Part shown: one piece after another, positions 1-32,000 of the stretch
How positions within the stretch are numbered: position 1 is the stretch's first letter
How the letters are laid out: each line of letters begins with the position of its first letter
Source: Vibrio vulnificus CMCP6
GTDB taxonomy: Bacteria > Pseudomonadota > Gammaproteobacteria > Enterobacterales > Vibrionaceae
Direction: 5' to 3'
Assembly (NCBI RefSeq): GCF_000039765.1
Contig: NC_004460.2
Coordinates: 300,001 to 332,000, forward strand
Length of the DNA: 32,000 nucleotides
Made by a program: the position numbers and the translations under genes
The notes under the pieces: model-generated
Seen by the model: only the letters and a program-made list of their open reading frames with translations
The model's database searches: none
What the model was told of the DNA's origin: nothing

Positions 1-262
1 TGCCATTTAACGTGGCTGACAAATCGCCTCCGCAAATTGCCAAATGGCAATCACTCATCACTTCAAACGCAGTCTGGCCAAAGGTGATTTCGACGGAGCT
101 ACAATTGACCGAGTTACCGAGCAAATAATTTGACCAACTGTAAGCGTAATCATCCACCGGGCCACCTTGTGTCACGCCAGAATGCGCTAAGCCAAAACGG
201 CCAAAGTCTTGAATTAAACTTAGTGGGCCAGCTTTAATGACTCTTAATCCTGTTTCGCTCAT
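1..262 (-). CDS. pxpC: 5-oxoprolinase subunit C (PxpC / KipA-like), N-terminal part only; gene runs off the left edge
   Basis: Reverse translation from the ATG at 262 gives MSETGLRVIKAGPLSLIQDFGRFGLAHSGVTQGGPVDDYAYSWSNYLLGNS..., an N-terminus typical of the PxpC/KipA family. It has an ATGA start/stop overlap with pxpB. It is absent from the ORF track because the window edge truncates it. Confidence 0.8.
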   Translation of the reverse strand, partial: MSETGLRVIKAGPLSLIQDFGRFGLAHSGVTQGGPVDDYAYSWSNYLLGNSVNCSSVEITFGQTAFEVMSDCHLAICGGDLSATLNG

Positions 263-942
263 AGCATCCCTCCTAAATTCAAAAATTCTTTCTCAGAGAT
301 AGCTTTAAACGCGACAGTGTCACCAATATTAAAAGGTGTAATCGGAATATGGTTAGGTTGATAAACCTCCAGTGGCGTTCGACCAATGATGTTCCACCCG
401 CCAGGCGTCGCGCTTGGGTAAATGGCGGTTTTGTTGTCGGCAATGGCGACGCTTCCTTTTGGCACTTGTAGACGAGGTGAGCTAAGGCGTGGAAGTGAAA
501 TGCGCTCATCCACATCCGAGAGGAATGCAAACCCAGGTGTAAAACCAATCGCAGAGACTGAATAACAAGGAGTGGTATGCAGTGAAATTAGGTGTTCCAA
601 GTGAACGCCTTTTTCGACAAAACGAGGCAGATCTAACGCCGTTTCTTCACTATAAAAGACTGGAATAACATGGTGTTGTGAAGAAGTGGCAACCTTTTTG
701 TCGGCCATTTCATTCAGTAATTTTTCGATTGTTAAAATGATGGAGACTTCATCAAGTCGAAAAGGCAAATATTCCACCAGAATCGTATGATAGGCTGGGA
801 CAACATTCATTACTGCTATTTGAAGCTGCTGACCAATGGCTCCAGCATATAAACCTATTTGTTGCTCGGAAATCGCATCATCAAAATGAAGCATCAATGC
901 ACATTCGGCAACTGGGGAAATTGTGAACCATTTATTATTCAA
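259..942 (-). CDS. pxpB: 5-oxoprolinase subunit B (PxpB / KipI family)
   Basis: 227-aa ORF lying between pxpA and pxpC. TTG start at 942 is preceded by AAGGAG with a 5-nt spacer. Family recognised from the sequence and the operon context. Confidence 0.8.
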   Translation of the reverse strand: MNNKWFTISPVAECALMLHFDDAISEQQIGLYAGAIGQQLQIAVMNVVPAYHTILVEYLPFRLDEVSIILTIEKLLNEMADKKVATSSQHHVIPVFYSEETALDLPRFVEKGVHLEHLISLHTTPCYSVSAIGFTPGFAFLSDVDERISLPRLSSPRLQVPKGSVAIADNKTAIYPSATPGGWNIIGRTPLEVYQPNHIPITPFNIGDTVAFKAISEKEFLNLGGML

Positions 943-951
943 AGTTTCTCC

Positions 952-1758
952 TTACATTTTGGCTATCGCTTGGCTAATTCGTTGCACTAAGGCGATGGAT
1001 TCTGGATTGTCGCCATGCACGCAAATGGTATCGGCCTCCAAAGACAATCGAGTGCCATTGGCGGTATTGACACTGCCGTATGTCGCGATTTGTAGCGCCT
1101 GATTATAAATGTCTTCGGGTTGATGATAGACCGCATTAGCTTGGCTTCGAGGCGTGAGTTTTCCGTCCTCTTGATACTGACGATCGGCGAATGCTTCGAA
1201 TAGCAAAGGAACATCATAAATGTCAGCGATATCGAGGTAATGTTGGTTGTCGCTCGTGGCAAGAATCATCAAAGGGATGCCAAAAATCGATACCGCTTCG
1301 CAAATCGCGCGAAAAATTGCTTCACTCTCCATCATATCGTTATAAAGCGCACCGTGTGGCTTTACGTAATGAAGAGGTACATCGTGGTATTGGCAAACCG
1401 CTTTTAAGGCTCCTACTTGGTAAAGCACGATCTCGCTGATTTGAGCTGGTGTATGTGGAATAGAGCGTCGACCAAACCCAACCAAATCTTGATATCCAGG
1501 ATGAGCGCCTATTTTGACCTTGTAGTGTTTTGCCAATGCGACGGTTTTCGACATCACACTCGGATCAGAAGCGTGAAACCCACAAGCGATATTGGCCATG
1601 TCAACCCAAGGCATCACTAATTCATCGGATCCCATCTTCCAATTTCCAAAGCTTTCGCCCATGTCGCAATTTAACGTTACTCTTTGCTTATTCACTATTA
1701 TTTGAACCATCCTTGCTATTAATTTACTTAAGTTGGCTGAAAACGCGCTGAATGGCAA
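952..1758 (-). CDS. pxpA: 5-oxoprolinase subunit A (LamB/YcsF family)
   Basis: LamB/YcsF-type sequence (..VTLNCDMGESFG.., ..KIGAHPGYQD.., ..VKPHGALYN..). The start is ambiguous: TTG at 1758 (GAGG 7 nt upstream) or ATG at 1710. Confidence 0.85.
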   Translation of the reverse strand: MPFSAFSANLSKLIARMVQIIVNKQRVTLNCDMGESFGNWKMGSDELVMPWVDMANIACGFHASDPSVMSKTVALAKHYKVKIGAHPGYQDLVGFGRRSIPHTPAQISEIVLYQVGALKAVCQYHDVPLHYVKPHGALYNDMMESEAIFRAICEAVSIFGIPLMILATSDNQHYLDIADIYDVPLLFEAFADRQYQEDGKLTPRSQANAVYHQPEDIYNQALQIATYGSVNTANGTRLSLEADTICVHGDNPESIALVQRISQAIAKM

Positions 1759-1859
1759 TGATCAACCTCATCCTTTATCAATTGAACCGTGGTATTAGGG
1801 GGATGTCGAAGCGTTTCGCACCTATTTGTAACCTATAGAGCAAAAGTTGATAGATATCT

Positions 1860-2447
1860 ATGAAAGCCAATTTATTGATTAATCACCTTACTCGCCATCC
1901 TAAATATCATTATTTGTTGATTTCTCGTTCATTTTTTCATTTTTACGTCGCTTTGCTCACGCTAGCATTATTGCTCTGTTTTCAAAAAGTATTTGCTTCC
2001 GAAATTCCATCCGAATCACAACTCAAAGCAGCTGCAATTTATCAAACCTCTCACTTTGTTCATTGGCCAGATAGATCACCAGACGAGCCGATACGTTTTT
2101 GTATTAAAGGCGATAAGAAAGTGCAACAAGCATTAGAAATGATTCTAGAGAACAAGCCGAACACATCTCGTCAGTTCCTCATAAGCAACAACCTAAAACA
2201 GTGTGATTTTATCTACTTTCATGAAAAAACGCGTTTTCAGATACTGAAAGCACAGACCAATAGCACGGTGACGATAAGCGGCAAAAAAGACTTTTTGAAG
2301 ATTGGTGGCGTGGTTGAACTGACAATAACACAAGGGCGTGCAGCGATAGGAATATGCCAAAGGGCATTGCAGGAGAAAGATTTTACCGTTGATGCTTCGC
2401 TCATGCGAATCGCCGATGTAAAGGAGGCTGAAAGATGTGTTCGCTAA
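1860..2447 (+). CDS. YfiR-family (DUF4154) periplasmic protein
   Basis: Signal-peptide-like N-terminus (..ALLLCFQKVFA/SE). LKAAAIYQTSHFVHWP resembles the YfiR/DUF4154 hallmark. It overlaps the downstream cyclase gene by 13 nt. Confidence 0.65.
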   Translation: MKANLLINHLTRHPKYHYLLISRSFFHFYVALLTLALLLCFQKVFASEIPSESQLKAAAIYQTSHFVHWPDRSPDEPIRFCIKGDKKVQQALEMILENKPNTSRQFLISNNLKQCDFIYFHEKTRFQILKAQTNSTVTISGKKDFLKIGGVVELTITQGRAAIGICQRALQEKDFTVDASLMRIADVKEAERCVR

Positions 2448-4423
2448 AAAGCCTTTCCATCAAAAATAAATTATTGTTGCCCATTTTGCTGTTCGGCACG
2501 CTGATTTTTCTTATCGCACAAGGTTTTCACTTTTGGGCGAGTTACGAAAAAGATCAACAGTTGCAAAACCATAGAATCTCTATTCTTGCTTACGGCGCAG
2601 CACAAAACTTACAGGCTTCCGTGTTATTCAACGACCAAAAAGTGATGCAAGAGATTCTAGATTCGTTTTCTATCGATCCGAGCATATTGATTGTTGAACT
2701 TCGTTCTCTTGAAGGTGGCGTCCTTGCTCGTTATCAGCGTGAGATGCCTGTTAACGTTGATAACCACGTTTTATCTCTACCGTATCCTTTCGAAACCTTT
2801 ATTACCTATAGCCAACGCATAGACGTTGAACAAAACGCGATAGCGACGCTCAGTATCACCGCATCAACTCAAACGCTTGAACAAATGCTCACGCGGCTAC
2901 TCGAAAGTAGTGTGGTGTTTTTGGCCATATTACTGCTTTCCGGAAGTACTCTTTATTTGATTGTGCAAAAAGTCGTGATTGACCCGGTGTATAAACTCAA
3001 TGAGTCAATGCAAGATTTGGTTGAAGGACGAATAAAGGGTGGGTCACTGGTATCTCATTCCAGCGATGAGATGGGAGAGTTGGTGAACGCTTTTAATGCG
3101 ATGAGTCAGCGCCTTGCTCTTCGTGACAGCCAAGTGCATCACACGCTCGATCGATTGGAACACGAAAAAGCATTTGCAACGGATGTGATTGAAGCCGTTC
3201 AAACCGCGTTGTTAGTTGTCAATGAACATGGCGATATATTGCACCACAATGCTGCTGCACGGATGCTATTTCAATCAGACGCACAACGTATTGCGCAACA
3301 CAAGCTTTCCGAACTCATGCTTTGTAAAGAGCCTTCGTTCGTCGCCAATGCGTTGACTAGCAAGAATCCATTAGAGGAACGATTAGTTGAATGCAGGCTA
3401 CCAACAGGCTCCAAATTGCTGATCAAAATTTCAACACGGATATTAAGCAAGAGGAGGGCGACCCTATTTTCAATTCAAGATGTAACGGAAATTGAAACCG
3501 CGTTGAATCGTCAGCGTATCGCTGCTGGTGTATTCGAAAACAGCCAAGACGGACTTGTGGTACTTGATCATAACGGACTCATCACCATGACAAACCCGGC
3601 TGTGACACGAATGCTGGGCTATCCACAGGAAATTCTAATTGGGAAGTCATTATTAAAAGCGTTTGACTGGCAACAAATCCAAACCATTATGCCAACCATC
3701 CAAGAATCGCTGGAGCATTACGGACAGTGGCAAGGTGAGGTGCTGGAAAAACACTACAATGGCAATTTAATACCAATGTTCGCCAAAGTGAGCCGAATTT
3801 CTAAAAAAGTCGGTGTTCAAGAGGTGTTTGACATGGTGATTATCCTCTCGGATCTGTCTGGCGTAAAAGAAATGGAAAGACTGGAGTATTTAGCCCACCA
3901 TGATGCATTAACGGGCCTTGCAAATCGTGCCAAATTGCATCGTACGCTAGAAGATGAATTGAAGTTGTGCAACTTTACTCACAGCGAGTTTGCTTTACTT
4001 TATATGGACTTAGATGGGTTTAAGTTCATCAATGATACCTTTGGTCATGACGCTGGCGATCATGTGTTAAAGGTTGTATCAGAACGGTTACTTAACGAAG
4101 TTCGTAGTGGCGATTTAGTCGCGCGATTATCGGGTGATGAGTTCGTTCTTTTGATTAAGCGGGCCGATAATCATTCCGTCACTTTACTGAGTGAACGTAT
4201 TTTAGAAAGCTTGCGCCAACCTATTGAGTATTTGAATCAAACGATGCAAGTTGGCTGTAGCATTGGCGTTAAATTGGTCGGTCCACAAGAGAAGGATATG
4301 GAAAGGATCTTAAAAAGCGCTGACACCGCAATGTATAAGGCTAAGAAGTCTGGCAAAGGGCAGGCGATTTTGATCGGCTCTGAGGTCGGAGAGGCATGTT
4401 TAAGCGACGTTACTTCGGAATAA
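2435..4423 (+). CDS. Membrane diguanylate cyclase (TM - periplasmic segment - TM - HAMP - 2x PAS-like - GGDEF domain with an SGDEF active-site variant)
   Basis: 662 aa. Two hydrophobic segments flank a ~130-aa loop. The C-terminal GGDEF domain contains HDALTGLANR and RSGD-LVARL-SGDEF. AAGGAGG lies 7 nt before the ATG. Confidence 0.85.
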   Translation: MCSLKSLSIKNKLLLPILLFGTLIFLIAQGFHFWASYEKDQQLQNHRISILAYGAAQNLQASVLFNDQKVMQEILDSFSIDPSILIVELRSLEGGVLARYQREMPVNVDNHVLSLPYPFETFITYSQRIDVEQNAIATLSITASTQTLEQMLTRLLESSVVFLAILLLSGSTLYLIVQKVVIDPVYKLNESMQDLVEGRIKGGSLVSHSSDEMGELVNAFNAMSQRLALRDSQVHHTLDRLEHEKAFATDVIEAVQTALLVVNEHGDILHHNAAARMLFQSDAQRIAQHKLSELMLCKEPSFVANALTSKNPLEERLVECRLPTGSKLLIKISTRILSKRRATLFSIQDVTEIETALNRQRIAAGVFENSQDGLVVLDHNGLITMTNPAVTRMLGYPQEILIGKSLLKAFDWQQIQTIMPTIQESLEHYGQWQGEVLEKHYNGNLIPMFAKVSRISKKVGVQEVFDMVIILSDLSGVKEMERLEYLAHHDALTGLANRAKLHRTLEDELKLCNFTHSEFALLYMDLDGFKFINDTFGHDAGDHVLKVVSERLLNEVRSGDLVARLSGDEFVLLIKRADNHSVTLLSERILESLRQPIEYLNQTMQVGCSIGVKLVGPQEKDMERILKSADTAMYKAKKSGKGQAILIGSEVGEACLSDVTSE

Positions 4424-4545
4424 ACTTTGATCTAAATCGGAAATACCGCAACTTTTGAGCAAATCGCTCGCATCTTGTTGATGAACTGTTACAATTAGAT
4501 GGAATTTAATTTGTGATAAAAAATTTGTTTCTCTTTGAGGATCCT

Positions 4546-4620
4546 ATGGAACTTGCTCTAATTGTTGTTTTTATCGTTGCTTCTGTTGTGATGGTAAAAA
4601 AAGAAATGTCAAAACAATAA
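4546..4620 (+). CDS. 24-aa hydrophobic micro-ORF (MELALIVVFIVASVVMVKKEMSKQ), speculative
   Basis: GAGGA lies 4 nt upstream of the ATG. The product is a single TM-like helix with a basic tail, and a terminator follows at 4670-4697. It is too short for the ORF track. Confidence 0.25.
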   Translation: MELALIVVFIVASVVMVKKEMSKQ

Positions 4621-4669
4621 GTTATCATTCATCAACTTTTTCTCTTTGTACATTTTTGAATGAAACTTA

Positions 4670-4697
4670 AAAAGCCAGCAAATGCTGGCTTTTGTTT
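4670..4697. terminator. Bidirectional intrinsic terminator between convergent genes
   Basis: The GCCAGCA-AA-TGCTGGC hairpin is flanked by an A-run and a T-run. It sits between the micro-ORF/cyclase (+) and the receptor gene (-). Confidence 0.6.
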
Positions 4698-4707
4698 TTG
4701 TAGTTGG

Positions 4708-6848
4708 TTAGAACTCGTATTTTACACTGATGTTGTAGTTTCTCTCTGCTTGAGTTAAATCTCGACTCAGTTCTTTTTCCCCTCGAATATCGTTCCATAG
4801 GTAATATTTTTCGTTGGTCAAGTTCATGATTCCAGCTCTTACGGTAACGTCTTGTGTGGGTTTAAAGTAAGCCGTTAAGTCAATTACGGTTGCTGATGGT
4901 AGCTCTACTTGATTTGCCGTTCCGCCATTATTTCCGTCTAAATTAATGTGACTATTGGACTTTTTAGCAGTGTAATTCACTTTTATGCTTGTACCCCATA
5001 GAGTATTGGGAGCATCATAATTTACCGCACCCACTGCATTCCAAGGATTGACACTATTCAAGGGATTCCCTTCGCCATCTTCACCTACAGTGTATGCAGC
5101 TACAAAACGGGTAGTCATACCTAAAGGTAGATTAGCAATTCTGTTCAAATCCAAAGTGTTGGAGACTTCAATCCCTTTAATGGTCGCTTCACTGATATTG
5201 ACATAGGTGTATTCCGTCAAACCACCGCCTCGCGTTGAAGTTTGCTCAATGAAATCAGTGTAGTCACTATAGTAGAGAGCGATTTCACTGGTTGATGCGA
5301 TGGTATTATGACGATAACCTAGCTCATATGAGAGACTTTTTTCAGACTCGAGATTAGGGTTGGGGCGGTTAGTGTAACCATGTCCCGGATTGTCATAGGT
5401 ATAGTACAACTCATTGAACGAAGGCGCGCGAAAACCTTGGCTAATTTGTGTAAACAGTGTGCCTTCTTGCGCTACCTTGTAAGTGGCACCTAGTCGACCT
5501 GTGAATGCTGAATCACTGAATTTTATGAAGCTTTCATCTACAGTGTCTGACGGATCTGTAGAGAAATAGTCATAACGTACACCAGGAGTTAAAACTAACT
5601 TGTCGTTCAGTACGGAGATTTCATCTTGGAAGAATAGACCAAAACTCATTTCCTTCGCATCTGGCGTGTATACATAGATTTTATCCGGAGTGTTCGGATC
5701 AGAGTTAAATTCACGATTCGTGTTACTGATGCGACTTGTCTTATAAGACAAACCATAAACTAAATAGTGCGTTTCTAACTCCTTATCGAACTGGGTTTCT
5801 AACTCAATTTTATTTTCAGCATATTGATAGTCTTTTTTCTGCTGATTATCTCCATTGGGTGGAACCCTAGGTGGGACTCCTGCACTTGCTTCTTTGAAAC
5901 GGTTTGTAAGTCCGTTTTCTTCTTTATCTGTCCAAGTTAGTCTAGATGTGATGGAATCAGTGATGGTTGTATCAACAAGCCAAATGTGCTTTAGACCAAG
6001 ACGATTTTGCTTGGTTGTATCCTCAGAGTTAAAGTTTTTGTAAGAGGAGCTTGCAATATCTGAGTCATTTTGGTTGTAAATCACTTCTCCAAGAAATTCT
6101 AAACGATGGTCATCGCTCAGCTGAGATTGCAATTTGATCAACAGATCATTCTTAACGTAGTCTTGAGACTCAACTGAATAGTCGTCATACGGTGCTTTTG
6201 AAAAGTTTTGGAGTTCTTTGCCATCTCTACGAGTGTAGGCGACCAAGGCTTCAACGTTATCAAAACGTTTTGCTACGGCTACATGTTCACTAAACGATTT
6301 ATCTTCGGATGAGTATGATAGTTTGGCCTGCCCCCCGAATACTTTGCCATTTTTAAGAAAGTCAGCTGGATCTTTCGTTTCGAATGCCACAACACCGCCA
6401 ATCGCATCGCTTCCATGCAAGCTAGATGCTGCGCCTTTTACGATCTCGACACTTTTAAGCATATCCGGATCAACCGAGACTGCGCTTGAATTGATAAAAG
6501 AGTAGGGACCGCCATCAAACACGCCTGGCTGAGATGCTCCGTCAACCAAAATTTTAACTCTTTTACCCTCCATTCCCCTAATATTGATACTTTGAACACC
6601 CTTGGCGCCTGTGTACTATTGATAGTTACCCCTGGTGTATATTCAAAAACATCATTGAGATCTTTGGCCATCTTACTTTCAAGATCTTTATCAGAGATAA
6701 CGGTTACTGATGCAGCGACTGCGTCCATAGTTTGATTCGTACGTGTTGCAGAAACAACAACTTCATCAAATAAACCAGCATCTTGTGCTTGTACTGGCGT
6801 AGCGAGAGCGAATAGTATTGAGGCTGAAAGGAACGTTCTGTTGTACAT
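4708..6848 (-). pseudogene. TonB-dependent heme/hemoglobin outer-membrane receptor, disrupted by a frameshift near 6610-6611
   Basis: Track ORFs 6438..6848 and 4708..6573 are one gene. The first carries the signal peptide, the TonB box DEVVVSATR and the start of the plug; the second carries the barrel ending ..NISVKYEF. The reading ..TPGVTINST continues as GAKGVQSINIRGMEGKRVKILVDG in another frame (net 1-nt loss or 2-nt gain). A FRAP box (5422-5433) and an NPNL box (5350-5361) with an intervening His form the heme-receptor signature. Confidence 0.75.
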
Positions 6849-6904
6849 TTTTACTACCTTAAATCCATAGTAGGCGAATAATTGTCGCTATGATATTGGA
6901 TGCT

Positions 6905-6923
6905 AATGATAATTACTATCATT
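6905..6923. promoter_or_regulatory. Fur box
   Basis: AATGATAATTACTATCATT is near-palindromic and close to the Fur consensus GATAATGATAATCATTATC. It lies ~55 bp upstream of the receptor start codon in the divergent intergenic region. Confidence 0.7.
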
Positions 6924-7075
6924 CGTAAAAATATTTTTAACCTGGCTCTTATGTCGTTCCGCGTTTCTTAAAATGAAAAATTACAAAATATCAATACGAT
7001 ATACTGAGAATGATGAATTTATAGCGCCACTTTACAAAATTCACATCTGTGATCTTGATCACCAAAGGAGTTGAA

Positions 7076-7963
7076 GTGCAAAGCCCCATAACCTTGGAAG
7101 CATTACATATCTTAGATGCCATCGACAGAAGAGGGAGTTTTGCTTCCGCTGCCAATGAGCTTGATCGCGCTCCTTCGTCTTTGAGTTATCAAATTCAAAA
7201 GCTTGAGCAAGATCTAGACATCATGATTTTTGATCGTTCTGGCCACAAAGCGAATTTCACAGACGCTGGTCGACTTATCTTAGAACGTGGCCGCACGATT
7301 CTCGCTGCAACAGAAAAACTTGTTAACGACGCGACACTGCTAGCCAATGGTTGGGAACTGGATATTTCCATCGCATATGATGGCATTATCGGTATTCACC
7401 ATTTTTTTTCGCTTGTAGATGCGTTAGGGAACGTGAGTAAAACCAGAGTCAGATTACAGGAAGAAATTCTTGCAGGCTGCTGGGAATCCCTTCAATCCGG
7501 CAGGGCAGATTTGCTCGTGTGTCCAAAACTAGAAGTCCTGCCACATGACGTGAAAGCAGACACCATTGGAAAAATGAGTATGACTTGGGTGGCGGCACCC
7601 AATCATTACGTCCACAAACGAAGTGGTGAGTTTAATGATACAGCAAGAGAGAAGTACCGCATTATCGCTATCGCCGATACTGCACGTGAGCAACCGGCTA
7701 TTACGGTCAATATCATCCAGAAACAACCGAGATTAACCGTCACTAATCTTCAAGCCAAAGTTGATGCGCTTGTCACTGGCCTCGGAATCGGCACACTACC
7801 CACAGATATCGCAACTCCATTGATCGAAGCAGGCAAGCTCAAGGAAATCGAAGGTGCAGAGCAGCAACATCTAGAGATCATTCTGGCTTGGAAGCGCAAC
7901 CAAATGGGAGAAGCGAAATCCTGGTGTATTCAATATTTGAAGAAAAACTGGAAGCTAAAATAA
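7076..7963 (+). CDS. LysR-family transcriptional regulator, divergent from the heme receptor (HupR-like arrangement)
   Basis: N-terminal wHTH (LEALHILDAIDRRGSFASAANELDRAPSSLSYQIQKLE) plus a LysR substrate-binding region. I moved the start to GTG 7076 (AAGGAG 5 nt upstream) from the track start at 7049. Confidence 0.85.
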   Translation: MQSPITLEALHILDAIDRRGSFASAANELDRAPSSLSYQIQKLEQDLDIMIFDRSGHKANFTDAGRLILERGRTILAATEKLVNDATLLANGWELDISIAYDGIIGIHHFFSLVDALGNVSKTRVRLQEEILAGCWESLQSGRADLLVCPKLEVLPHDVKADTIGKMSMTWVAAPNHYVHKRSGEFNDTAREKYRIIAIADTAREQPAITVNIIQKQPRLTVTNLQAKVDALVTGLGIGTLPTDIATPLIEAGKLKEIEGAEQQHLEIILAWKRNQMGEAKSWCIQYLKKNWKLK

Positions 7964-8011
7964 ACGTTGATGTGAAGAAAGCGGCTTTGACAGCCGCTCT
8001 CGTCGGTCCGC

Positions 8012-10690
8012 TCAGGGATTCAGTGGCAACACCATATCTGCAACGCCATCTTCAAATTGGATATCCAGGCTAAAACCAAGCTTTTGAGCAAGCGTTAACA
8101 TGCCACGGTTTGTTGGCATGGTCATGCCAGTCATCTTCTTCGTGCCTTTCTGACGACAATAATCAATGATCTTATTCATCAGGACTTTTCCTAAACCTTT
8201 GCCTTTTAGATCAGAACGAATCAATATCGCAAACTCCGCCTCCGTGTTTTCAGGATTAATCAAGGCTCGCGCAACGCCAATGATTTTTGCCTCTCCGGAT
8301 GAAAACGATACGGCGACAAAGGCCATTTCTCGGTCGTAATCTATTTGGGTCAGATTCGCCAAGGCTTCGTGATTAAATTCACCTACATCACTGAAAAATC
8401 GCTTATAGAGATCTTCTTTGGAAACATTATTTATGAACTCAGCGTGCGAAGGTTCATCCTCTGGCAATATCGGCCTTAGTAGAATGGGTTCTCCATCTTT
8501 CAGCTGCATGGTTTCTACAAACTCAGCGGGGAAAGGGCGTATAGCAAGGCGCTCTTGACCGTGGCCTAGGTAGTTCTCTAAAGTCAGATCCGCGTCCAAA
8601 ATGGTAAAATGCTCGCCATTTGCCAGAACTGGATGAATGTCCAGTTCTTTAATCTGCGGTAGCTCAACCACCATTTGAGAAATGCGAACCAAAAATTTTG
8701 CCAGTCCAAGAACATCCATTGGTTCAGGCAGTTTTTGTAGGCGTATATGGCCTTCTTTAATCGCGCGCACAATCTGATAGCGTGCCAGCGTCATATTTAG
8801 AGGCGGTAACGCTGCCGTTGCATCACGAGCTTCGCTCCATTCCGAACCTCCTTGACCAAGTAGAATTACTGGACCAAACACTTTGTCCGTTATGACTTTT
8901 ACGCGAATTTCTTCCCCTCCGGCAAGTTTAGCCATGCCTTGGACCAGTAGCCCATGTATGTTGGCACTAGGGTAGGCAAGTTTTGTACGATCGAGAATAG
9001 CGTCAGCCGCTGACGCTACTTCTTGGCTATTACTCAGATTCAGCATGACGCCCTGGACATCAGACTTATGTGCAATGTCAGGAGAGCGCAACTTCACCGC
9101 AACGGGATAACCGATTTGCTCGGCAATATGCACGGCCTCGGAGGTATCACTTGCAATCCAGGTCGGCAAAACATCAAAGTGGAACAGCTTTAACAAACTG
9201 CCCAATTGGTGAGTATCAAGCTGTGCGATTTCCTTATCCATCAAATGCTCTGAAACCCACGCTTTCGCAGCATTGACGTCGGAAACGTGCAATGGTTCTG
9301 CGGTTGTCGGCGTTTCCATCAGTTGTTTCTGATTGCGGCGGTATTCCACCAAATGCATGAAAGCCACAACTGCGCTTTCTGGTGTTCTATAAGTTGGTAT
9401 TCCCGCTTTAGTGAGTATCATGCGGGCTGGCTTTGCAGTTTGTTCACCAGACCAATTCGTTAATATATTGAAACGCTTGTGTCTCGGATGACTCTGTATT
9501 GCATCGACAATCGCTTGCGCTGTTTCTACGGAGTCTGAAACCGCAGAAGGGCTATGCATAATCAGGACCGCATCTGCACAATCACTATCAAGGATGGCGT
9601 TAATAGTTGCAACGTAACGTTTTTTATCCGCATCGCCCACAATATCAATAGGATTATTGTGGGACCAACTACTTGGTAGATGCTGAGAAAGCATCTCTAT
9701 CGTTTCCGAAGATAAGTTGGCTAACTGCCCACCTCGTTCAAATAGTGTGTCGACGGCCATTAATGCGGGCCCCGCACCATTAGTAATAATGGCAAGTCGC
9801 TCACCTCGCAATGGAACCGAATGGGTGAGGGTTTCTACTGCTGCAAACAGTTCGTGTGTGTTGTTGACTCGTAGCATTCCCGAACGTCGGATAGCTGAGT
9901 CATAAACGATATCAAGTGTATCCGCGCCCGATTTATTTAATGCTCTTCGACCAAGAATCGAACGTCCACCTTTCAAAACGAGAATGCGTCGATTACGTGA
10001 GGCTGCGCGGGCTGCAGAAATAAATCGTCGTGCATCAGTGATTGAGTCAACATAAAGCAAGATGGCGTCGGTTTTACTGTCTGTTGAAAGGTAATCAAGC
10101 AATTCGTCAAAATCGATGTCGAGACCGTTACCAATCGAAACAAAAGCGGAAAAACCAATTTCTTTGTCATTGGCCCAATCCAAAATTGTTGTACACACCG
10201 CGGCAGACTGAGAAATAAATGCTATCTTCCCCGGCTTTGCCGTTACGGGAGAGAAGGAAGCGTTAAATTTTTGCCAAGGTAGGATCAAACCAAGACTGTT
10301 TGGTCCAAGCACTCGCATGTTACTTTCGCGCGCAATACGCAAACACGCATCGGCGACAGACTGATCGTCTTGATGGGGGTAATCTGTATCTGACGCCAAC
10401 ACTATGACAAACTCAGTACCAATTTCTGCCAGTTGTTTAAAAAGCGCTACATTGCGCTCTGAGCGAGTACACAGAATAGCAATGTCGGGGACAAGCGGCA
10501 GTTCAGTAACAGAGGGGTAGGCGAGAACACCAGCGACAGATTTGTATCTTGGCGTGACCGGTATAATCGTGCCATCAAACCCGCTTTGAAGCAGGTTTTT
10601 CATTACTATGTTACCTGCACTTAAGTGACGTTGTGACGCACCAATAACCGCGATTGAAGTGGGTTTAAACAGTTTCTGTAGCTTATGCAC
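8012..10690 (-). CDS. yfiQ: Protein lysine acetyltransferase Pat/YfiQ (acyl-CoA synthetase-like N-terminal region + C-terminal GNAT)
   Basis: 892 aa. The N-terminus KPTSIAVIGASQRHLSAGNIVMKNLLQSGFDGTIIPVTPRYKSVAGVLAYPSV parallels E. coli YfiQ/PatZ. A C-terminal GNAT motif is present (IRSDLKGKGLGKVLM). GTG start with GGGAGA 7 nt upstream. Confidence 0.85.
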   Translation of the reverse strand: MHKLQKLFKPTSIAVIGASQRHLSAGNIVMKNLLQSGFDGTIIPVTPRYKSVAGVLAYPSVTELPLVPDIAILCTRSERNVALFKQLAEIGTEFVIVLASDTDYPHQDDQSVADACLRIARESNMRVLGPNSLGLILPWQKFNASFSPVTAKPGKIAFISQSAAVCTTILDWANDKEIGFSAFVSIGNGLDIDFDELLDYLSTDSKTDAILLYVDSITDARRFISAARAASRNRRILVLKGGRSILGRRALNKSGADTLDIVYDSAIRRSGMLRVNNTHELFAAVETLTHSVPLRGERLAIITNGAGPALMAVDTLFERGGQLANLSSETIEMLSQHLPSSWSHNNPIDIVGDADKKRYVATINAILDSDCADAVLIMHSPSAVSDSVETAQAIVDAIQSHPRHKRFNILTNWSGEQTAKPARMILTKAGIPTYRTPESAVVAFMHLVEYRRNQKQLMETPTTAEPLHVSDVNAAKAWVSEHLMDKEIAQLDTHQLGSLLKLFHFDVLPTWIASDTSEAVHIAEQIGYPVAVKLRSPDIAHKSDVQGVMLNLSNSQEVASAADAILDRTKLAYPSANIHGLLVQGMAKLAGGEEIRVKVITDKVFGPVILLGQGGSEWSEARDATAALPPLNMTLARYQIVRAIKEGHIRLQKLPEPMDVLGLAKFLVRISQMVVELPQIKELDIHPVLANGEHFTILDADLTLENYLGHGQERLAIRPFPAEFVETMQLKDGEPILLRPILPEDEPSHAEFINNVSKEDLYKRFFSDVGEFNHEALANLTQIDYDREMAFVAVSFSSGEAKIIGVARALINPENTEAEFAILIRSDLKGKGLGKVLMNKIIDYCRQKGTKKMTGMTMPTNRGMLTLAQKLGFSLDIQFEDGVADMVLPLNP

Positions 10691-10914
10691 TTGGCTTTCT
10701 CCCTGCTTCGTCGCATGACCTTGTGGAGTTCATCATAAACAAAATCGTCGATAGTGAAATGTTTATAAATAGAACTATGCTTACAAAAACAGCACGCCGT
10801 ATGTAGATTGTGTAATAAGTCACATGTTCTAAGCGGATTATTGACATCTAGGCTTGATTCTCTGCATCGCTATCGGCATGATTTAAGATAAATTTTTTAA
10901 GAGTTAGTCATTCC

Positions 10915-11490
10915 ATGAAAAAAGTTGCCATTATCACTCTTTCTGTTTTGCTGTCTGCTTGTGCGTCAGATAACTACGTTGCTAACGTAACGACCGAGAG
11001 CCACCGCGAAGAATTTAAAATTGAACCTATTCCCGAGCCTTTGATGGCACAAGAAGAAACCGTTCAAGAGGTGAGTATTCCGCAGCAAGTGGTTAAAATG
11101 GAGCCACAAACGGAAGAGAAAAAAGTCGTTAAACTCAGCCCTCAGTCCGAAACCACCAAAGCAGTGAAGATAGTCCCGCCGAGCAAAAAGCAACAAGACA
11201 AAATGCAGCGTTTTGGTTACACGGTTCAAGTTGTTGCTGTCGGCTCTCAAGCAAAAGTTGACTACTTTGCTTCTAAACTGCCTAAAGACGGTCAACCTAT
11301 TTGGGAAAACTATAAGATTGTCAATGGTACTAAATGGTTCACAGTATTATATGGTGACTTCGCAACAAGCACTGAAGCAAAGAAAGCCATTGCACAATTG
11401 CCCCAAGAGTTTAAAGAATTGCAGCCTTTTGTAAAAAGCATTGATGCCATCAAAAACTCTGAATACCCAACACTCAACAAACTAAACTAA
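10915..11490 (+). CDS. SPOR-domain lipoprotein
   Basis: Lipobox LLSAC at residues 12-16, an E/K/Q/P-rich linker and a C-terminal SPOR-like domain (YTVQVVAVGSQAKVDYFASKL...WFTVLYGDFATSTEAKKAI). Confidence 0.75.
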   Translation: MKKVAIITLSVLLSACASDNYVANVTTESHREEFKIEPIPEPLMAQEETVQEVSIPQQVVKMEPQTEEKKVVKLSPQSETTKAVKIVPPSKKQQDKMQRFGYTVQVVAVGSQAKVDYFASKLPKDGQPIWENYKIVNGTKWFTVLYGDFATSTEAKKAIAQLPQEFKELQPFVKSIDAIKNSEYPTLNKLN

Positions 11491-11508
11491 GTGACAACGA
11501 CATAAAAA

Positions 11509-11538
11509 CGAAAGGAGCCTAGCGCTCCTTTCGTTTTT
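11509..11538 (+). terminator. Intrinsic terminator after the SPOR gene
   Basis: CGAAAGGAGC / GCTCCTTTCG stem followed by TTTTT. Confidence 0.65.
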
Positions 11539-11656
11539 GTACAACAACTAGTCATTCAGTGGGTAAAAGCCATTTTTTACCAATAAATGACTGTACGAAT
11601 AGCAAGGTATCGCTATCATTGAGACAGCGTGTCTTCTATCACGGAAAGATTTAACA

Positions 11657-12652
11657 ATGATGAGAAATGTTCTACTTTTATGCGGCGGTGGTTCTTCAGA
11701 ACACGAAATTTCGCTGCTTTCTTCTGAATACCTTCAGCAACAACTTGGCTTAATTGAGAATGTAAATGTCCTAAAGGTTGAGATTAAGAACGAAGGTTGG
11801 TTTGACCAAAAAGAGAGACTTGTGTATCTCGATATCCATACGAAAAGCGTGAAAAGCGATGAGTTTAATGAATCGATACACATCGATTTCATTGTACCTT
11901 GTATTCATGGCTTTCCGGGTGAAACAGGGGATATTCAATCACTTTTTGAGCTTGCAGGTATTCCTTATCTGGGCTGTGGTCCTGAAGCTAGCAGTAACAG
12001 CTTCAATAAAATCACGTCGAAACTATGGTATGACGCGATTGGCATTCCTAACACACCGTATCTTTTCCTAACAGAGAACAACGAAGAGTCTCACCAGCTC
12101 AGTAGAGAGGCATTCGATAAATGGGGCAAACTGTTTGTCAAAGCGGCGAGACAGGGGTCATCTGTTGGTTGTTACAGTGTAACCAAAATAGAGCAGCTTT
12201 CTGATGCCATTGATAAAGCGTTCGGATTCTCTCATCAGGTATTGGTTGAAAAGGCAGTAAAACCAAGAGAATTAGAAGTTTCCGCATATGAGATGAACGG
12301 TCAACTTCATATTTCAAAGCCAGGTGAAATTATTGCTCCAGACGGCGCTTTTTACTCCTACGATGAGAAATACAGTGCGGGTAGCCATTCAATCACAGAA
12401 GTGGAAGCGAAAAACTTAACCGAACAGCAGCTAGCGACGATTCAACTGTGCAGCGAGAAAGTCTTTCGTCAGATGAACCTTCGTCATTTGTCTCGAATCG
12501 ATTTCTTCTTAACCAGTGAAGGAGAGATCTACCTTAATGAAGTGAATACCTTTCCTGGAATGACAAAAATTTCCATGTTCCCCAAAATGCTCCAACACAA
12601 TGGACATAAGTTTCATGAATTCCTAGCGGACTGCATTGAACGCTCACTTTAA
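11657..12652 (+). CDS. ddl: D-alanine--D-alanine ligase
   Basis: 331 aa ATP-grasp Ddl-type sequence (LLLCGGGSSEHEISLLSS..., ..GSSVGC.., ..LNEVNTFPGMT..). Confidence 0.9.
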   Translation: MMRNVLLLCGGGSSEHEISLLSSEYLQQQLGLIENVNVLKVEIKNEGWFDQKERLVYLDIHTKSVKSDEFNESIHIDFIVPCIHGFPGETGDIQSLFELAGIPYLGCGPEASSNSFNKITSKLWYDAIGIPNTPYLFLTENNEESHQLSREAFDKWGKLFVKAARQGSSVGCYSVTKIEQLSDAIDKAFGFSHQVLVEKAVKPRELEVSAYEMNGQLHISKPGEIIAPDGAFYSYDEKYSAGSHSITEVEAKNLTEQQLATIQLCSEKVFRQMNLRHLSRIDFFLTSEGEIYLNEVNTFPGMTKISMFPKMLQHNGHKFHEFLADCIERSL

Positions 12653-12948
12653 GCATTAAAGAAAATCGGCGCTTTTAACATTGTTTTTCAACAAAAAGCG
12701 CCGTTTTATAATCAGTAAATCATGGGAATTCAATTATCTAATCCGTCATTCTTTTTACGAAATAGCACCTTAAAAACCAGACAATACACCTACTAATATG
12801 TGATTGATTGAAGAGTATCTTCATGGTGGAAAAGGTTTTTTTTCATTTCATTGCACCAAAGCACGCTATTATAAGAATTTTATACTTGCTAAGCGTCTGA
12901 TTACTATTATGATTATAGTAAGACTTAATTAATAGATGATTCAGTTAC

Positions 12949-13323
12949 ATGGCTATATCTCATTACCGTGGTTTTAACTTACAGTCTGCACCAAATGATA
13001 CGAACATCTGGCAAGTAAAGATTAAGAATCGAGTGCTTCAAGGAAGCTTAAGTGCAGTGAAAAAGAGCATTGATTGGTGGTGCGATACTGCATCGATCAT
13101 TGATCCTAGAGAGTTTTCTTCGCTTGACAGAAAGCAAGAAGCGACAGGCTCTCCTCAGGCAGAAAACTTTAATGGTTTTGCCATTAAAAACGATACAGGT
13201 GAACCAAACGCTTGGTATTGTTTCTTTAATGGCAAACTCATTAAAGGTTCCAAAGCGGCTATTCAGCGACATATAGAAGCTTATTTGATCGCGAAACAAA
13301 AGGCCGAACAACAGAAGAAATAG
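12949..13323 (+). CDS. Hypothetical protein with an internal ~40-aa duplication
   Basis: 124 aa. The repeats are GFNLQSAPNDTNIWQVKIKNRVLQGSLSAVKKSI and GFAIKNDTGEPNAWYCFFNGKLIKGSKAAIQRHI. The stop lies 2 nt before the yciH ATG. Confidence 0.6.
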   Translation: MAISHYRGFNLQSAPNDTNIWQVKIKNRVLQGSLSAVKKSIDWWCDTASIIDPREFSSLDRKQEATGSPQAENFNGFAIKNDTGEPNAWYCFFNGKLIKGSKAAIQRHIEAYLIAKQKAEQQKK

Positions 13324-13325
13324 TA

Positions 13326-13637
13326 ATGACTCTTGTATATTCAACAGAAACAGGCCGAATCAAACCAGAAGAACCTAAAGCTTCGCGCCCAAAAGGCGAT
13401 GGTATTGTTCGAATTCAGCGAGAAACCAAAGGCCGAAAAGGCAAAGGGGTTTGCGTTGTCACTGGCTTGGATCTCGATGATGCTCCATTGAAGCTTCTCG
13501 CCGCAGAGTTGAAGAAAATCTGTGGTTGTGGTGGTAGTGTTAAAGATGGCAACATAGAGATTCAAGGTGATGCTCGTGACAAAATCAAAACGCATCTTGA
13601 AAAAAAAGGCATGAAAGTAAAATTTGCCGGCGGTTAA
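13326..13637 (+). CDS. yciH: SUI1-family translation initiation factor-like protein YciH
   Basis: 103 aa. LVYSTETGR... N-terminus and the SUI1 core (GIVRIQRETKGRKGKGVCVVTGL..., ..GGSVKDGNIEIQGD). Confidence 0.85.
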   Translation: MTLVYSTETGRIKPEEPKASRPKGDGIVRIQRETKGRKGKGVCVVTGLDLDDAPLKLLAAELKKICGCGGSVKDGNIEIQGDARDKIKTHLEKKGMKVKFAGG

Positions 13638-13641
13638 TTTC

Positions 13642-13667
13642 AAAGGAGCTTTCAAAGCTCCTTTTTT
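13642..13667 (+). terminator. Intrinsic terminator after yciH
   Basis: AAAGGAGCTT / AAGCTCCTTT stem followed by a T-run. Confidence 0.65.
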
Positions 13668-13729
13668 AATCTCGTTCAAAGTAAGCAGTTCACATTAAAC
13701 GACATAATGAATCAGCAATCGAAGCAACC

Positions 13730-13770
13730 AATATAGAACCTTAAATCTTTGATTAATAAGGTTCTATATT
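13730..13770. repeat. 41-bp inverted repeat (14-bp perfect arms)
   Basis: AATATAGAACCTTA (13730-13743) pairs with TAAGGTTCTATATT (13757-13770). The loop can extend the pairing (AATC/GATT). No clear T-run follows. Confidence 0.6.
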
Positions 13771-13952
13771 AGGTATTTTATGGTAAATCAGAATACTGTT
13801 AAATATGCATACTCTTATGAACCTAACAAAAACCTAGAAACACCAACACATGAAGTTAGCGTAGACCTATAACTCACAATAGGCAAGTGATTGGAAAGCA
13901 GGGTAAGTGATTGAAATAGATCTACTTATGAACTTAACTAAAAACCCGATTT

Positions 13953-13980
13953 ATTTAACATAACGTACATAATGCGCACC
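13953..13980 (-). other. dif: dif chromosome dimer-resolution site (XerC arm - 6-bp centre - XerD arm)
   Basis: The minus strand reads GGTGCGCATTA-TGTACG-TTATGTTAAAT. As I remember them, E. coli dif is GGTGCGCATAATGTATATTATGTTAAAT and V. cholerae dif1 is AGTGCGCATTATGTATGTTATGTTAAAT, so the XerD arm is identical and the XerC arm differs by 1 nt. Confidence 0.85.
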
Positions 13981-14228
13981 AAAGCATTGGTTTTTAACAT
14001 TTCAAATATTTATCGAAATCCCGCAAATTTTATCCAGCTAAAACAATCACATAATACAACATATTGCATTGTAAAACCGTTTCGTTATCTCAAGTTATTA
14101 AGGCTGCACTATGAAAAGAAATGAACAAAATAATTCTTTTCGTCATTTGATAGCCCTTGGCAATCAAAACCCCTCGCAGCAATCGAAAATAACCATTAAT
14201 AACGCTGATAATTTGAGAGGTTTATCAC

Positions 14229-14651
14229 ATGGATTTTGAAGCCTTTAACGTCTTATTCTGGCGAGTGTTTCCAAGTATCAAAGCTGGCGCGGAATACTTC
14301 CACGTTCAACCCGCGACCGTTCGCCGCTGGCTTTCGGGCTCGATACCCATCAACCCAATGGCTGAAAAGCTGGTAATCATCAAATCCCTTGGCTATTTAC
14401 CTAATGATATTCGCTGGCGTGGCTTTCGTATTGATGAAGCCCGCGCGGTACTCATTACCCCTAGCGGGCGCGAGTTTTCGCCCAAAGAGTTGGAAGCCTT
14501 CGCCTATCAAAAAGACGAGTATCAACACTTTCTTGAGCAATACGAACGGCCACAAAGCCCCAAATATTACCCCGCAAAAGAGAACATTTTACCCTTTAAA
14601 GGCGGTCGCCGGATGACTGCCGCGCCTTGGATACCAAGCAAATTGAAGTAA
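14229..14651 (+). CDS. Phage HTH protein, DUF3653-like; candidate Xer activation factor (XafT-like)
   Basis: 140 aa. An HTH-like segment (AGAEYFHVQPATVRRWLSG) is followed by RWRGFRIDEARAVLITPSGREFSPKELEAF. It is the only + strand gene at this end, ~250 bp from dif. The family call is from memory only. Confidence 0.45.
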   Translation: MDFEAFNVLFWRVFPSIKAGAEYFHVQPATVRRWLSGSIPINPMAEKLVIIKSLGYLPNDIRWRGFRIDEARAVLITPSGREFSPKELEAFAYQKDEYQHFLEQYERPQSPKYYPAKENILPFKGGRRMTAAPWIPSKLK

Positions 14652-14653
14652 CA

Positions 14654-14681
14654 AAAAGGCCGCAATTAAGCGGCCTTTTTT
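14654..14681. terminator. Bidirectional intrinsic terminator
   Basis: AAAAGGCCGC / GCGGCCTTTT hairpin flanked by A- and T-runs, between convergent genes. Confidence 0.65.
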
Positions 14682-14703
14682 CATCCAGTTTTTCAAGTAA
14701 CTA

Positions 14704-15024
14704 TCAACCCCAAGCTCTCAATGCTTCATCATTCAATAACTCTGCGTGGTTTCCTATGATTGTTAAATGAATATGGGCTGCTGTGCTGTCTAATTGAACT
14801 CCATTATCACCAACCTTTAGAGCCCAAGACTCTAAATCGAACTTGTTTTTTAATCGGTGGATAAACAGATAAGCTGTACCTGGCTGAATGTATTGTGTGC
14901 TGTACGTTACATCAACAAAGCCTTTGGTATTAAGTTCATCAACGTTACTTTTTATAAAATATTCTATTTCGTTTTGAATCTCTTCAGCTTGACCCAAAAA
15001 AAAGTCTGTGGCGTTTCTTAACAT
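14704..15024 (-). CDS. Hypothetical 106-aa protein; low-GC stand-alone cargo gene
   Basis: The ATG at 15024 has AAGGAG 7 nt upstream (the track start at 15045 lacks an SD). It is bracketed by terminators at 14654-14681 and 15095-15127. I recognise no family. Confidence 0.6.
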   Translation of the reverse strand: MLRNATDFFLGQAEEIQNEIEYFIKSNVDELNTKGFVDVTYSTQYIQPGTAYLFIHRLKNKFDLESWALKVGDNGVQLDSTAAHIHLTIIGNHAELLNDEALRAWG

Positions 15025-15094
15025 AGCATTACTCCTTTTAATCATCGCTATAAGCTTAGATATGGGGGTCTTAGCAATGAAAGCAACTGCATAA

Positions 15095-15127
15095 AGAAAA
15101 AAACCGCAATTATGCGGTTTTTTTTTC
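15095..15127. terminator. Intrinsic terminator ending the long minus-strand structural operon
   Basis: AAACCGCA-ATTA-TGCGGTTT hairpin with an A-run on one side and a T-run on the other. It overlaps the stop codon of the last operon gene. Confidence 0.6.
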
Positions 15128-15256
15128 TAGCTCTGTGATTCGGCTATCCAGCTTTTCGAGTGTGAGCTTTATCCAAGCTATATCGACACGCAGCGCAACC
15201 ACCGTTGCAATACTGGACGCCGCACCCGTCACCACGGCAATTATGATTGTTTCCAT
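15110..15256 (-). CDS. 48-aa membrane protein (TM + short coiled-coil tail)
   Basis: METIIIAVVTGAASSIATVVALRVDIAWIKLTLEKLDSRITELEKKTA. The start is uncertain (the track gives 15322). It overlaps the upstream gene. Confidence 0.4.
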   Translation of the reverse strand: METIIIAVVTGAASSIATVVALRVDIAWIKLTLEKLDSRITELEKKTA

Positions 15257-15456
15257 TCCTTGCGCACCGTTTCCCACAAACCCAACATAAGGGGAACGGT
15301 TGTACCAATCAATCCGCCCCATTGAATACCCGCTTCGCTCACGCTGGCGGTGATCAATTCAGGGCGACCTATCGCCAGCGTTGCCCCCGCTGCGACCAGT
15401 GCCAAGCCTTTTTTGGTTGAAGGCTCTTTTAGTCGCTCTTTAATCCATTTTTCCAT
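15241..15456 (-). CDS. 71-aa two-TM membrane protein
   Basis: Hydrophobic segments GLALVAAGATLAIG and GGLIGTTVPLMLGLW. Tightly packed within the operon. Confidence 0.55.
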   Translation of the reverse strand: MEKWIKERLKEPSTKKGLALVAAGATLAIGRPELITASVSEAGIQWGGLIGTTVPLMLGLWETVRKEWKQS

Positions 15457-15459
15457 GGT

Positions 15460-15822
15460 TCACCTATCCATTAACTGATTTGTTATAGCCACATTGACCA
15501 GCGCGTGATATTGCGGTTTAAGCTGACCGCCACGCTTGCCAAAGAGTTCTTTTAAATACGGTTGATATTGGGCCACTTTCCACAAGGTAAAATCGGCCTC
15601 TGGCGTTAATCGCTTTTCATCGTCCAGATAGAAATCGCGAATCATGAGCGGGGCCAGTTCAACGGGTTCCCACCCGTTAAACTTGGCTAAAAAATCGCTC
15701 AATACCTTGCCCGCCGTTTGGGTATTGTCTGCCGTCCATTTATCAAGTGACGCGGTCACACTGCCCCGCATCGCCCAGACTGCCACGGCAACCCCCATCA
15801 ACCACCACGCCGCGCGGCTCAT
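15460..15822 (-). CDS. 120-aa protein with an N-terminal membrane anchor/signal
   Basis: The in-frame ATG at 15822 gives MSRAAWWLMGVAVAVWAMRG... It overlaps (ATGA) the stop of an upstream micro-ORF. The 41 extra N-terminal residues of the track version are W/C/H-rich and overlap other genes. Confidence 0.5.
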   Translation of the reverse strand: MSRAAWWLMGVAVAVWAMRGSVTASLDKWTADNTQTAGKVLSDFLAKFNGWEPVELAPLMIRDFYLDDEKRLTPEADFTLWKVAQYQPYLKELFGKRGGQLKPQYHALVNVAITNQLMDR

Positions 15823-15908
15823 AGCTTGCCCGCTTGATTTAACTTGCTTACCACCATTGCACCAAGCACCGTGCCAATGACACTCACCGCAATATTGATT
15901 GCTATCAT
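15819..15908 (-). CDS. 29-aa TM micro-ORF (MIAINIAVSVIGTVLGAMVVSKLNQAGKL)
   Basis: It fills the gap between the 161-aa gene stop (15917) and the 15822 start and is ATGA-coupled to the downstream gene. It has no strong SD. Confidence 0.35.
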   Translation of the reverse strand: MIAINIAVSVIGTVLGAMVVSKLNQAGKL

Positions 15909-15916
15909 TTTGCCAT

Positions 15917-16402
15917 TCATGCCAGCGCCACCCCTTGGCGGGCATCGTCTAGGGTGTACCACCCGCGCCCGACTTCCATTACCGACATGGCATAGACAAT
16001 GCTTGCCAACAATGCGTTATCAGAAAGGTTAACTTGCGCATCCGGTGATACGCCCACTTGCGCCGCGACAAATTCCGCATAGTTGTCACTTTTGTTTTCA
16101 TTGCTTGGCGCAAAGCGGTGAATCAACTCACGAATGGAGTTCAAGCCGTGTTTGTTTTGATATGTTCGCAGCGTTCGAGCGCCAGCGCGAAAGCCGTACT
16201 TTGGCGCGCTAAAGGTTTCGAAACGCTTATCCACCGAGGGCGTTACCTTGCCTAACCAGTTATTCGAGCGGTTTTGCTCGATGTTTAACGGGTTATTGGC
16301 ACGGACGCCGCGCGGCTTAGTGAGATCAACTAAGTTTGATTTGCTGTTTTTCACGATTACCCCCAAAGCCAGCAAAGATAAAACAACCACCGCAACTTTC
16401 AT
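15917..16402 (-). CDS. 161-aa membrane-anchored protein, possible cell-wall (muralytic) enzyme
   Basis: N-terminal TM (VAVVVLSLLALGVIV), then RANNPLNIEQ..W.G, which resembles the NNPGNI-type motif I associate with small phage/virion peptidoglycan-acting proteins. This is a weak assignment from memory. Confidence 0.4.
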   Translation of the reverse strand: MKVAVVVLSLLALGVIVKNSKSNLVDLTKPRGVRANNPLNIEQNRSNNWLGKVTPSVDKRFETFSAPKYGFRAGARTLRTYQNKHGLNSIRELIHRFAPSNENKSDNYAEFVAAQVGVSPDAQVNLSDNALLASIVYAMSVMEVGRGWYTLDDARQGVALA

Positions 16403-16405
16403 TGC

Positions 16406-17038
16406 TTATTCACCTTGTGGTAATGACTTGTAACTTTCCGGTAAATCGTTTTCCATCGCTTCGCCATAATAGAAAATGGTTCCCGAAATTCTTGTGCATG
16501 TAAAACCAGACGCCGCGCTTGCGATTATTTTCGTTGGTTCGCTTAGCATAGGGTGAGGGTCTGCCGGATTGCCCCACGTCATAAGGCCAAGCGAAGTAAA
16601 ACCGCTACATTTCAAACGCGCGCCCCCGCCTACATCATCCAAGCGTGGCAACTTTTGAAGCTCTCCCAATTGCGCCGAAGCCCAATACAATGCACCAGCA
16701 CGGGCCACGCTTGGGTCGCCTGTTACCCAAACATCCAGATTTACAAAGAGGTTTAGAACGGGCTCATTCACATACGGCGATGAACCTTCATAATTTTTTG
16801 ACAACTTGGCCAACGATATTTTTTTCATTTCGTTACTTGAGCCAGTGCCTACAATCAGCGATTCCATACCCTGCGAAATTAGAATTGCTTCCGCAACTTC
16901 CAACTCTCCGCTTGCCCCTACTTTAAAGGGCAGCACTACAGGCCCGCCGCCCCCGACGTTTTCAAGCGCCTTTTCGACAGATTCGGCCAACGCTTTTAGC
17001 TTGTTTTCCGTGTTTCCATTGCCTAAATCAAAAGCCAT
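16406..17038 (-). CDS. 210-aa soluble structural protein (possible vertex/receptor-binding component)
   Basis: It is coupled to the upstream spike-like gene (TAA-AGC-ATG with a GGAGA SD). It has no TM, and I recognise no family. Confidence 0.45.
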   Translation of the reverse strand: MAFDLGNGNTENKLKALAESVEKALENVGGGGPVVLPFKVGASGELEVAEAILISQGMESLIVGTGSSNEMKKISLAKLSKNYEGSSPYVNEPVLNLFVNLDVWVTGDPSVARAGALYWASAQLGELQKLPRLDDVGGGARLKCSGFTSLGLMTWGNPADPHPMLSEPTKIIASAASGFTCTRISGTIFYYGEAMENDLPESYKSLPQGE

Positions 17039-17041
17039 GCT

Positions 17042-17749
17042 TTAAATCTCCAATACCGCAATGCTGTTTGCTGCATCGCCTGTTAACTGAATTTCGGCGG
17101 TTGTCTCAAGCTCCAGCTTTTCGCCCGCCTCTAACGGATATGCGCCCGCCACCGTCACCGCCGCCGTGTTACCGCTTAGCGCTTTAATGGTGATTTTCTT
17201 GCGCCCTGCGTTGGCCGGAATGGTGTAAGGCATCGCATGAACGCCCGCCGCCAGTGAAGCCGATTTTTTCAGCTCGACCGCTGGCAAGCTGGACACACCG
17301 ACCGATTGGCCCGCCGCGATGGTCATTGCTGGAATACTCGAAACGTCTAGCGATTGGCCCGCCGCCAGTTGCATTTCTGGCAAGCTGGATACCTTAACCG
17401 TTTGATTTGCTGCCAACTCGACCGCTGGCAAGCTCGATACGTCCACCGTTGGCAATGCGGAAACTTCCACCGCTGGCAGCTCTGACACGGCTACCGTGTC
17501 ACGTTGTGGCGGCACGTATTCACCAAAGCCAACTTTTAGCTTTACATCCCCTTCAACGCCGCGATTTTCGACCGTCACCACCCCCGCCAAGCGTTCGCTT
17601 TTGACTTGCGCCCCTTGCGTTAACACGTAGTAACCGCCGCTTTGCGTAGTGATAAGCAGCTCACCCGCTGCTTTTTCCACGAAAAGAAAGTCACCAATTG
17701 CGGTAAAGTTATCGCGCGCACCTGTTAACATTCGTTTTTCAAAGCTCAT
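17042..17749 (-). CDS. 235-aa repeat-containing protein, putative spike/fibre
   Basis: The central third consists of VSxLPxxx 8-mers and 16-mers, flanked by beta-rich N- and C-terminal domains. Confidence 0.5.
   Translation of the reverse strand: MSFEKRMLTGARDNFTAIGDFLFVEKAAGELLITTQSGGYYVLTQGAQVKSERLAGVVTVENRGVEGDVKLKVGFGEYVPPQRDTVAVSELPAVEVSALPTVDVSSLPAVELAANQTVKVSSLPEMQLAAGQSLDVSSIPAMTIAAGQSVGVSSLPAVELKKSASLAAGVHAMPYTIPANAGRKKITIKALSGNTAAVTVAGAYPLEAGEKLELETTAEIQLTGDAANSIAVLEI
17270..17488 (-). repeat. In-frame tandem repeat (8/16-residue units) inside the spike-like gene
   Basis: VSELPAVE VSALPTVD VSSLPAVELAANQTVK VSSLPEMQLAAGQSLD VSSIPAMTIAAGQSVG VSSLPAVELKK. At DNA level, ACCGCTGGCAAGCT(G/C)GA recurs. 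Confidence 0.75.
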
Positions 17750-17753
17750 TTGA

Positions 17754-18224
17754 TTAACTCCGTGTCATTAGGTACGCAATGGAGATAGCCGCGAACGCGC
17801 CAATGGCAAGCTTTTTGGTTAACTCCGCATCTTCACGCTGTTCATTGGCTCCGTTGTCTTGTTTGAACTTCGCCAACTCCATCACCGCATTGAGATTTTC
17901 CGCATTTTGCGCGGCCTGACTGCCTGCAAGCCCCGCCATCATCGACAAGTTTTCCGAGTTGGTCGCGCTGTAGGTTTTGAGCGCATCCTTTGAAAAATCC
18001 GTCACACTCTTAACGGCATCCCCCGCCACACTTCCAAGCGTGGTCATGGACAACTCCGCAAGACTTCCCGCCGCCTCAATCGCACCGTGGTCAGTTGCGG
18101 TTACGTTGAGCGTTGAGTTGTTAATCCCACTAATCGCGGTTCCAAGGTTGTCGCCGCTAATGGCGTTTTGACCTGAGTTATTACTCGTGGTCGTGGTGTT
18201 CTTAGAACTTGATTTACCACCCAT
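17754..18224 (-). CDS. 156-aa S/T/N/A-rich protein with a C-terminal TM anchor
   Basis: Low-complexity N-terminus (SSKNTTTTSNNSGQN) and a C-terminal LAIGAFAAISIAYLM. Confidence 0.55.
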   Translation of the reverse strand: MGGKSSSKNTTTTSNNSGQNAISGDNLGTAISGINNSTLNVTATDHGAIEAAGSLAELSMTTLGSVAGDAVKSVTDFSKDALKTYSATNSENLSMMAGLAGSQAAQNAENLNAVMELAKFKQDNGANEQREDAELTKKLAIGAFAAISIAYLMTRS

Positions 18225-18228
18225 ATTT

Positions 18229-18600
18229 TTAAACTCGCATTGTCAGCGCGGTCACTTCTTCGCTTGGCTGCTTCTCGTTGGTGTGCAAAGGCTTTACCAA
18301 CCGAGCCAGCGCGGGAAAATAGGTTTCAGCGCTGATACTGTTTAAACCCAATCGGCGCACAACGGGCGCGAGCTCTTGCATGGCTTTCACGACGCCAACC
18401 CCCGACACTCCCCACAAAAAATAGGAATCGCCGACAATCTCCCCCGCAATCGTGACGTCATACCCTTCACCGTGTATTTGGTAGAGGCTGACATTGCCCG
18501 CCGACACTTCACCCTTTAAGGCTTCGAAGTCTTGCGGGCATTTTCTAAACGCCACTTTGAGCCGTTCCAGCGCGCCCGCTGGCTCCGCTAACTGAATCAT
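18229..18600 (-). CDS. 123-aa soluble hypothetical protein
   Basis: No TM. It overlaps the upstream gene by 4 nt. Function unknown. Confidence 0.55.
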   Translation of the reverse strand: MIQLAEPAGALERLKVAFRKCPQDFEALKGEVSAGNVSLYQIHGEGYDVTIAGEIVGDSYFLWGVSGVGVVKAMQELAPVVRRLGLNSISAETYFPALARLVKPLHTNEKQPSEEVTALTMRV

Positions 18601-18806
18601 TTTCGATTCATCATCATGAACGCCAACGCCAAGACCACGCCGCCAATCAATAACGGACTTACCCCCGTAGGGCTTCCCATATTAATCGCGCCGACACTTT
18701 GGCCGCTGTTGTTGGTACTGGTTGCGGTTGACGGGCCAGCATCGCCGCCACTAATTGGCATTGAACCGCTATTCGTCAACCCGCCGCCGATAAGAGAACC
18801 CAACAT
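18597..18806 (-). CDS. 69-aa Gly-rich membrane protein
   Basis: C-terminal TM (LLIGGVVLALAFMMM). Its start abuts the stop of the 50-aa ORF. Confidence 0.55.
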   Translation of the reverse strand: MLGSLIGGGLTNSGSMPISGGDAGPSTATSTNNSGQSVGAINMGSPTGVSPLLIGGVVLALAFMMMNRK

Positions 18807-18959
18807 TTACGCCCCCTTCACTGCGTGTTTATAAACCAGATAACCGCCGCCCACTAAAGCGGCCCCCATGACTAACTTTTTTGTTGTGCTTCCGGTGAAA
18901 TAGCCCGCACCAAAGCCCGCCGCCGCACCGATAAGTGGATATAAAATAAAAGGCATCAT
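18807..18959 (-). CDS. 50-aa two-TM Gly-rich micro-protein
   Basis: MMPFILYPLIGAAAGFGAGYFTGSTTKKLVMGAALVGGGYLVYKHAVKGA. It has a TAAGGGGGA-ATG junction with the upstream gene. It is below the ORF-track cutoff. Confidence 0.5.
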   Translation of the reverse strand: MMPFILYPLIGAAAGFGAGYFTGSTTKKLVMGAALVGGGYLVYKHAVKGA

Positions 18960-18965
18960 TCCCCC

Positions 18966-19259
18966 TTACTTACTTTTCAATGCGACAATCAAACCAATGA
19001 GCAACAAGCCACCCACGCCATACATGAGATATTTCTCATTCATGGATGCCGCCGGATTGCTTGGCGGCACTGGTGCGCCATTTGGCTGCACGGGTTGTTG
19101 CTCTGCTGGCTTGCGGTTTTCTTCCGGCGCGGCACTTTCCGCCTTTTGCGTGTTGGTCACTTTTGGGTCGAGTTTTCCGCTTACGTAATTGCCCGCCGCA
19201 TCCGTGACCGTCCCTGCAAAATTGGTTAGGTTTTCGCCCAGTGAATCCCAAAGAGACAT
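18966..19259 (-). CDS. 97-aa membrane protein (Pro-rich middle, C-terminal TM)
   Basis: C-terminal YGVGGLLLIGLIVAL. It has a TAAGGGGGCAAA-ATG junction with the capsid gene. Confidence 0.55.
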   Translation of the reverse strand: MSLWDSLGENLTNFAGTVTDAAGNYVSGKLDPKVTNTQKAESAAPEENRKPAEQQPVQPNGAPVPPSNPAASMNEKYLMYGVGGLLLIGLIVALKSK

Positions 19260-19268
19260 TTTGCCCCC

Positions 19269-20111
19269 TTACGCCGTGGCGGTCGGTAGCGCTTTGACTT
19301 GCTCGACTGCTTCAAACACAACCGGAACCGCGCCCGCTTGTGATTTTTCCAGCTCAAACGCGAGTTGCTGGCTTGCTGCCGTGTTCAACACACCGTCAGC
19401 ACCGAAGCCGTAACGGGTAAAGTCCACACTAAACCAGCCCGCATTTTGCTCTTGACCGCAAGCGGCAAGGTCGTAAGCGTTGTCTAGTTTGTTGGCGTTG
19501 TATTCTTCGATGTTGTCACGCAACACACGCACACGCTCAACCGACTCATCCATAAAATGCGCACGTTTTAGGTTTAAGAACGGGCTACGCTCTGCAAAGT
19601 CAAACGGGATACGGCCCGCCGCTGGCGCGTTCCAAGTCAGCTCAATGATGCGCGGCAAGTAGAAACGCTCGCTTTGTGCTGGCAGCACATGAGCACGGGC
19701 GCGGATACTTGGCACCGCTGGCGCGCCTTCGCTTGGCGTTTGTTTGAGTTGCACGTAAATAAACCAGATTTCGCCTTGCAGCGTCACGAGATCAGTTTGA
19801 CGAACACCAACTTTTGTACGGTATTCTGATTCACCAAAATCAATGACGTATCGGCCTTGCTCGTTGTAGGTCTTTTTGTGCTTTTGGATGTTGACGAACG
19901 TTTTACCGCTGGCGCTCATAATTGGACGGCCATTCAACTGGATTTCAATTCGTTCAATATCTTCCGGATTGGTGATATTTGTGACCAACTCAATGCTGTG
20001 ATAAGTCGGGCCCGTTACCAAACGTAGATTTGCACGTTGGCCCCAGCCAACGCCTTCCATTGGGTCTAGCTCTTTTGCGCGTGGTGCAAATGGTGTGCTG
20101 ATAATTTCCAT
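19269..20111 (-). CDS. Putative major capsid protein (PM2 P2-like, double jelly-roll candidate)
   Basis: 280 aa from the ATG at 20111 (GGGG 6 nt upstream; the track uses GTG 20117). The size, beta-rich composition and position between the ATPase and the membrane-protein cluster fit the corticovirus layout. The assignment is not verified by alignment. Confidence 0.5.
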   Translation of the reverse strand: MEIISTPFAPRAKELDPMEGVGWGQRANLRLVTGPTYHSIELVTNITNPEDIERIEIQLNGRPIMSASGKTFVNIQKHKKTYNEQGRYVIDFGESEYRTKVGVRQTDLVTLQGEIWFIYVQLKQTPSEGAPAVPSIRARAHVLPAQSERFYLPRIIELTWNAPAAGRIPFDFAERSPFLNLKRAHFMDESVERVRVLRDNIEEYNANKLDNAYDLAACGQEQNAGWFSVDFTRYGFGADGVLNTAASQQLAFELEKSQAGAVPVVFEAVEQVKALPTATA

Positions 20112-20124
20112 ACTCACCCCCGCC

Positions 20125-20235
20125 TTAACCGATCACGTCTTCGACTGCATCAACGTTGTTTGATGCCCAAACCACACCCGCCGCGATTAGCGCGCTAAGT
20201 CCGAGCAAAATTAAATTGCCTTTTGTTAATTTCAT
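20125..20235 (-). CDS. 36-aa TM micro-protein
   Basis: MKLTKGNLILLGLSALIAAGVVWASNNVDAVEDVIG. GGAG SD present. The stop lies 13 nt before the capsid ATG. Confidence 0.45.
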   Translation of the reverse strand: MKLTKGNLILLGLSALIAAGVVWASNNVDAVEDVIG

Positions 20236-20252
20236 TGCTTTACGCTCCAAAT

Positions 20253-20281
20253 AAAAAAACCGCTGTTCATTAGCGGTTTTT
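20253..20281 (-). terminator. Intrinsic terminator-like hairpin between the ATPase and capsid modules
   Basis: The minus strand reads AAAACCGCT-AATGAAC-AGCGGTTTTTTT. It lies only 17 nt upstream of the next start codon. Confidence 0.5.
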
Positions 20282-20341
20282 ATCTTTGCCCGATATTCAC
20301 AACGGTTTGTAAATGCGGATTTAGAATCCTTGATTCTATTT

Positions 20342-20357
20342 TGTGAACTTATTCACA
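20342..20357. promoter_or_regulatory. CRP-like palindrome TGTGA-N6-TCACA
   Basis: TTTTGTGAACTTATTCACATTT has both core half-sites perfect. It sits immediately after the ATPase stop codon. Confidence 0.4.
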
Positions 20358-20358
20358 T

Positions 20359-21027
20359 TTACCAGCGTATTAGCCCCGCTTCGTACCCTTTGCCGTTCTG
20401 GTGCAAGTAGTGAAGCGGTTGTAAATCATTGATAACCGCCGAAGGAATGCCCGTCATTTTTTCTAAATACACGGCACTTGCTCCGGTCTTTTGCATCATG
20501 ACGTACATGTGTTGACAGTTATCAATAATGGTTTTTGAAACTTCTTGCCCACGCTGGAAAAGGTTTATTGTGTGGATGCCATACGAACGCCCCAAGCGCA
20601 ACAACTTGCCATGATAGCCCGTCGCTTTGCCCGCCGTTTCGCTGTGCTCTGCAACTTCCTCACAAACCACTTTCAACGGTTTGACATGATGCCCGTCACC
20701 ACACCCCCAAACGATTTGACAAAACTTGTCAAAATCGGCGGGTTTTGTGTCGCCTTTTTTTAAATCCGGTTGCCACGCAATTTTAAATCCTTGCTTGGTT
20801 TTTCGGCCTGCAACCACCGCTTGAGCAAAGCGGCTAAACGAGTGATACACGCGCACCACTCGCCCCAGCAACTCACCGTCATATTCTCGCTTTGGGTCAA
20901 AAATCACGACTTGGTCAGTCGCTTTTACTAAGCGTTTTTTGACAAGCGAGCTTTTGCCACACCCCGACATTCCCACAACGGCGGTATGCTCATTTTTCAA
21001 TGCGTTGTTATTGCGTCGCGGCTGCAT
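20359..21027 (-). CDS. Genome-packaging ATPase candidate (PM2 P9 / PRD1 P9-like size class)
   Basis: 222 aa from the ATG at 21027 (AGGGGG 5 nt upstream). Walker A is GMSGCGKSS, followed by a hydrophobic strand plus Asp (QVVIFDP). It has no TM, unlike Zot/pI of filamentous phages. Confidence 0.65.
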   Translation of the reverse strand: MQPRRNNNALKNEHTAVVGMSGCGKSSLVKKRLVKATDQVVIFDPKREYDGELLGRVVRVYHSFSRFAQAVVAGRKTKQGFKIAWQPDLKKGDTKPADFDKFCQIVWGCGDGHHVKPLKVVCEEVAEHSETAGKATGYHGKLLRLGRSYGIHTINLFQRGQEVSKTIIDNCQHMYVMMQKTGASAVYLEKMTGIPSAVINDLQPLHYLHQNGKGYEAGLIRW

Positions 21028-21499
21028 GAGCACCCCCTTGCGCCTTTGCCGCCTGAATGATTGCGGCGCGTTTTAGCGCTTCTTCTTTCTGAATTTCTTG
21101 CATCATGGCGTATTTGCCAAAGCCAATAATTGACACGGTCGCTAGCAAGGTGAGTTCAGGCCCATACTCTGCCAACCACGGCGGCGGCTCCGCACCGTAT
21201 TTGATCAACACGGGGGCGATTGCTCCGGTTAGTTGGGTTTCTTCTTGCTCATCGAATGACAAACGTTTGTCTTTGGCTTTTAGAATCCCATTGACAAAAC
21301 CCACCCCTTTTGCCGCAAATGGCAGCACCGCCTCAAGCGTTGCGGCTTGCTGCTTTAGCGCTGCTTCCCGTTGCGCCTTATCTTCAATCGTGATTTCGGC
21401 GTCTTCTTCCATTTCCAATTGATTTAGAAAATCCTTTTCCTCATCGGTGTATTCTTTTTCTAAATCCGTTGCCTGTTCGTTTAGTCGTTCTTCATCCAT
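21008..21499 (-). CDS. 163-aa protein: acidic coiled-coil N-terminus, hydrophobic C-terminal half
   Basis: MDEERLNEQATDLEKEYTDEEKDF... followed by ..LTLLATVSIIGFGKYAM. It has an 8-nt overlap with the upstream gene. Confidence 0.55.
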   Translation of the reverse strand: MDEERLNEQATDLEKEYTDEEKDFLNQLEMEEDAEITIEDKAQREAALKQQAATLEAVLPFAAKGVGFVNGILKAKDKRLSFDEQEETQLTGAIAPVLIKYGAEPPPWLAEYGPELTLLATVSIIGFGKYAMMQEIQKEEALKRAAIIQAAKAQGGAHAAATQ

Positions 21500-21848
21500 T
21501 GTTTGCCCCTAGCACTTTGGCGGTTACATTTCCCAACAAAAAGCAAAAGCCACCAATGAGAAACTTTGCGGCGTTGCTGTTTGCTGACGTTGTTGTTTTG
21601 TTGTTTTGCGGTTCCGGTTCCGGTACGGGCTCTGTCACTGGCTCCGGCGTTGGTTTAAGCATTTGCTCGACTTCTTCCAACGGCTTGTAAGTGGCAAAAT
21701 ACGCTTGAATATCTTCACCCGTTCGACAATCCGGCCCACACTTACACCGAGCCCTTAAAAAGCGCGCGCGCTTGCCTTGCCCCTGAATGATTTTTTTAGG
21801 TGTTTTGCATTTCGAGCAAGGGAGATAACCTAAAATTTCTTCATCCAT
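21492..21848 (-). CDS. 118-aa protein: N-terminal Cys4 zinc-ribbon-like motif, Pro/Glu linker, C-terminal TM
   Basis: CSKC...(17 aa)...CKCGPDC, then PTPEPVTEPVPEPEP, then FLIGGFCFLLGNV. Confidence 0.55.
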   Translation of the reverse strand: MDEEILGYLPCSKCKTPKKIIQGQGKRARFLRARCKCGPDCRTGEDIQAYFATYKPLEEVEQMLKPTPEPVTEPVPEPEPQNNKTTTSANSNAAKFLIGGFCFLLGNVTAKVLGANNG

Positions 21849-22071
21849 TGCTCACCTCTTGCAGCTTTTTCACTTCTTGTTTCAAGGTTTCGATTTCTTC
21901 ATTCTGCACTTGCAGCAAAACGATGATTTTTCGCCCAAAGGAATTGAAAAAATCCCGAATCGGGTTTAGAAACTTTCCAAAAATCGGGTTGCCTACGTGC
22001 GCGCCGATTTCCTCTACCGCGCCCGCCATTTCTTTTTTAATTTCGCCGAGTAATAAAGCCTTTTTATTCAT
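21841..22071 (-). CDS. 76-aa hypothetical protein
   Basis: AAGGAAG SD upstream. Coiled-coil-like C-terminus (LQVQNEEIETLKQEVKKLQE). Confidence 0.5.
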   Translation of the reverse strand: MNKKALLLGEIKKEMAGAVEEIGAHVGNPIFGKFLNPIRDFFNSFGRKIIVLLQVQNEEIETLKQEVKKLQEVSNG

Positions 22072-22102
22072 TTCTAGCCACTTCCTTTTATTTCAATTGC
22101 TC

Positions 22103-24091
22103 TTAGTGATACAAAGCTCCCGCGCGCTGATACAAATCCCAAAACGCCGAACGCTCCGCCTCGATAACTTCCGGCCTGATGTTGTAGGGCTCAAACGGCT
22201 CTGCCTTGACCGACTCCCACCAAGCTTGATTGTCTAAAAATTGCTTATATTGCATTTGATATTGCTCTTGCGCCGCTTCGCGCAAATCTTCCATTTCTAT
22301 ATCGCTGTAAATCGGTTTCATCGACCAGCCACGCGCACCCGCCGCCCATTTCAAAAACTGGTTAACCCTACGCTCTGCGTTTTTCTCAAACGTGATTGAA
22401 AAGCGGTTATTGGCGCTGACATGTAGCCCCGCTGCTTTTGTTGCTGCTCTTGCGTTTTTCAAACCGTTTTCAATTCGCTTGATTTTGGTTTGCAATTTCG
22501 TTTGTAAATCCACATCACCTTTTGCTTTGGCGATTGCTGCCGCTTCAATGCTTTTTTCTTTGGCTTGCTCATAGCGCTTGATGCTGCGCTTAATTGGCGC
22601 TTTCCATTGGTCGAGCTTGTAGCCTAACTCGCTGATAATGCCCGCCATGTTATCCGCTTCGAAACTCAGCAAGGTTTCCCACTTTGGCGCACGGCTACAC
22701 GCTGCCATGTTGTAACGATTGCCCCGAATAAGCCCTTGATTGGCGTTTTCTCCTTTGGCTGCATAGCCCACCGCTTTAATGATGTAAGTCCCTGCCGCCT
22801 CTGGCTTTTTGATGCGCTCAACATGCGCAAAGCCATTACCCCAAAGGCTCTCAATTTTTCCAGCCCACGCACTAAAAAGCGCTTGCGGCATTTCCCAATC
22901 CATCAACAAGTGAACGTGCGGATTCGGCTCACCGTCCTCATTGGCTGGACACTCCGCCACCCAAAGGTAATGAAAGTCCGATTTATCCGGCAATACGCTT
23001 GCTTTGACCGCTGGCACTGGACAAAACAAACGCCCGCTTTCGCTGTCGCGCTCTGTCACGTAGGCCGGAAAGCCGCGCTTTCTCATCTTTTTGAGGCCAT
23101 TAATAAAACGCGATACCTCCGCGCCTATCGTGGTGTGCATGTTCACCACTTCCCAAACCTTTTCAGGCTTGGCAAAAAGTGGCGTATATGGCCCCGCAAT
23201 TTCGCCGCTTTCGTTCATGGCCTTGATGTTGCGGATTTTTCCCTTGTACCACTCAAACGCGCTATATGGCCCCGCCACCTCTGACACACACACGCCAAAA
23301 TTTTGCTTGAACCCAACAGGCGAAAACAAAAGCCCCTCATCGGTGAGCGCGGAACCGTCAGCCACACGGCGGCGGCGTTCTTCATCAAACGTCAGCGTGA
23401 TGAACGTTTTGAACCCGCCATGCTTCACCGCGACATACGCGCCGGACTCAAAAATATTTTTCACCGCGCGGGCGGTTAATTTTTCCGTGAAGCGGTCGCC
23501 GCTTTGCTGCTCCGGTGCATTGCTGGCTGGCGTTTCAATCACTTGCTGAATTCGGTATTGCTGCGACCAATCGCGCTTTTGCAATTGCACCTTTACCAGT
23601 GGCTTATCTGCCACCAATGACCGCTTTTTATTGCTGTTTAGTGCAGTGCCGCGCGATACCGCCGAAAATGACGCGCTGTAGTGCGCGCTGTGATATTTTT
23701 CAGGATTTAATACTAGGGGCGCTTTTATCGACTTTCTCAGCGTTGCCAAGCGTTGGCGGAAGCGTTTAGAGGCTTCATAACCCACCTTTCCCGCTGTCCG
23801 ACTTTTGCGCCCTTTGACTAGCCTATTATCTCCGGCACTTCGTGCCGCCGCTTCGCGCAGGTGTCCCGCGATCGTTTTAATGCGTAACGGGGTGAGTTGC
23901 TCTGCATCTTTTAAGATGGTTTGTTGCTGTTCATTCCACTGAGAAAAATCGGATGCAAAAAAACCGCTACGAATAGCGGTAAGGTTCTTTCTTGCCTTAT
24001 CGGATTGCCGAAGCGCTCCAACTGCGTATAGAACTGTGTTTTTATCCAGTGGCGCAAATTGGCTTGCGCTAAACTTTGCTATTTGGTTCAT
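22103..24091 (-). CDS. Rolling-circle replication initiator (HUH endonuclease superfamily Rep)
   Basis: 662 aa. Motif 1-like FITLTF, motif 2 (HUH) PHVHLLMDW and motif 3 with Tyr residues TYIIKAVGYAAKG occur in the correct order. The size is close to PM2 P12 as I recall it. Confidence 0.75.
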   Translation of the reverse strand: MNQIAKFSASQFAPLDKNTVLYAVGALRQSDKARKNLTAIRSGFFASDFSQWNEQQQTILKDAEQLTPLRIKTIAGHLREAAARSAGDNRLVKGRKSRTAGKVGYEASKRFRQRLATLRKSIKAPLVLNPEKYHSAHYSASFSAVSRGTALNSNKKRSLVADKPLVKVQLQKRDWSQQYRIQQVIETPASNAPEQQSGDRFTEKLTARAVKNIFESGAYVAVKHGGFKTFITLTFDEERRRRVADGSALTDEGLLFSPVGFKQNFGVCVSEVAGPYSAFEWYKGKIRNIKAMNESGEIAGPYTPLFAKPEKVWEVVNMHTTIGAEVSRFINGLKKMRKRGFPAYVTERDSESGRLFCPVPAVKASVLPDKSDFHYLWVAECPANEDGEPNPHVHLLMDWEMPQALFSAWAGKIESLWGNGFAHVERIKKPEAAGTYIIKAVGYAAKGENANQGLIRGNRYNMAACSRAPKWETLLSFEADNMAGIISELGYKLDQWKAPIKRSIKRYEQAKEKSIEAAAIAKAKGDVDLQTKLQTKIKRIENGLKNARAATKAAGLHVSANNRFSITFEKNAERRVNQFLKWAAGARGWSMKPIYSDIEMEDLREAAQEQYQMQYKQFLDNQAWWESVKAEPFEPYNIRPEVIEAERSAFWDLYQRAGALYH

Positions 24092-24286
24092 CTATGCAAA
24101 CACCATAAAGCGGCGGTTTTTGTCTATCTCAATCACCGCCGTATTACCTGCCATTGATTTAACTGCGTTTCCGGTGTGATTCTCACACTCTGCAATTGCG
24201 CGAAAGAAATTGCGCGAAGGCTTGAACGGCAACGGCTCACCCGTTGGTAAACATTTGTTGTTATCCCAGATTTCAACCGTTGCCAT
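24092..24286 (-). CDS. 64-aa hypothetical protein
   Basis: Its stop TAG directly abuts the Rep ATG. Confidence 0.45.
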   Translation of the reverse strand: MATVEIWDNNKCLPTGEPLPFKPSRNFFRAIAECENHTGNAVKSMAGNTAVIEIDKNRRFMVFA

Positions 24287-24290
24287 ATGA

Positions 24291-24467
24291 TCACCCCACT
24301 GACGCCCAGTTAAAAATAAAGGTCATGCAACCAACCACTGCCCAAGCCGACACAATTGCATTTCCTAAATCACTAAAACTAAAGATAAAAGGTGTTGGGT
24401 TGTAATCACGCCCCATCAAGAAACAAAAAAAGCCAATAAGGAACACCCCTAGAATTGAAAGGCTCAT
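24291..24467 (-). CDS. 58-aa two-TM micro-protein
   Basis: MSLSILGVFLIGFFCFLMGRDYNPTPFIFSFSDLGNAIVSAWAVVGCMTFIFNWASVG. ATGA overlap with the upstream 177-aa gene. It is below the ORF-track cutoff. Confidence 0.45.
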   Translation of the reverse strand: MSLSILGVFLIGFFCFLMGRDYNPTPFIFSFSDLGNAIVSAWAVVGCMTFIFNWASVG

Positions 24468-24997
24468 TGAACTCTCTCCCCAAGCTCTCTCAATCCACCT
24501 CTAGGCGAATTCAAATCCTCTAATTGGTCATTCCATGCAAAGAAACCTTTGCATTTTGGATGCGACACTAACGAATCCGCCGGATATTTCTCGATAACTT
24601 CTACCTGTTCACCCGCCTTAATAATTAAGTCAGTATGAATATGATGATCACATCTAAGAATTTTCTTAACTGCATGAGAAGATTCCGCGCCATCAACGGC
24701 CAATGCCTCCGGCGCTTCCTCTTGCTTGCGGATTTGGTTTCTATTTCGCTGTTCAATGAGCTTTAATCTCATTTTTAAATTCGTTTTTAGATTTGCGGCA
24801 TCTTCAAATCTAAGTGTCCCCCACCGATTTTTAATAACACGTTCAATCAGTGTGCAAAGCTTTACTGCTCGTACTGGCGATAATATTGACTGTTGAATCT
24901 CATCCAACACAATAAAAGCGCCATTAAGCGAACCGCGCTTAAATGCATCTTCCGTTTCAACAACTAGCTTTCTAAATTCTTTTGATGATTTAATCAT
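24464..24997 (-). CDS. 177-aa hypothetical early protein
   Basis: Low-GC ORF with no TM. I recognise no family. Confidence 0.55.
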   Translation of the reverse strand: MIKSSKEFRKLVVETEDAFKRGSLNGAFIVLDEIQQSILSPVRAVKLCTLIERVIKNRWGTLRFEDAANLKTNLKMRLKLIEQRNRNQIRKQEEAPEALAVDGAESSHAVKKILRCDHHIHTDLIIKAGEQVEVIEKYPADSLVSHPKCKGFFAWNDQLEDLNSPRGGLRELGERVQ

Positions 24998-24998
24998 G

Positions 24999-25205
24999 CT
25001 ACACCCCCACGCTTTGAACGTTTGATCGGCGTATCATGGCAAGCTGATAAGCGCGCTTAAATTCCGCCTGACCTTTGCGAGAAAAGCGATAATCTTTGCC
25101 GCCGGACTTCTTACACTGGTAGCCGTTGGGGAAATATTTCTGTTTGAGGTTTTCGAGAATGTTGAGCCCTGTATCAGTGGGCTGATGTGAATGTGTTCTT
25201 TCCAT
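24999..25205 (-). CDS. 68-aa basic protein, first gene of the leftward operon (Cro/regulator-like position)
   Basis: GGAGG lies 7 nt upstream of the ATG at 25205. I prefer it over the overlapping 96-aa ORF 25034..25324. Confidence 0.5.
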   Translation of the reverse strand: MERTHSHQPTDTGLNILENLKQKYFPNGYQCKKSGGKDYRFSRKGQAEFKRAYQLAMIRRSNVQSVGV

Positions 25206-25346
25206 GTTCTAGCCTCCGCAAGCCGTTTCACATTTGTTTCGCTAATACGATATGGCAAGTTTTTTGTAGGCGCAATTAGCTTGCGGTAGTGAAACGAACA
25301 AAATGATCGCCTATGATTTAACAAATTGCGGACGGAGATAAACTCA

Positions 25347-25613
25347 ATGATGAACTACACAAATGCACTTTTAGACCGCCTAAAAGCCAAGCTAGAACTG
25401 GGCTCAGACTATCAATTAGCTAAAGTTTTAGAGGTTGGTACTAGTAGAATCAGCAACTACCGCAACGGGCGCAGTGTTCTAGATTGGAATATAGCGTTTA
25501 AAATCGCCGATTTGTTAGAAGAAGATGATCAAAAAGTCGTCTTTGGATTGCTTGAGGATAAATACTCAAACCCTCGCCTAATCAATGCCTTACAAGAGGG
25601 CGCGCCCCATTAG
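25347..25613 (+). CDS. HTH transcriptional regulator, repressor-like, divergent from the phage operon
   Basis: An HTH-like segment (SDYQLAKVLEVGTSRISNYRNGRS) is present. The ATG at 25347 has GGAG 9 nt upstream (the track uses TTG 25326). The stop lies 5 nt before the right att site. Confidence 0.6.
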   Translation: MMNYTNALLDRLKAKLELGSDYQLAKVLEVGTSRISNYRNGRSVLDWNIAFKIADLLEEDDQKVVFGLLEDKYSNPRLINALQEGAPH

Positions 25614-25618
25614 CGCCC

Positions 25619-25646
25619 ATTTACCACATCGTACATAATGCGCACT
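25619..25646 (-). other. dif-like hybrid site (intact XerC arm and centre, degenerate XerD arm)
   Basis: The minus strand reads AGTGCGCATTA-TGTACG-ATGTGGTAAAT. The XerD arm has 3/11 mismatches to TTATGTTAAAT. It is in the same orientation as dif at 13953-13980. Confidence 0.75.
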
Positions 25647-25861
25647 TATAATTGTAAGTGCCAGTTAGTAATGTCCGGTTTAGCCACTTTAAAATGTCCT
25701 CCCAAAATTAACAACATTGTTTGCTTTCGAGGCTTTAGCCGATGTTGATTACGACGAGTGAAAAAGACATTTATCGATTTGGGGTTCTGTCTGTCGTCCG
25801 TACAAGGCAGTTACGTCTAGTTGATGTTGCAGTCACTCTAGCTGTTTTGTTTGTAATATCT

Positions 25862-26086
25862 GGCGAACACTTAATCGACGCTCCACTTTAGGAGATCAAA
25901 GTCTCGCGCACGTTGCTCGTATATGATTGCCCGCCTGATGAACTTAAGGTTCAGCGAAACCGAGTCAAATGCTAACAACGAGAGAATATCTTAATGAATA
26001 CGGCAAGCCCGTCGCGTTCTACTGCGATAAGCATTCGATTTTTCGCGTGAATCAGGAAAAGCAAAAACAACTAGCCATGTTTTAAG
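25862..26086 (+). pseudogene. Remnant of an IS transposase (DDE/rve type; resembles the ISNCY/IS1202 group as I recall it)
   Basis: Pieces in shifting frames read GEHLIDA.., ..RTLLVYD, ARLMNLRFSETES and REYLNEYGKPVAFYCDKHSIFRVNQEK. Only ~75 of an expected ~450 residues remain. Family memory only. Confidence 0.45.
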
Positions 26087-26107
26087 AGATGTACCGCCTA
26101 GCAACTC

Positions 26108-26143
26108 AAAAGCCGAGCATCAGGTATGACGCTCGGCTTTTTC
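26108..26143 (+). terminator. Intrinsic terminator-like hairpin after the IS remnant
   Basis: AAAAGCCGAGC / GCTCGGCTTTT stem with a 12-nt loop and a T-rich tail. Confidence 0.45.
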
Positions 26144-26632
26144 GAGGAGCCAGGTTGGATATGCCCTGACATAAGAAATGTACCCAAAATCGCTTCGCTG
26201 AGTAAAACGTTAATAATAAGCTTTAGACGTAACTCAAGATAAACTGCTAATTATTACCTATTCAATTCAACCCAGCACGACTCAACTCACACCAGCTCAT
26301 TTGATCAACTTTGATCAATTCTCACTCTTTCTCAATACCGAATTTTTTCATTAATCATTTTAGACATTCGTTAAATTTTCAAAGTTTATACACTCTAATC
26401 TTGAATTATAAAGGAACCACATAAGAGTAAGTACTTACAGCGTAACTTAGTGCACTTCTCAACATTTTATGCTGCACCAATTACTGCTCACAAACTCACC
26501 CTGTAATTTAATTACACAACAGACGTTACACTGTGTCAGAACAGCAAAACGGACCAACATAAACTGTTGATATATAAGAAAAGAAATCACCACCCCCTAT
26601 CCAGCATCAAATCACACCACCCACCTAAAGAT

Positions 26633-26671
26633 TCAGGTAAAGGTAATTGGTAAAAGTTTTACCTGATTTTT
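26633..26671 (+). terminator. Orphan plus-strand terminator-like hairpin (no ORF upstream)
   Basis: TCAGGTAAA (26633-26641) pairs with TTTACCTGA (26658-26666), followed by TTTTT. Confidence 0.35.
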
Positions 26672-26677
26672 AATGTC

Positions 26678-26705
26678 AAAAAAAAGCAGAACCAAAAGGT
26701 TCTGC
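26678..26705 (-). terminator. Intrinsic terminator after yoaH
   Basis: The minus strand reads GCAGAACC-TTTT-GGTTCTGC followed by TTTTTTTT. Confidence 0.65.
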
Positions 26706-26740
26706 TTCGTTTCATTGGTTGATTTAGAGAAAGTAGATAC

Positions 26741-26896
26741 TTACTTTGAACTTTGAGCTTTGTGCTCTGCCCTAATCTTTTCCGCGATGATTTTTATCGC
26801 TTGGGCAGTACTCATGCCTTCAGCCATTAGCTTCTGGATTTCTTCGACTGCTCTTTGTTGTTCTTGATGAGATAGCGGTGGGAGATCGTCAAACAT
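26741..26896 (-). CDS. yoaH: UPF0181 family small protein (YoaH-like)
   Basis: The 51-aa product [51 protein letters not shown] parallels E. coli YoaH ([34 protein letters not shown]...). AAGGAG SD present. It is below the ORF-track cutoff. Confidence 0.75.
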
Positions 26897-26926
26897 AAAA
26901 AATCGGCTCCTTTGTTTAGGAGCCGA
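26897..26926 (-). terminator. Terminator-like hairpin between the 373-aa gene and yoaH; its 3' arm contains the yoaH SD
   Basis: The minus strand reads TCGGCTCCT-AAACAA-AGGAGCCGA-TTTTTT-ATG. Confidence 0.45.
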
Positions 26927-26940
26927 CTATAACGAGATGC

Positions 26941-28062
26941 TTAATAGGTGGCAAGAAAATTGATGGATGCCCCCATCGCGTTTTCATTCGTATATCTGGC
27001 GGAGATATCCACTTCAAATAAATTGAGAGGTGAAAGACCAATACCGGCTGTAATTGTATCGTCTACATCGCGTGCCATGTTTTTCATGTAACCACCACGA
27101 ATCTGCAGTTGTCTTAAGACATCAATTTCAAAACCCGCTCTCAACATTTGGCTATTGTCATCAAATGATGAAAACTTTTTCTCTTCATTAAGATCGTAGT
27201 CAACTGATAAGGTAAAGTAATCAGCAACGATCCCTGCCCCGACAGTATAAAGAGGTCTCATACTGTAGTCGTACGAAGGAATCGCCGTAGCTGGTGTTGT
27301 GCCTGTGAAGTCATAAGCTTTAGTTTGGATATCTCTTCCAATAAGATTTTTTGCTGCAACACCAATTCGAAATGGGCCGTAAAACCATAAAGCACCGGCG
27401 TCTAAATTGAAAATTGTTTCGCCGGTTTCGTTTTCTCTCACATCTCCAAGATCAAAATTGGCAAATGTTGAAGCAAATGAGTGGGTATAAACTCGTTGAA
27501 GTTTTGGTGTCACACCAAAAGCCATATGCTGGTAAAGGAAAGTTTGGTATTTGGCCAGTGAAACGCCGACTTCAGTTACTGATACAGAAACTGCTTGAAC
27601 GTAGCTATTATCAGGATCTGGACCTGCTGCTACTTTAGGCGTGATAAAAGATTCGGTATAGAGCTTTCCATAAATCGTTGCAGATAAGAAACGATTCGGT
27701 ATTCCAATTGCCAGCGCTCCGCCAAGCTCAAGATCTAGTTGATCGCCATCAATCGCAGTTAGGGCGGGCAACGCATCTGGACTGCCAGCTGCAATGAGTT
27801 TTCCTAAATTATCTATTTGATCTACAAGATCATGCGGATCATTATAAGTGATACCAAAGCTAGGAATAAGCATGCCAGCATCATCATTACGTCGGTACAC
27901 AGCAGCAAGAGCTGGGTTAAAAAAGGGCGCTGTGAGATAAGTGGCGGAAACAGTACCTACTCCACCCATAGCGTCGCTTCGTGCTTCGATTGAATAATTA
28001 GCGGCATTTGCTGTGCCACAAAAAAGCATCGTTGCGTATAAATATCGATTGTTTAATTTCAT
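26941..28062 (-). CDS. Outer-membrane beta-barrel-like protein (TraF-like family), fourth gene of the vxr-like operon
   Basis: Signal peptide (MLFCGTANA/AN), an aromatic C-terminus (..INFLATY) and alternating beta-strand pattern. It occupies the position of vxrD as I recall that operon. Confidence 0.55.
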   Translation of the reverse strand: MKLNNRYLYATMLFCGTANAANYSIEARSDAMGGVGTVSATYLTAPFFNPALAAVYRRNDDAGMLIPSFGITYNDPHDLVDQIDNLGKLIAAGSPDALPALTAIDGDQLDLELGGALAIGIPNRFLSATIYGKLYTESFITPKVAAGPDPDNSYVQAVSVSVTEVGVSLAKYQTFLYQHMAFGVTPKLQRVYTHSFASTFANFDLGDVRENETGETIFNLDAGALWFYGPFRIGVAAKNLIGRDIQTKAYDFTGTTPATAIPSYDYSMRPLYTVGAGIVADYFTLSVDYDLNEEKKFSSFDDNSQMLRAGFEIDVLRQLQIRGGYMKNMARDVDDTITAGIGLSPLNLFEVDISARYTNENAMGASINFLATY

Positions 28063-28125
28063 CCTAAGACAACCCTTAGATTCCTTTTCTAGTAATATCG
28101 GCAGGATTAAAGATTTTTCAAGTTT

Positions 28126-29007
28126 TTATTCTTGTGTAATGTCGTATGTACGGCTAATGGTTTGTGATTGCTCAACGAGGATTTCACCTTGCCAACGTTT
28201 TGTGTTCATACTAACCGCGAGTACATAACGCTCGTTTGGAATCCCCTCTAATTCGAGACTATTCGGATAGTCAGATTCATAGGTTTTATTCCAAACTCGT
28301 TGATACTGACCATCAACATAGTCATACAAACCAACATTCATTTCGGGCAGTGGACAGTATGGGTTGTTTAAAGCAACTTTTTCTACGGTCCAATTTTCTT
28401 TTGATGACCATCTTACATATTGTGGGGCAATTGGTTCTCCCAATATCACCCAACCACTCCACACTTCTTGCCCTGCTGGTTGAACCACTAATTGGTAAAG
28501 GCCTGAGTCCAGCTTACCAGTGAGGTTATAGCGCTTCTGATATTGTTTTTCGTCGCCGCCATTAGTGACGCCGTCACCACTTATTTCAGTAAAAACACTA
28601 TCTGATGAGACACTTCGATCGACCCACTTTCTCACCGCGAGGCTTTTTACTTCGACATTGGCTCGGATATCTATCACTAAACGATAGGTGTCTCTTCCTG
28701 GGCTTTGAATGGTTTGCCTGATAACTTTCACTCCAGTCAACCAATTCGGCAGCGTTTTCTTAGTGAGCGATTTGCCACAATCCCTATTCAAAGATTGGAT
28801 TAACAAACTGTTTAAATGCTCTTTCAACGTATCTGTTGGTGATGATTGCCATACTTCGACTAACGACTCGAACATGCCGGGCAAATTATCTTCCAACAGA
28901 TGTTGGTGTGCTTGCGTAAGAGGGGTGTTTTGTTCAAACCAGTCTACAGCGTAGACTGGTTGAGTAAGTGAAATGGCAAAGAATGGAACTAAAAGTGACT
29001 TACGCAT
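28126..29007 (-). CDS. Periplasmic protein of unknown function (DUF2861-like), third gene of the vxr-like operon
   Basis: Signal peptide MRKSLLVPFFAISLTQPVYA/VD. TAATG overlap with the response-regulator stop. It occupies the position of vxrC. Confidence 0.55.
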   Translation of the reverse strand: MRKSLLVPFFAISLTQPVYAVDWFEQNTPLTQAHQHLLEDNLPGMFESLVEVWQSSPTDTLKEHLNSLLIQSLNRDCGKSLTKKTLPNWLTGVKVIRQTIQSPGRDTYRLVIDIRANVEVKSLAVRKWVDRSVSSDSVFTEISGDGVTNGGDEKQYQKRYNLTGKLDSGLYQLVVQPAGQEVWSGWVILGEPIAPQYVRWSSKENWTVEKVALNNPYCPLPEMNVGLYDYVDGQYQRVWNKTYESDYPNSLELEGIPNERYVLAVSMNTKRWQGEILVEQSQTISRTYDITQE

Positions 29008-29669
29008 TAACCTTTCATCTTATAGCCAACACCGCGAAGTGTTTCGATCTCTAAGCCCGCAAGCTTCTGTCGCAACTGCAATACATGTGTGTCTACGGTT
29101 CGAGTAGTTGGGAAGTGGTTGTAACCCCAAACATGATCTAACAGCTCATCACGAGTAAAAACTCGACCTAGATTGCTCGCCAAAAATAATAGGAGATCAA
29201 ATTCTGTTCTTGTCAGTGTAATTTGCTCACCTTTAAAAAAGACTTCACGAGTCGATTTATCTATGACTAGGTTTTCTGTCTCTACTTTGTCGCTACTCCC
29301 TTGCTCGCTGGATTCAGGAGAACGAAGCTGGGCACGAATTCGCGCAAATAGTTCTGCTTCTGCAAACGGTTTGGTCAAATAATCGTTAGCACCGGAATCC
29401 AAGCCTGCGACTTTATCTTTGACAGTAACCAGTGCCGTAAGCAAAATCACTGGCACGTTTTTAGTTTTCTTCCAGCCAGGTAAATGCGAAATAGAATCGC
29501 CATCTGGTAATTGTCTATCAAGGATCACCAGATCAGCCTGAGGCCAAAGCGATTCAACTTCAGAAATGCGCTCAGCGTGCAAACACTCGTAACCGGCCTG
29601 CTCTAAACTTACTAATAGACCGTCTGCTAGGTTTTTATCATCTTCAACGAGAAGCAACGTCTGTTTCAC
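29007..29669 (-). CDS. vxrB: OmpR-family response regulator (VxrB/WigR-like by synteny)
   Basis: Receiver domain (LLLVEDD.., ..LVILDRQLPDGD.., ..LTA..) plus a winged-helix C-terminus (..LTRTEFDLLLFLA.., ..VDTHVLQLRQKL.., RGVGYK). I moved the start to GTG 29669 (GGAGA 6 nt upstream). Confidence 0.7.
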   Translation of the reverse strand: MKQTLLLVEDDKNLADGLLVSLEQAGYECLHAERISEVESLWPQADLVILDRQLPDGDSISHLPGWKKTKNVPVILLTALVTVKDKVAGLDSGANDYLTKPFAEAELFARIRAQLRSPESSEQGSSDKVETENLVIDKSTREVFFKGEQITLTRTEFDLLLFLASNLGRVFTRDELLDHVWGYNHFPTTRTVDTHVLQLRQKLAGLEIETLRGVGYKMKG

Positions 29670-31128
29670 AAGGTATCTCCAAAATAAACGTAGTTGGTGG
29701 ACCAACGAGCTTCATTTTACCGCCCATTCGCCCGACCATAGATTCAACAATTGTTAAGCCAAGTCCCAAACCGCTTTTGCTGACAAATGGCTTGCGTAAA
29801 TGTGACCAGTCCCTGCTGGTGAGTTTGCCATTATCGGTGACTCGGATTGTTAATTTACTGTCACCTGTTTGTACATCCAGTGTCACGGGGGCAACGCCGT
29901 ATTTCACTGCGTTTCTAATCAAGTTATCAACGCAGGTTCCTAACCAATAGACATTAATTTTTGCTGATACATCTTGGTTAATTTTAAACTCAACACCTTC
30001 TGGAAACTCGTCTTCAATTTTAAAAAGCAACCACTCTTCTACAGAAGGAATCCAATCGGTCGCAAGCTGCTGGTTATCCGACTGGAGGTAATCCTTACTC
30101 GCTTCGGCTAGTTGTCTTAGTCGGCGAGTATCTTCACATAAACGTCGAAACTCATCATAAACTGTTTCCGGTAAGTGCTCAAACTCTCGACGAAAGCCCT
30201 CTACCGTTAGTGATAAACTGGCAATCGGAGTGCGAAGTTCATGTGTAAGAATCTGAAGTACCAACATACGACTTCTCAGCTCTTGGCGCTTGCTATTCCA
30301 ACGGTACACTGCCCATCCGGCCACCAGCATGATATTGGCAATAACCAATACGATCATAGAGAAACGTAAGATTTGCGAATGGTCTTCTACATCCCAGCAA
30401 ATATTTCCTCGCTGAACAAAACAACTTGCGTTATCCGCGCGAACACTTAAGGACAATCCCGCAGTTTCAACGTTGGTAGACCAAACACTCTTGTCGAATA
30501 CGTGGTAATAGTCCCCTCGCCTTAGCCAAAGATCATCTTTATCCAAAAACATGATCGAACCAGCAATCAAAGCATTGATGGTTTCATCATCCATTGCTCT
30601 CAGACTGCTTAATAGTTCGTTACCTTCCTCATCCATTCGTTCCTTGATGTGCATGAATTTTTTTAGATTTTCATGCTCTTCTGGAAACTTTTGAATGTAG
30701 CGAGCGGCGTAAGTCCCGCCACCCGGATGAATCAATGCGGAACGAGAAAACCAGCGAGTATTAAGCTTCACCCCTTTACAAACTGAACGAGTGAAAACTA
30801 ATGGCTCCGTGATCAATGGGCTGAGTGGTAGCTTGCCATTGCAGGTTTTGGACAGTTGATACAGTTGTTGTATGTCTTTCAGTGGGTAATTCGCCGTTTG
30901 TGGCAGCATTGAGTCAGGCGAAAGAAGTTTAGTAGGGAATGACGACTGTAAATCGCGGATGTCGTATGTTTTGCTTGCGGAATCATAATCAAATAACTCT
31001 GTGAAAAAATCAATGCGCTCCGGCAACGAGTCTGCCAGAGCACTGGGTACTAGGTTCACAGAAAGCAGCAATGATAAGCAGAGTTTTTTAATCAAAACAT
31101 TGTACGACGTCGTTATTATTGCCCCCAA
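29644..31128 (-). CDS. vxrA: Sensor histidine kinase with a large periplasmic domain (VxrA/WigK-like by synteny)
   Basis: N-terminal TM, a ~230-aa periplasmic domain, a second TM (FSMIVLVIANIMLVAGWAVY), the H-box LTHELRTPI, and ATPase N and G boxes (NLIRNAVKY, SGLGLGL). The start codon is uncertain (TTG 31128). Confidence 0.65.
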   Translation of the reverse strand: MGAIITTSYNVLIKKLCLSLLLSVNLVPSALADSLPERIDFFTELFDYDSASKTYDIRDLQSSFPTKLLSPDSMLPQTANYPLKDIQQLYQLSKTCNGKLPLSPLITEPLVFTRSVCKGVKLNTRWFSRSALIHPGGGTYAARYIQKFPEEHENLKKFMHIKERMDEEGNELLSSLRAMDDETINALIAGSIMFLDKDDLWLRRGDYYHVFDKSVWSTNVETAGLSLSVRADNASCFVQRGNICWDVEDHSQILRFSMIVLVIANIMLVAGWAVYRWNSKRQELRSRMLVLQILTHELRTPIASLSLTVEGFRREFEHLPETVYDEFRRLCEDTRRLRQLAEASKDYLQSDNQQLATDWIPSVEEWLLFKIEDEFPEGVEFKINQDVSAKINVYWLGTCVDNLIRNAVKYGVAPVTLDVQTGDSKLTIRVTDNGKLTSRDWSHLRKPFVSKSGLGLGLTIVESMVGRMGGKMKLVGPPTTFILEIPCETDVASR

Positions 31129-31190
31129 TATACAACATATTCATGAAAGTTTACATTTGTGGGATTCGGTATTTGATTGGATCGATTAGA

Positions 31191-31225
31191 AAAACAACAA
31201 AAAGGCCAGCTTTTCAGCTGGCCTT
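31191..31225 (-). terminator. Intrinsic terminator after pntB
   Basis: The minus strand reads AAGGCCAGC-TGAAAA-GCTGGCCTT followed by a T-rich run. Confidence 0.65.
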
Positions 31226-31240
31226 CGTCTTTTAGGTAAA

Positions 31241-32000
31241 TTATAACGCTTTTGAAATCGCATCCACGCTATCTTTGGCATCACCAAAGAGCATTGATGT
31301 GTTCTCTTTAAAGAACAATGGGTTCTGAACTCCAGCGTAGCCAGTATTCATTGAACGTTTGAAAACAATAACGTTTTTTGCATGCCAAACTTCCAATACT
31401 GGCATGCCGGCGATTGGGCTGTTTGGATCTTCTAGCGCAGCTGGGTTAACGGTGTCATTCGCACCAATAACCAACACGGTATCCGTGTCTGAGAAGTCGT
31501 CATTGATCTCATCCATTTCCAGAACGATGTCATAAGGCACTTTTGCTTCAGCGAGCAGCACGTTCATGTGACCTGGTAGACGACCCGCTACTGGGTGAAT
31601 ACCGAAACGAACATTCACACCTTGCGCACGCAGTTTTTCTGTGATCTCGTGAACTGGGTATTGAGCTTGTGCTACTGCCATGCCATATCCAGGAGTGATG
31701 ATGACTGACTTGGAGTTTTTCAGCATATCCGCTACATCTTCTGCATTGATTTCACGATGCTCACCATACTCTTCATCACCGGAAATCACGACTTCCTGGC
31801 CAAAGCCACCGGCGATAACGCTGATAAACGAGCGGTTCATCGCTTTACACATGATGTACGAAAGAATTGCACCTGAAGAACCAACGAGAGCACCAGTCAC
31901 GATCAACAGATCGTTTGCTAGCATGAAACCTGCCGCGGCAGCTGCCCAACCAGAGTAAGAGTTCAGCATAGAGACCACAACTGGCATATCCGCACCACCG
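31241..32000 (-). CDS. pntB: NAD(P) transhydrogenase subunit beta, C-terminal part; gene runs off the right edge
   Basis: Near-identical to the E. coli PntB C-terminal region as I recall it (..[78 protein letters not shown]..). Confidence 0.95.

Follow-up and report, generated by a model that had tools for sequence, protein, structure and literature searches.

Chromosome II of Vibrio vulnificus CMCP6 very probably carries, in its dif2 site, an intact temperate corticovirus-like (Vinavirales) phage that borrows host XerC/XerD and encodes a XafT-like p15. The window, by which we mean the whole 32,000-nt stretch analyzed here, contains the complete element. As judged from its genes, it is predicted to form icosahedral virions that have no tail, contain a membrane and carry a circular dsDNA genome of about 11.67 kb. 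The prophage has no integrase and almost certainly uses XerC/XerD of its host. The anatomy described below supports well the proposal of the first-pass annotation, namely a membrane-containing icosahedral dsDNA phage lineage that uses XerCD, and each observation that the annotation had named as a possible refutation turned out in favor of the proposal. Its caveat about novelty was warranted. The proposal is supported but not new, as dif-type tailless phages of this class were described in 2023–2025 (PMC9966536, PMC11630473, PMC12715192).

Two directly repeated dif-like 28-mers, at 13953-13980 and 25619-25646, flank 11.67 kb of DNA with a GC content of 47–53%, compared with 38–44% in the flanks. 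The repeat pair had 0 matches in 100 shuffles. attL (13953..13980, forward strand) is a hybrid dif, ATTTAACATAA-CGTACA-TAATGCGCACC, whose canonical XerD arm is chromosomal and whose XerC arm is of phage origin. Of its 28 positions, 27 agree with native dif2; the sole mismatch is the last base (T to C), and the attP of phage NO16 ends in the same C. In the lysogen, attL presumably serves as the functional dif. attR (25619..25646, forward strand), ATTTACCACAT-CGTACA-TAATGCGCACT, has a chromosomal XerC arm and a degenerate phage-derived XerD arm (8/11). The two junctions have 17 identical bases in common and are reciprocal hybrids between the host dif and a deduced attP, ATTTACCACAT-CGTACA-TAATGCGCACC, located between p16 (repressor) and p15 (DUF3653). 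Compared with dif2, this attP has an identical central region, a near-perfect XerC arm and a degenerate XerD arm.

Empty-site V. vulnificus strains have exactly ATTTAACATAACGTACATAATGCGCACT at the locus, a single intact dif, which shows that the two repeats first noted around about 11.6 kb are dif sites. In silico removal of the element recreated the empty-site sequence (1834 bp, 99.84%, 0 gaps against L006). On chromosome II of YJ016 the locus is at about 48% of the replicon. dif2 was empty in L003–L008 and L010, whereas L011 and L012 carry near-identical copies, both at the same dif2 and not at non-dif sites. Relatives were also found in V. agarilyticus, Vibrio sp. EA2, Vibrio sp. 99-70-13A1 and V. 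cyclitrophicus. These have a canonical XerD arm on the p15 side and a degenerate arm on the p16 side, and their central region varies with the host (GATACA, TATACA, CGTACA).

The two strands together hold 22 ORFs of 90 aa or longer, and a Pfam scan of all of them found no tyrosine or serine recombinase and no DDE transposase, in agreement with the first-pass annotation. Host Xer would not be needed at all if the phage HUH Rep catalyzed integration or if the 17-bp core recombined by short homology. The prophage does encode an HUH endonuclease and the core is common to attL and attR, but we regard this route as highly improbable. The crossover is an exact arm swap in a 28-bp XerC/XerD site at the dimer-resolution locus, and the same anatomy recurs in other species with differing central regions. 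Efficient RecA recombination needs more than 17 bp of homology, for which the core is too short. Int-type relatives, which have a different HUH Rep, possess an integrase in the three cases in which one was detected or annotated (L024, L025, L034).

The comparison of strains also bears on whether the prophage is a decaying, immobile remnant that entered dif once and can now neither excise nor form virions. Neither IMG/VR nor JGI metagenome contigs contained the predicted circular attP junction, and attR, with its degenerate XerD arm, could hold the prophage in place. However, the copies are 97–100% identical in core proteins and differ in cargo and receptor-binding genes. dif2 is polymorphic among strains, being empty, occupied by this phage, or accompanied by an array of filamentous prophages at a distance of about 105 bp. 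The PM2-syntenic genes are all intact and tightly packed, and NO16 relatives are spontaneously induced (PMC9966536). A remnant is therefore quite unlikely.

The terminal gene adjoining attL, p15 (14229..14651, forward strand), encodes a 140-aa DUF3653 (XafT-like) protein (Pfam 3.3e-18, 66 bits; cut-off 22.4) and has a candidate promoter at 14183-14212. The protein is 62% identical to NO16 gene 7 and 65% identical to the terminal gene product of PQ189336. DUF3653 is the XerD-activating domain of TLCΦ XafT (PMC6744903). The kinship of p15 with XafT is at the domain level only, and an identity of about 29% is reported in PMC12715192. XafT consists of an XRE HTH plus DUF3653, whereas no HTH in p15 reached significance in the Pfam scan. 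From its domain and location, p15 is a candidate phage-encoded XerD activator.

TLCΦ, a satellite phage of V. cholerae, is a XafT-dependent IMEX (PMC6744903, PMC9226527) whose attP has a poor XerD arm (PMC6744903). Like the CMCP6 prophage, it combines such an arm with a DUF3653 protein, regenerates a usable dif and has no recombinase. It differs in being a filamentous-phage satellite with ssDNA virions, whereas the CMCP6 prophage is a tailless dsDNA phage known from its genes. The statement that Xer-exploiting elements are filamentous was incomplete, since there are also IMEXs that are not phages, the gonococcal genetic island among them (PMC6744903). Because the DUF3653 gene adjoins attL and the XerD arm of attP is degenerate, TLCΦ-like integration is indicated.

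In integration of the CTXΦ/VGJΦ type, XerC alone would exchange one strand pair, replication would resolve the junction and p15 would be merely a transcription regulator. P15 of PM2 reportedly acts as a transcription factor for the leftward operon (PMC1950889), XerC has basal activity on dif sites (PMC6744903), and the best-conserved parts of attP are the XerC arm and the central region. We nevertheless consider this route unlikely. The DUF3653 match is strong, and DUF3653 proteins cluster beside dif in many genomes. attP is an ordinary double-stranded site and not a folded ssDNA hairpin. Its central region is identical to dif2 and tracks the host dif across species, which fits a complete two-strand exchange.

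In the TLCΦ-like model that we favor, attP and dif2 would be recombined by host XerC/XerD. p15, through its XafT domain, probably activates XerD without FtsK, because the XerD arm of attP is degenerate as in TLCΦ; this would serve integration and induced excision. Integration would leave attL as a working dif, and chromosome dimers would therefore still be resolvable. Because attR has a poor XerD arm, the prophage should be guarded against being lost through FtsK at each division. Once excised, the circle would be replicated by the HUH Rep in rolling-circle mode. The P9-like ATPase would package its DNA into capsids of P2 with a lining of phage membrane proteins. Virions would be released by the P5-like hydrolase and the P17-like holin. 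In the literature searched, XerC/XerD or p15/XafT dependence has had no experimental test for any double jelly-roll phage. Steensen et al. (2024), who described tailless V. cyclitrophicus prophages at dif, found the Xer question inconclusive, as some tailless prophages at dif carry integrases (PMC11630473).

The other terminal gene, p16 (25326..25613, forward strand), encodes a 95-aa XRE/CI-type HTH repressor (NO16 gene 6, 1e-34) with weak Pfam HTH_3 and Phage_CI_repr matches. It is the "P16/RstR-like repressor" in the naming of PMC12715192. By gene arrangement, the early operon and p16 are separated by a divergent promoter/operator region (25206..25325), with a candidate promoter at 25289-25317. 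Of the divergent HTH switch proposed by the first-pass annotation, the p16 repressor stands, but 14229-14651 is not part of it and encodes the DUF3653 protein. p15 is separated by a hairpin terminator of repeat family D5/D7 (14655..14678, AAAGGCCGCAATTAAGCGGCCTTT), which could act in both directions, from a 113-aa cargo ORF (14704..15045, reverse strand). No homologue of this ORF was found in Pfam, PADLOC or the compared phages. Its position is variable, with different genes in L011 and an NLR-like defence gene in PQ189336, and corresponds to the pHVR that PMC12715192 places between p15 and the lysis genes.

The genes from 15110 to 25205 all lie on the reverse strand, and gene order in the prophage follows PM2. 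The major capsid protein (19269..20111, 280 aa) is a double jelly-roll protein of the PM2 P2 family. It matches both halves of PM2 P2 in Pfam (P2_N, 2.4e-44; P2_C, 5.6e-39) and PHROG 8536 (2.6e-88), and hhalign with a PM2/NO16/PG21 capsid profile gave 97.4% probability over 253 columns. Its best PDB sequence matches are PM2 P2 (2vvf/2w0c) and another DJR capsid, so that the earlier capsid candidate of about 280 aa is borne out. The packaging ATPase (20359..21033) is P9-like and of the HerA/FtsK clade (PM2 P9, 1.8e-15). From a GTG start it has 224 aa, compared with 222 aa as annotated elsewhere. It matches DUF87/HerA in Pfam and PHROG 2666 (2e-39), with HerA as best PDB matches. An ATPase had been claimed correctly; it groups with HerA/FtsK/P9 and not with Zot/pI.

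A 41-aa single-TM protein (20125..20250; synteny and TM segment) occupies the PM2 P7 position. The adjacent intergenic region (20251..20358), with a terminator hairpin at 20281-20255, opens a 108-nt gap, the only one in the gene train. It is equivalent to the late-promoter region that separates genes IX and VII in PM2, a conserved non-coding region noted in PMC1950889. Elsewhere in the prophage, gene spacing is mostly -8 to +13 nt, consistent with the translational coupling proposed for the small genes.

Two small late genes (15110..15456) encode 70-aa and 71-aa proteins, assigned by phmmer and TM prediction; the equivalent region of L011 is annotated with 71-aa and 48-aa genes. The first protein (70 aa, probably about 48 aa) has a single TM segment and is similar to PM2 gp k (phmmer 6e-5; PG21 and V. 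cyclitrophicus phages about 1e-10). gp k is holin-like, and we take it to be P17. A 161-aa structural protein (15460..15945; phmmer NO16 5.6e-38) resembles NO16 gene 10, whose annotation notes a structural similarity to PM2 P6. The 161-aa P5-like peptidoglycan hydrolase or transglycosylase (15917..16402; PM2 P5, 2e-27) matches PHROG 873 endolysin (7e-50) and has an N-terminal membrane anchor (TM residues 1-19).

A variable 210-aa protein (16406..17038) stands at the spike or receptor-binding position; searches of Pfam, PHROGs and the compared phages found no homologue, and a 168-aa protein replaces it in L011 and L012. The previously noticed repeat-bearing spike or vertex candidate (17042..17749, 235 aa; PHROG 12829, 1.8e-44) has 24-nt tandem repeats at 17270-17496, which encode about six VSSLPAVE-like 8-residue repeats. 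A 156-aa gp j-like structural protein (17754..18224) matches PM2 gp j (phmmer 3e-6), NO16 (phmmer 6e-7) and PHROG 12546. By synteny, four small structural or membrane proteins (18229..19259; 123, 69, 50 and 97 aa) occupy the PM2 P8/P4/P3 positions; the 69-aa and 97-aa proteins have TM segments, and the former matches PM2 P8 at 7e-4. The earlier count of at least 10 small membrane proteins was roughly right: 8 pass a strict hydropathy cut-off and 3 or 4 more are glycine-rich and hydrophobic.

The 662-aa rolling-circle HUH replication initiator (22103..24091) is of NO16 type (NO16 gene 3, 1e-116; PHROG 38601, 1.6e-129; Pfam REP_ORF2-G2P, an HUH family, 31 bits). In an alignment with PM2 P12 the HUH and Tyr motifs coincide, but overall similarity is not significant. 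The HUH assignment made earlier therefore holds, while a P12 type is not detectable. Three early/middle genes (21008..22071; 163, 118 and 76 aa) at the PM2 P13/P14/gp h position have overlapping starts and stops and homologues in PG21 and a V. cyclitrophicus prophage. Four further early genes (24092..25205) encode proteins of 64, 58, 177 and 68 aa. The 58-aa protein has two TM segments, and no family match was found for the four except PHROG 27990 for the 177-aa protein.

By these similarities the prophage is a mosaic of two modules. The lysogeny/replication module (p16, attP, p15 and Rep) is NO16-like, and the capsid/ATPase module is that of a clade that elsewhere carries an integrase. NO16 (MH730557; 10.6 kb compared with 11.67 kb here; proposed "Asemoviridae") has tailless, chloroform-sensitive virions and is spontaneously induced, and XerCD integration was proposed for it (Kalatzis et al. 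2023, PMC9966536). It has homologues of Rep (1e-116), p16 (1e-34), p15 (6e-59) and the P6-like protein (6e-38), whereas its capsid protein and ATPase are distant (phmmer 7e-4 and 5e-11). Its attP, GTTTACCACAT-TATACA-TAATGCGCACC, lies directly after the p16 homologue in the same p16-attP-p15 arrangement and has the same arms, including a degenerate XerD arm as in attR; the two attP sites differ mainly in the central region, each matching its own host. The "SAH hydrolase" label of NO16 gene 7 appears to come from a weak match that is spurious.

Int-type tailless Vibrio prophages, for example PQ189334 and PQ189369 (Steensen et al. 2024, PMC11630473), hold the closest capsid protein (60% identity, in V. 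cyclitrophicus prophages) and ATPase (67%) and have the same structural gene order. Unlike the CMCP6 prophage, these encode a tyrosine integrase and an excisionase together with a LexA-like repressor and a P2 gpA-type Rep, and they lack both a dif-like site and p15. Ma and Zhang (Commun Biol 2025) described 160 IMEXs ending in p16/p15-XafT (PMC12715192). These dif-type DJR prophages share with the CMCP6 prophage the lack of an integrase, dif-like attL/attR at dif-1 or dif-2, p16 (RstR-like) and p15 (XafT homologue) termini, PM2 synteny and a variable cargo region between p15 and the lysis genes. They measure about 12.9 ± 1.0 kb, which puts 11.67 kb at the small end. At two positions the attR XerD arm departs from their full-length motif NYKNWMCATAA, and the prophage would accordingly count as "right-armed".

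PM2 of Pseudoalteromonas (Corticoviridae) shares the P2-family capsid protein, P9-type ATPase, P5, gp j and gp k. It is regarded as lytic, whereas the CMCP6 element is a prophage, and its dif-like site keeps the XerD arm whereas the CMCP6 attP keeps the XerC arm. Krupovic and Bamford (2007) listed a PM2-like prophage on CMCP6 chromosome 2 at 314236-325618 (11,383 bp), and its dif integration went unrecognised (PMC1950889). It is probably the dif2 prophage. The p15-to-p16 span in the window is 11,385 bp, and the flanking genes XV and XVI and the gene XVII homologue described in 2007 are all present in the dif2 prophage.

Two directly repeated, dif-like 28-mers are present at the ends of the element, as the first-pass annotation had proposed, and the span between them is 11.67 kb. 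The left copy, attL (13953–13980), reads ATTTAACATAA in the XerD arm, CGTACA in the centre and TAATGCGCACC in the XerC arm. The right copy, attR (25619–25646), reads ATTTACCACAT, CGTACA and TAATGCGCACT in the same order. The repeat pair was absent from all 100 shuffles (0 matches). GC content is 47–53% in the element compared with 38–44% in the flanks, and nearly all genes between attL and attR are on the minus strand.

The SUI1-family protein encoded in the flank (13326–13637) is identical in many V. vulnificus chromosome II records, including that of YJ016 (BA000038). The dif site of this chromosome, dif2, lies at ~48% of the YJ016 replicon, which fits a terminus. In seven strains, the gap between the SUI1 and UPF0181 genes holds nothing but one site, which is exactly ATTTAACATAACGTACATAATGCGCACT in five of them and one base off in the other two. 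This empty dif2, ATTTAACATAACGTACATAATGCGCACT, is equal to the attL XerD arm, the shared centre and the attR XerC arm joined together. When the flanks of the window were joined across the element, 1834 bp aligned to the empty-site strain L006 with 99.84% identity and no gap. Because the empty site consists of the recombined arms and the L006 alignment is gapless, the insertion in dif2 is exact, and each junction is a hybrid of dif2 and the inferred attP, reciprocal to the other. Insertion beside dif instead of inside it was rejected. On the right of dif2, ~1.1 kb (25647–26740) has no convincing ORF or Rfam match. It is native chromosome, not an IMEX remnant, because it is also present in the empty-site strains.

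The attP deduced from the two junctions is ATTTACCACAT (XerD arm), CGTACA (centre) and TAATGCGCACC (XerC arm). It matches dif2 at 8/11 positions in the XerD arm, 6/6 in the centre and 10/11 in the XerC arm, and attL matches dif2 at 27/28 positions. dif2 itself agrees with the Vibrio dif consensus, ATTTAACATAA(N)6TAATRCGHASY (PMC12715192). The element is thus inserted in dif and bounded by direct repeats that are attP/dif hybrids, as an IMEX is. It also lacks its own gene for a site-specific recombinase or transposase. A Pfam scan of all ORFs of 90 aa or more on both strands (22 in total) gave no match to tyrosine recombinases, serine recombinases or DDE transposases, which agrees with the earlier reading of the ORFs. 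An overlooked integrase on the opposite strand was rejected by the same scan.

Reciprocal recombination of attP and dif implies a circular element. In the predicted circular form the order is p16, attP, p15, these three sharing a strand. The predicted attP junction is ACCACATCGTACATAATGCGCACCAAAGCATTGG, and the sequence across it would be ...GCGCCC ATTTACCACATCGTACATAATGCGCACC AAAGCATTGG... A search of IMG/VR and JGI metagenome contigs with ACCACATCGTACATAATGCGCACCAAAGCATTGG gave no match. Separately, the Logan contig SRR8466848_497, from a public short-read assembly (L040), matches from its position 1 the window from 25645 down to 19615 with 99.98% identity. It stops one base short of 25646, the sole base that separates attR (T) from attP and attL (C). 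A branch of the assembly graph, produced by excised or tandem copies in that sample, could explain this end, as could chance.

The 280-aa candidate capsid protein (19269–20111) matches Pfam P2_N (2.4e-44) and P2_C (5.6e-39), both far above the cut-offs, as well as PHROG 8536, "major head protein". Profile-profile comparison by hhalign with the capsid profile of PM2, NO16 and PG21 gave 97.4% probability over 253 columns, and the only PDB sequence matches were PM2 P2 and another double jelly-roll (DJR) capsid protein. These matches assign the predicted capsid to the DJR family of PM2 P2, as first proposed. In an exact-protein look-up the 280-aa version was found, and none was on record for a 282-aa version with a GTG start. 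The ATPase matches PM2 P9 (1.8e-15) and HerA/FtsK-type enzymes. A Zot/pI-type ATPase, which would imply a filamentous phage, was therefore rejected, in line with the expectation of a P9-type enzyme. The ATPase gene is followed by a 108-nt gap with a hairpin, a 41-aa gene and the capsid gene, a corticovirus-like layout. This is the sole non-coding gap, and its place between the ATPase and the small pre-capsid gene is conserved as in PM2.

Further PM2 homologues are a P5-like hydrolase and gp j-like, P8-like and gp k-like proteins, and the gene order is that of PM2. We equate gp k with PM2 gene XVII. At least 10 small membrane proteins had been counted from the sequence. Under a strict hydropathy test eight small proteins pass, and a few others, hydrophobic and rich in glycine, fall below that test (8–12 small hydrophobic proteins in total). 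The 210-aa protein at 16406–17038 comes after the repeat-bearing spike candidate; an unrelated protein of 168 aa takes its place in L011 and L012, two V. vulnificus copies of the prophage that are otherwise 97–100% identical. The 210-aa protein is likely the host-range determinant.

The 662-aa Rep (22103–24091) has an HUH-family Pfam match, and its HUH and Tyr motifs align with those of PM2 P12, so the HUH Rep read from the sequence stands. Overall similarity to P12 is not significant (BLASTP E = 0.19), and a PDB sequence search with Rep gave no match. The Rep is clearly of the NO16 type (1e-116). In contrast to members of the genus Corticovirus, the element lacks a P12-type Rep and close overall similarity to PM2, and its capsid is similar at the profile level only. 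On these comparisons we regard it as a PM2 relative and not as a member of PM2's genus. The proposed PM2/corticovirus-like prophage exactly in dif is confirmed, and its interpretation as a membrane-containing dsDNA phage that uses XerCD is supported.

At the left end, 14229–14651 had been read as part of an HTH switch. It instead encodes p15, a 140-aa protein that matches DUF3653 in Pfam at 3.3e-18 (66 bits). DUF3653 is the domain by which XafT, the XerD-activating protein of the V. cholerae satellite phage TLCΦ, activates XerD without FtsK, and DUF3653 proteins cluster beside dif in many genomes (PMC6744903). The p15 start is 248 bp from attL, so that a XafT-like protein lies beside the attachment site as in TLCΦ. 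The attP of the element shares with that of TLCΦ a non-canonical XerD arm and a centre and XerC arm that match dif; the XerD arm of the TLCΦ attP binds XerD poorly (PMC6744903). The right terminal gene, p16 (25326–25613), encodes a small XRE/CI-type repressor. In a PDB sequence search p15 gave only a spurious 17.7-bit match to an adenosylhomocysteinase, and no XafT structure was found by sequence. The p15 homologues of NO16 (gene 7, L022 3558–3989) and PG21 (L023 1–417) are labelled "S-adenosylhomocysteine hydrolase". This label seems to rest on the spurious 17.7-bit similarity, and the domain indicated by Pfam is DUF3653, at 66 bits.

A megablast of the whole element against phage records returned only one 64-bp match, and hence there is no close nucleotide relative among deposited phages. 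NO16 (MH730557) carries the site GTTTACCACAT, TATACA, TAATGCGCACC, which follows the p16 homologue at a distance of 6 bases and precedes the p15 homologue by 250 bp. The arms of this site are those of the window attP, and the centre alone differs (TATACA versus CGTACA). The p16...p15 layout is common to V. agarilyticus, Vibrio sp. EA2, Vibrio sp. 99-70-13A1 and V. cyclitrophicus PQ189336, all of the same capsid clade. Where a junction site was detected, the p15 side has a canonical XerD arm and the phage XerC arm (V. agarilyticus, Vibrio sp. EA2) and the p16 side has a degenerate XerD arm (V. agarilyticus, Vibrio sp. 99-70-13A1, V. cyclitrophicus); V. agarilyticus and the V. vulnificus copy L011 alone yielded both junctions. 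The junction centre varies with the host and is GATACA, TATACA or CGTACA.

In the mechanism that we propose, host XerC and XerD would recombine attP with dif2. By analogy with TLCΦ (PMC6744903), p15 would activate XerD as XafT does, and XerD would carry out the first strand exchange independently of FtsK. A CTX/VGJ-like exchange by XerC only would also use the host recombinases, and is less likely: it leaves unexplained both the fully matching, host-tracking central region and the presence of DUF3653. After integration, the nearly dif2-identical attL would maintain dimer resolution. The poor XerD arm of attR would keep FtsK from driving excision of the prophage, an argument also made for the gonococcal island (PMC6744903). 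Since integration separates p15 from p16, p15 may couple induction to Xer-mediated excision; rolling-circle replication, packaging and lysis would follow. Chances are about even that p15 acts as a genuine XerD activator of the XafT type, serving a dsDNA membrane phage capable of lysis, and that the lysogeny/replication block (p16-attP-p15 with the NO16-type Rep) travels as one cassette, both among capsid lineages and between DJR and filamentous phages. In the literature searched, we found no experiment on the XerC/XerD or p15 dependence of DJR phages.

Loci of the capsid clade were searched with a three-sequence MCP alignment, a seven-sequence one being too divergent. Three members of the clade (L024, L025 and the V. 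variabilis locus L034) have an integrase and a P2 gpA-type Rep, with neither p15 nor a dif-like site. Two more (L030, L033) have the P2 gpA-type Rep without p15 or dif-like sites, and an integrase was not detected in them. The NO16-type Rep occurs with p16, p15 and dif at 8 loci, and the P2 gpA-type Rep at 5 non-dif loci, with an integrase detected or annotated in those three. Rep type thus co-segregates with the integration module in this clade (L011, L012, L024, L025, L029–L037). The replication and lysogeny genes appear, from this distribution, to be exchanged as a single block. The element is thus a mosaic of a NO16-like lysogeny/replication block and a structural block from another Vibrio lineage.

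XerCD-mediated integration of NO16 at dif-like sites was proposed by Kalatzis et al. in 2023 (PMC9966536). Steensen et al. in 2024 described a small number of tailless prophages at dif without settling the mechanism (PMC11630473). Ma and Zhang in 2025 curated 258 DJR prophages, 160 of them "dif-type", which they called IMEXs, with p16/RstR and p15/XafT at the termini and a variable region beside p15 (PMC12715192). This kind of element is therefore already known, published in 2023–2025. Krupovic and Bamford in 2007 listed a PM2-like prophage on chromosome 2 of V. vulnificus CMCP6 (314236–325618, 11,383 bp), flanked by genes XV and XVI and with a homologue of gene XVII (PMC1950889). From p15 to p16 the element in the window measures 11,385 bp, and a gp k homologue is present, so the element is probably this prophage. 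That Xer hijacking is not confined to filamentous ssDNA phages and extends to membrane-containing dsDNA phages capable of lysis is likewise already in print (2023–2025); such phages abound in marine Vibrio and place defence and virulence cargo beside dif. The window adds a well-resolved case in a human pathogen, with exact attL and attR, a deduced attP and empty sites in sister strains, as well as a XafT-like gene and evidence for an attP core that varies with the dif of the host. As a clean, single-copy, integrase-less V. vulnificus prophage, probably that of CMCP6, the element would be well suited to a first experimental demonstration of Xer and p15 use.

The cargo slot adjoins p15. Here it holds an ORF of 113 aa (14704–15045) between two hairpin terminators. 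Pfam, PADLOC and the compared phages offered no homologue of it, and an exact-protein look-up was empty. PADLOC on the cargo and unassigned ORFs and Rfam on the whole window gave no matches. The slot has different genes in other V. vulnificus copies and an NLR-like defence gene in V. cyclitrophicus PQ189336. Two other V. vulnificus assemblies carry, in the same dif2 site, copies whose core proteins are 97–100% identical and whose cargo and receptor-binding genes differ. The centres of the two L011 junctions (4256–4283 and 16037–16064) differ by one base (CGTACA, CGCACA), and their XerC arms have G/A variants. The difference may mean that a mismatch in the centre is tolerated during recombination or that a heteroduplex segregated.

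YJ016 and one other strain carry a filamentous prophage array (Rep_trans, DUF1293 genes) outside dif2 itself, ~105 bp to its left (L001 10448/19164, L002 10447/14803). The array's site is an inverted dif-like sequence, whose empty form is ATTTACCATAA, AATACC, TAATATAGAAC (10436–10463, minus strand, in the empty-site strain L003). In both strains an intact dif2 lies to the right of the array.

Follow-up and report, generated by a model that had tools for sequence, protein, structure and literature searches.

A PM2/NO16-like temperate prophage at dif2 of Vibrio vulnificus chromosome II, with attachment sites that point to TLC-type Xer recombination

A double-jelly-roll prophage between two dif-like sites

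The window, by which we mean the whole 32,000-nucleotide stretch of Vibrio vulnificus CMCP6 DNA analyzed here, carries an island of 11,638 bp (13981..25618) between two 28-bp dif-like sites. The GC content of the island is 0.484, compared with 0.425 and 0.427 in the flanks. The chromosomal flank genes are yciH on the left (13326..13637, plus strand; Pfam SUI1, E=5e-22) and yoaH on the right (26741..26896, minus strand), the latter encoding a 51-aa UPF0181 protein that is annotated PF03701 as the same 51-aa gene in all related loci. The island is a PM2/NO16-like double-jelly-roll (corticovirus-type) temperate prophage inserted at dif2, and its circular genome is predicted to be 11,666 bp. Its gene set is complete and intact, and includes genes for a major capsid protein with the double jelly-roll of PM2 P2 (19269..20117, minus strand; P2_N E=2.4e-44, P2_C E=5.6e-39, phrog_8536 E=2.6e-88), a packaging ATPase of the FtsK/HerA P-loop type (20359..21033, minus strand; phrog_2666 E=2e-39, DUF87 E=1e-6), a 662-aa rolling-circle-type replication initiator, Rep (22103..24091, minus strand; REP_ORF2-G2P E=2.5e-7, phrog_38601 E=1.6e-129), and an endolysin-like lysis protein (15917..16402, minus strand; phrog_873 endolysin, E=6.8e-50), together with small membrane proteins.

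The two terminal genes are those of P15 and P16, both on the plus strand. P15 (14229..14651, 140 aa) is a XafT-like DUF3653 protein encoded 248 bp from the XerC arm of the att site; it matches the full Pfam PF12375 model (positions 1-66) with E=3.3e-18 and 66 bits against a cut-off of 22.4. P16 (25347..25613, 88 aa when read from the ATG) is a RstR-like HTH repressor whose stop codon lies 5 bp before the right-hand site. It matches phrog_4441 with E=9e-30 and HTH_3 weakly, and the ORF opens at a TTG at 25326, the 88-aa form being on record as a called gene. P15 is annotated as 'S-adenosylhomocysteine hydrolase' both in UniRef (CMCP6) and in the GenBank record of phage NO16 (MH730557.1, 3558-3989). 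A sequence search of the PDB with P15 found no XafT-like structure, and its matches to adenosylhomocysteinase were at chance level (phmmer E=0.024); the label looks like a propagated misannotation, which this chance similarity probably explains.

Between P15 and the lysis genes is a variable slot (window 14704-15945) that holds a 113-aa cargo ORF here (14704..15045, minus strand); by comparison with L011-L020, most siblings have an ORF of 106 aa at this place, and L015 has one of 230 aa. The position of the slot is that of the phage hypervariable region, 'pHVR', of PMC12715192. The 113-aa ORF had no Pfam or PADLOC match, and PADLOC detected no defence genes among the cargo ORFs. Nor did any of the 20 element ORFs scanned, a set that covers all but three of 50-64 aa, match a recombinase or integrase family in Pfam or PHROGs, and the coding density leaves no room for a further gene of at least 150 aa. 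A phage integrase had been considered, as an ISME J 2024 study of tailless prophages reports such enzymes, and was rejected given that the element contains no recombinase ORF.

The left-hand site, attL (13953..13980), reads ATTTAACATAA-CGTACA-TAATGCGCACC and the right-hand site, attR (25619..25646), reads ATTTACCACAT-CGTACA-TAATGCGCACT, both on the plus strand and in the same orientation, exactly as an earlier note on this DNA had recorded. The 16-bp core CGTACATAATGCGCAC occurs at just 2 places in the window, even when up to 2 mismatches are allowed, and the expectation by chance is 0 matches (100 shuffles). When the left arm of attR was recounted against the canonical XerD arm, 3 of its 11 bases were mismatched (positions 6, 9 and 11). 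All three lie in the centre-proximal half and leave the outer ATTTA intact, again in agreement with the earlier count; given the composition of the window, matching 8/11 bases at a predetermined position has p ~0.002. The two sites are not chance matches. The centre CGTACA is identical at 6/6 positions in attL, attR and every empty dif2. Since attL matches ATTTAACATAA(N)6TAATRCGHASY, the consensus given for Vibrio dif in PMC12715192, it is, as judged from its sequence, the retained functional dif2.

A GC-rich hairpin, GGGCGC-GCCCCATTA-GCGCCC, abuts the degenerate arm of attR at window 25598-25618. The repressor gene ends inside this structure, with its stop codon in the loop, and the hairpin may be the repressor terminator or an accessory feature of attP. 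NO16 has no obvious counterpart of this hairpin.

The host locus, the empty site and the origin of the arms

An identical YciH is encoded on chromosome II records of V. vulnificus, including that of YJ016 (BA000038.2, 879-899 kb of 1,857 kb) and CP009985.1 (958-978 kb of 1,838 kb), and in the lysogen CP015513.1 the element itself is located at 893-905 kb of 1,882 kb. The locus thus falls at 47-53% of 3 complete chromosome II records and is therefore mid-replicon. The GC skew is +0.01 to the left of the site and -0.06 to -0.08 to the right, with the sign flipping at the site, and the sole KOPS motif in the window (GGGNAGGG) is on the right side, on the minus strand, pointing at the site. The skew flip and the single motif agree, weakly, with a chromosome II terminus. 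The earlier note had allowed that the true dif might be found elsewhere; the mid-chromosome position, the skew flip and the polarity of the window's single KOPS motif all fit this site, and we conclude that the target is dif2, the dimer-resolution site of V. vulnificus chromosome II.

The empty site that had been predicted, ATTTAACATAACGTACATAATGCGCACT, was found between yciH and yoaH in related genomes, where it is exact, terminal T included, in 6 phage-free V. vulnificus loci. Three other dif2 sites, 2 of them beside other insertions, differ from it by 1 base in the XerC arm (…GCGTACT, …ACGCACT). When the element was excised in silico by joining window 1-13979 to 25646-32000, the product gave one 17,011-bp match to the phage-free locus L006 at 99.14% identity, running across the junction.

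The origin of each arm could be followed through natural alleles at 19 other junctions. In 9 other lysogen loci, attL consists of the canonical XerD arm, CGTACA and TAAT[A/G]CGCACC; the terminal C of its XerC arm is found in 9/9 of these loci and an additional phage-specific A in 8/9. The attR arm ATTTACCACAT followed by CGTACA is invariant in 9 other dif2 lysogen loci, and the XerC arm of attR tracks the dif2 allele of the host or that of a resident inovirus. In the same-contig pairs L016/L028 and L020/L025, two discriminating bases separate the two XerC arms, and therefore the arms have been exchanged rather than homogenized. This allele tracking bears out the assignment of arms made from the CMCP6 sequence only, in which attL is composed of the chromosomal XerD arm and the phage-derived XerC arm, and attR of the phage-derived, degenerate XerD-side arm and the chromosomal XerC arm.

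The chromosome also carries an inverted dif-like site, GTTCTATATTA-GGTATT-TTATGGTAAAT (13761..13788, plus strand), outside the prophage and 164 bp to the left of dif2, with a good XerD arm and a poor XerC arm. It serves filamentous prophages of other strains as a target or partner site. It is present in every strain, including those that are phage-free, and is separated from dif2 by a spacer of which there are two unrelated alleles, of 88 bp and 164 bp (comparison loci: L001 around 10430-10460 and 19158-19300; L003/L006 10313-10660). In YJ016 and L002, filamentous prophages with Rep_trans/DUF1293 genes are inserted within the inverted site after its 'GG' and not in dif2 proper. The arrangement of inverted site, spacer and dif is reminiscent of a hairpin attP of the CTX type that has stayed behind in the chromosome.

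V. vulnificus dif2 is a hotspot for arrays of Xer-exploiting elements (L015/L026, L021, L023, L031, L174/L175). Inoviruses flank the tailless prophage in these arrays, those on the XerD-arm side being later arrivals and those on the XerC-arm side earlier ones, and internal array junctions have 7-bp centres, for example ACTTAACATAA-GCCCGCA-TAATGCGCACT. The XerC arm of attR in L021 (TAATGCGAAGT) appears to derive from the adjoining inovirus. In addition, a gene for an IS-type transposase (HTH_23/28/29/32) lies within a few hundred bp of dif2 or attR on the XerC-arm side, before yoaH, in L009, L022, L025, L029 and L030.

The phage attachment site and the route of integration

Joining the two phage-derived arms gives a predicted P16-P15 junction that reads ...GCGCCC-ATTTACCACATCGTACATAATGCGCACC-AAAGCATTGG..., and a 40-mer across it spans CCACATCGTACATAATGCGCACCAAAGCATTGG. 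An exact search for the predicted attP (GGTGCGCATTATGTACGATGTGGTAAAT, then the degenerate form ATTTACCACNNNNTACATAATRCGCACC) gave 0 matches in viral, genome and metagenome contigs, and no excised circle of this exact phage was found in viral, genome and metagenome collections. Looking up Rep yielded fragmentary Logan contigs and no locus with both att sites. The contigs L018 (11.76 kb), L175 (11.5 kb) and L174 (15.7 kb) were considered as circular phage genomes and rejected, as they begin in chromosomal DNA or at an array junction. The Logan contig SRR8466848_497 (L071) ends at window 25645, the last base common to attR and the predicted attP; the next base, T/C, tells the two apart. The end could be an assembly-graph branch from co-existing attP and attR, which we take as a weak hint and not as evidence.

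Although the attP proposed by the earlier note is itself absent from the collections for this phage, a site identical to it at 25/28 positions occupies the same place in NO16, an isolated phage with a circular genome of 10,594 bp (MH730557). The NO16 site, GTTTACCACAT-TATACA-TAATGCGCACC (3280-3307), follows P16 by 5 bp and precedes P15 by 250 bp, compared with 5 and 248 bp in the window, and the 3 differing bases are the outermost arm base and two bases of the centre. The surrounding intergenic and coding DNA is 63-70% identical, and protein identity is 62% for P15, 66% for P16 (fNo16_0006), 36% for Rep and 21% for the capsid proteins; by whole-element megablast against sequenced phages only one 64-bp match was obtained, relatives being visible at the protein level only. 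Given that the att site is kept at 25/28 amid DNA that is 63-70% identical, the odd arm is conserved as part of a lysogeny module that the two phages share, and is not the result of decay. Among the P15 relatives checked in IMG/VR, a dif-like site was found 168-291 bp upstream of the gene in 31/31 cases, and at ~258-276 bp in 29/31.

The phage centre equals the centre of its target dif at 6/6 positions in the window prophage, in L027 and in NO16. TATACA, the centre in NO16 and L027, is what 99 species representatives of the Vibrionaceae have at the centre of their chromosome I dif, and it differs from CGTACA solely at two bases on the XerD side. At the boundary of arm and centre, the dif2-targeted phage described here has ATCG, and the phages targeting chromosome I dif have ATTA (NO16) and GCTA (L027). 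L027 contains a sibling prophage with an identical 88-aa repressor and an attR, ATTTACCACGC-TATACA-TAATGCGCACT, at 6273-6300; its right flank carries matP, a lon-like gene, fabA and rmf, which is the context of the chromosome I terminus, and is syntenic with that locus. One lysogeny module thus appears to be aimed at either chromosome through a 4-bp difference where the arm meets the centre.

What is known of the TLCΦ activator provides a framework for interpreting these sites. [quoted passage not shown] It binds XerD, and the crossover that it activates is complete, independent of FtsK and begun by XerD; the gene for XafT adjoins the XerC arm of TLCΦ attP, and many genomes cluster DUF3653 genes beside dif (PMC6744903). 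[quoted passage not shown] 2022, PMC9226527). XafT-driven recombination tolerates deviation, the G at position 5 and the T at position 1 being the bases that matter most to it, and deviating XerD arms escape FtsK-driven excision (PMC9226527). In attR the inner XerD arm is changed from TTATG to ATGTG by its 3/11 mismatches. By the published V. cholerae rules, the arm ATGTGGTAAAT is predicted to bind XerD weakly and to escape FtsK; it keeps 8/11 canonical bases, so that XerD may still bind it, and its innermost base is A, not the preferred T. Read from the centre outwards, the arms are ATGTG-GTAAAT in the window, ATGTG-GTAAAC in NO16, GCGTG-GTAAAT in L027 and AAAGG-GTTAAT in the more distant L066; TTATG is broken and G5 kept in 4/4 of these variants.

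Taken together, the data identify the two sites as the attL and attR of a PM2/NO16-like temperate phage, which probably entered dif2 by a TLC-type Xer crossover. As reconstructed, the circular dsDNA genome carries a single attP of 28 bp, located between P16, the repressor gene, and P15, the DUF3653 gene, and made up of a canonical XerC arm, a centre identical to that of dif2 at 6/6 positions and the conserved degenerate XerD-side arm. Recombination of attP with dif2 joined the chromosomal XerD arm to the phage XerC arm, forming an attL that fits the dif consensus, and the phage degenerate arm to the chromosomal XerC arm, forming attR. Host XerC and XerD, neither of which is encoded in the window, would perform a complete crossover, with XerD acting first under activation by the XafT-like P15 instead of FtsK, as in the 'D pathway' of TLCΦ. 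The resulting attL would go on resolving chromosome dimers, and FtsK would not excise the prophage at cell division, since attR lacks the inner TTATG. Because the DUF3653 gene, with its XafT domain, adjoins the XerC arm, the element looks like a TLC-type rather than a CTX-type exploiter of Xer, and a P15-activated, XerD-first crossover is the route that we favour with reasonable confidence.

A different order of strand exchange has to be weighed. In a XerC-first reaction of the VGJΦ or CTXΦ kind, a Holliday junction would form without an activator and be resolved by replication, and P15 would be a transcription regulator only. XerC has basal FtsK-independent activity and is used by most known integrative mobile elements exploiting Xer, or IMEXs (PMC6744903), the XerC arm of attP is canonical, P15 is called a transcriptional regulator with ~29% identity to XafT in PMC12715192, and the final att sites would be identical under either pathway. 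We nevertheless consider this order unlikely. The DUF3653 gene is beside the XerC arm as in TLCΦ, all variant arms keep the G5 that is important for XafT-driven recombination (PMC9226527), and the centres change together with the target dif at bases on the XerD side, where an exchange by XerC alone should not require a match. In VGJ-type integration, homology of the centre is reportedly confined to the XerC side and a XerC-only exchange is resolved by replication. The centre studied here is identical at 6/6 positions, so its homology is not confined to that side, a configuration that is compatible with a XerC-first reaction. The label 'TLC/VGJ-type' in the earlier note merges two mechanisms, of which the evidence favours TLC; the distinction from CTX stood, given the DUF3653 gene and the lack of an inverted partner.

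One could envisage, with about equal grounds for belief and for doubt, that the P16-attP-P15 cassette is a portable XafT-driven, XerD-first module that is retargeted between the two Vibrio chromosomes by changes of 2-4 bases where the arm meets the centre, and whose arm is selected to retain G5 without TTATG. The cassette is common to capsid modules that are otherwise distant (capsid proteins 21% identical). If this proves true, the prophage would be, among icosahedral phages with dsDNA, the first one shown to follow the TLCΦ pathway.

That the right-hand site is a decayed duplicate of dif, and the element an immobile remnant, would agree with the failure to recover attP or a circular form from the collections searched, but we regard it as very improbable: the gene set is complete and intact, presence and absence of the element occur on ~99%-identical flanks with base-precise junctions, siblings reside at chromosome I dif and at other array positions, the 'decayed' arm is conserved in the free infectious phage NO16, and the contig end at the base where attR and attP diverge is a weak hint of a co-existing attP. 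Least credible of all is a CTX-type reaction, in which a ssDNA intermediate would fold two inverted dif-like sites into a hairpin attP and recombine irreversibly with dif2; a rolling-circle-type Rep makes ssDNA intermediates plausible and inoviruses at the same locus show the order inverted site, spacer and dif, yet the hairpin is strongly disfavoured because the attP region as reconstructed offers no inverted partner (it holds neither a second dif-like site nor any inverted match of at least 8 nt to the 28-mer), the actual attP of NO16 is a single duplex-type site, and the inverted site at 13761-13788 is chromosomal and present without the phage too.

Relation to known systems

The prophage and its class are already published, the former having been catalogued in 2007 and the latter described in 2023-2025. 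Krupovic and Bamford (2007, PMC1950889) reported a corticoviral prophage on CMCP6 chromosome 2, described it as 'linearized between gene XV and XVI' and noted that homologues of these two PM2 genes flank it. In the portions of that text drawn on here, XerC/D is mentioned only as a CTXΦ precedent, and the att sites and the dif target are not identified. The window element is apparently this prophage, or is indistinguishable from it at Rep and P15, because these two proteins are identical to the CMCP6 proteins AAO07265.1 ('Replication protein') and AAO07248.1, respectively. The reconstruction in the earlier note is correct, but it reproduces published knowledge. [quoted passage not shown] The three 28-mers and P15 are ready substrates for assays of XerCD and XafT-like activators on double-jelly-roll phages.

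The closest class is that of the 140 Vibrio 'dif-type DJR prophages' of Ma and Zhang (Commun Biol 2025, PMC12715192), in which one junction regenerates dif. They have the same PM2-type capsid and ATPase, no integrase, terminal p15 (a xafT homologue) and p16 (rstR-like) genes, the same dif-like attP between p15 and p16, hybrid attL and attR sites that regenerate dif, and a cargo slot by p15; at the level of sequence, the window element shows every feature that defines this class. Its attR arm (…CACAT) does not fit the full-length motif NYKNWMCATAA given there, and the element probably falls in the 'right-armed 17-bp' class of that study. XerCD integration had been proposed from dif-like sites for the NO16-like 'Asemoviridae' (Kalatzis et al. 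2023, PMC9966536); the target here is dif2 (CGTACA), as opposed to the chromosome I type (TATACA) in NO16. In V. cyclitrophicus, a few tailless prophages were located at the two chromosomal dif sites by the ISME J 2024 study, which reported phage integrases in many dif-targeting tailless prophages and judged the mechanism for those at dif 'inconclusive'. The structural module described here is ~60% identical to that of some V. cyclitrophicus prophages and very distant from that of NO16.

Insertion at the host dif, direct-orientation dif-like flanks and the absence of an element integrase are shared with IMEXs in general, and the gonococcal genetic island (GGI) of Neisseria is counted among the closest known systems. 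The resemblance to TLCΦ of V. cholerae and its activator XafT (Midonet et al. 2014, 2019; Miele et al. 2022) comprises a duplex attP in which a canonical XerC arm and a target-homologous centre are combined with a non-canonical XerD arm, the DUF3653 gene by the XerC arm, and the regeneration of dif on one side. TLCΦ is, however, a filamentous satellite, whereas the genes of the window prophage are those of a membrane-containing icosahedral dsDNA phage, and the XerD arm of TLCΦ, compared by its description, is far more degenerate than the 8/11 match seen here. XerD-first catalysis, which has been demonstrated for TLCΦ, would by this likeness be expected of the window prophage as well.

Follow-up and report, generated by a model that had tools for sequence, protein, structure and literature searches.

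A DUF3653 protein encoded beside the dif-like attachment site of an integrase-less PM2/NO16-like prophage of Vibrio vulnificus is a candidate Xer activation factor

XafT (VC1465) of TLCphi is a DUF3653 protein that activates XerD independently of FtsK, and the attP of TLCphi lacks a proper XerD arm. Both points formed part of the original prediction for the locus described here, and both agree with published work (PMC6744903, PMC9226527). Miele et al. reported that FtsK-driven integration requires TTATG in the XerD arm, that XafT tolerates almost any XerD arm in which G5 or T1 is kept, and that such arms shield the integrated element from FtsK-driven excision (PMC9226527). XafT is undetectable once TLC has integrated. 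XafV (ORF136 of VGJphi-type inoviruses) is an Xer activator by experiment; it acts only in XerC-first reactions and cannot drive the XerD-first TLC reaction, and its homologs are reported to be widespread in Vibrionaceae. PSB15 of Xanthomonas inoviruses also belongs to DUF3653; it binds the packaging signal and is dispensable for integration. Midonet et al. (2019) reported that DUF3653 genes cluster beside dif in many species.

The prophage of V. vulnificus CMCP6 studied here was described by Krupovic and Bamford (2007), with genes XV and XVI as flanking genes and a genome "linearized between gene XV and XVI" (PMC1950889). Gene XV of phage PM2 is dispensable in lytic growth, yet it is conserved at prophage ends (PMC1950889). 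The same paper describes PM2 P15 and P16 as transcriptional repressors that act on the early operon. For NO16-like phages, integration by XerCD was put forward by Kalatzis et al. (2023), in whose work the p15 gene, labelled as an S-adenosylhomocysteine (SAH) hydrolase, served as a family marker. Expression of NO16 GP06 and GP07 is increased under lysogeny-favouring conditions, and the NO16 authors suggested an Aca-like role for GP07 from its HTH (PMC13552765). Prophages of the PM2/NO16-like type reportedly rank among the most common in marine Vibrio. Ma and Zhang (2025) defined "dif-type DJR prophages", in which p16 and p15 are the terminal genes, and independently proposed that p15 is a xafT homolog (PMC12715192). 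Thus, the arrangement of p15 and its homology to XafT, as set out in the original prediction, are correct but already published; since the prophage was reported in 2007 and the xafT homology in 2025, they add little as a computational finding. The labels given to p15 in databases and in the literature conflict, namely SAH hydrolase, Aca-like protein, and transcriptional regulator.

We analysed a window of 32,000 nucleotides from V. vulnificus CMCP6 (NC_004460.2:300001-332000), in which positions are counted from the first letter. Positions 13981-25646 of this window, which belongs to chromosome 2, are occupied by an 11.7-kb element, which is a PM2/NO16-like double-jelly-roll (DJR) prophage without integrase. 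The GC content is ~50% between the two dif-like sites at its ends, compared with ~42% in the flanks. The cumulative GC skew reaches its maximum at ~14 kb, which fits the chromosome terminus. The neighbouring Ddl protein is AAO07245. The features of the element are summarized in Table 1.

Table 1 Features of the prophage and its junctions (positions in the 32,000-nucleotide window).
Feature	Position	Strand	Description
Functional dif / attR	13953..13980		XerD arm ATTTAACATAA, central region CGTACA, XerC arm TAATGCGCACC
AT-rich spacer	13981..14228	+	GC 32%; between XerC arm and p15; ~248 bp in most relatives
Conserved TTAACA box (TTTTAACAT)	13992..14000	+	11 nt past XerC arm; conserved at 11-13 nt
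p15 / gene XV homolog	14229..14651	+	XRE-type HTH (residues 1-55), one DUF3653 unit (55-122), disordered tail
GC-rich hairpin with T/A runs	14655..14684		Between convergent p15 and cargo genes; left copy of 41-nt repeat
113-aa cargo ORF	14704..15045	-	GC 36%; ~410-bp cassette between two hairpin copies
Lysis / peptidoglycan-hydrolase-like gene	15917..16402	-	phrog_873, E 6.8e-50
Major capsid protein (PM2 coat protein P2 type)	19269..20117	-	P2_N 150.6 bits, P2_C 133.2 bits
HerA/FtsK-type packaging ATPase	20359..21033	-	DUF87/HerA, phrog_2666
Rolling-circle replication initiation protein	22103..24091	-	REP_ORF2-G2P 31.3 bits
p16 / gene XVI homolog	25347..25613	+	88-aa HTH repressor-like protein, AAO07269.1; stop 5 nt before attL
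attL	25619..25646		Phage XerD' arm ATTTACCACAT, central region CGTACA, host XerC arm TAATGCGCACT

The proposal that the element derives from an icosahedral dsDNA phage was borne out by its capsid protein, which carries both P2_N and P2_C and is of PM2 type. A HerA/FtsK-type packaging ATPase accompanies this DJR capsid protein, as in dif-type DJR prophages. These are further defined by p16 and p15 at the ends, dif-like junctions, and the lack of an integrase (PMC12715192), and the element has the same organization. Among its ORFs of at least 90 aa, no integrase, recombinase, or resolvase domain was detected, in agreement with the absence of an integrase claimed earlier. The only genes of the element on the + strand are p15 and p16, and the phage structural and replication genes are all on the - strand; the 140-aa ORF predicted opposite to the phage operons is present. 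The cargo ORF occupies the position of the published hypervariable region (PMC12715192). Neither this ORF nor the small membrane ORFs gave a match in Pfam, PHROGs, PADLOC, or NCBIfam.

The p15 ORF begins with an ATG codon preceded by GAGAGG. Its product is identical to the deposited 140-aa V. vulnificus CMCP6 protein AAO07248.1 and contains both peptides quoted in the original prediction. With respect to the S-adenosylhomocysteine hydrolase label on AAO07248, no AdoHcyase domain was found; the Pfam matches were DUF3653 and a weak HTH_17, and the NCBIfam match was VC1465_fam only. The label is a propagated misannotation. In PHROGs, p15 matched phrog_8213 (E 5e-68).

The original prediction had named a DUF3653 profile search and an alignment to XafT as checks, and a lack of significant similarity in them as grounds for rejection. 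Both gave matches. The score of p15 against Pfam DUF3653 (PF12375) was 66 bits (E 3.3e-18; gathering cut-off, 22.4 bits), and the match of residues 55-122 extended over the full profile (positions 1-66 of 66). By the same profile, the scores were 85 bits for XafT (two units), 57 for NO16 GP07, 32.1 for PG21, 21.6 for PM2 P15, and 20.3 for XafV. BLASTP aligned p15 residues 16-89 with XafT residues 25-101 (37.4 bits, 32% identity over 82 aa), covering the HTH and the first DUF3653 unit. The XafT sequence used was the VC1465 homolog of TLC-Kn1, recovered from record HM134800 by relaxed tblastn. When a p15-family profile built from a 30-sequence alignment was compared using hhalign, the probability was 95.4% for XafT (E 1.7e-8), 80% for XafV (VGJphi ORF136), and 35% for PM2 P15 (gp a). 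BLASTP between p15 and PM2 P15 gave no match, and these two proteins are linked via profiles only.

We also scored p15 against the NCBIfam model NF040522, "VC1465 family Xer recombination activation factor". The 47.9 bits obtained (E 1.2e-12) fall short of the curated cut-off of 70 bits, which applies to the whole-protein score, and this was weighed against an Xer function of p15. XafT scored 181.7 bits, followed by NO16 GP07 (47.5), PG21 (46.4), XafV (41.8), and PM2 P15 (31.2). Thus, p15 scored higher than XafV, an experimentally proven Xer activator. Residues 19-108 of p15 align with model positions 14-101 of 111. By this model, p15 is a clear relative that matches almost its full length, yet falls outside the curated family.

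The AlphaFold model of p15 has a mean pLDDT of 72. Residues 1-55 are modelled as a four-helix domain of the XRE-type HTH fold with pLDDT above 90. In fold searches of PDB and BFVD, this domain superposed at 1.4-2 Å on XRE-type HTH proteins, including Aca10, Aca2, HigA2, and phage repressors. Residues 60-105 are modelled as a beta-hairpin and a helix with pLDDT 64-77, and this moderate confidence was counted against the Xer-factor reading. The same PDB and BFVD searches returned matches to the XRE-HTH N-terminus only and none to the DUF3653 part; a profile search of PDB sequences gave no match, and no solved DUF3653 structure was found. W34, W63, L75, P78, and G80 are invariant in p15, NO16 GP07, PG21, PM2 P15, XafV, and XafT. 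The disordered tail bears a PF-[RK]-GGRR...PW motif, which is invariant across the family in the 30-sequence alignment.

An HTH followed by DUF3653 in a single polypeptide characterizes the XafT-type class, and p15 has this architecture according to the AF2 model and the XafT alignment. The two DUF3653 units plus C-terminal region of XafT itself are not found in p15. It contains one matched DUF3653 stretch versus two in XafT, and it has no counterpart of XafT residues ~108-194; both differences were held against an Xer function.

We found 102 homologs of p15, each ~140 aa long, and every one of them belongs to Vibrio or Enterovibrio. When 1.84 billion representatives were searched exhaustively with a profile, just 136 relatives were recovered at E ≤ 1e-3. 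We compared loci from 17 species genomes and 39 viral contigs. In the relatives, p15 is followed by an opposite-strand series of lysis, spike, MCP, ATPase, and Rep genes. In most related loci, a dif-like site lies ~275 bp upstream of p15 in the same orientation. As with XafT, p15 is encoded beside a dif-like attP, and its element has no integrase; this placement, on the XerC-arm side, recurs in the 17 species genomes and 39 viral contigs. A single-sequence scan for p16 in the viral contigs gave no match, and an alignment query recovered it at 10 loci.

Several loci have a canonical dif 8-10 kb farther upstream, with a p16-like gene beside it; the central region of their p15-side site is 7 bp long. 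The canonical dif at -8 to -10 kb was considered as the true partner of p15 and ruled out, as a VGJ-type inovirus was inserted later between them. Such loci are arrays in which the inovirus integrated at the regenerated dif.

The dif site on the p15 side is perfect; zero matches are expected by chance, and none occurred in shuffles of the window. Its reverse complement, GGTGCGCATTA TGTACG TTATGTTAAAT, is identical at 26 of 28 positions to V. cholerae dif1, for which the annotation of HM134800 at the TLC-Kn1 junction (L002:1529-1556) served as reference. The site is separated from the start codon of p15 by 249 bp, close to the ~250 bp estimated earlier. The attL site differs from it at 3 of the 11 XerD-arm positions and at the last base of the XerC arm, and nowhere else. 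The degenerate XerD arm postulated in the original prediction was located at this far junction. In conventional orientation, the XerD' arm reads ATGTGGTAAAT.

Both sites have the order XerD arm, central region, XerC arm on the + strand. The XerC arm of the left site ends in ...CACC, like the attP of NO16, and that of the right site ends in ...CACT, as do all 10 far-end junctions of related prophages. The left junction is thus D/C' and the right junction D'/C, which is the product expected of recombination between attP (D'-cr-C') and dif (D-cr-C). The sequences of the junctions indicate that attP x dif recombination restored a functional dif on the p15 side and left the D'/C junction on the p16 side. 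The prophage is integrated at the chromosome 2 dif by host XerC/XerD. From the composition of the junctions, the order in the circular genome is p16, attP, the ~250-bp spacer, and p15, so that p16 lies upstream of both attP and p15 and attP begins 5 nt past the p16 stop codon. The virion genome of NO16 has exactly this order of p16, attP, spacer, and p15.

We examined the XerD arms at the far-end junctions and attP sites of related prophages. Read in conventional orientation, starting at the inner end, three variants occur in the phage group (ATGTGGTAAAT, AGCTGGTAAAT, and AAAGGGTTAAT, versus the canonical TTATGTTAAAT). The inner TTAT is lost in all three, and G5 and most of the outer half are kept in all. 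At its innermost position, the XerD arm has A and not the favoured T, which was weighed against the Xer-factor reading. The XerC arm of attP is canonical. The central region of attP is 6 bp long and identical to one that is common in Vibrio dif sites, namely CGTACA at the two junctions of the CMCP6 prophage and TATACA in NO16 and its relatives. An attP with these features, namely loss of the inner TTATG, retention of G5, a canonical XerC arm, and the central region of dif, is of the XafT type. By the rule of Miele et al. (PMC9226527), this arm pattern matches a Xaf-dependent, excision-resistant attP. Since the XerC arm is canonical and the 6-bp central region is the same as in the host, a complete two-step exchange is possible.

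The spacer between the XerC arm and p15 was searched for signals. A terminator scan of the spacer found none. For a promoter of p15's own, the spacer contains one weak consensus match (14183-14212), which is no better than those in shuffles and too near the RBS. The TTAACA box resembles the outer part of the XerD arm, and its counterpart in the sister subfamily is the palindrome TTGTTAACAA. The possibility that the box belongs to a second, complete dif-like site was rejected, as it is not followed by an XerC-like arm. Together with the length-conserved spacer, the box might be an accessory site that aids synapsis, either as an extra XerD half-site or by binding p15/p16. Downstream of p15, the hairpin delimits the attP-p15 module that the relatives share. 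It was not called by the terminator scan, and may act as a terminator.

p15 combines homology to XafT and an XafT-type architecture with a position beside attP, the absence of an integrase from its element, and a Xaf-type site pattern. On this basis, p15 is rather likely to be the phage's own Xer activation factor. The interpretation of p15 in the original prediction is supported, and its functional part is one that we infer from homology and context. In the mechanism we propose, p15 would be produced from the circular phage genome and would contact XerD, probably as an HTH-mediated dimer. It would aid the synapsis of dif with an attP to which XerD binds poorly at the XerD arm, and would license recombination without FtsK. 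A second role of p15, as a transcriptional regulator acting via its HTH, is compatible with this mechanism and likely. Strand exchange by XerD first and XerC second, as in TLCphi, would then integrate the phage and restore a perfect dif beside p15. The inner XerD arm reads ATGTG instead of TTATG, and thus the far junction should resist FtsK-driven excision. We lean toward the XerD-first order based on the features of the sites and the closer similarity of p15 to XafT.

The order of strand exchange could nevertheless be the reverse, since p15 is a single-unit protein like XafV, which acts only XerC-first. p15 might then boost the formation of an XerC-catalysed Holliday junction that is resolved by replication, with no need of XerD catalysis. 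The two proteins fall into the same size class (140 vs 136 aa) with the same single-unit architecture, a p16/ORF154-like gene precedes both with attP in between, and both the hhalign match to XafV and the reported spread of XafV homologs in Vibrionaceae would suit such a role. We nonetheless regard it as unlikely, as the sequence of p15 is nearer to XafT and the sites are of another kind. In VGJ, the attP has a 7-bp central region unlike that of dif and non-canonical bases in both arms, neither of which is found here, whereas the attP of this group has the 6-bp central region of the common Vibrio dif and a canonical XerC arm. Compared with VGJ, the attP is also inverted relative to the p16-to-p15 direction.

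DUF3653 alone is no proof of an Xer function, because PSB15 is dispensable for integration. It is conceivable, if rather improbable, that p15 acts only as a transcriptional regulator of the lysis-lysogeny switch, as a partner of p16, and that integration relies on basal XerC activity as in CTXphi. The confidently modelled XRE-type HTH of the N-terminal 55 residues would fit such a regulator, as would its best structural matches (Aca10, Aca2, HigA2, and phage repressors), the repressor role ascribed to PM2 P15 and P16 in PMC1950889, and the Aca-like role proposed for NO16 GP07 (PMC13552765); PSB15 likewise carries DUF3653 without an implied Xer function. XafT and XafV, however, share the HTH and yet activate Xer. 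Regulation alone explains neither the strict adjacency to attP, nor why the XerD arms consistently lose their inner part and keep G5, nor the dispensability of PM2 gene XV in lytic growth, and published attP sites with a poor XerD arm integrate very inefficiently without a Xaf factor. Far less probable is a role of the DUF3653 hairpin in binding DNA at some other step of the phage cycle, for example to recognize a packaging or replication signal. PSB15 binds packaging-signal DNA via its WxGF and TP motifs, the equivalents of which are invariant here, but dsDNA packaging in PM2-type phages uses the HerA/FtsK ATPase, PM2 gene XV is dispensable, and p15 lies in the lysogeny module, outside the late operon.

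If p15 is an Xer activator, it might be made from circular copies only, with integration itself acting as the off-switch; we put this forward tentatively and think it doubtful. As neither a terminator nor a convincing promoter lies between p16 and p15, integration would sever p15 from the p16 promoter. After integration, p15 would be preceded by dif and by the yciH terminator of the host (13642-13664). In PM2, the p16-p15 unit is a single leftward operon. Such a switch, if true, would provide directionality without an excisionase.

If p15 is an Xer activator, the Xaf strategy would no longer be confined to filamentous phages and their satellites, but would include icosahedral dsDNA phages that contain a membrane. 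The original prediction had foreseen that a XafT-type module would be linked to an icosahedral dsDNA phage; such a link is supported here by homology and context and has already been published (PMC12715192). If true, the role would account for integration without an integrase and for persistence despite FtsK-driven recombination at dif, and it would correct the SAH hydrolase, Aca-like, and transcriptional regulator labels.

Among the known systems, PM2 P15 (gene XV, ORF a; Pseudoalteromonas phage PM2) is syntenic with p15, and its gene closes the leftward p16-p15 operon. It is labelled DUF3653 in RefSeq, its score of 21.6 bits with the DUF3653 profile is borderline, and it reaches 31.2 bits with NF040522. 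Unlike the CMCP6 prophage, the PM2 genome has only a 17-bp half dif-like motif. PSB15 shares with p15 the DUF3653 hairpin, including its WxGF and TP motifs, but its DUF3653 unit is N-terminal and the protein has no HTH.

XafV resembles p15 in its length of ~136 aa, its HTH, its single DUF3653-like unit, and the p16-like ORF154 before it, and it is less similar to p15 than XafT is. The attP of VGJ (ACTTCGCATTA and TTATGGTAAAA flanking TGTCGGC) differs from that of the p15 element in being inverted relative to the operon and in its 7-bp non-homologous central region. NO16 GP07, annotated both as SAH hydrolase and as Aca-like, shares 62% identity with p15. NO16 has the same p16-attP-p15 layout as the CMCP6 prophage and the same XerD' arm TTTACCACAT; read from the inner end, NO16 has ...AAAC where the CMCP6 prophage has ATGTGGTAAAT. 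Its central region is TATACA versus CGTACA here, and its cargo and replication modules differ.

TLCphi is a satellite of a filamentous phage, whereas the element carrying p15 is an icosahedral dsDNA phage. XafT has 194 aa, two DUF3653 units, and a C-terminal extension, and p15 has 140 aa, a single unit, and another conserved tail. Transcription of xafT runs toward attP, which the gene overlaps, whereas that of p15 runs away from attP and the gene starts 249 bp off. The XerD arm of TLC (TAGAGAAAGTG) is off dif at 8 positions and that of the CMCP6 prophage at 3. XafT and p15 share the succession of an XRE-type HTH and DUF3653, and the two proteins are collinear over XafT residues 26-107. In each case, the gene is found at the XerC-arm side of a dif-like attP, and the element encodes an HUH replication protein but no integrase. 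In both elements, the XerD arm of attP is non-canonical, the central region agrees with that of dif, and integration restores dif beside the gene.

A sequence comparison between the window and locus L023 showed 98% identity between L023:9726-10453 and window positions 13955-14681, covering the dif-proximal site, the spacer, p15 (the 140-aa candidate Xer activation factor), and the hairpin that follows. The similarity ended at this hairpin. Outside the shared module, the L023 prophage differed from that of the window, with 30% identity in the major capsid protein (MCP) and 61% in the lysis gene. Because a nearly identical p15 module is found in an otherwise different prophage, with the break at the hairpin, these sequences suggest that the lysogeny module is moving between double-jelly-roll (DJR) phage backbones.

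A second copy of the hairpin lies on the other side of a cassette beside p15. The 98%-identical prophage L024 carried other DNA in place of this cassette, and the 96%-identical prophage L025 had no cassette and only one hairpin. The position of the cassette corresponds to the hypervariable region already published for dif-type DJR prophages (PMC12715192). Searches of Pfam, PHROGs, PADLOC, and NCBIfam with the cassette ORF yielded zero matches.

Features beside p15, in the prophage, and in the host flank (window coordinates)
Feature	Position	Strand	Description
113-aa ORF	14704-15045		GC 36%; inside the ~410-bp cassette (14641-15125 including both hairpin copies)
Terminator-like hairpin repeat, 41 nt, two copies	14641-14681 and 15085-15125		On either side of the ~410-bp cassette
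Putative spike gene	17042-17749	-	Match to phrog_12829
Two overlapping ORFs	6438-6848 and 4708-6573	-	Host flank (4708-6848)

In GenBank, UniRef, and phage records, p15 (14229-14651) and its homologs are labeled as S-adenosylhomocysteine hydrolase. No such domain was detectable in p15 using Pfam and NCBIfam; the label is therefore a propagated misannotation.

The spacer between the attachment site and p15 was poorly conserved in sequence, and its length was almost fixed at approximately 248 bp. A TTAACA-containing box was conserved on the phage side, 11-13 nt past the XerC arm (window 13992-14000, L001:3319-3327, and other loci). In the window and the NO16 group the box reads WTTTAACAT, which is similar to the outer XerD arm, and in another subfamily it is the palindrome TTGTTAACAA.

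The putative spike gene, which shared 30-38% identity among related prophages, contained internal direct repeats at 17270-17496 with a spacing of 24/48/96 nt, coding for repeated 8-residue units (VSSLPAVE-like).

The GC skew of the window (1-32000) was approximately zero or positive until ~14 kb and negative beyond, and the cumulative skew reached its maximum at the dif site. This profile fits a replication terminus. The two ORFs in the host flank resembled the N-terminal part (6438-6848) and the main part of one TonB-dependent outer-membrane receptor, suggesting a frameshift or pseudogene.

Many Vibrio loci (L027, L030, L038, L052-L054, L057, L059, and L060) were arrays, in which a canonical dif is followed by ~9 kb with a p16-like gene (p16 is the HTH gene at the other prophage end) adjoining dif, a hybrid site whose central region is 7 bp long, and then p15 and the DJR prophage. 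In these arrays, a VGJ-type inovirus was apparently integrated later, into the dif regenerated beside p15. Relative to the direction from the p16-like gene to the xaf-like gene, the attP orientation of the inovirus VGJphi is inverted compared with that of the DJR phages.
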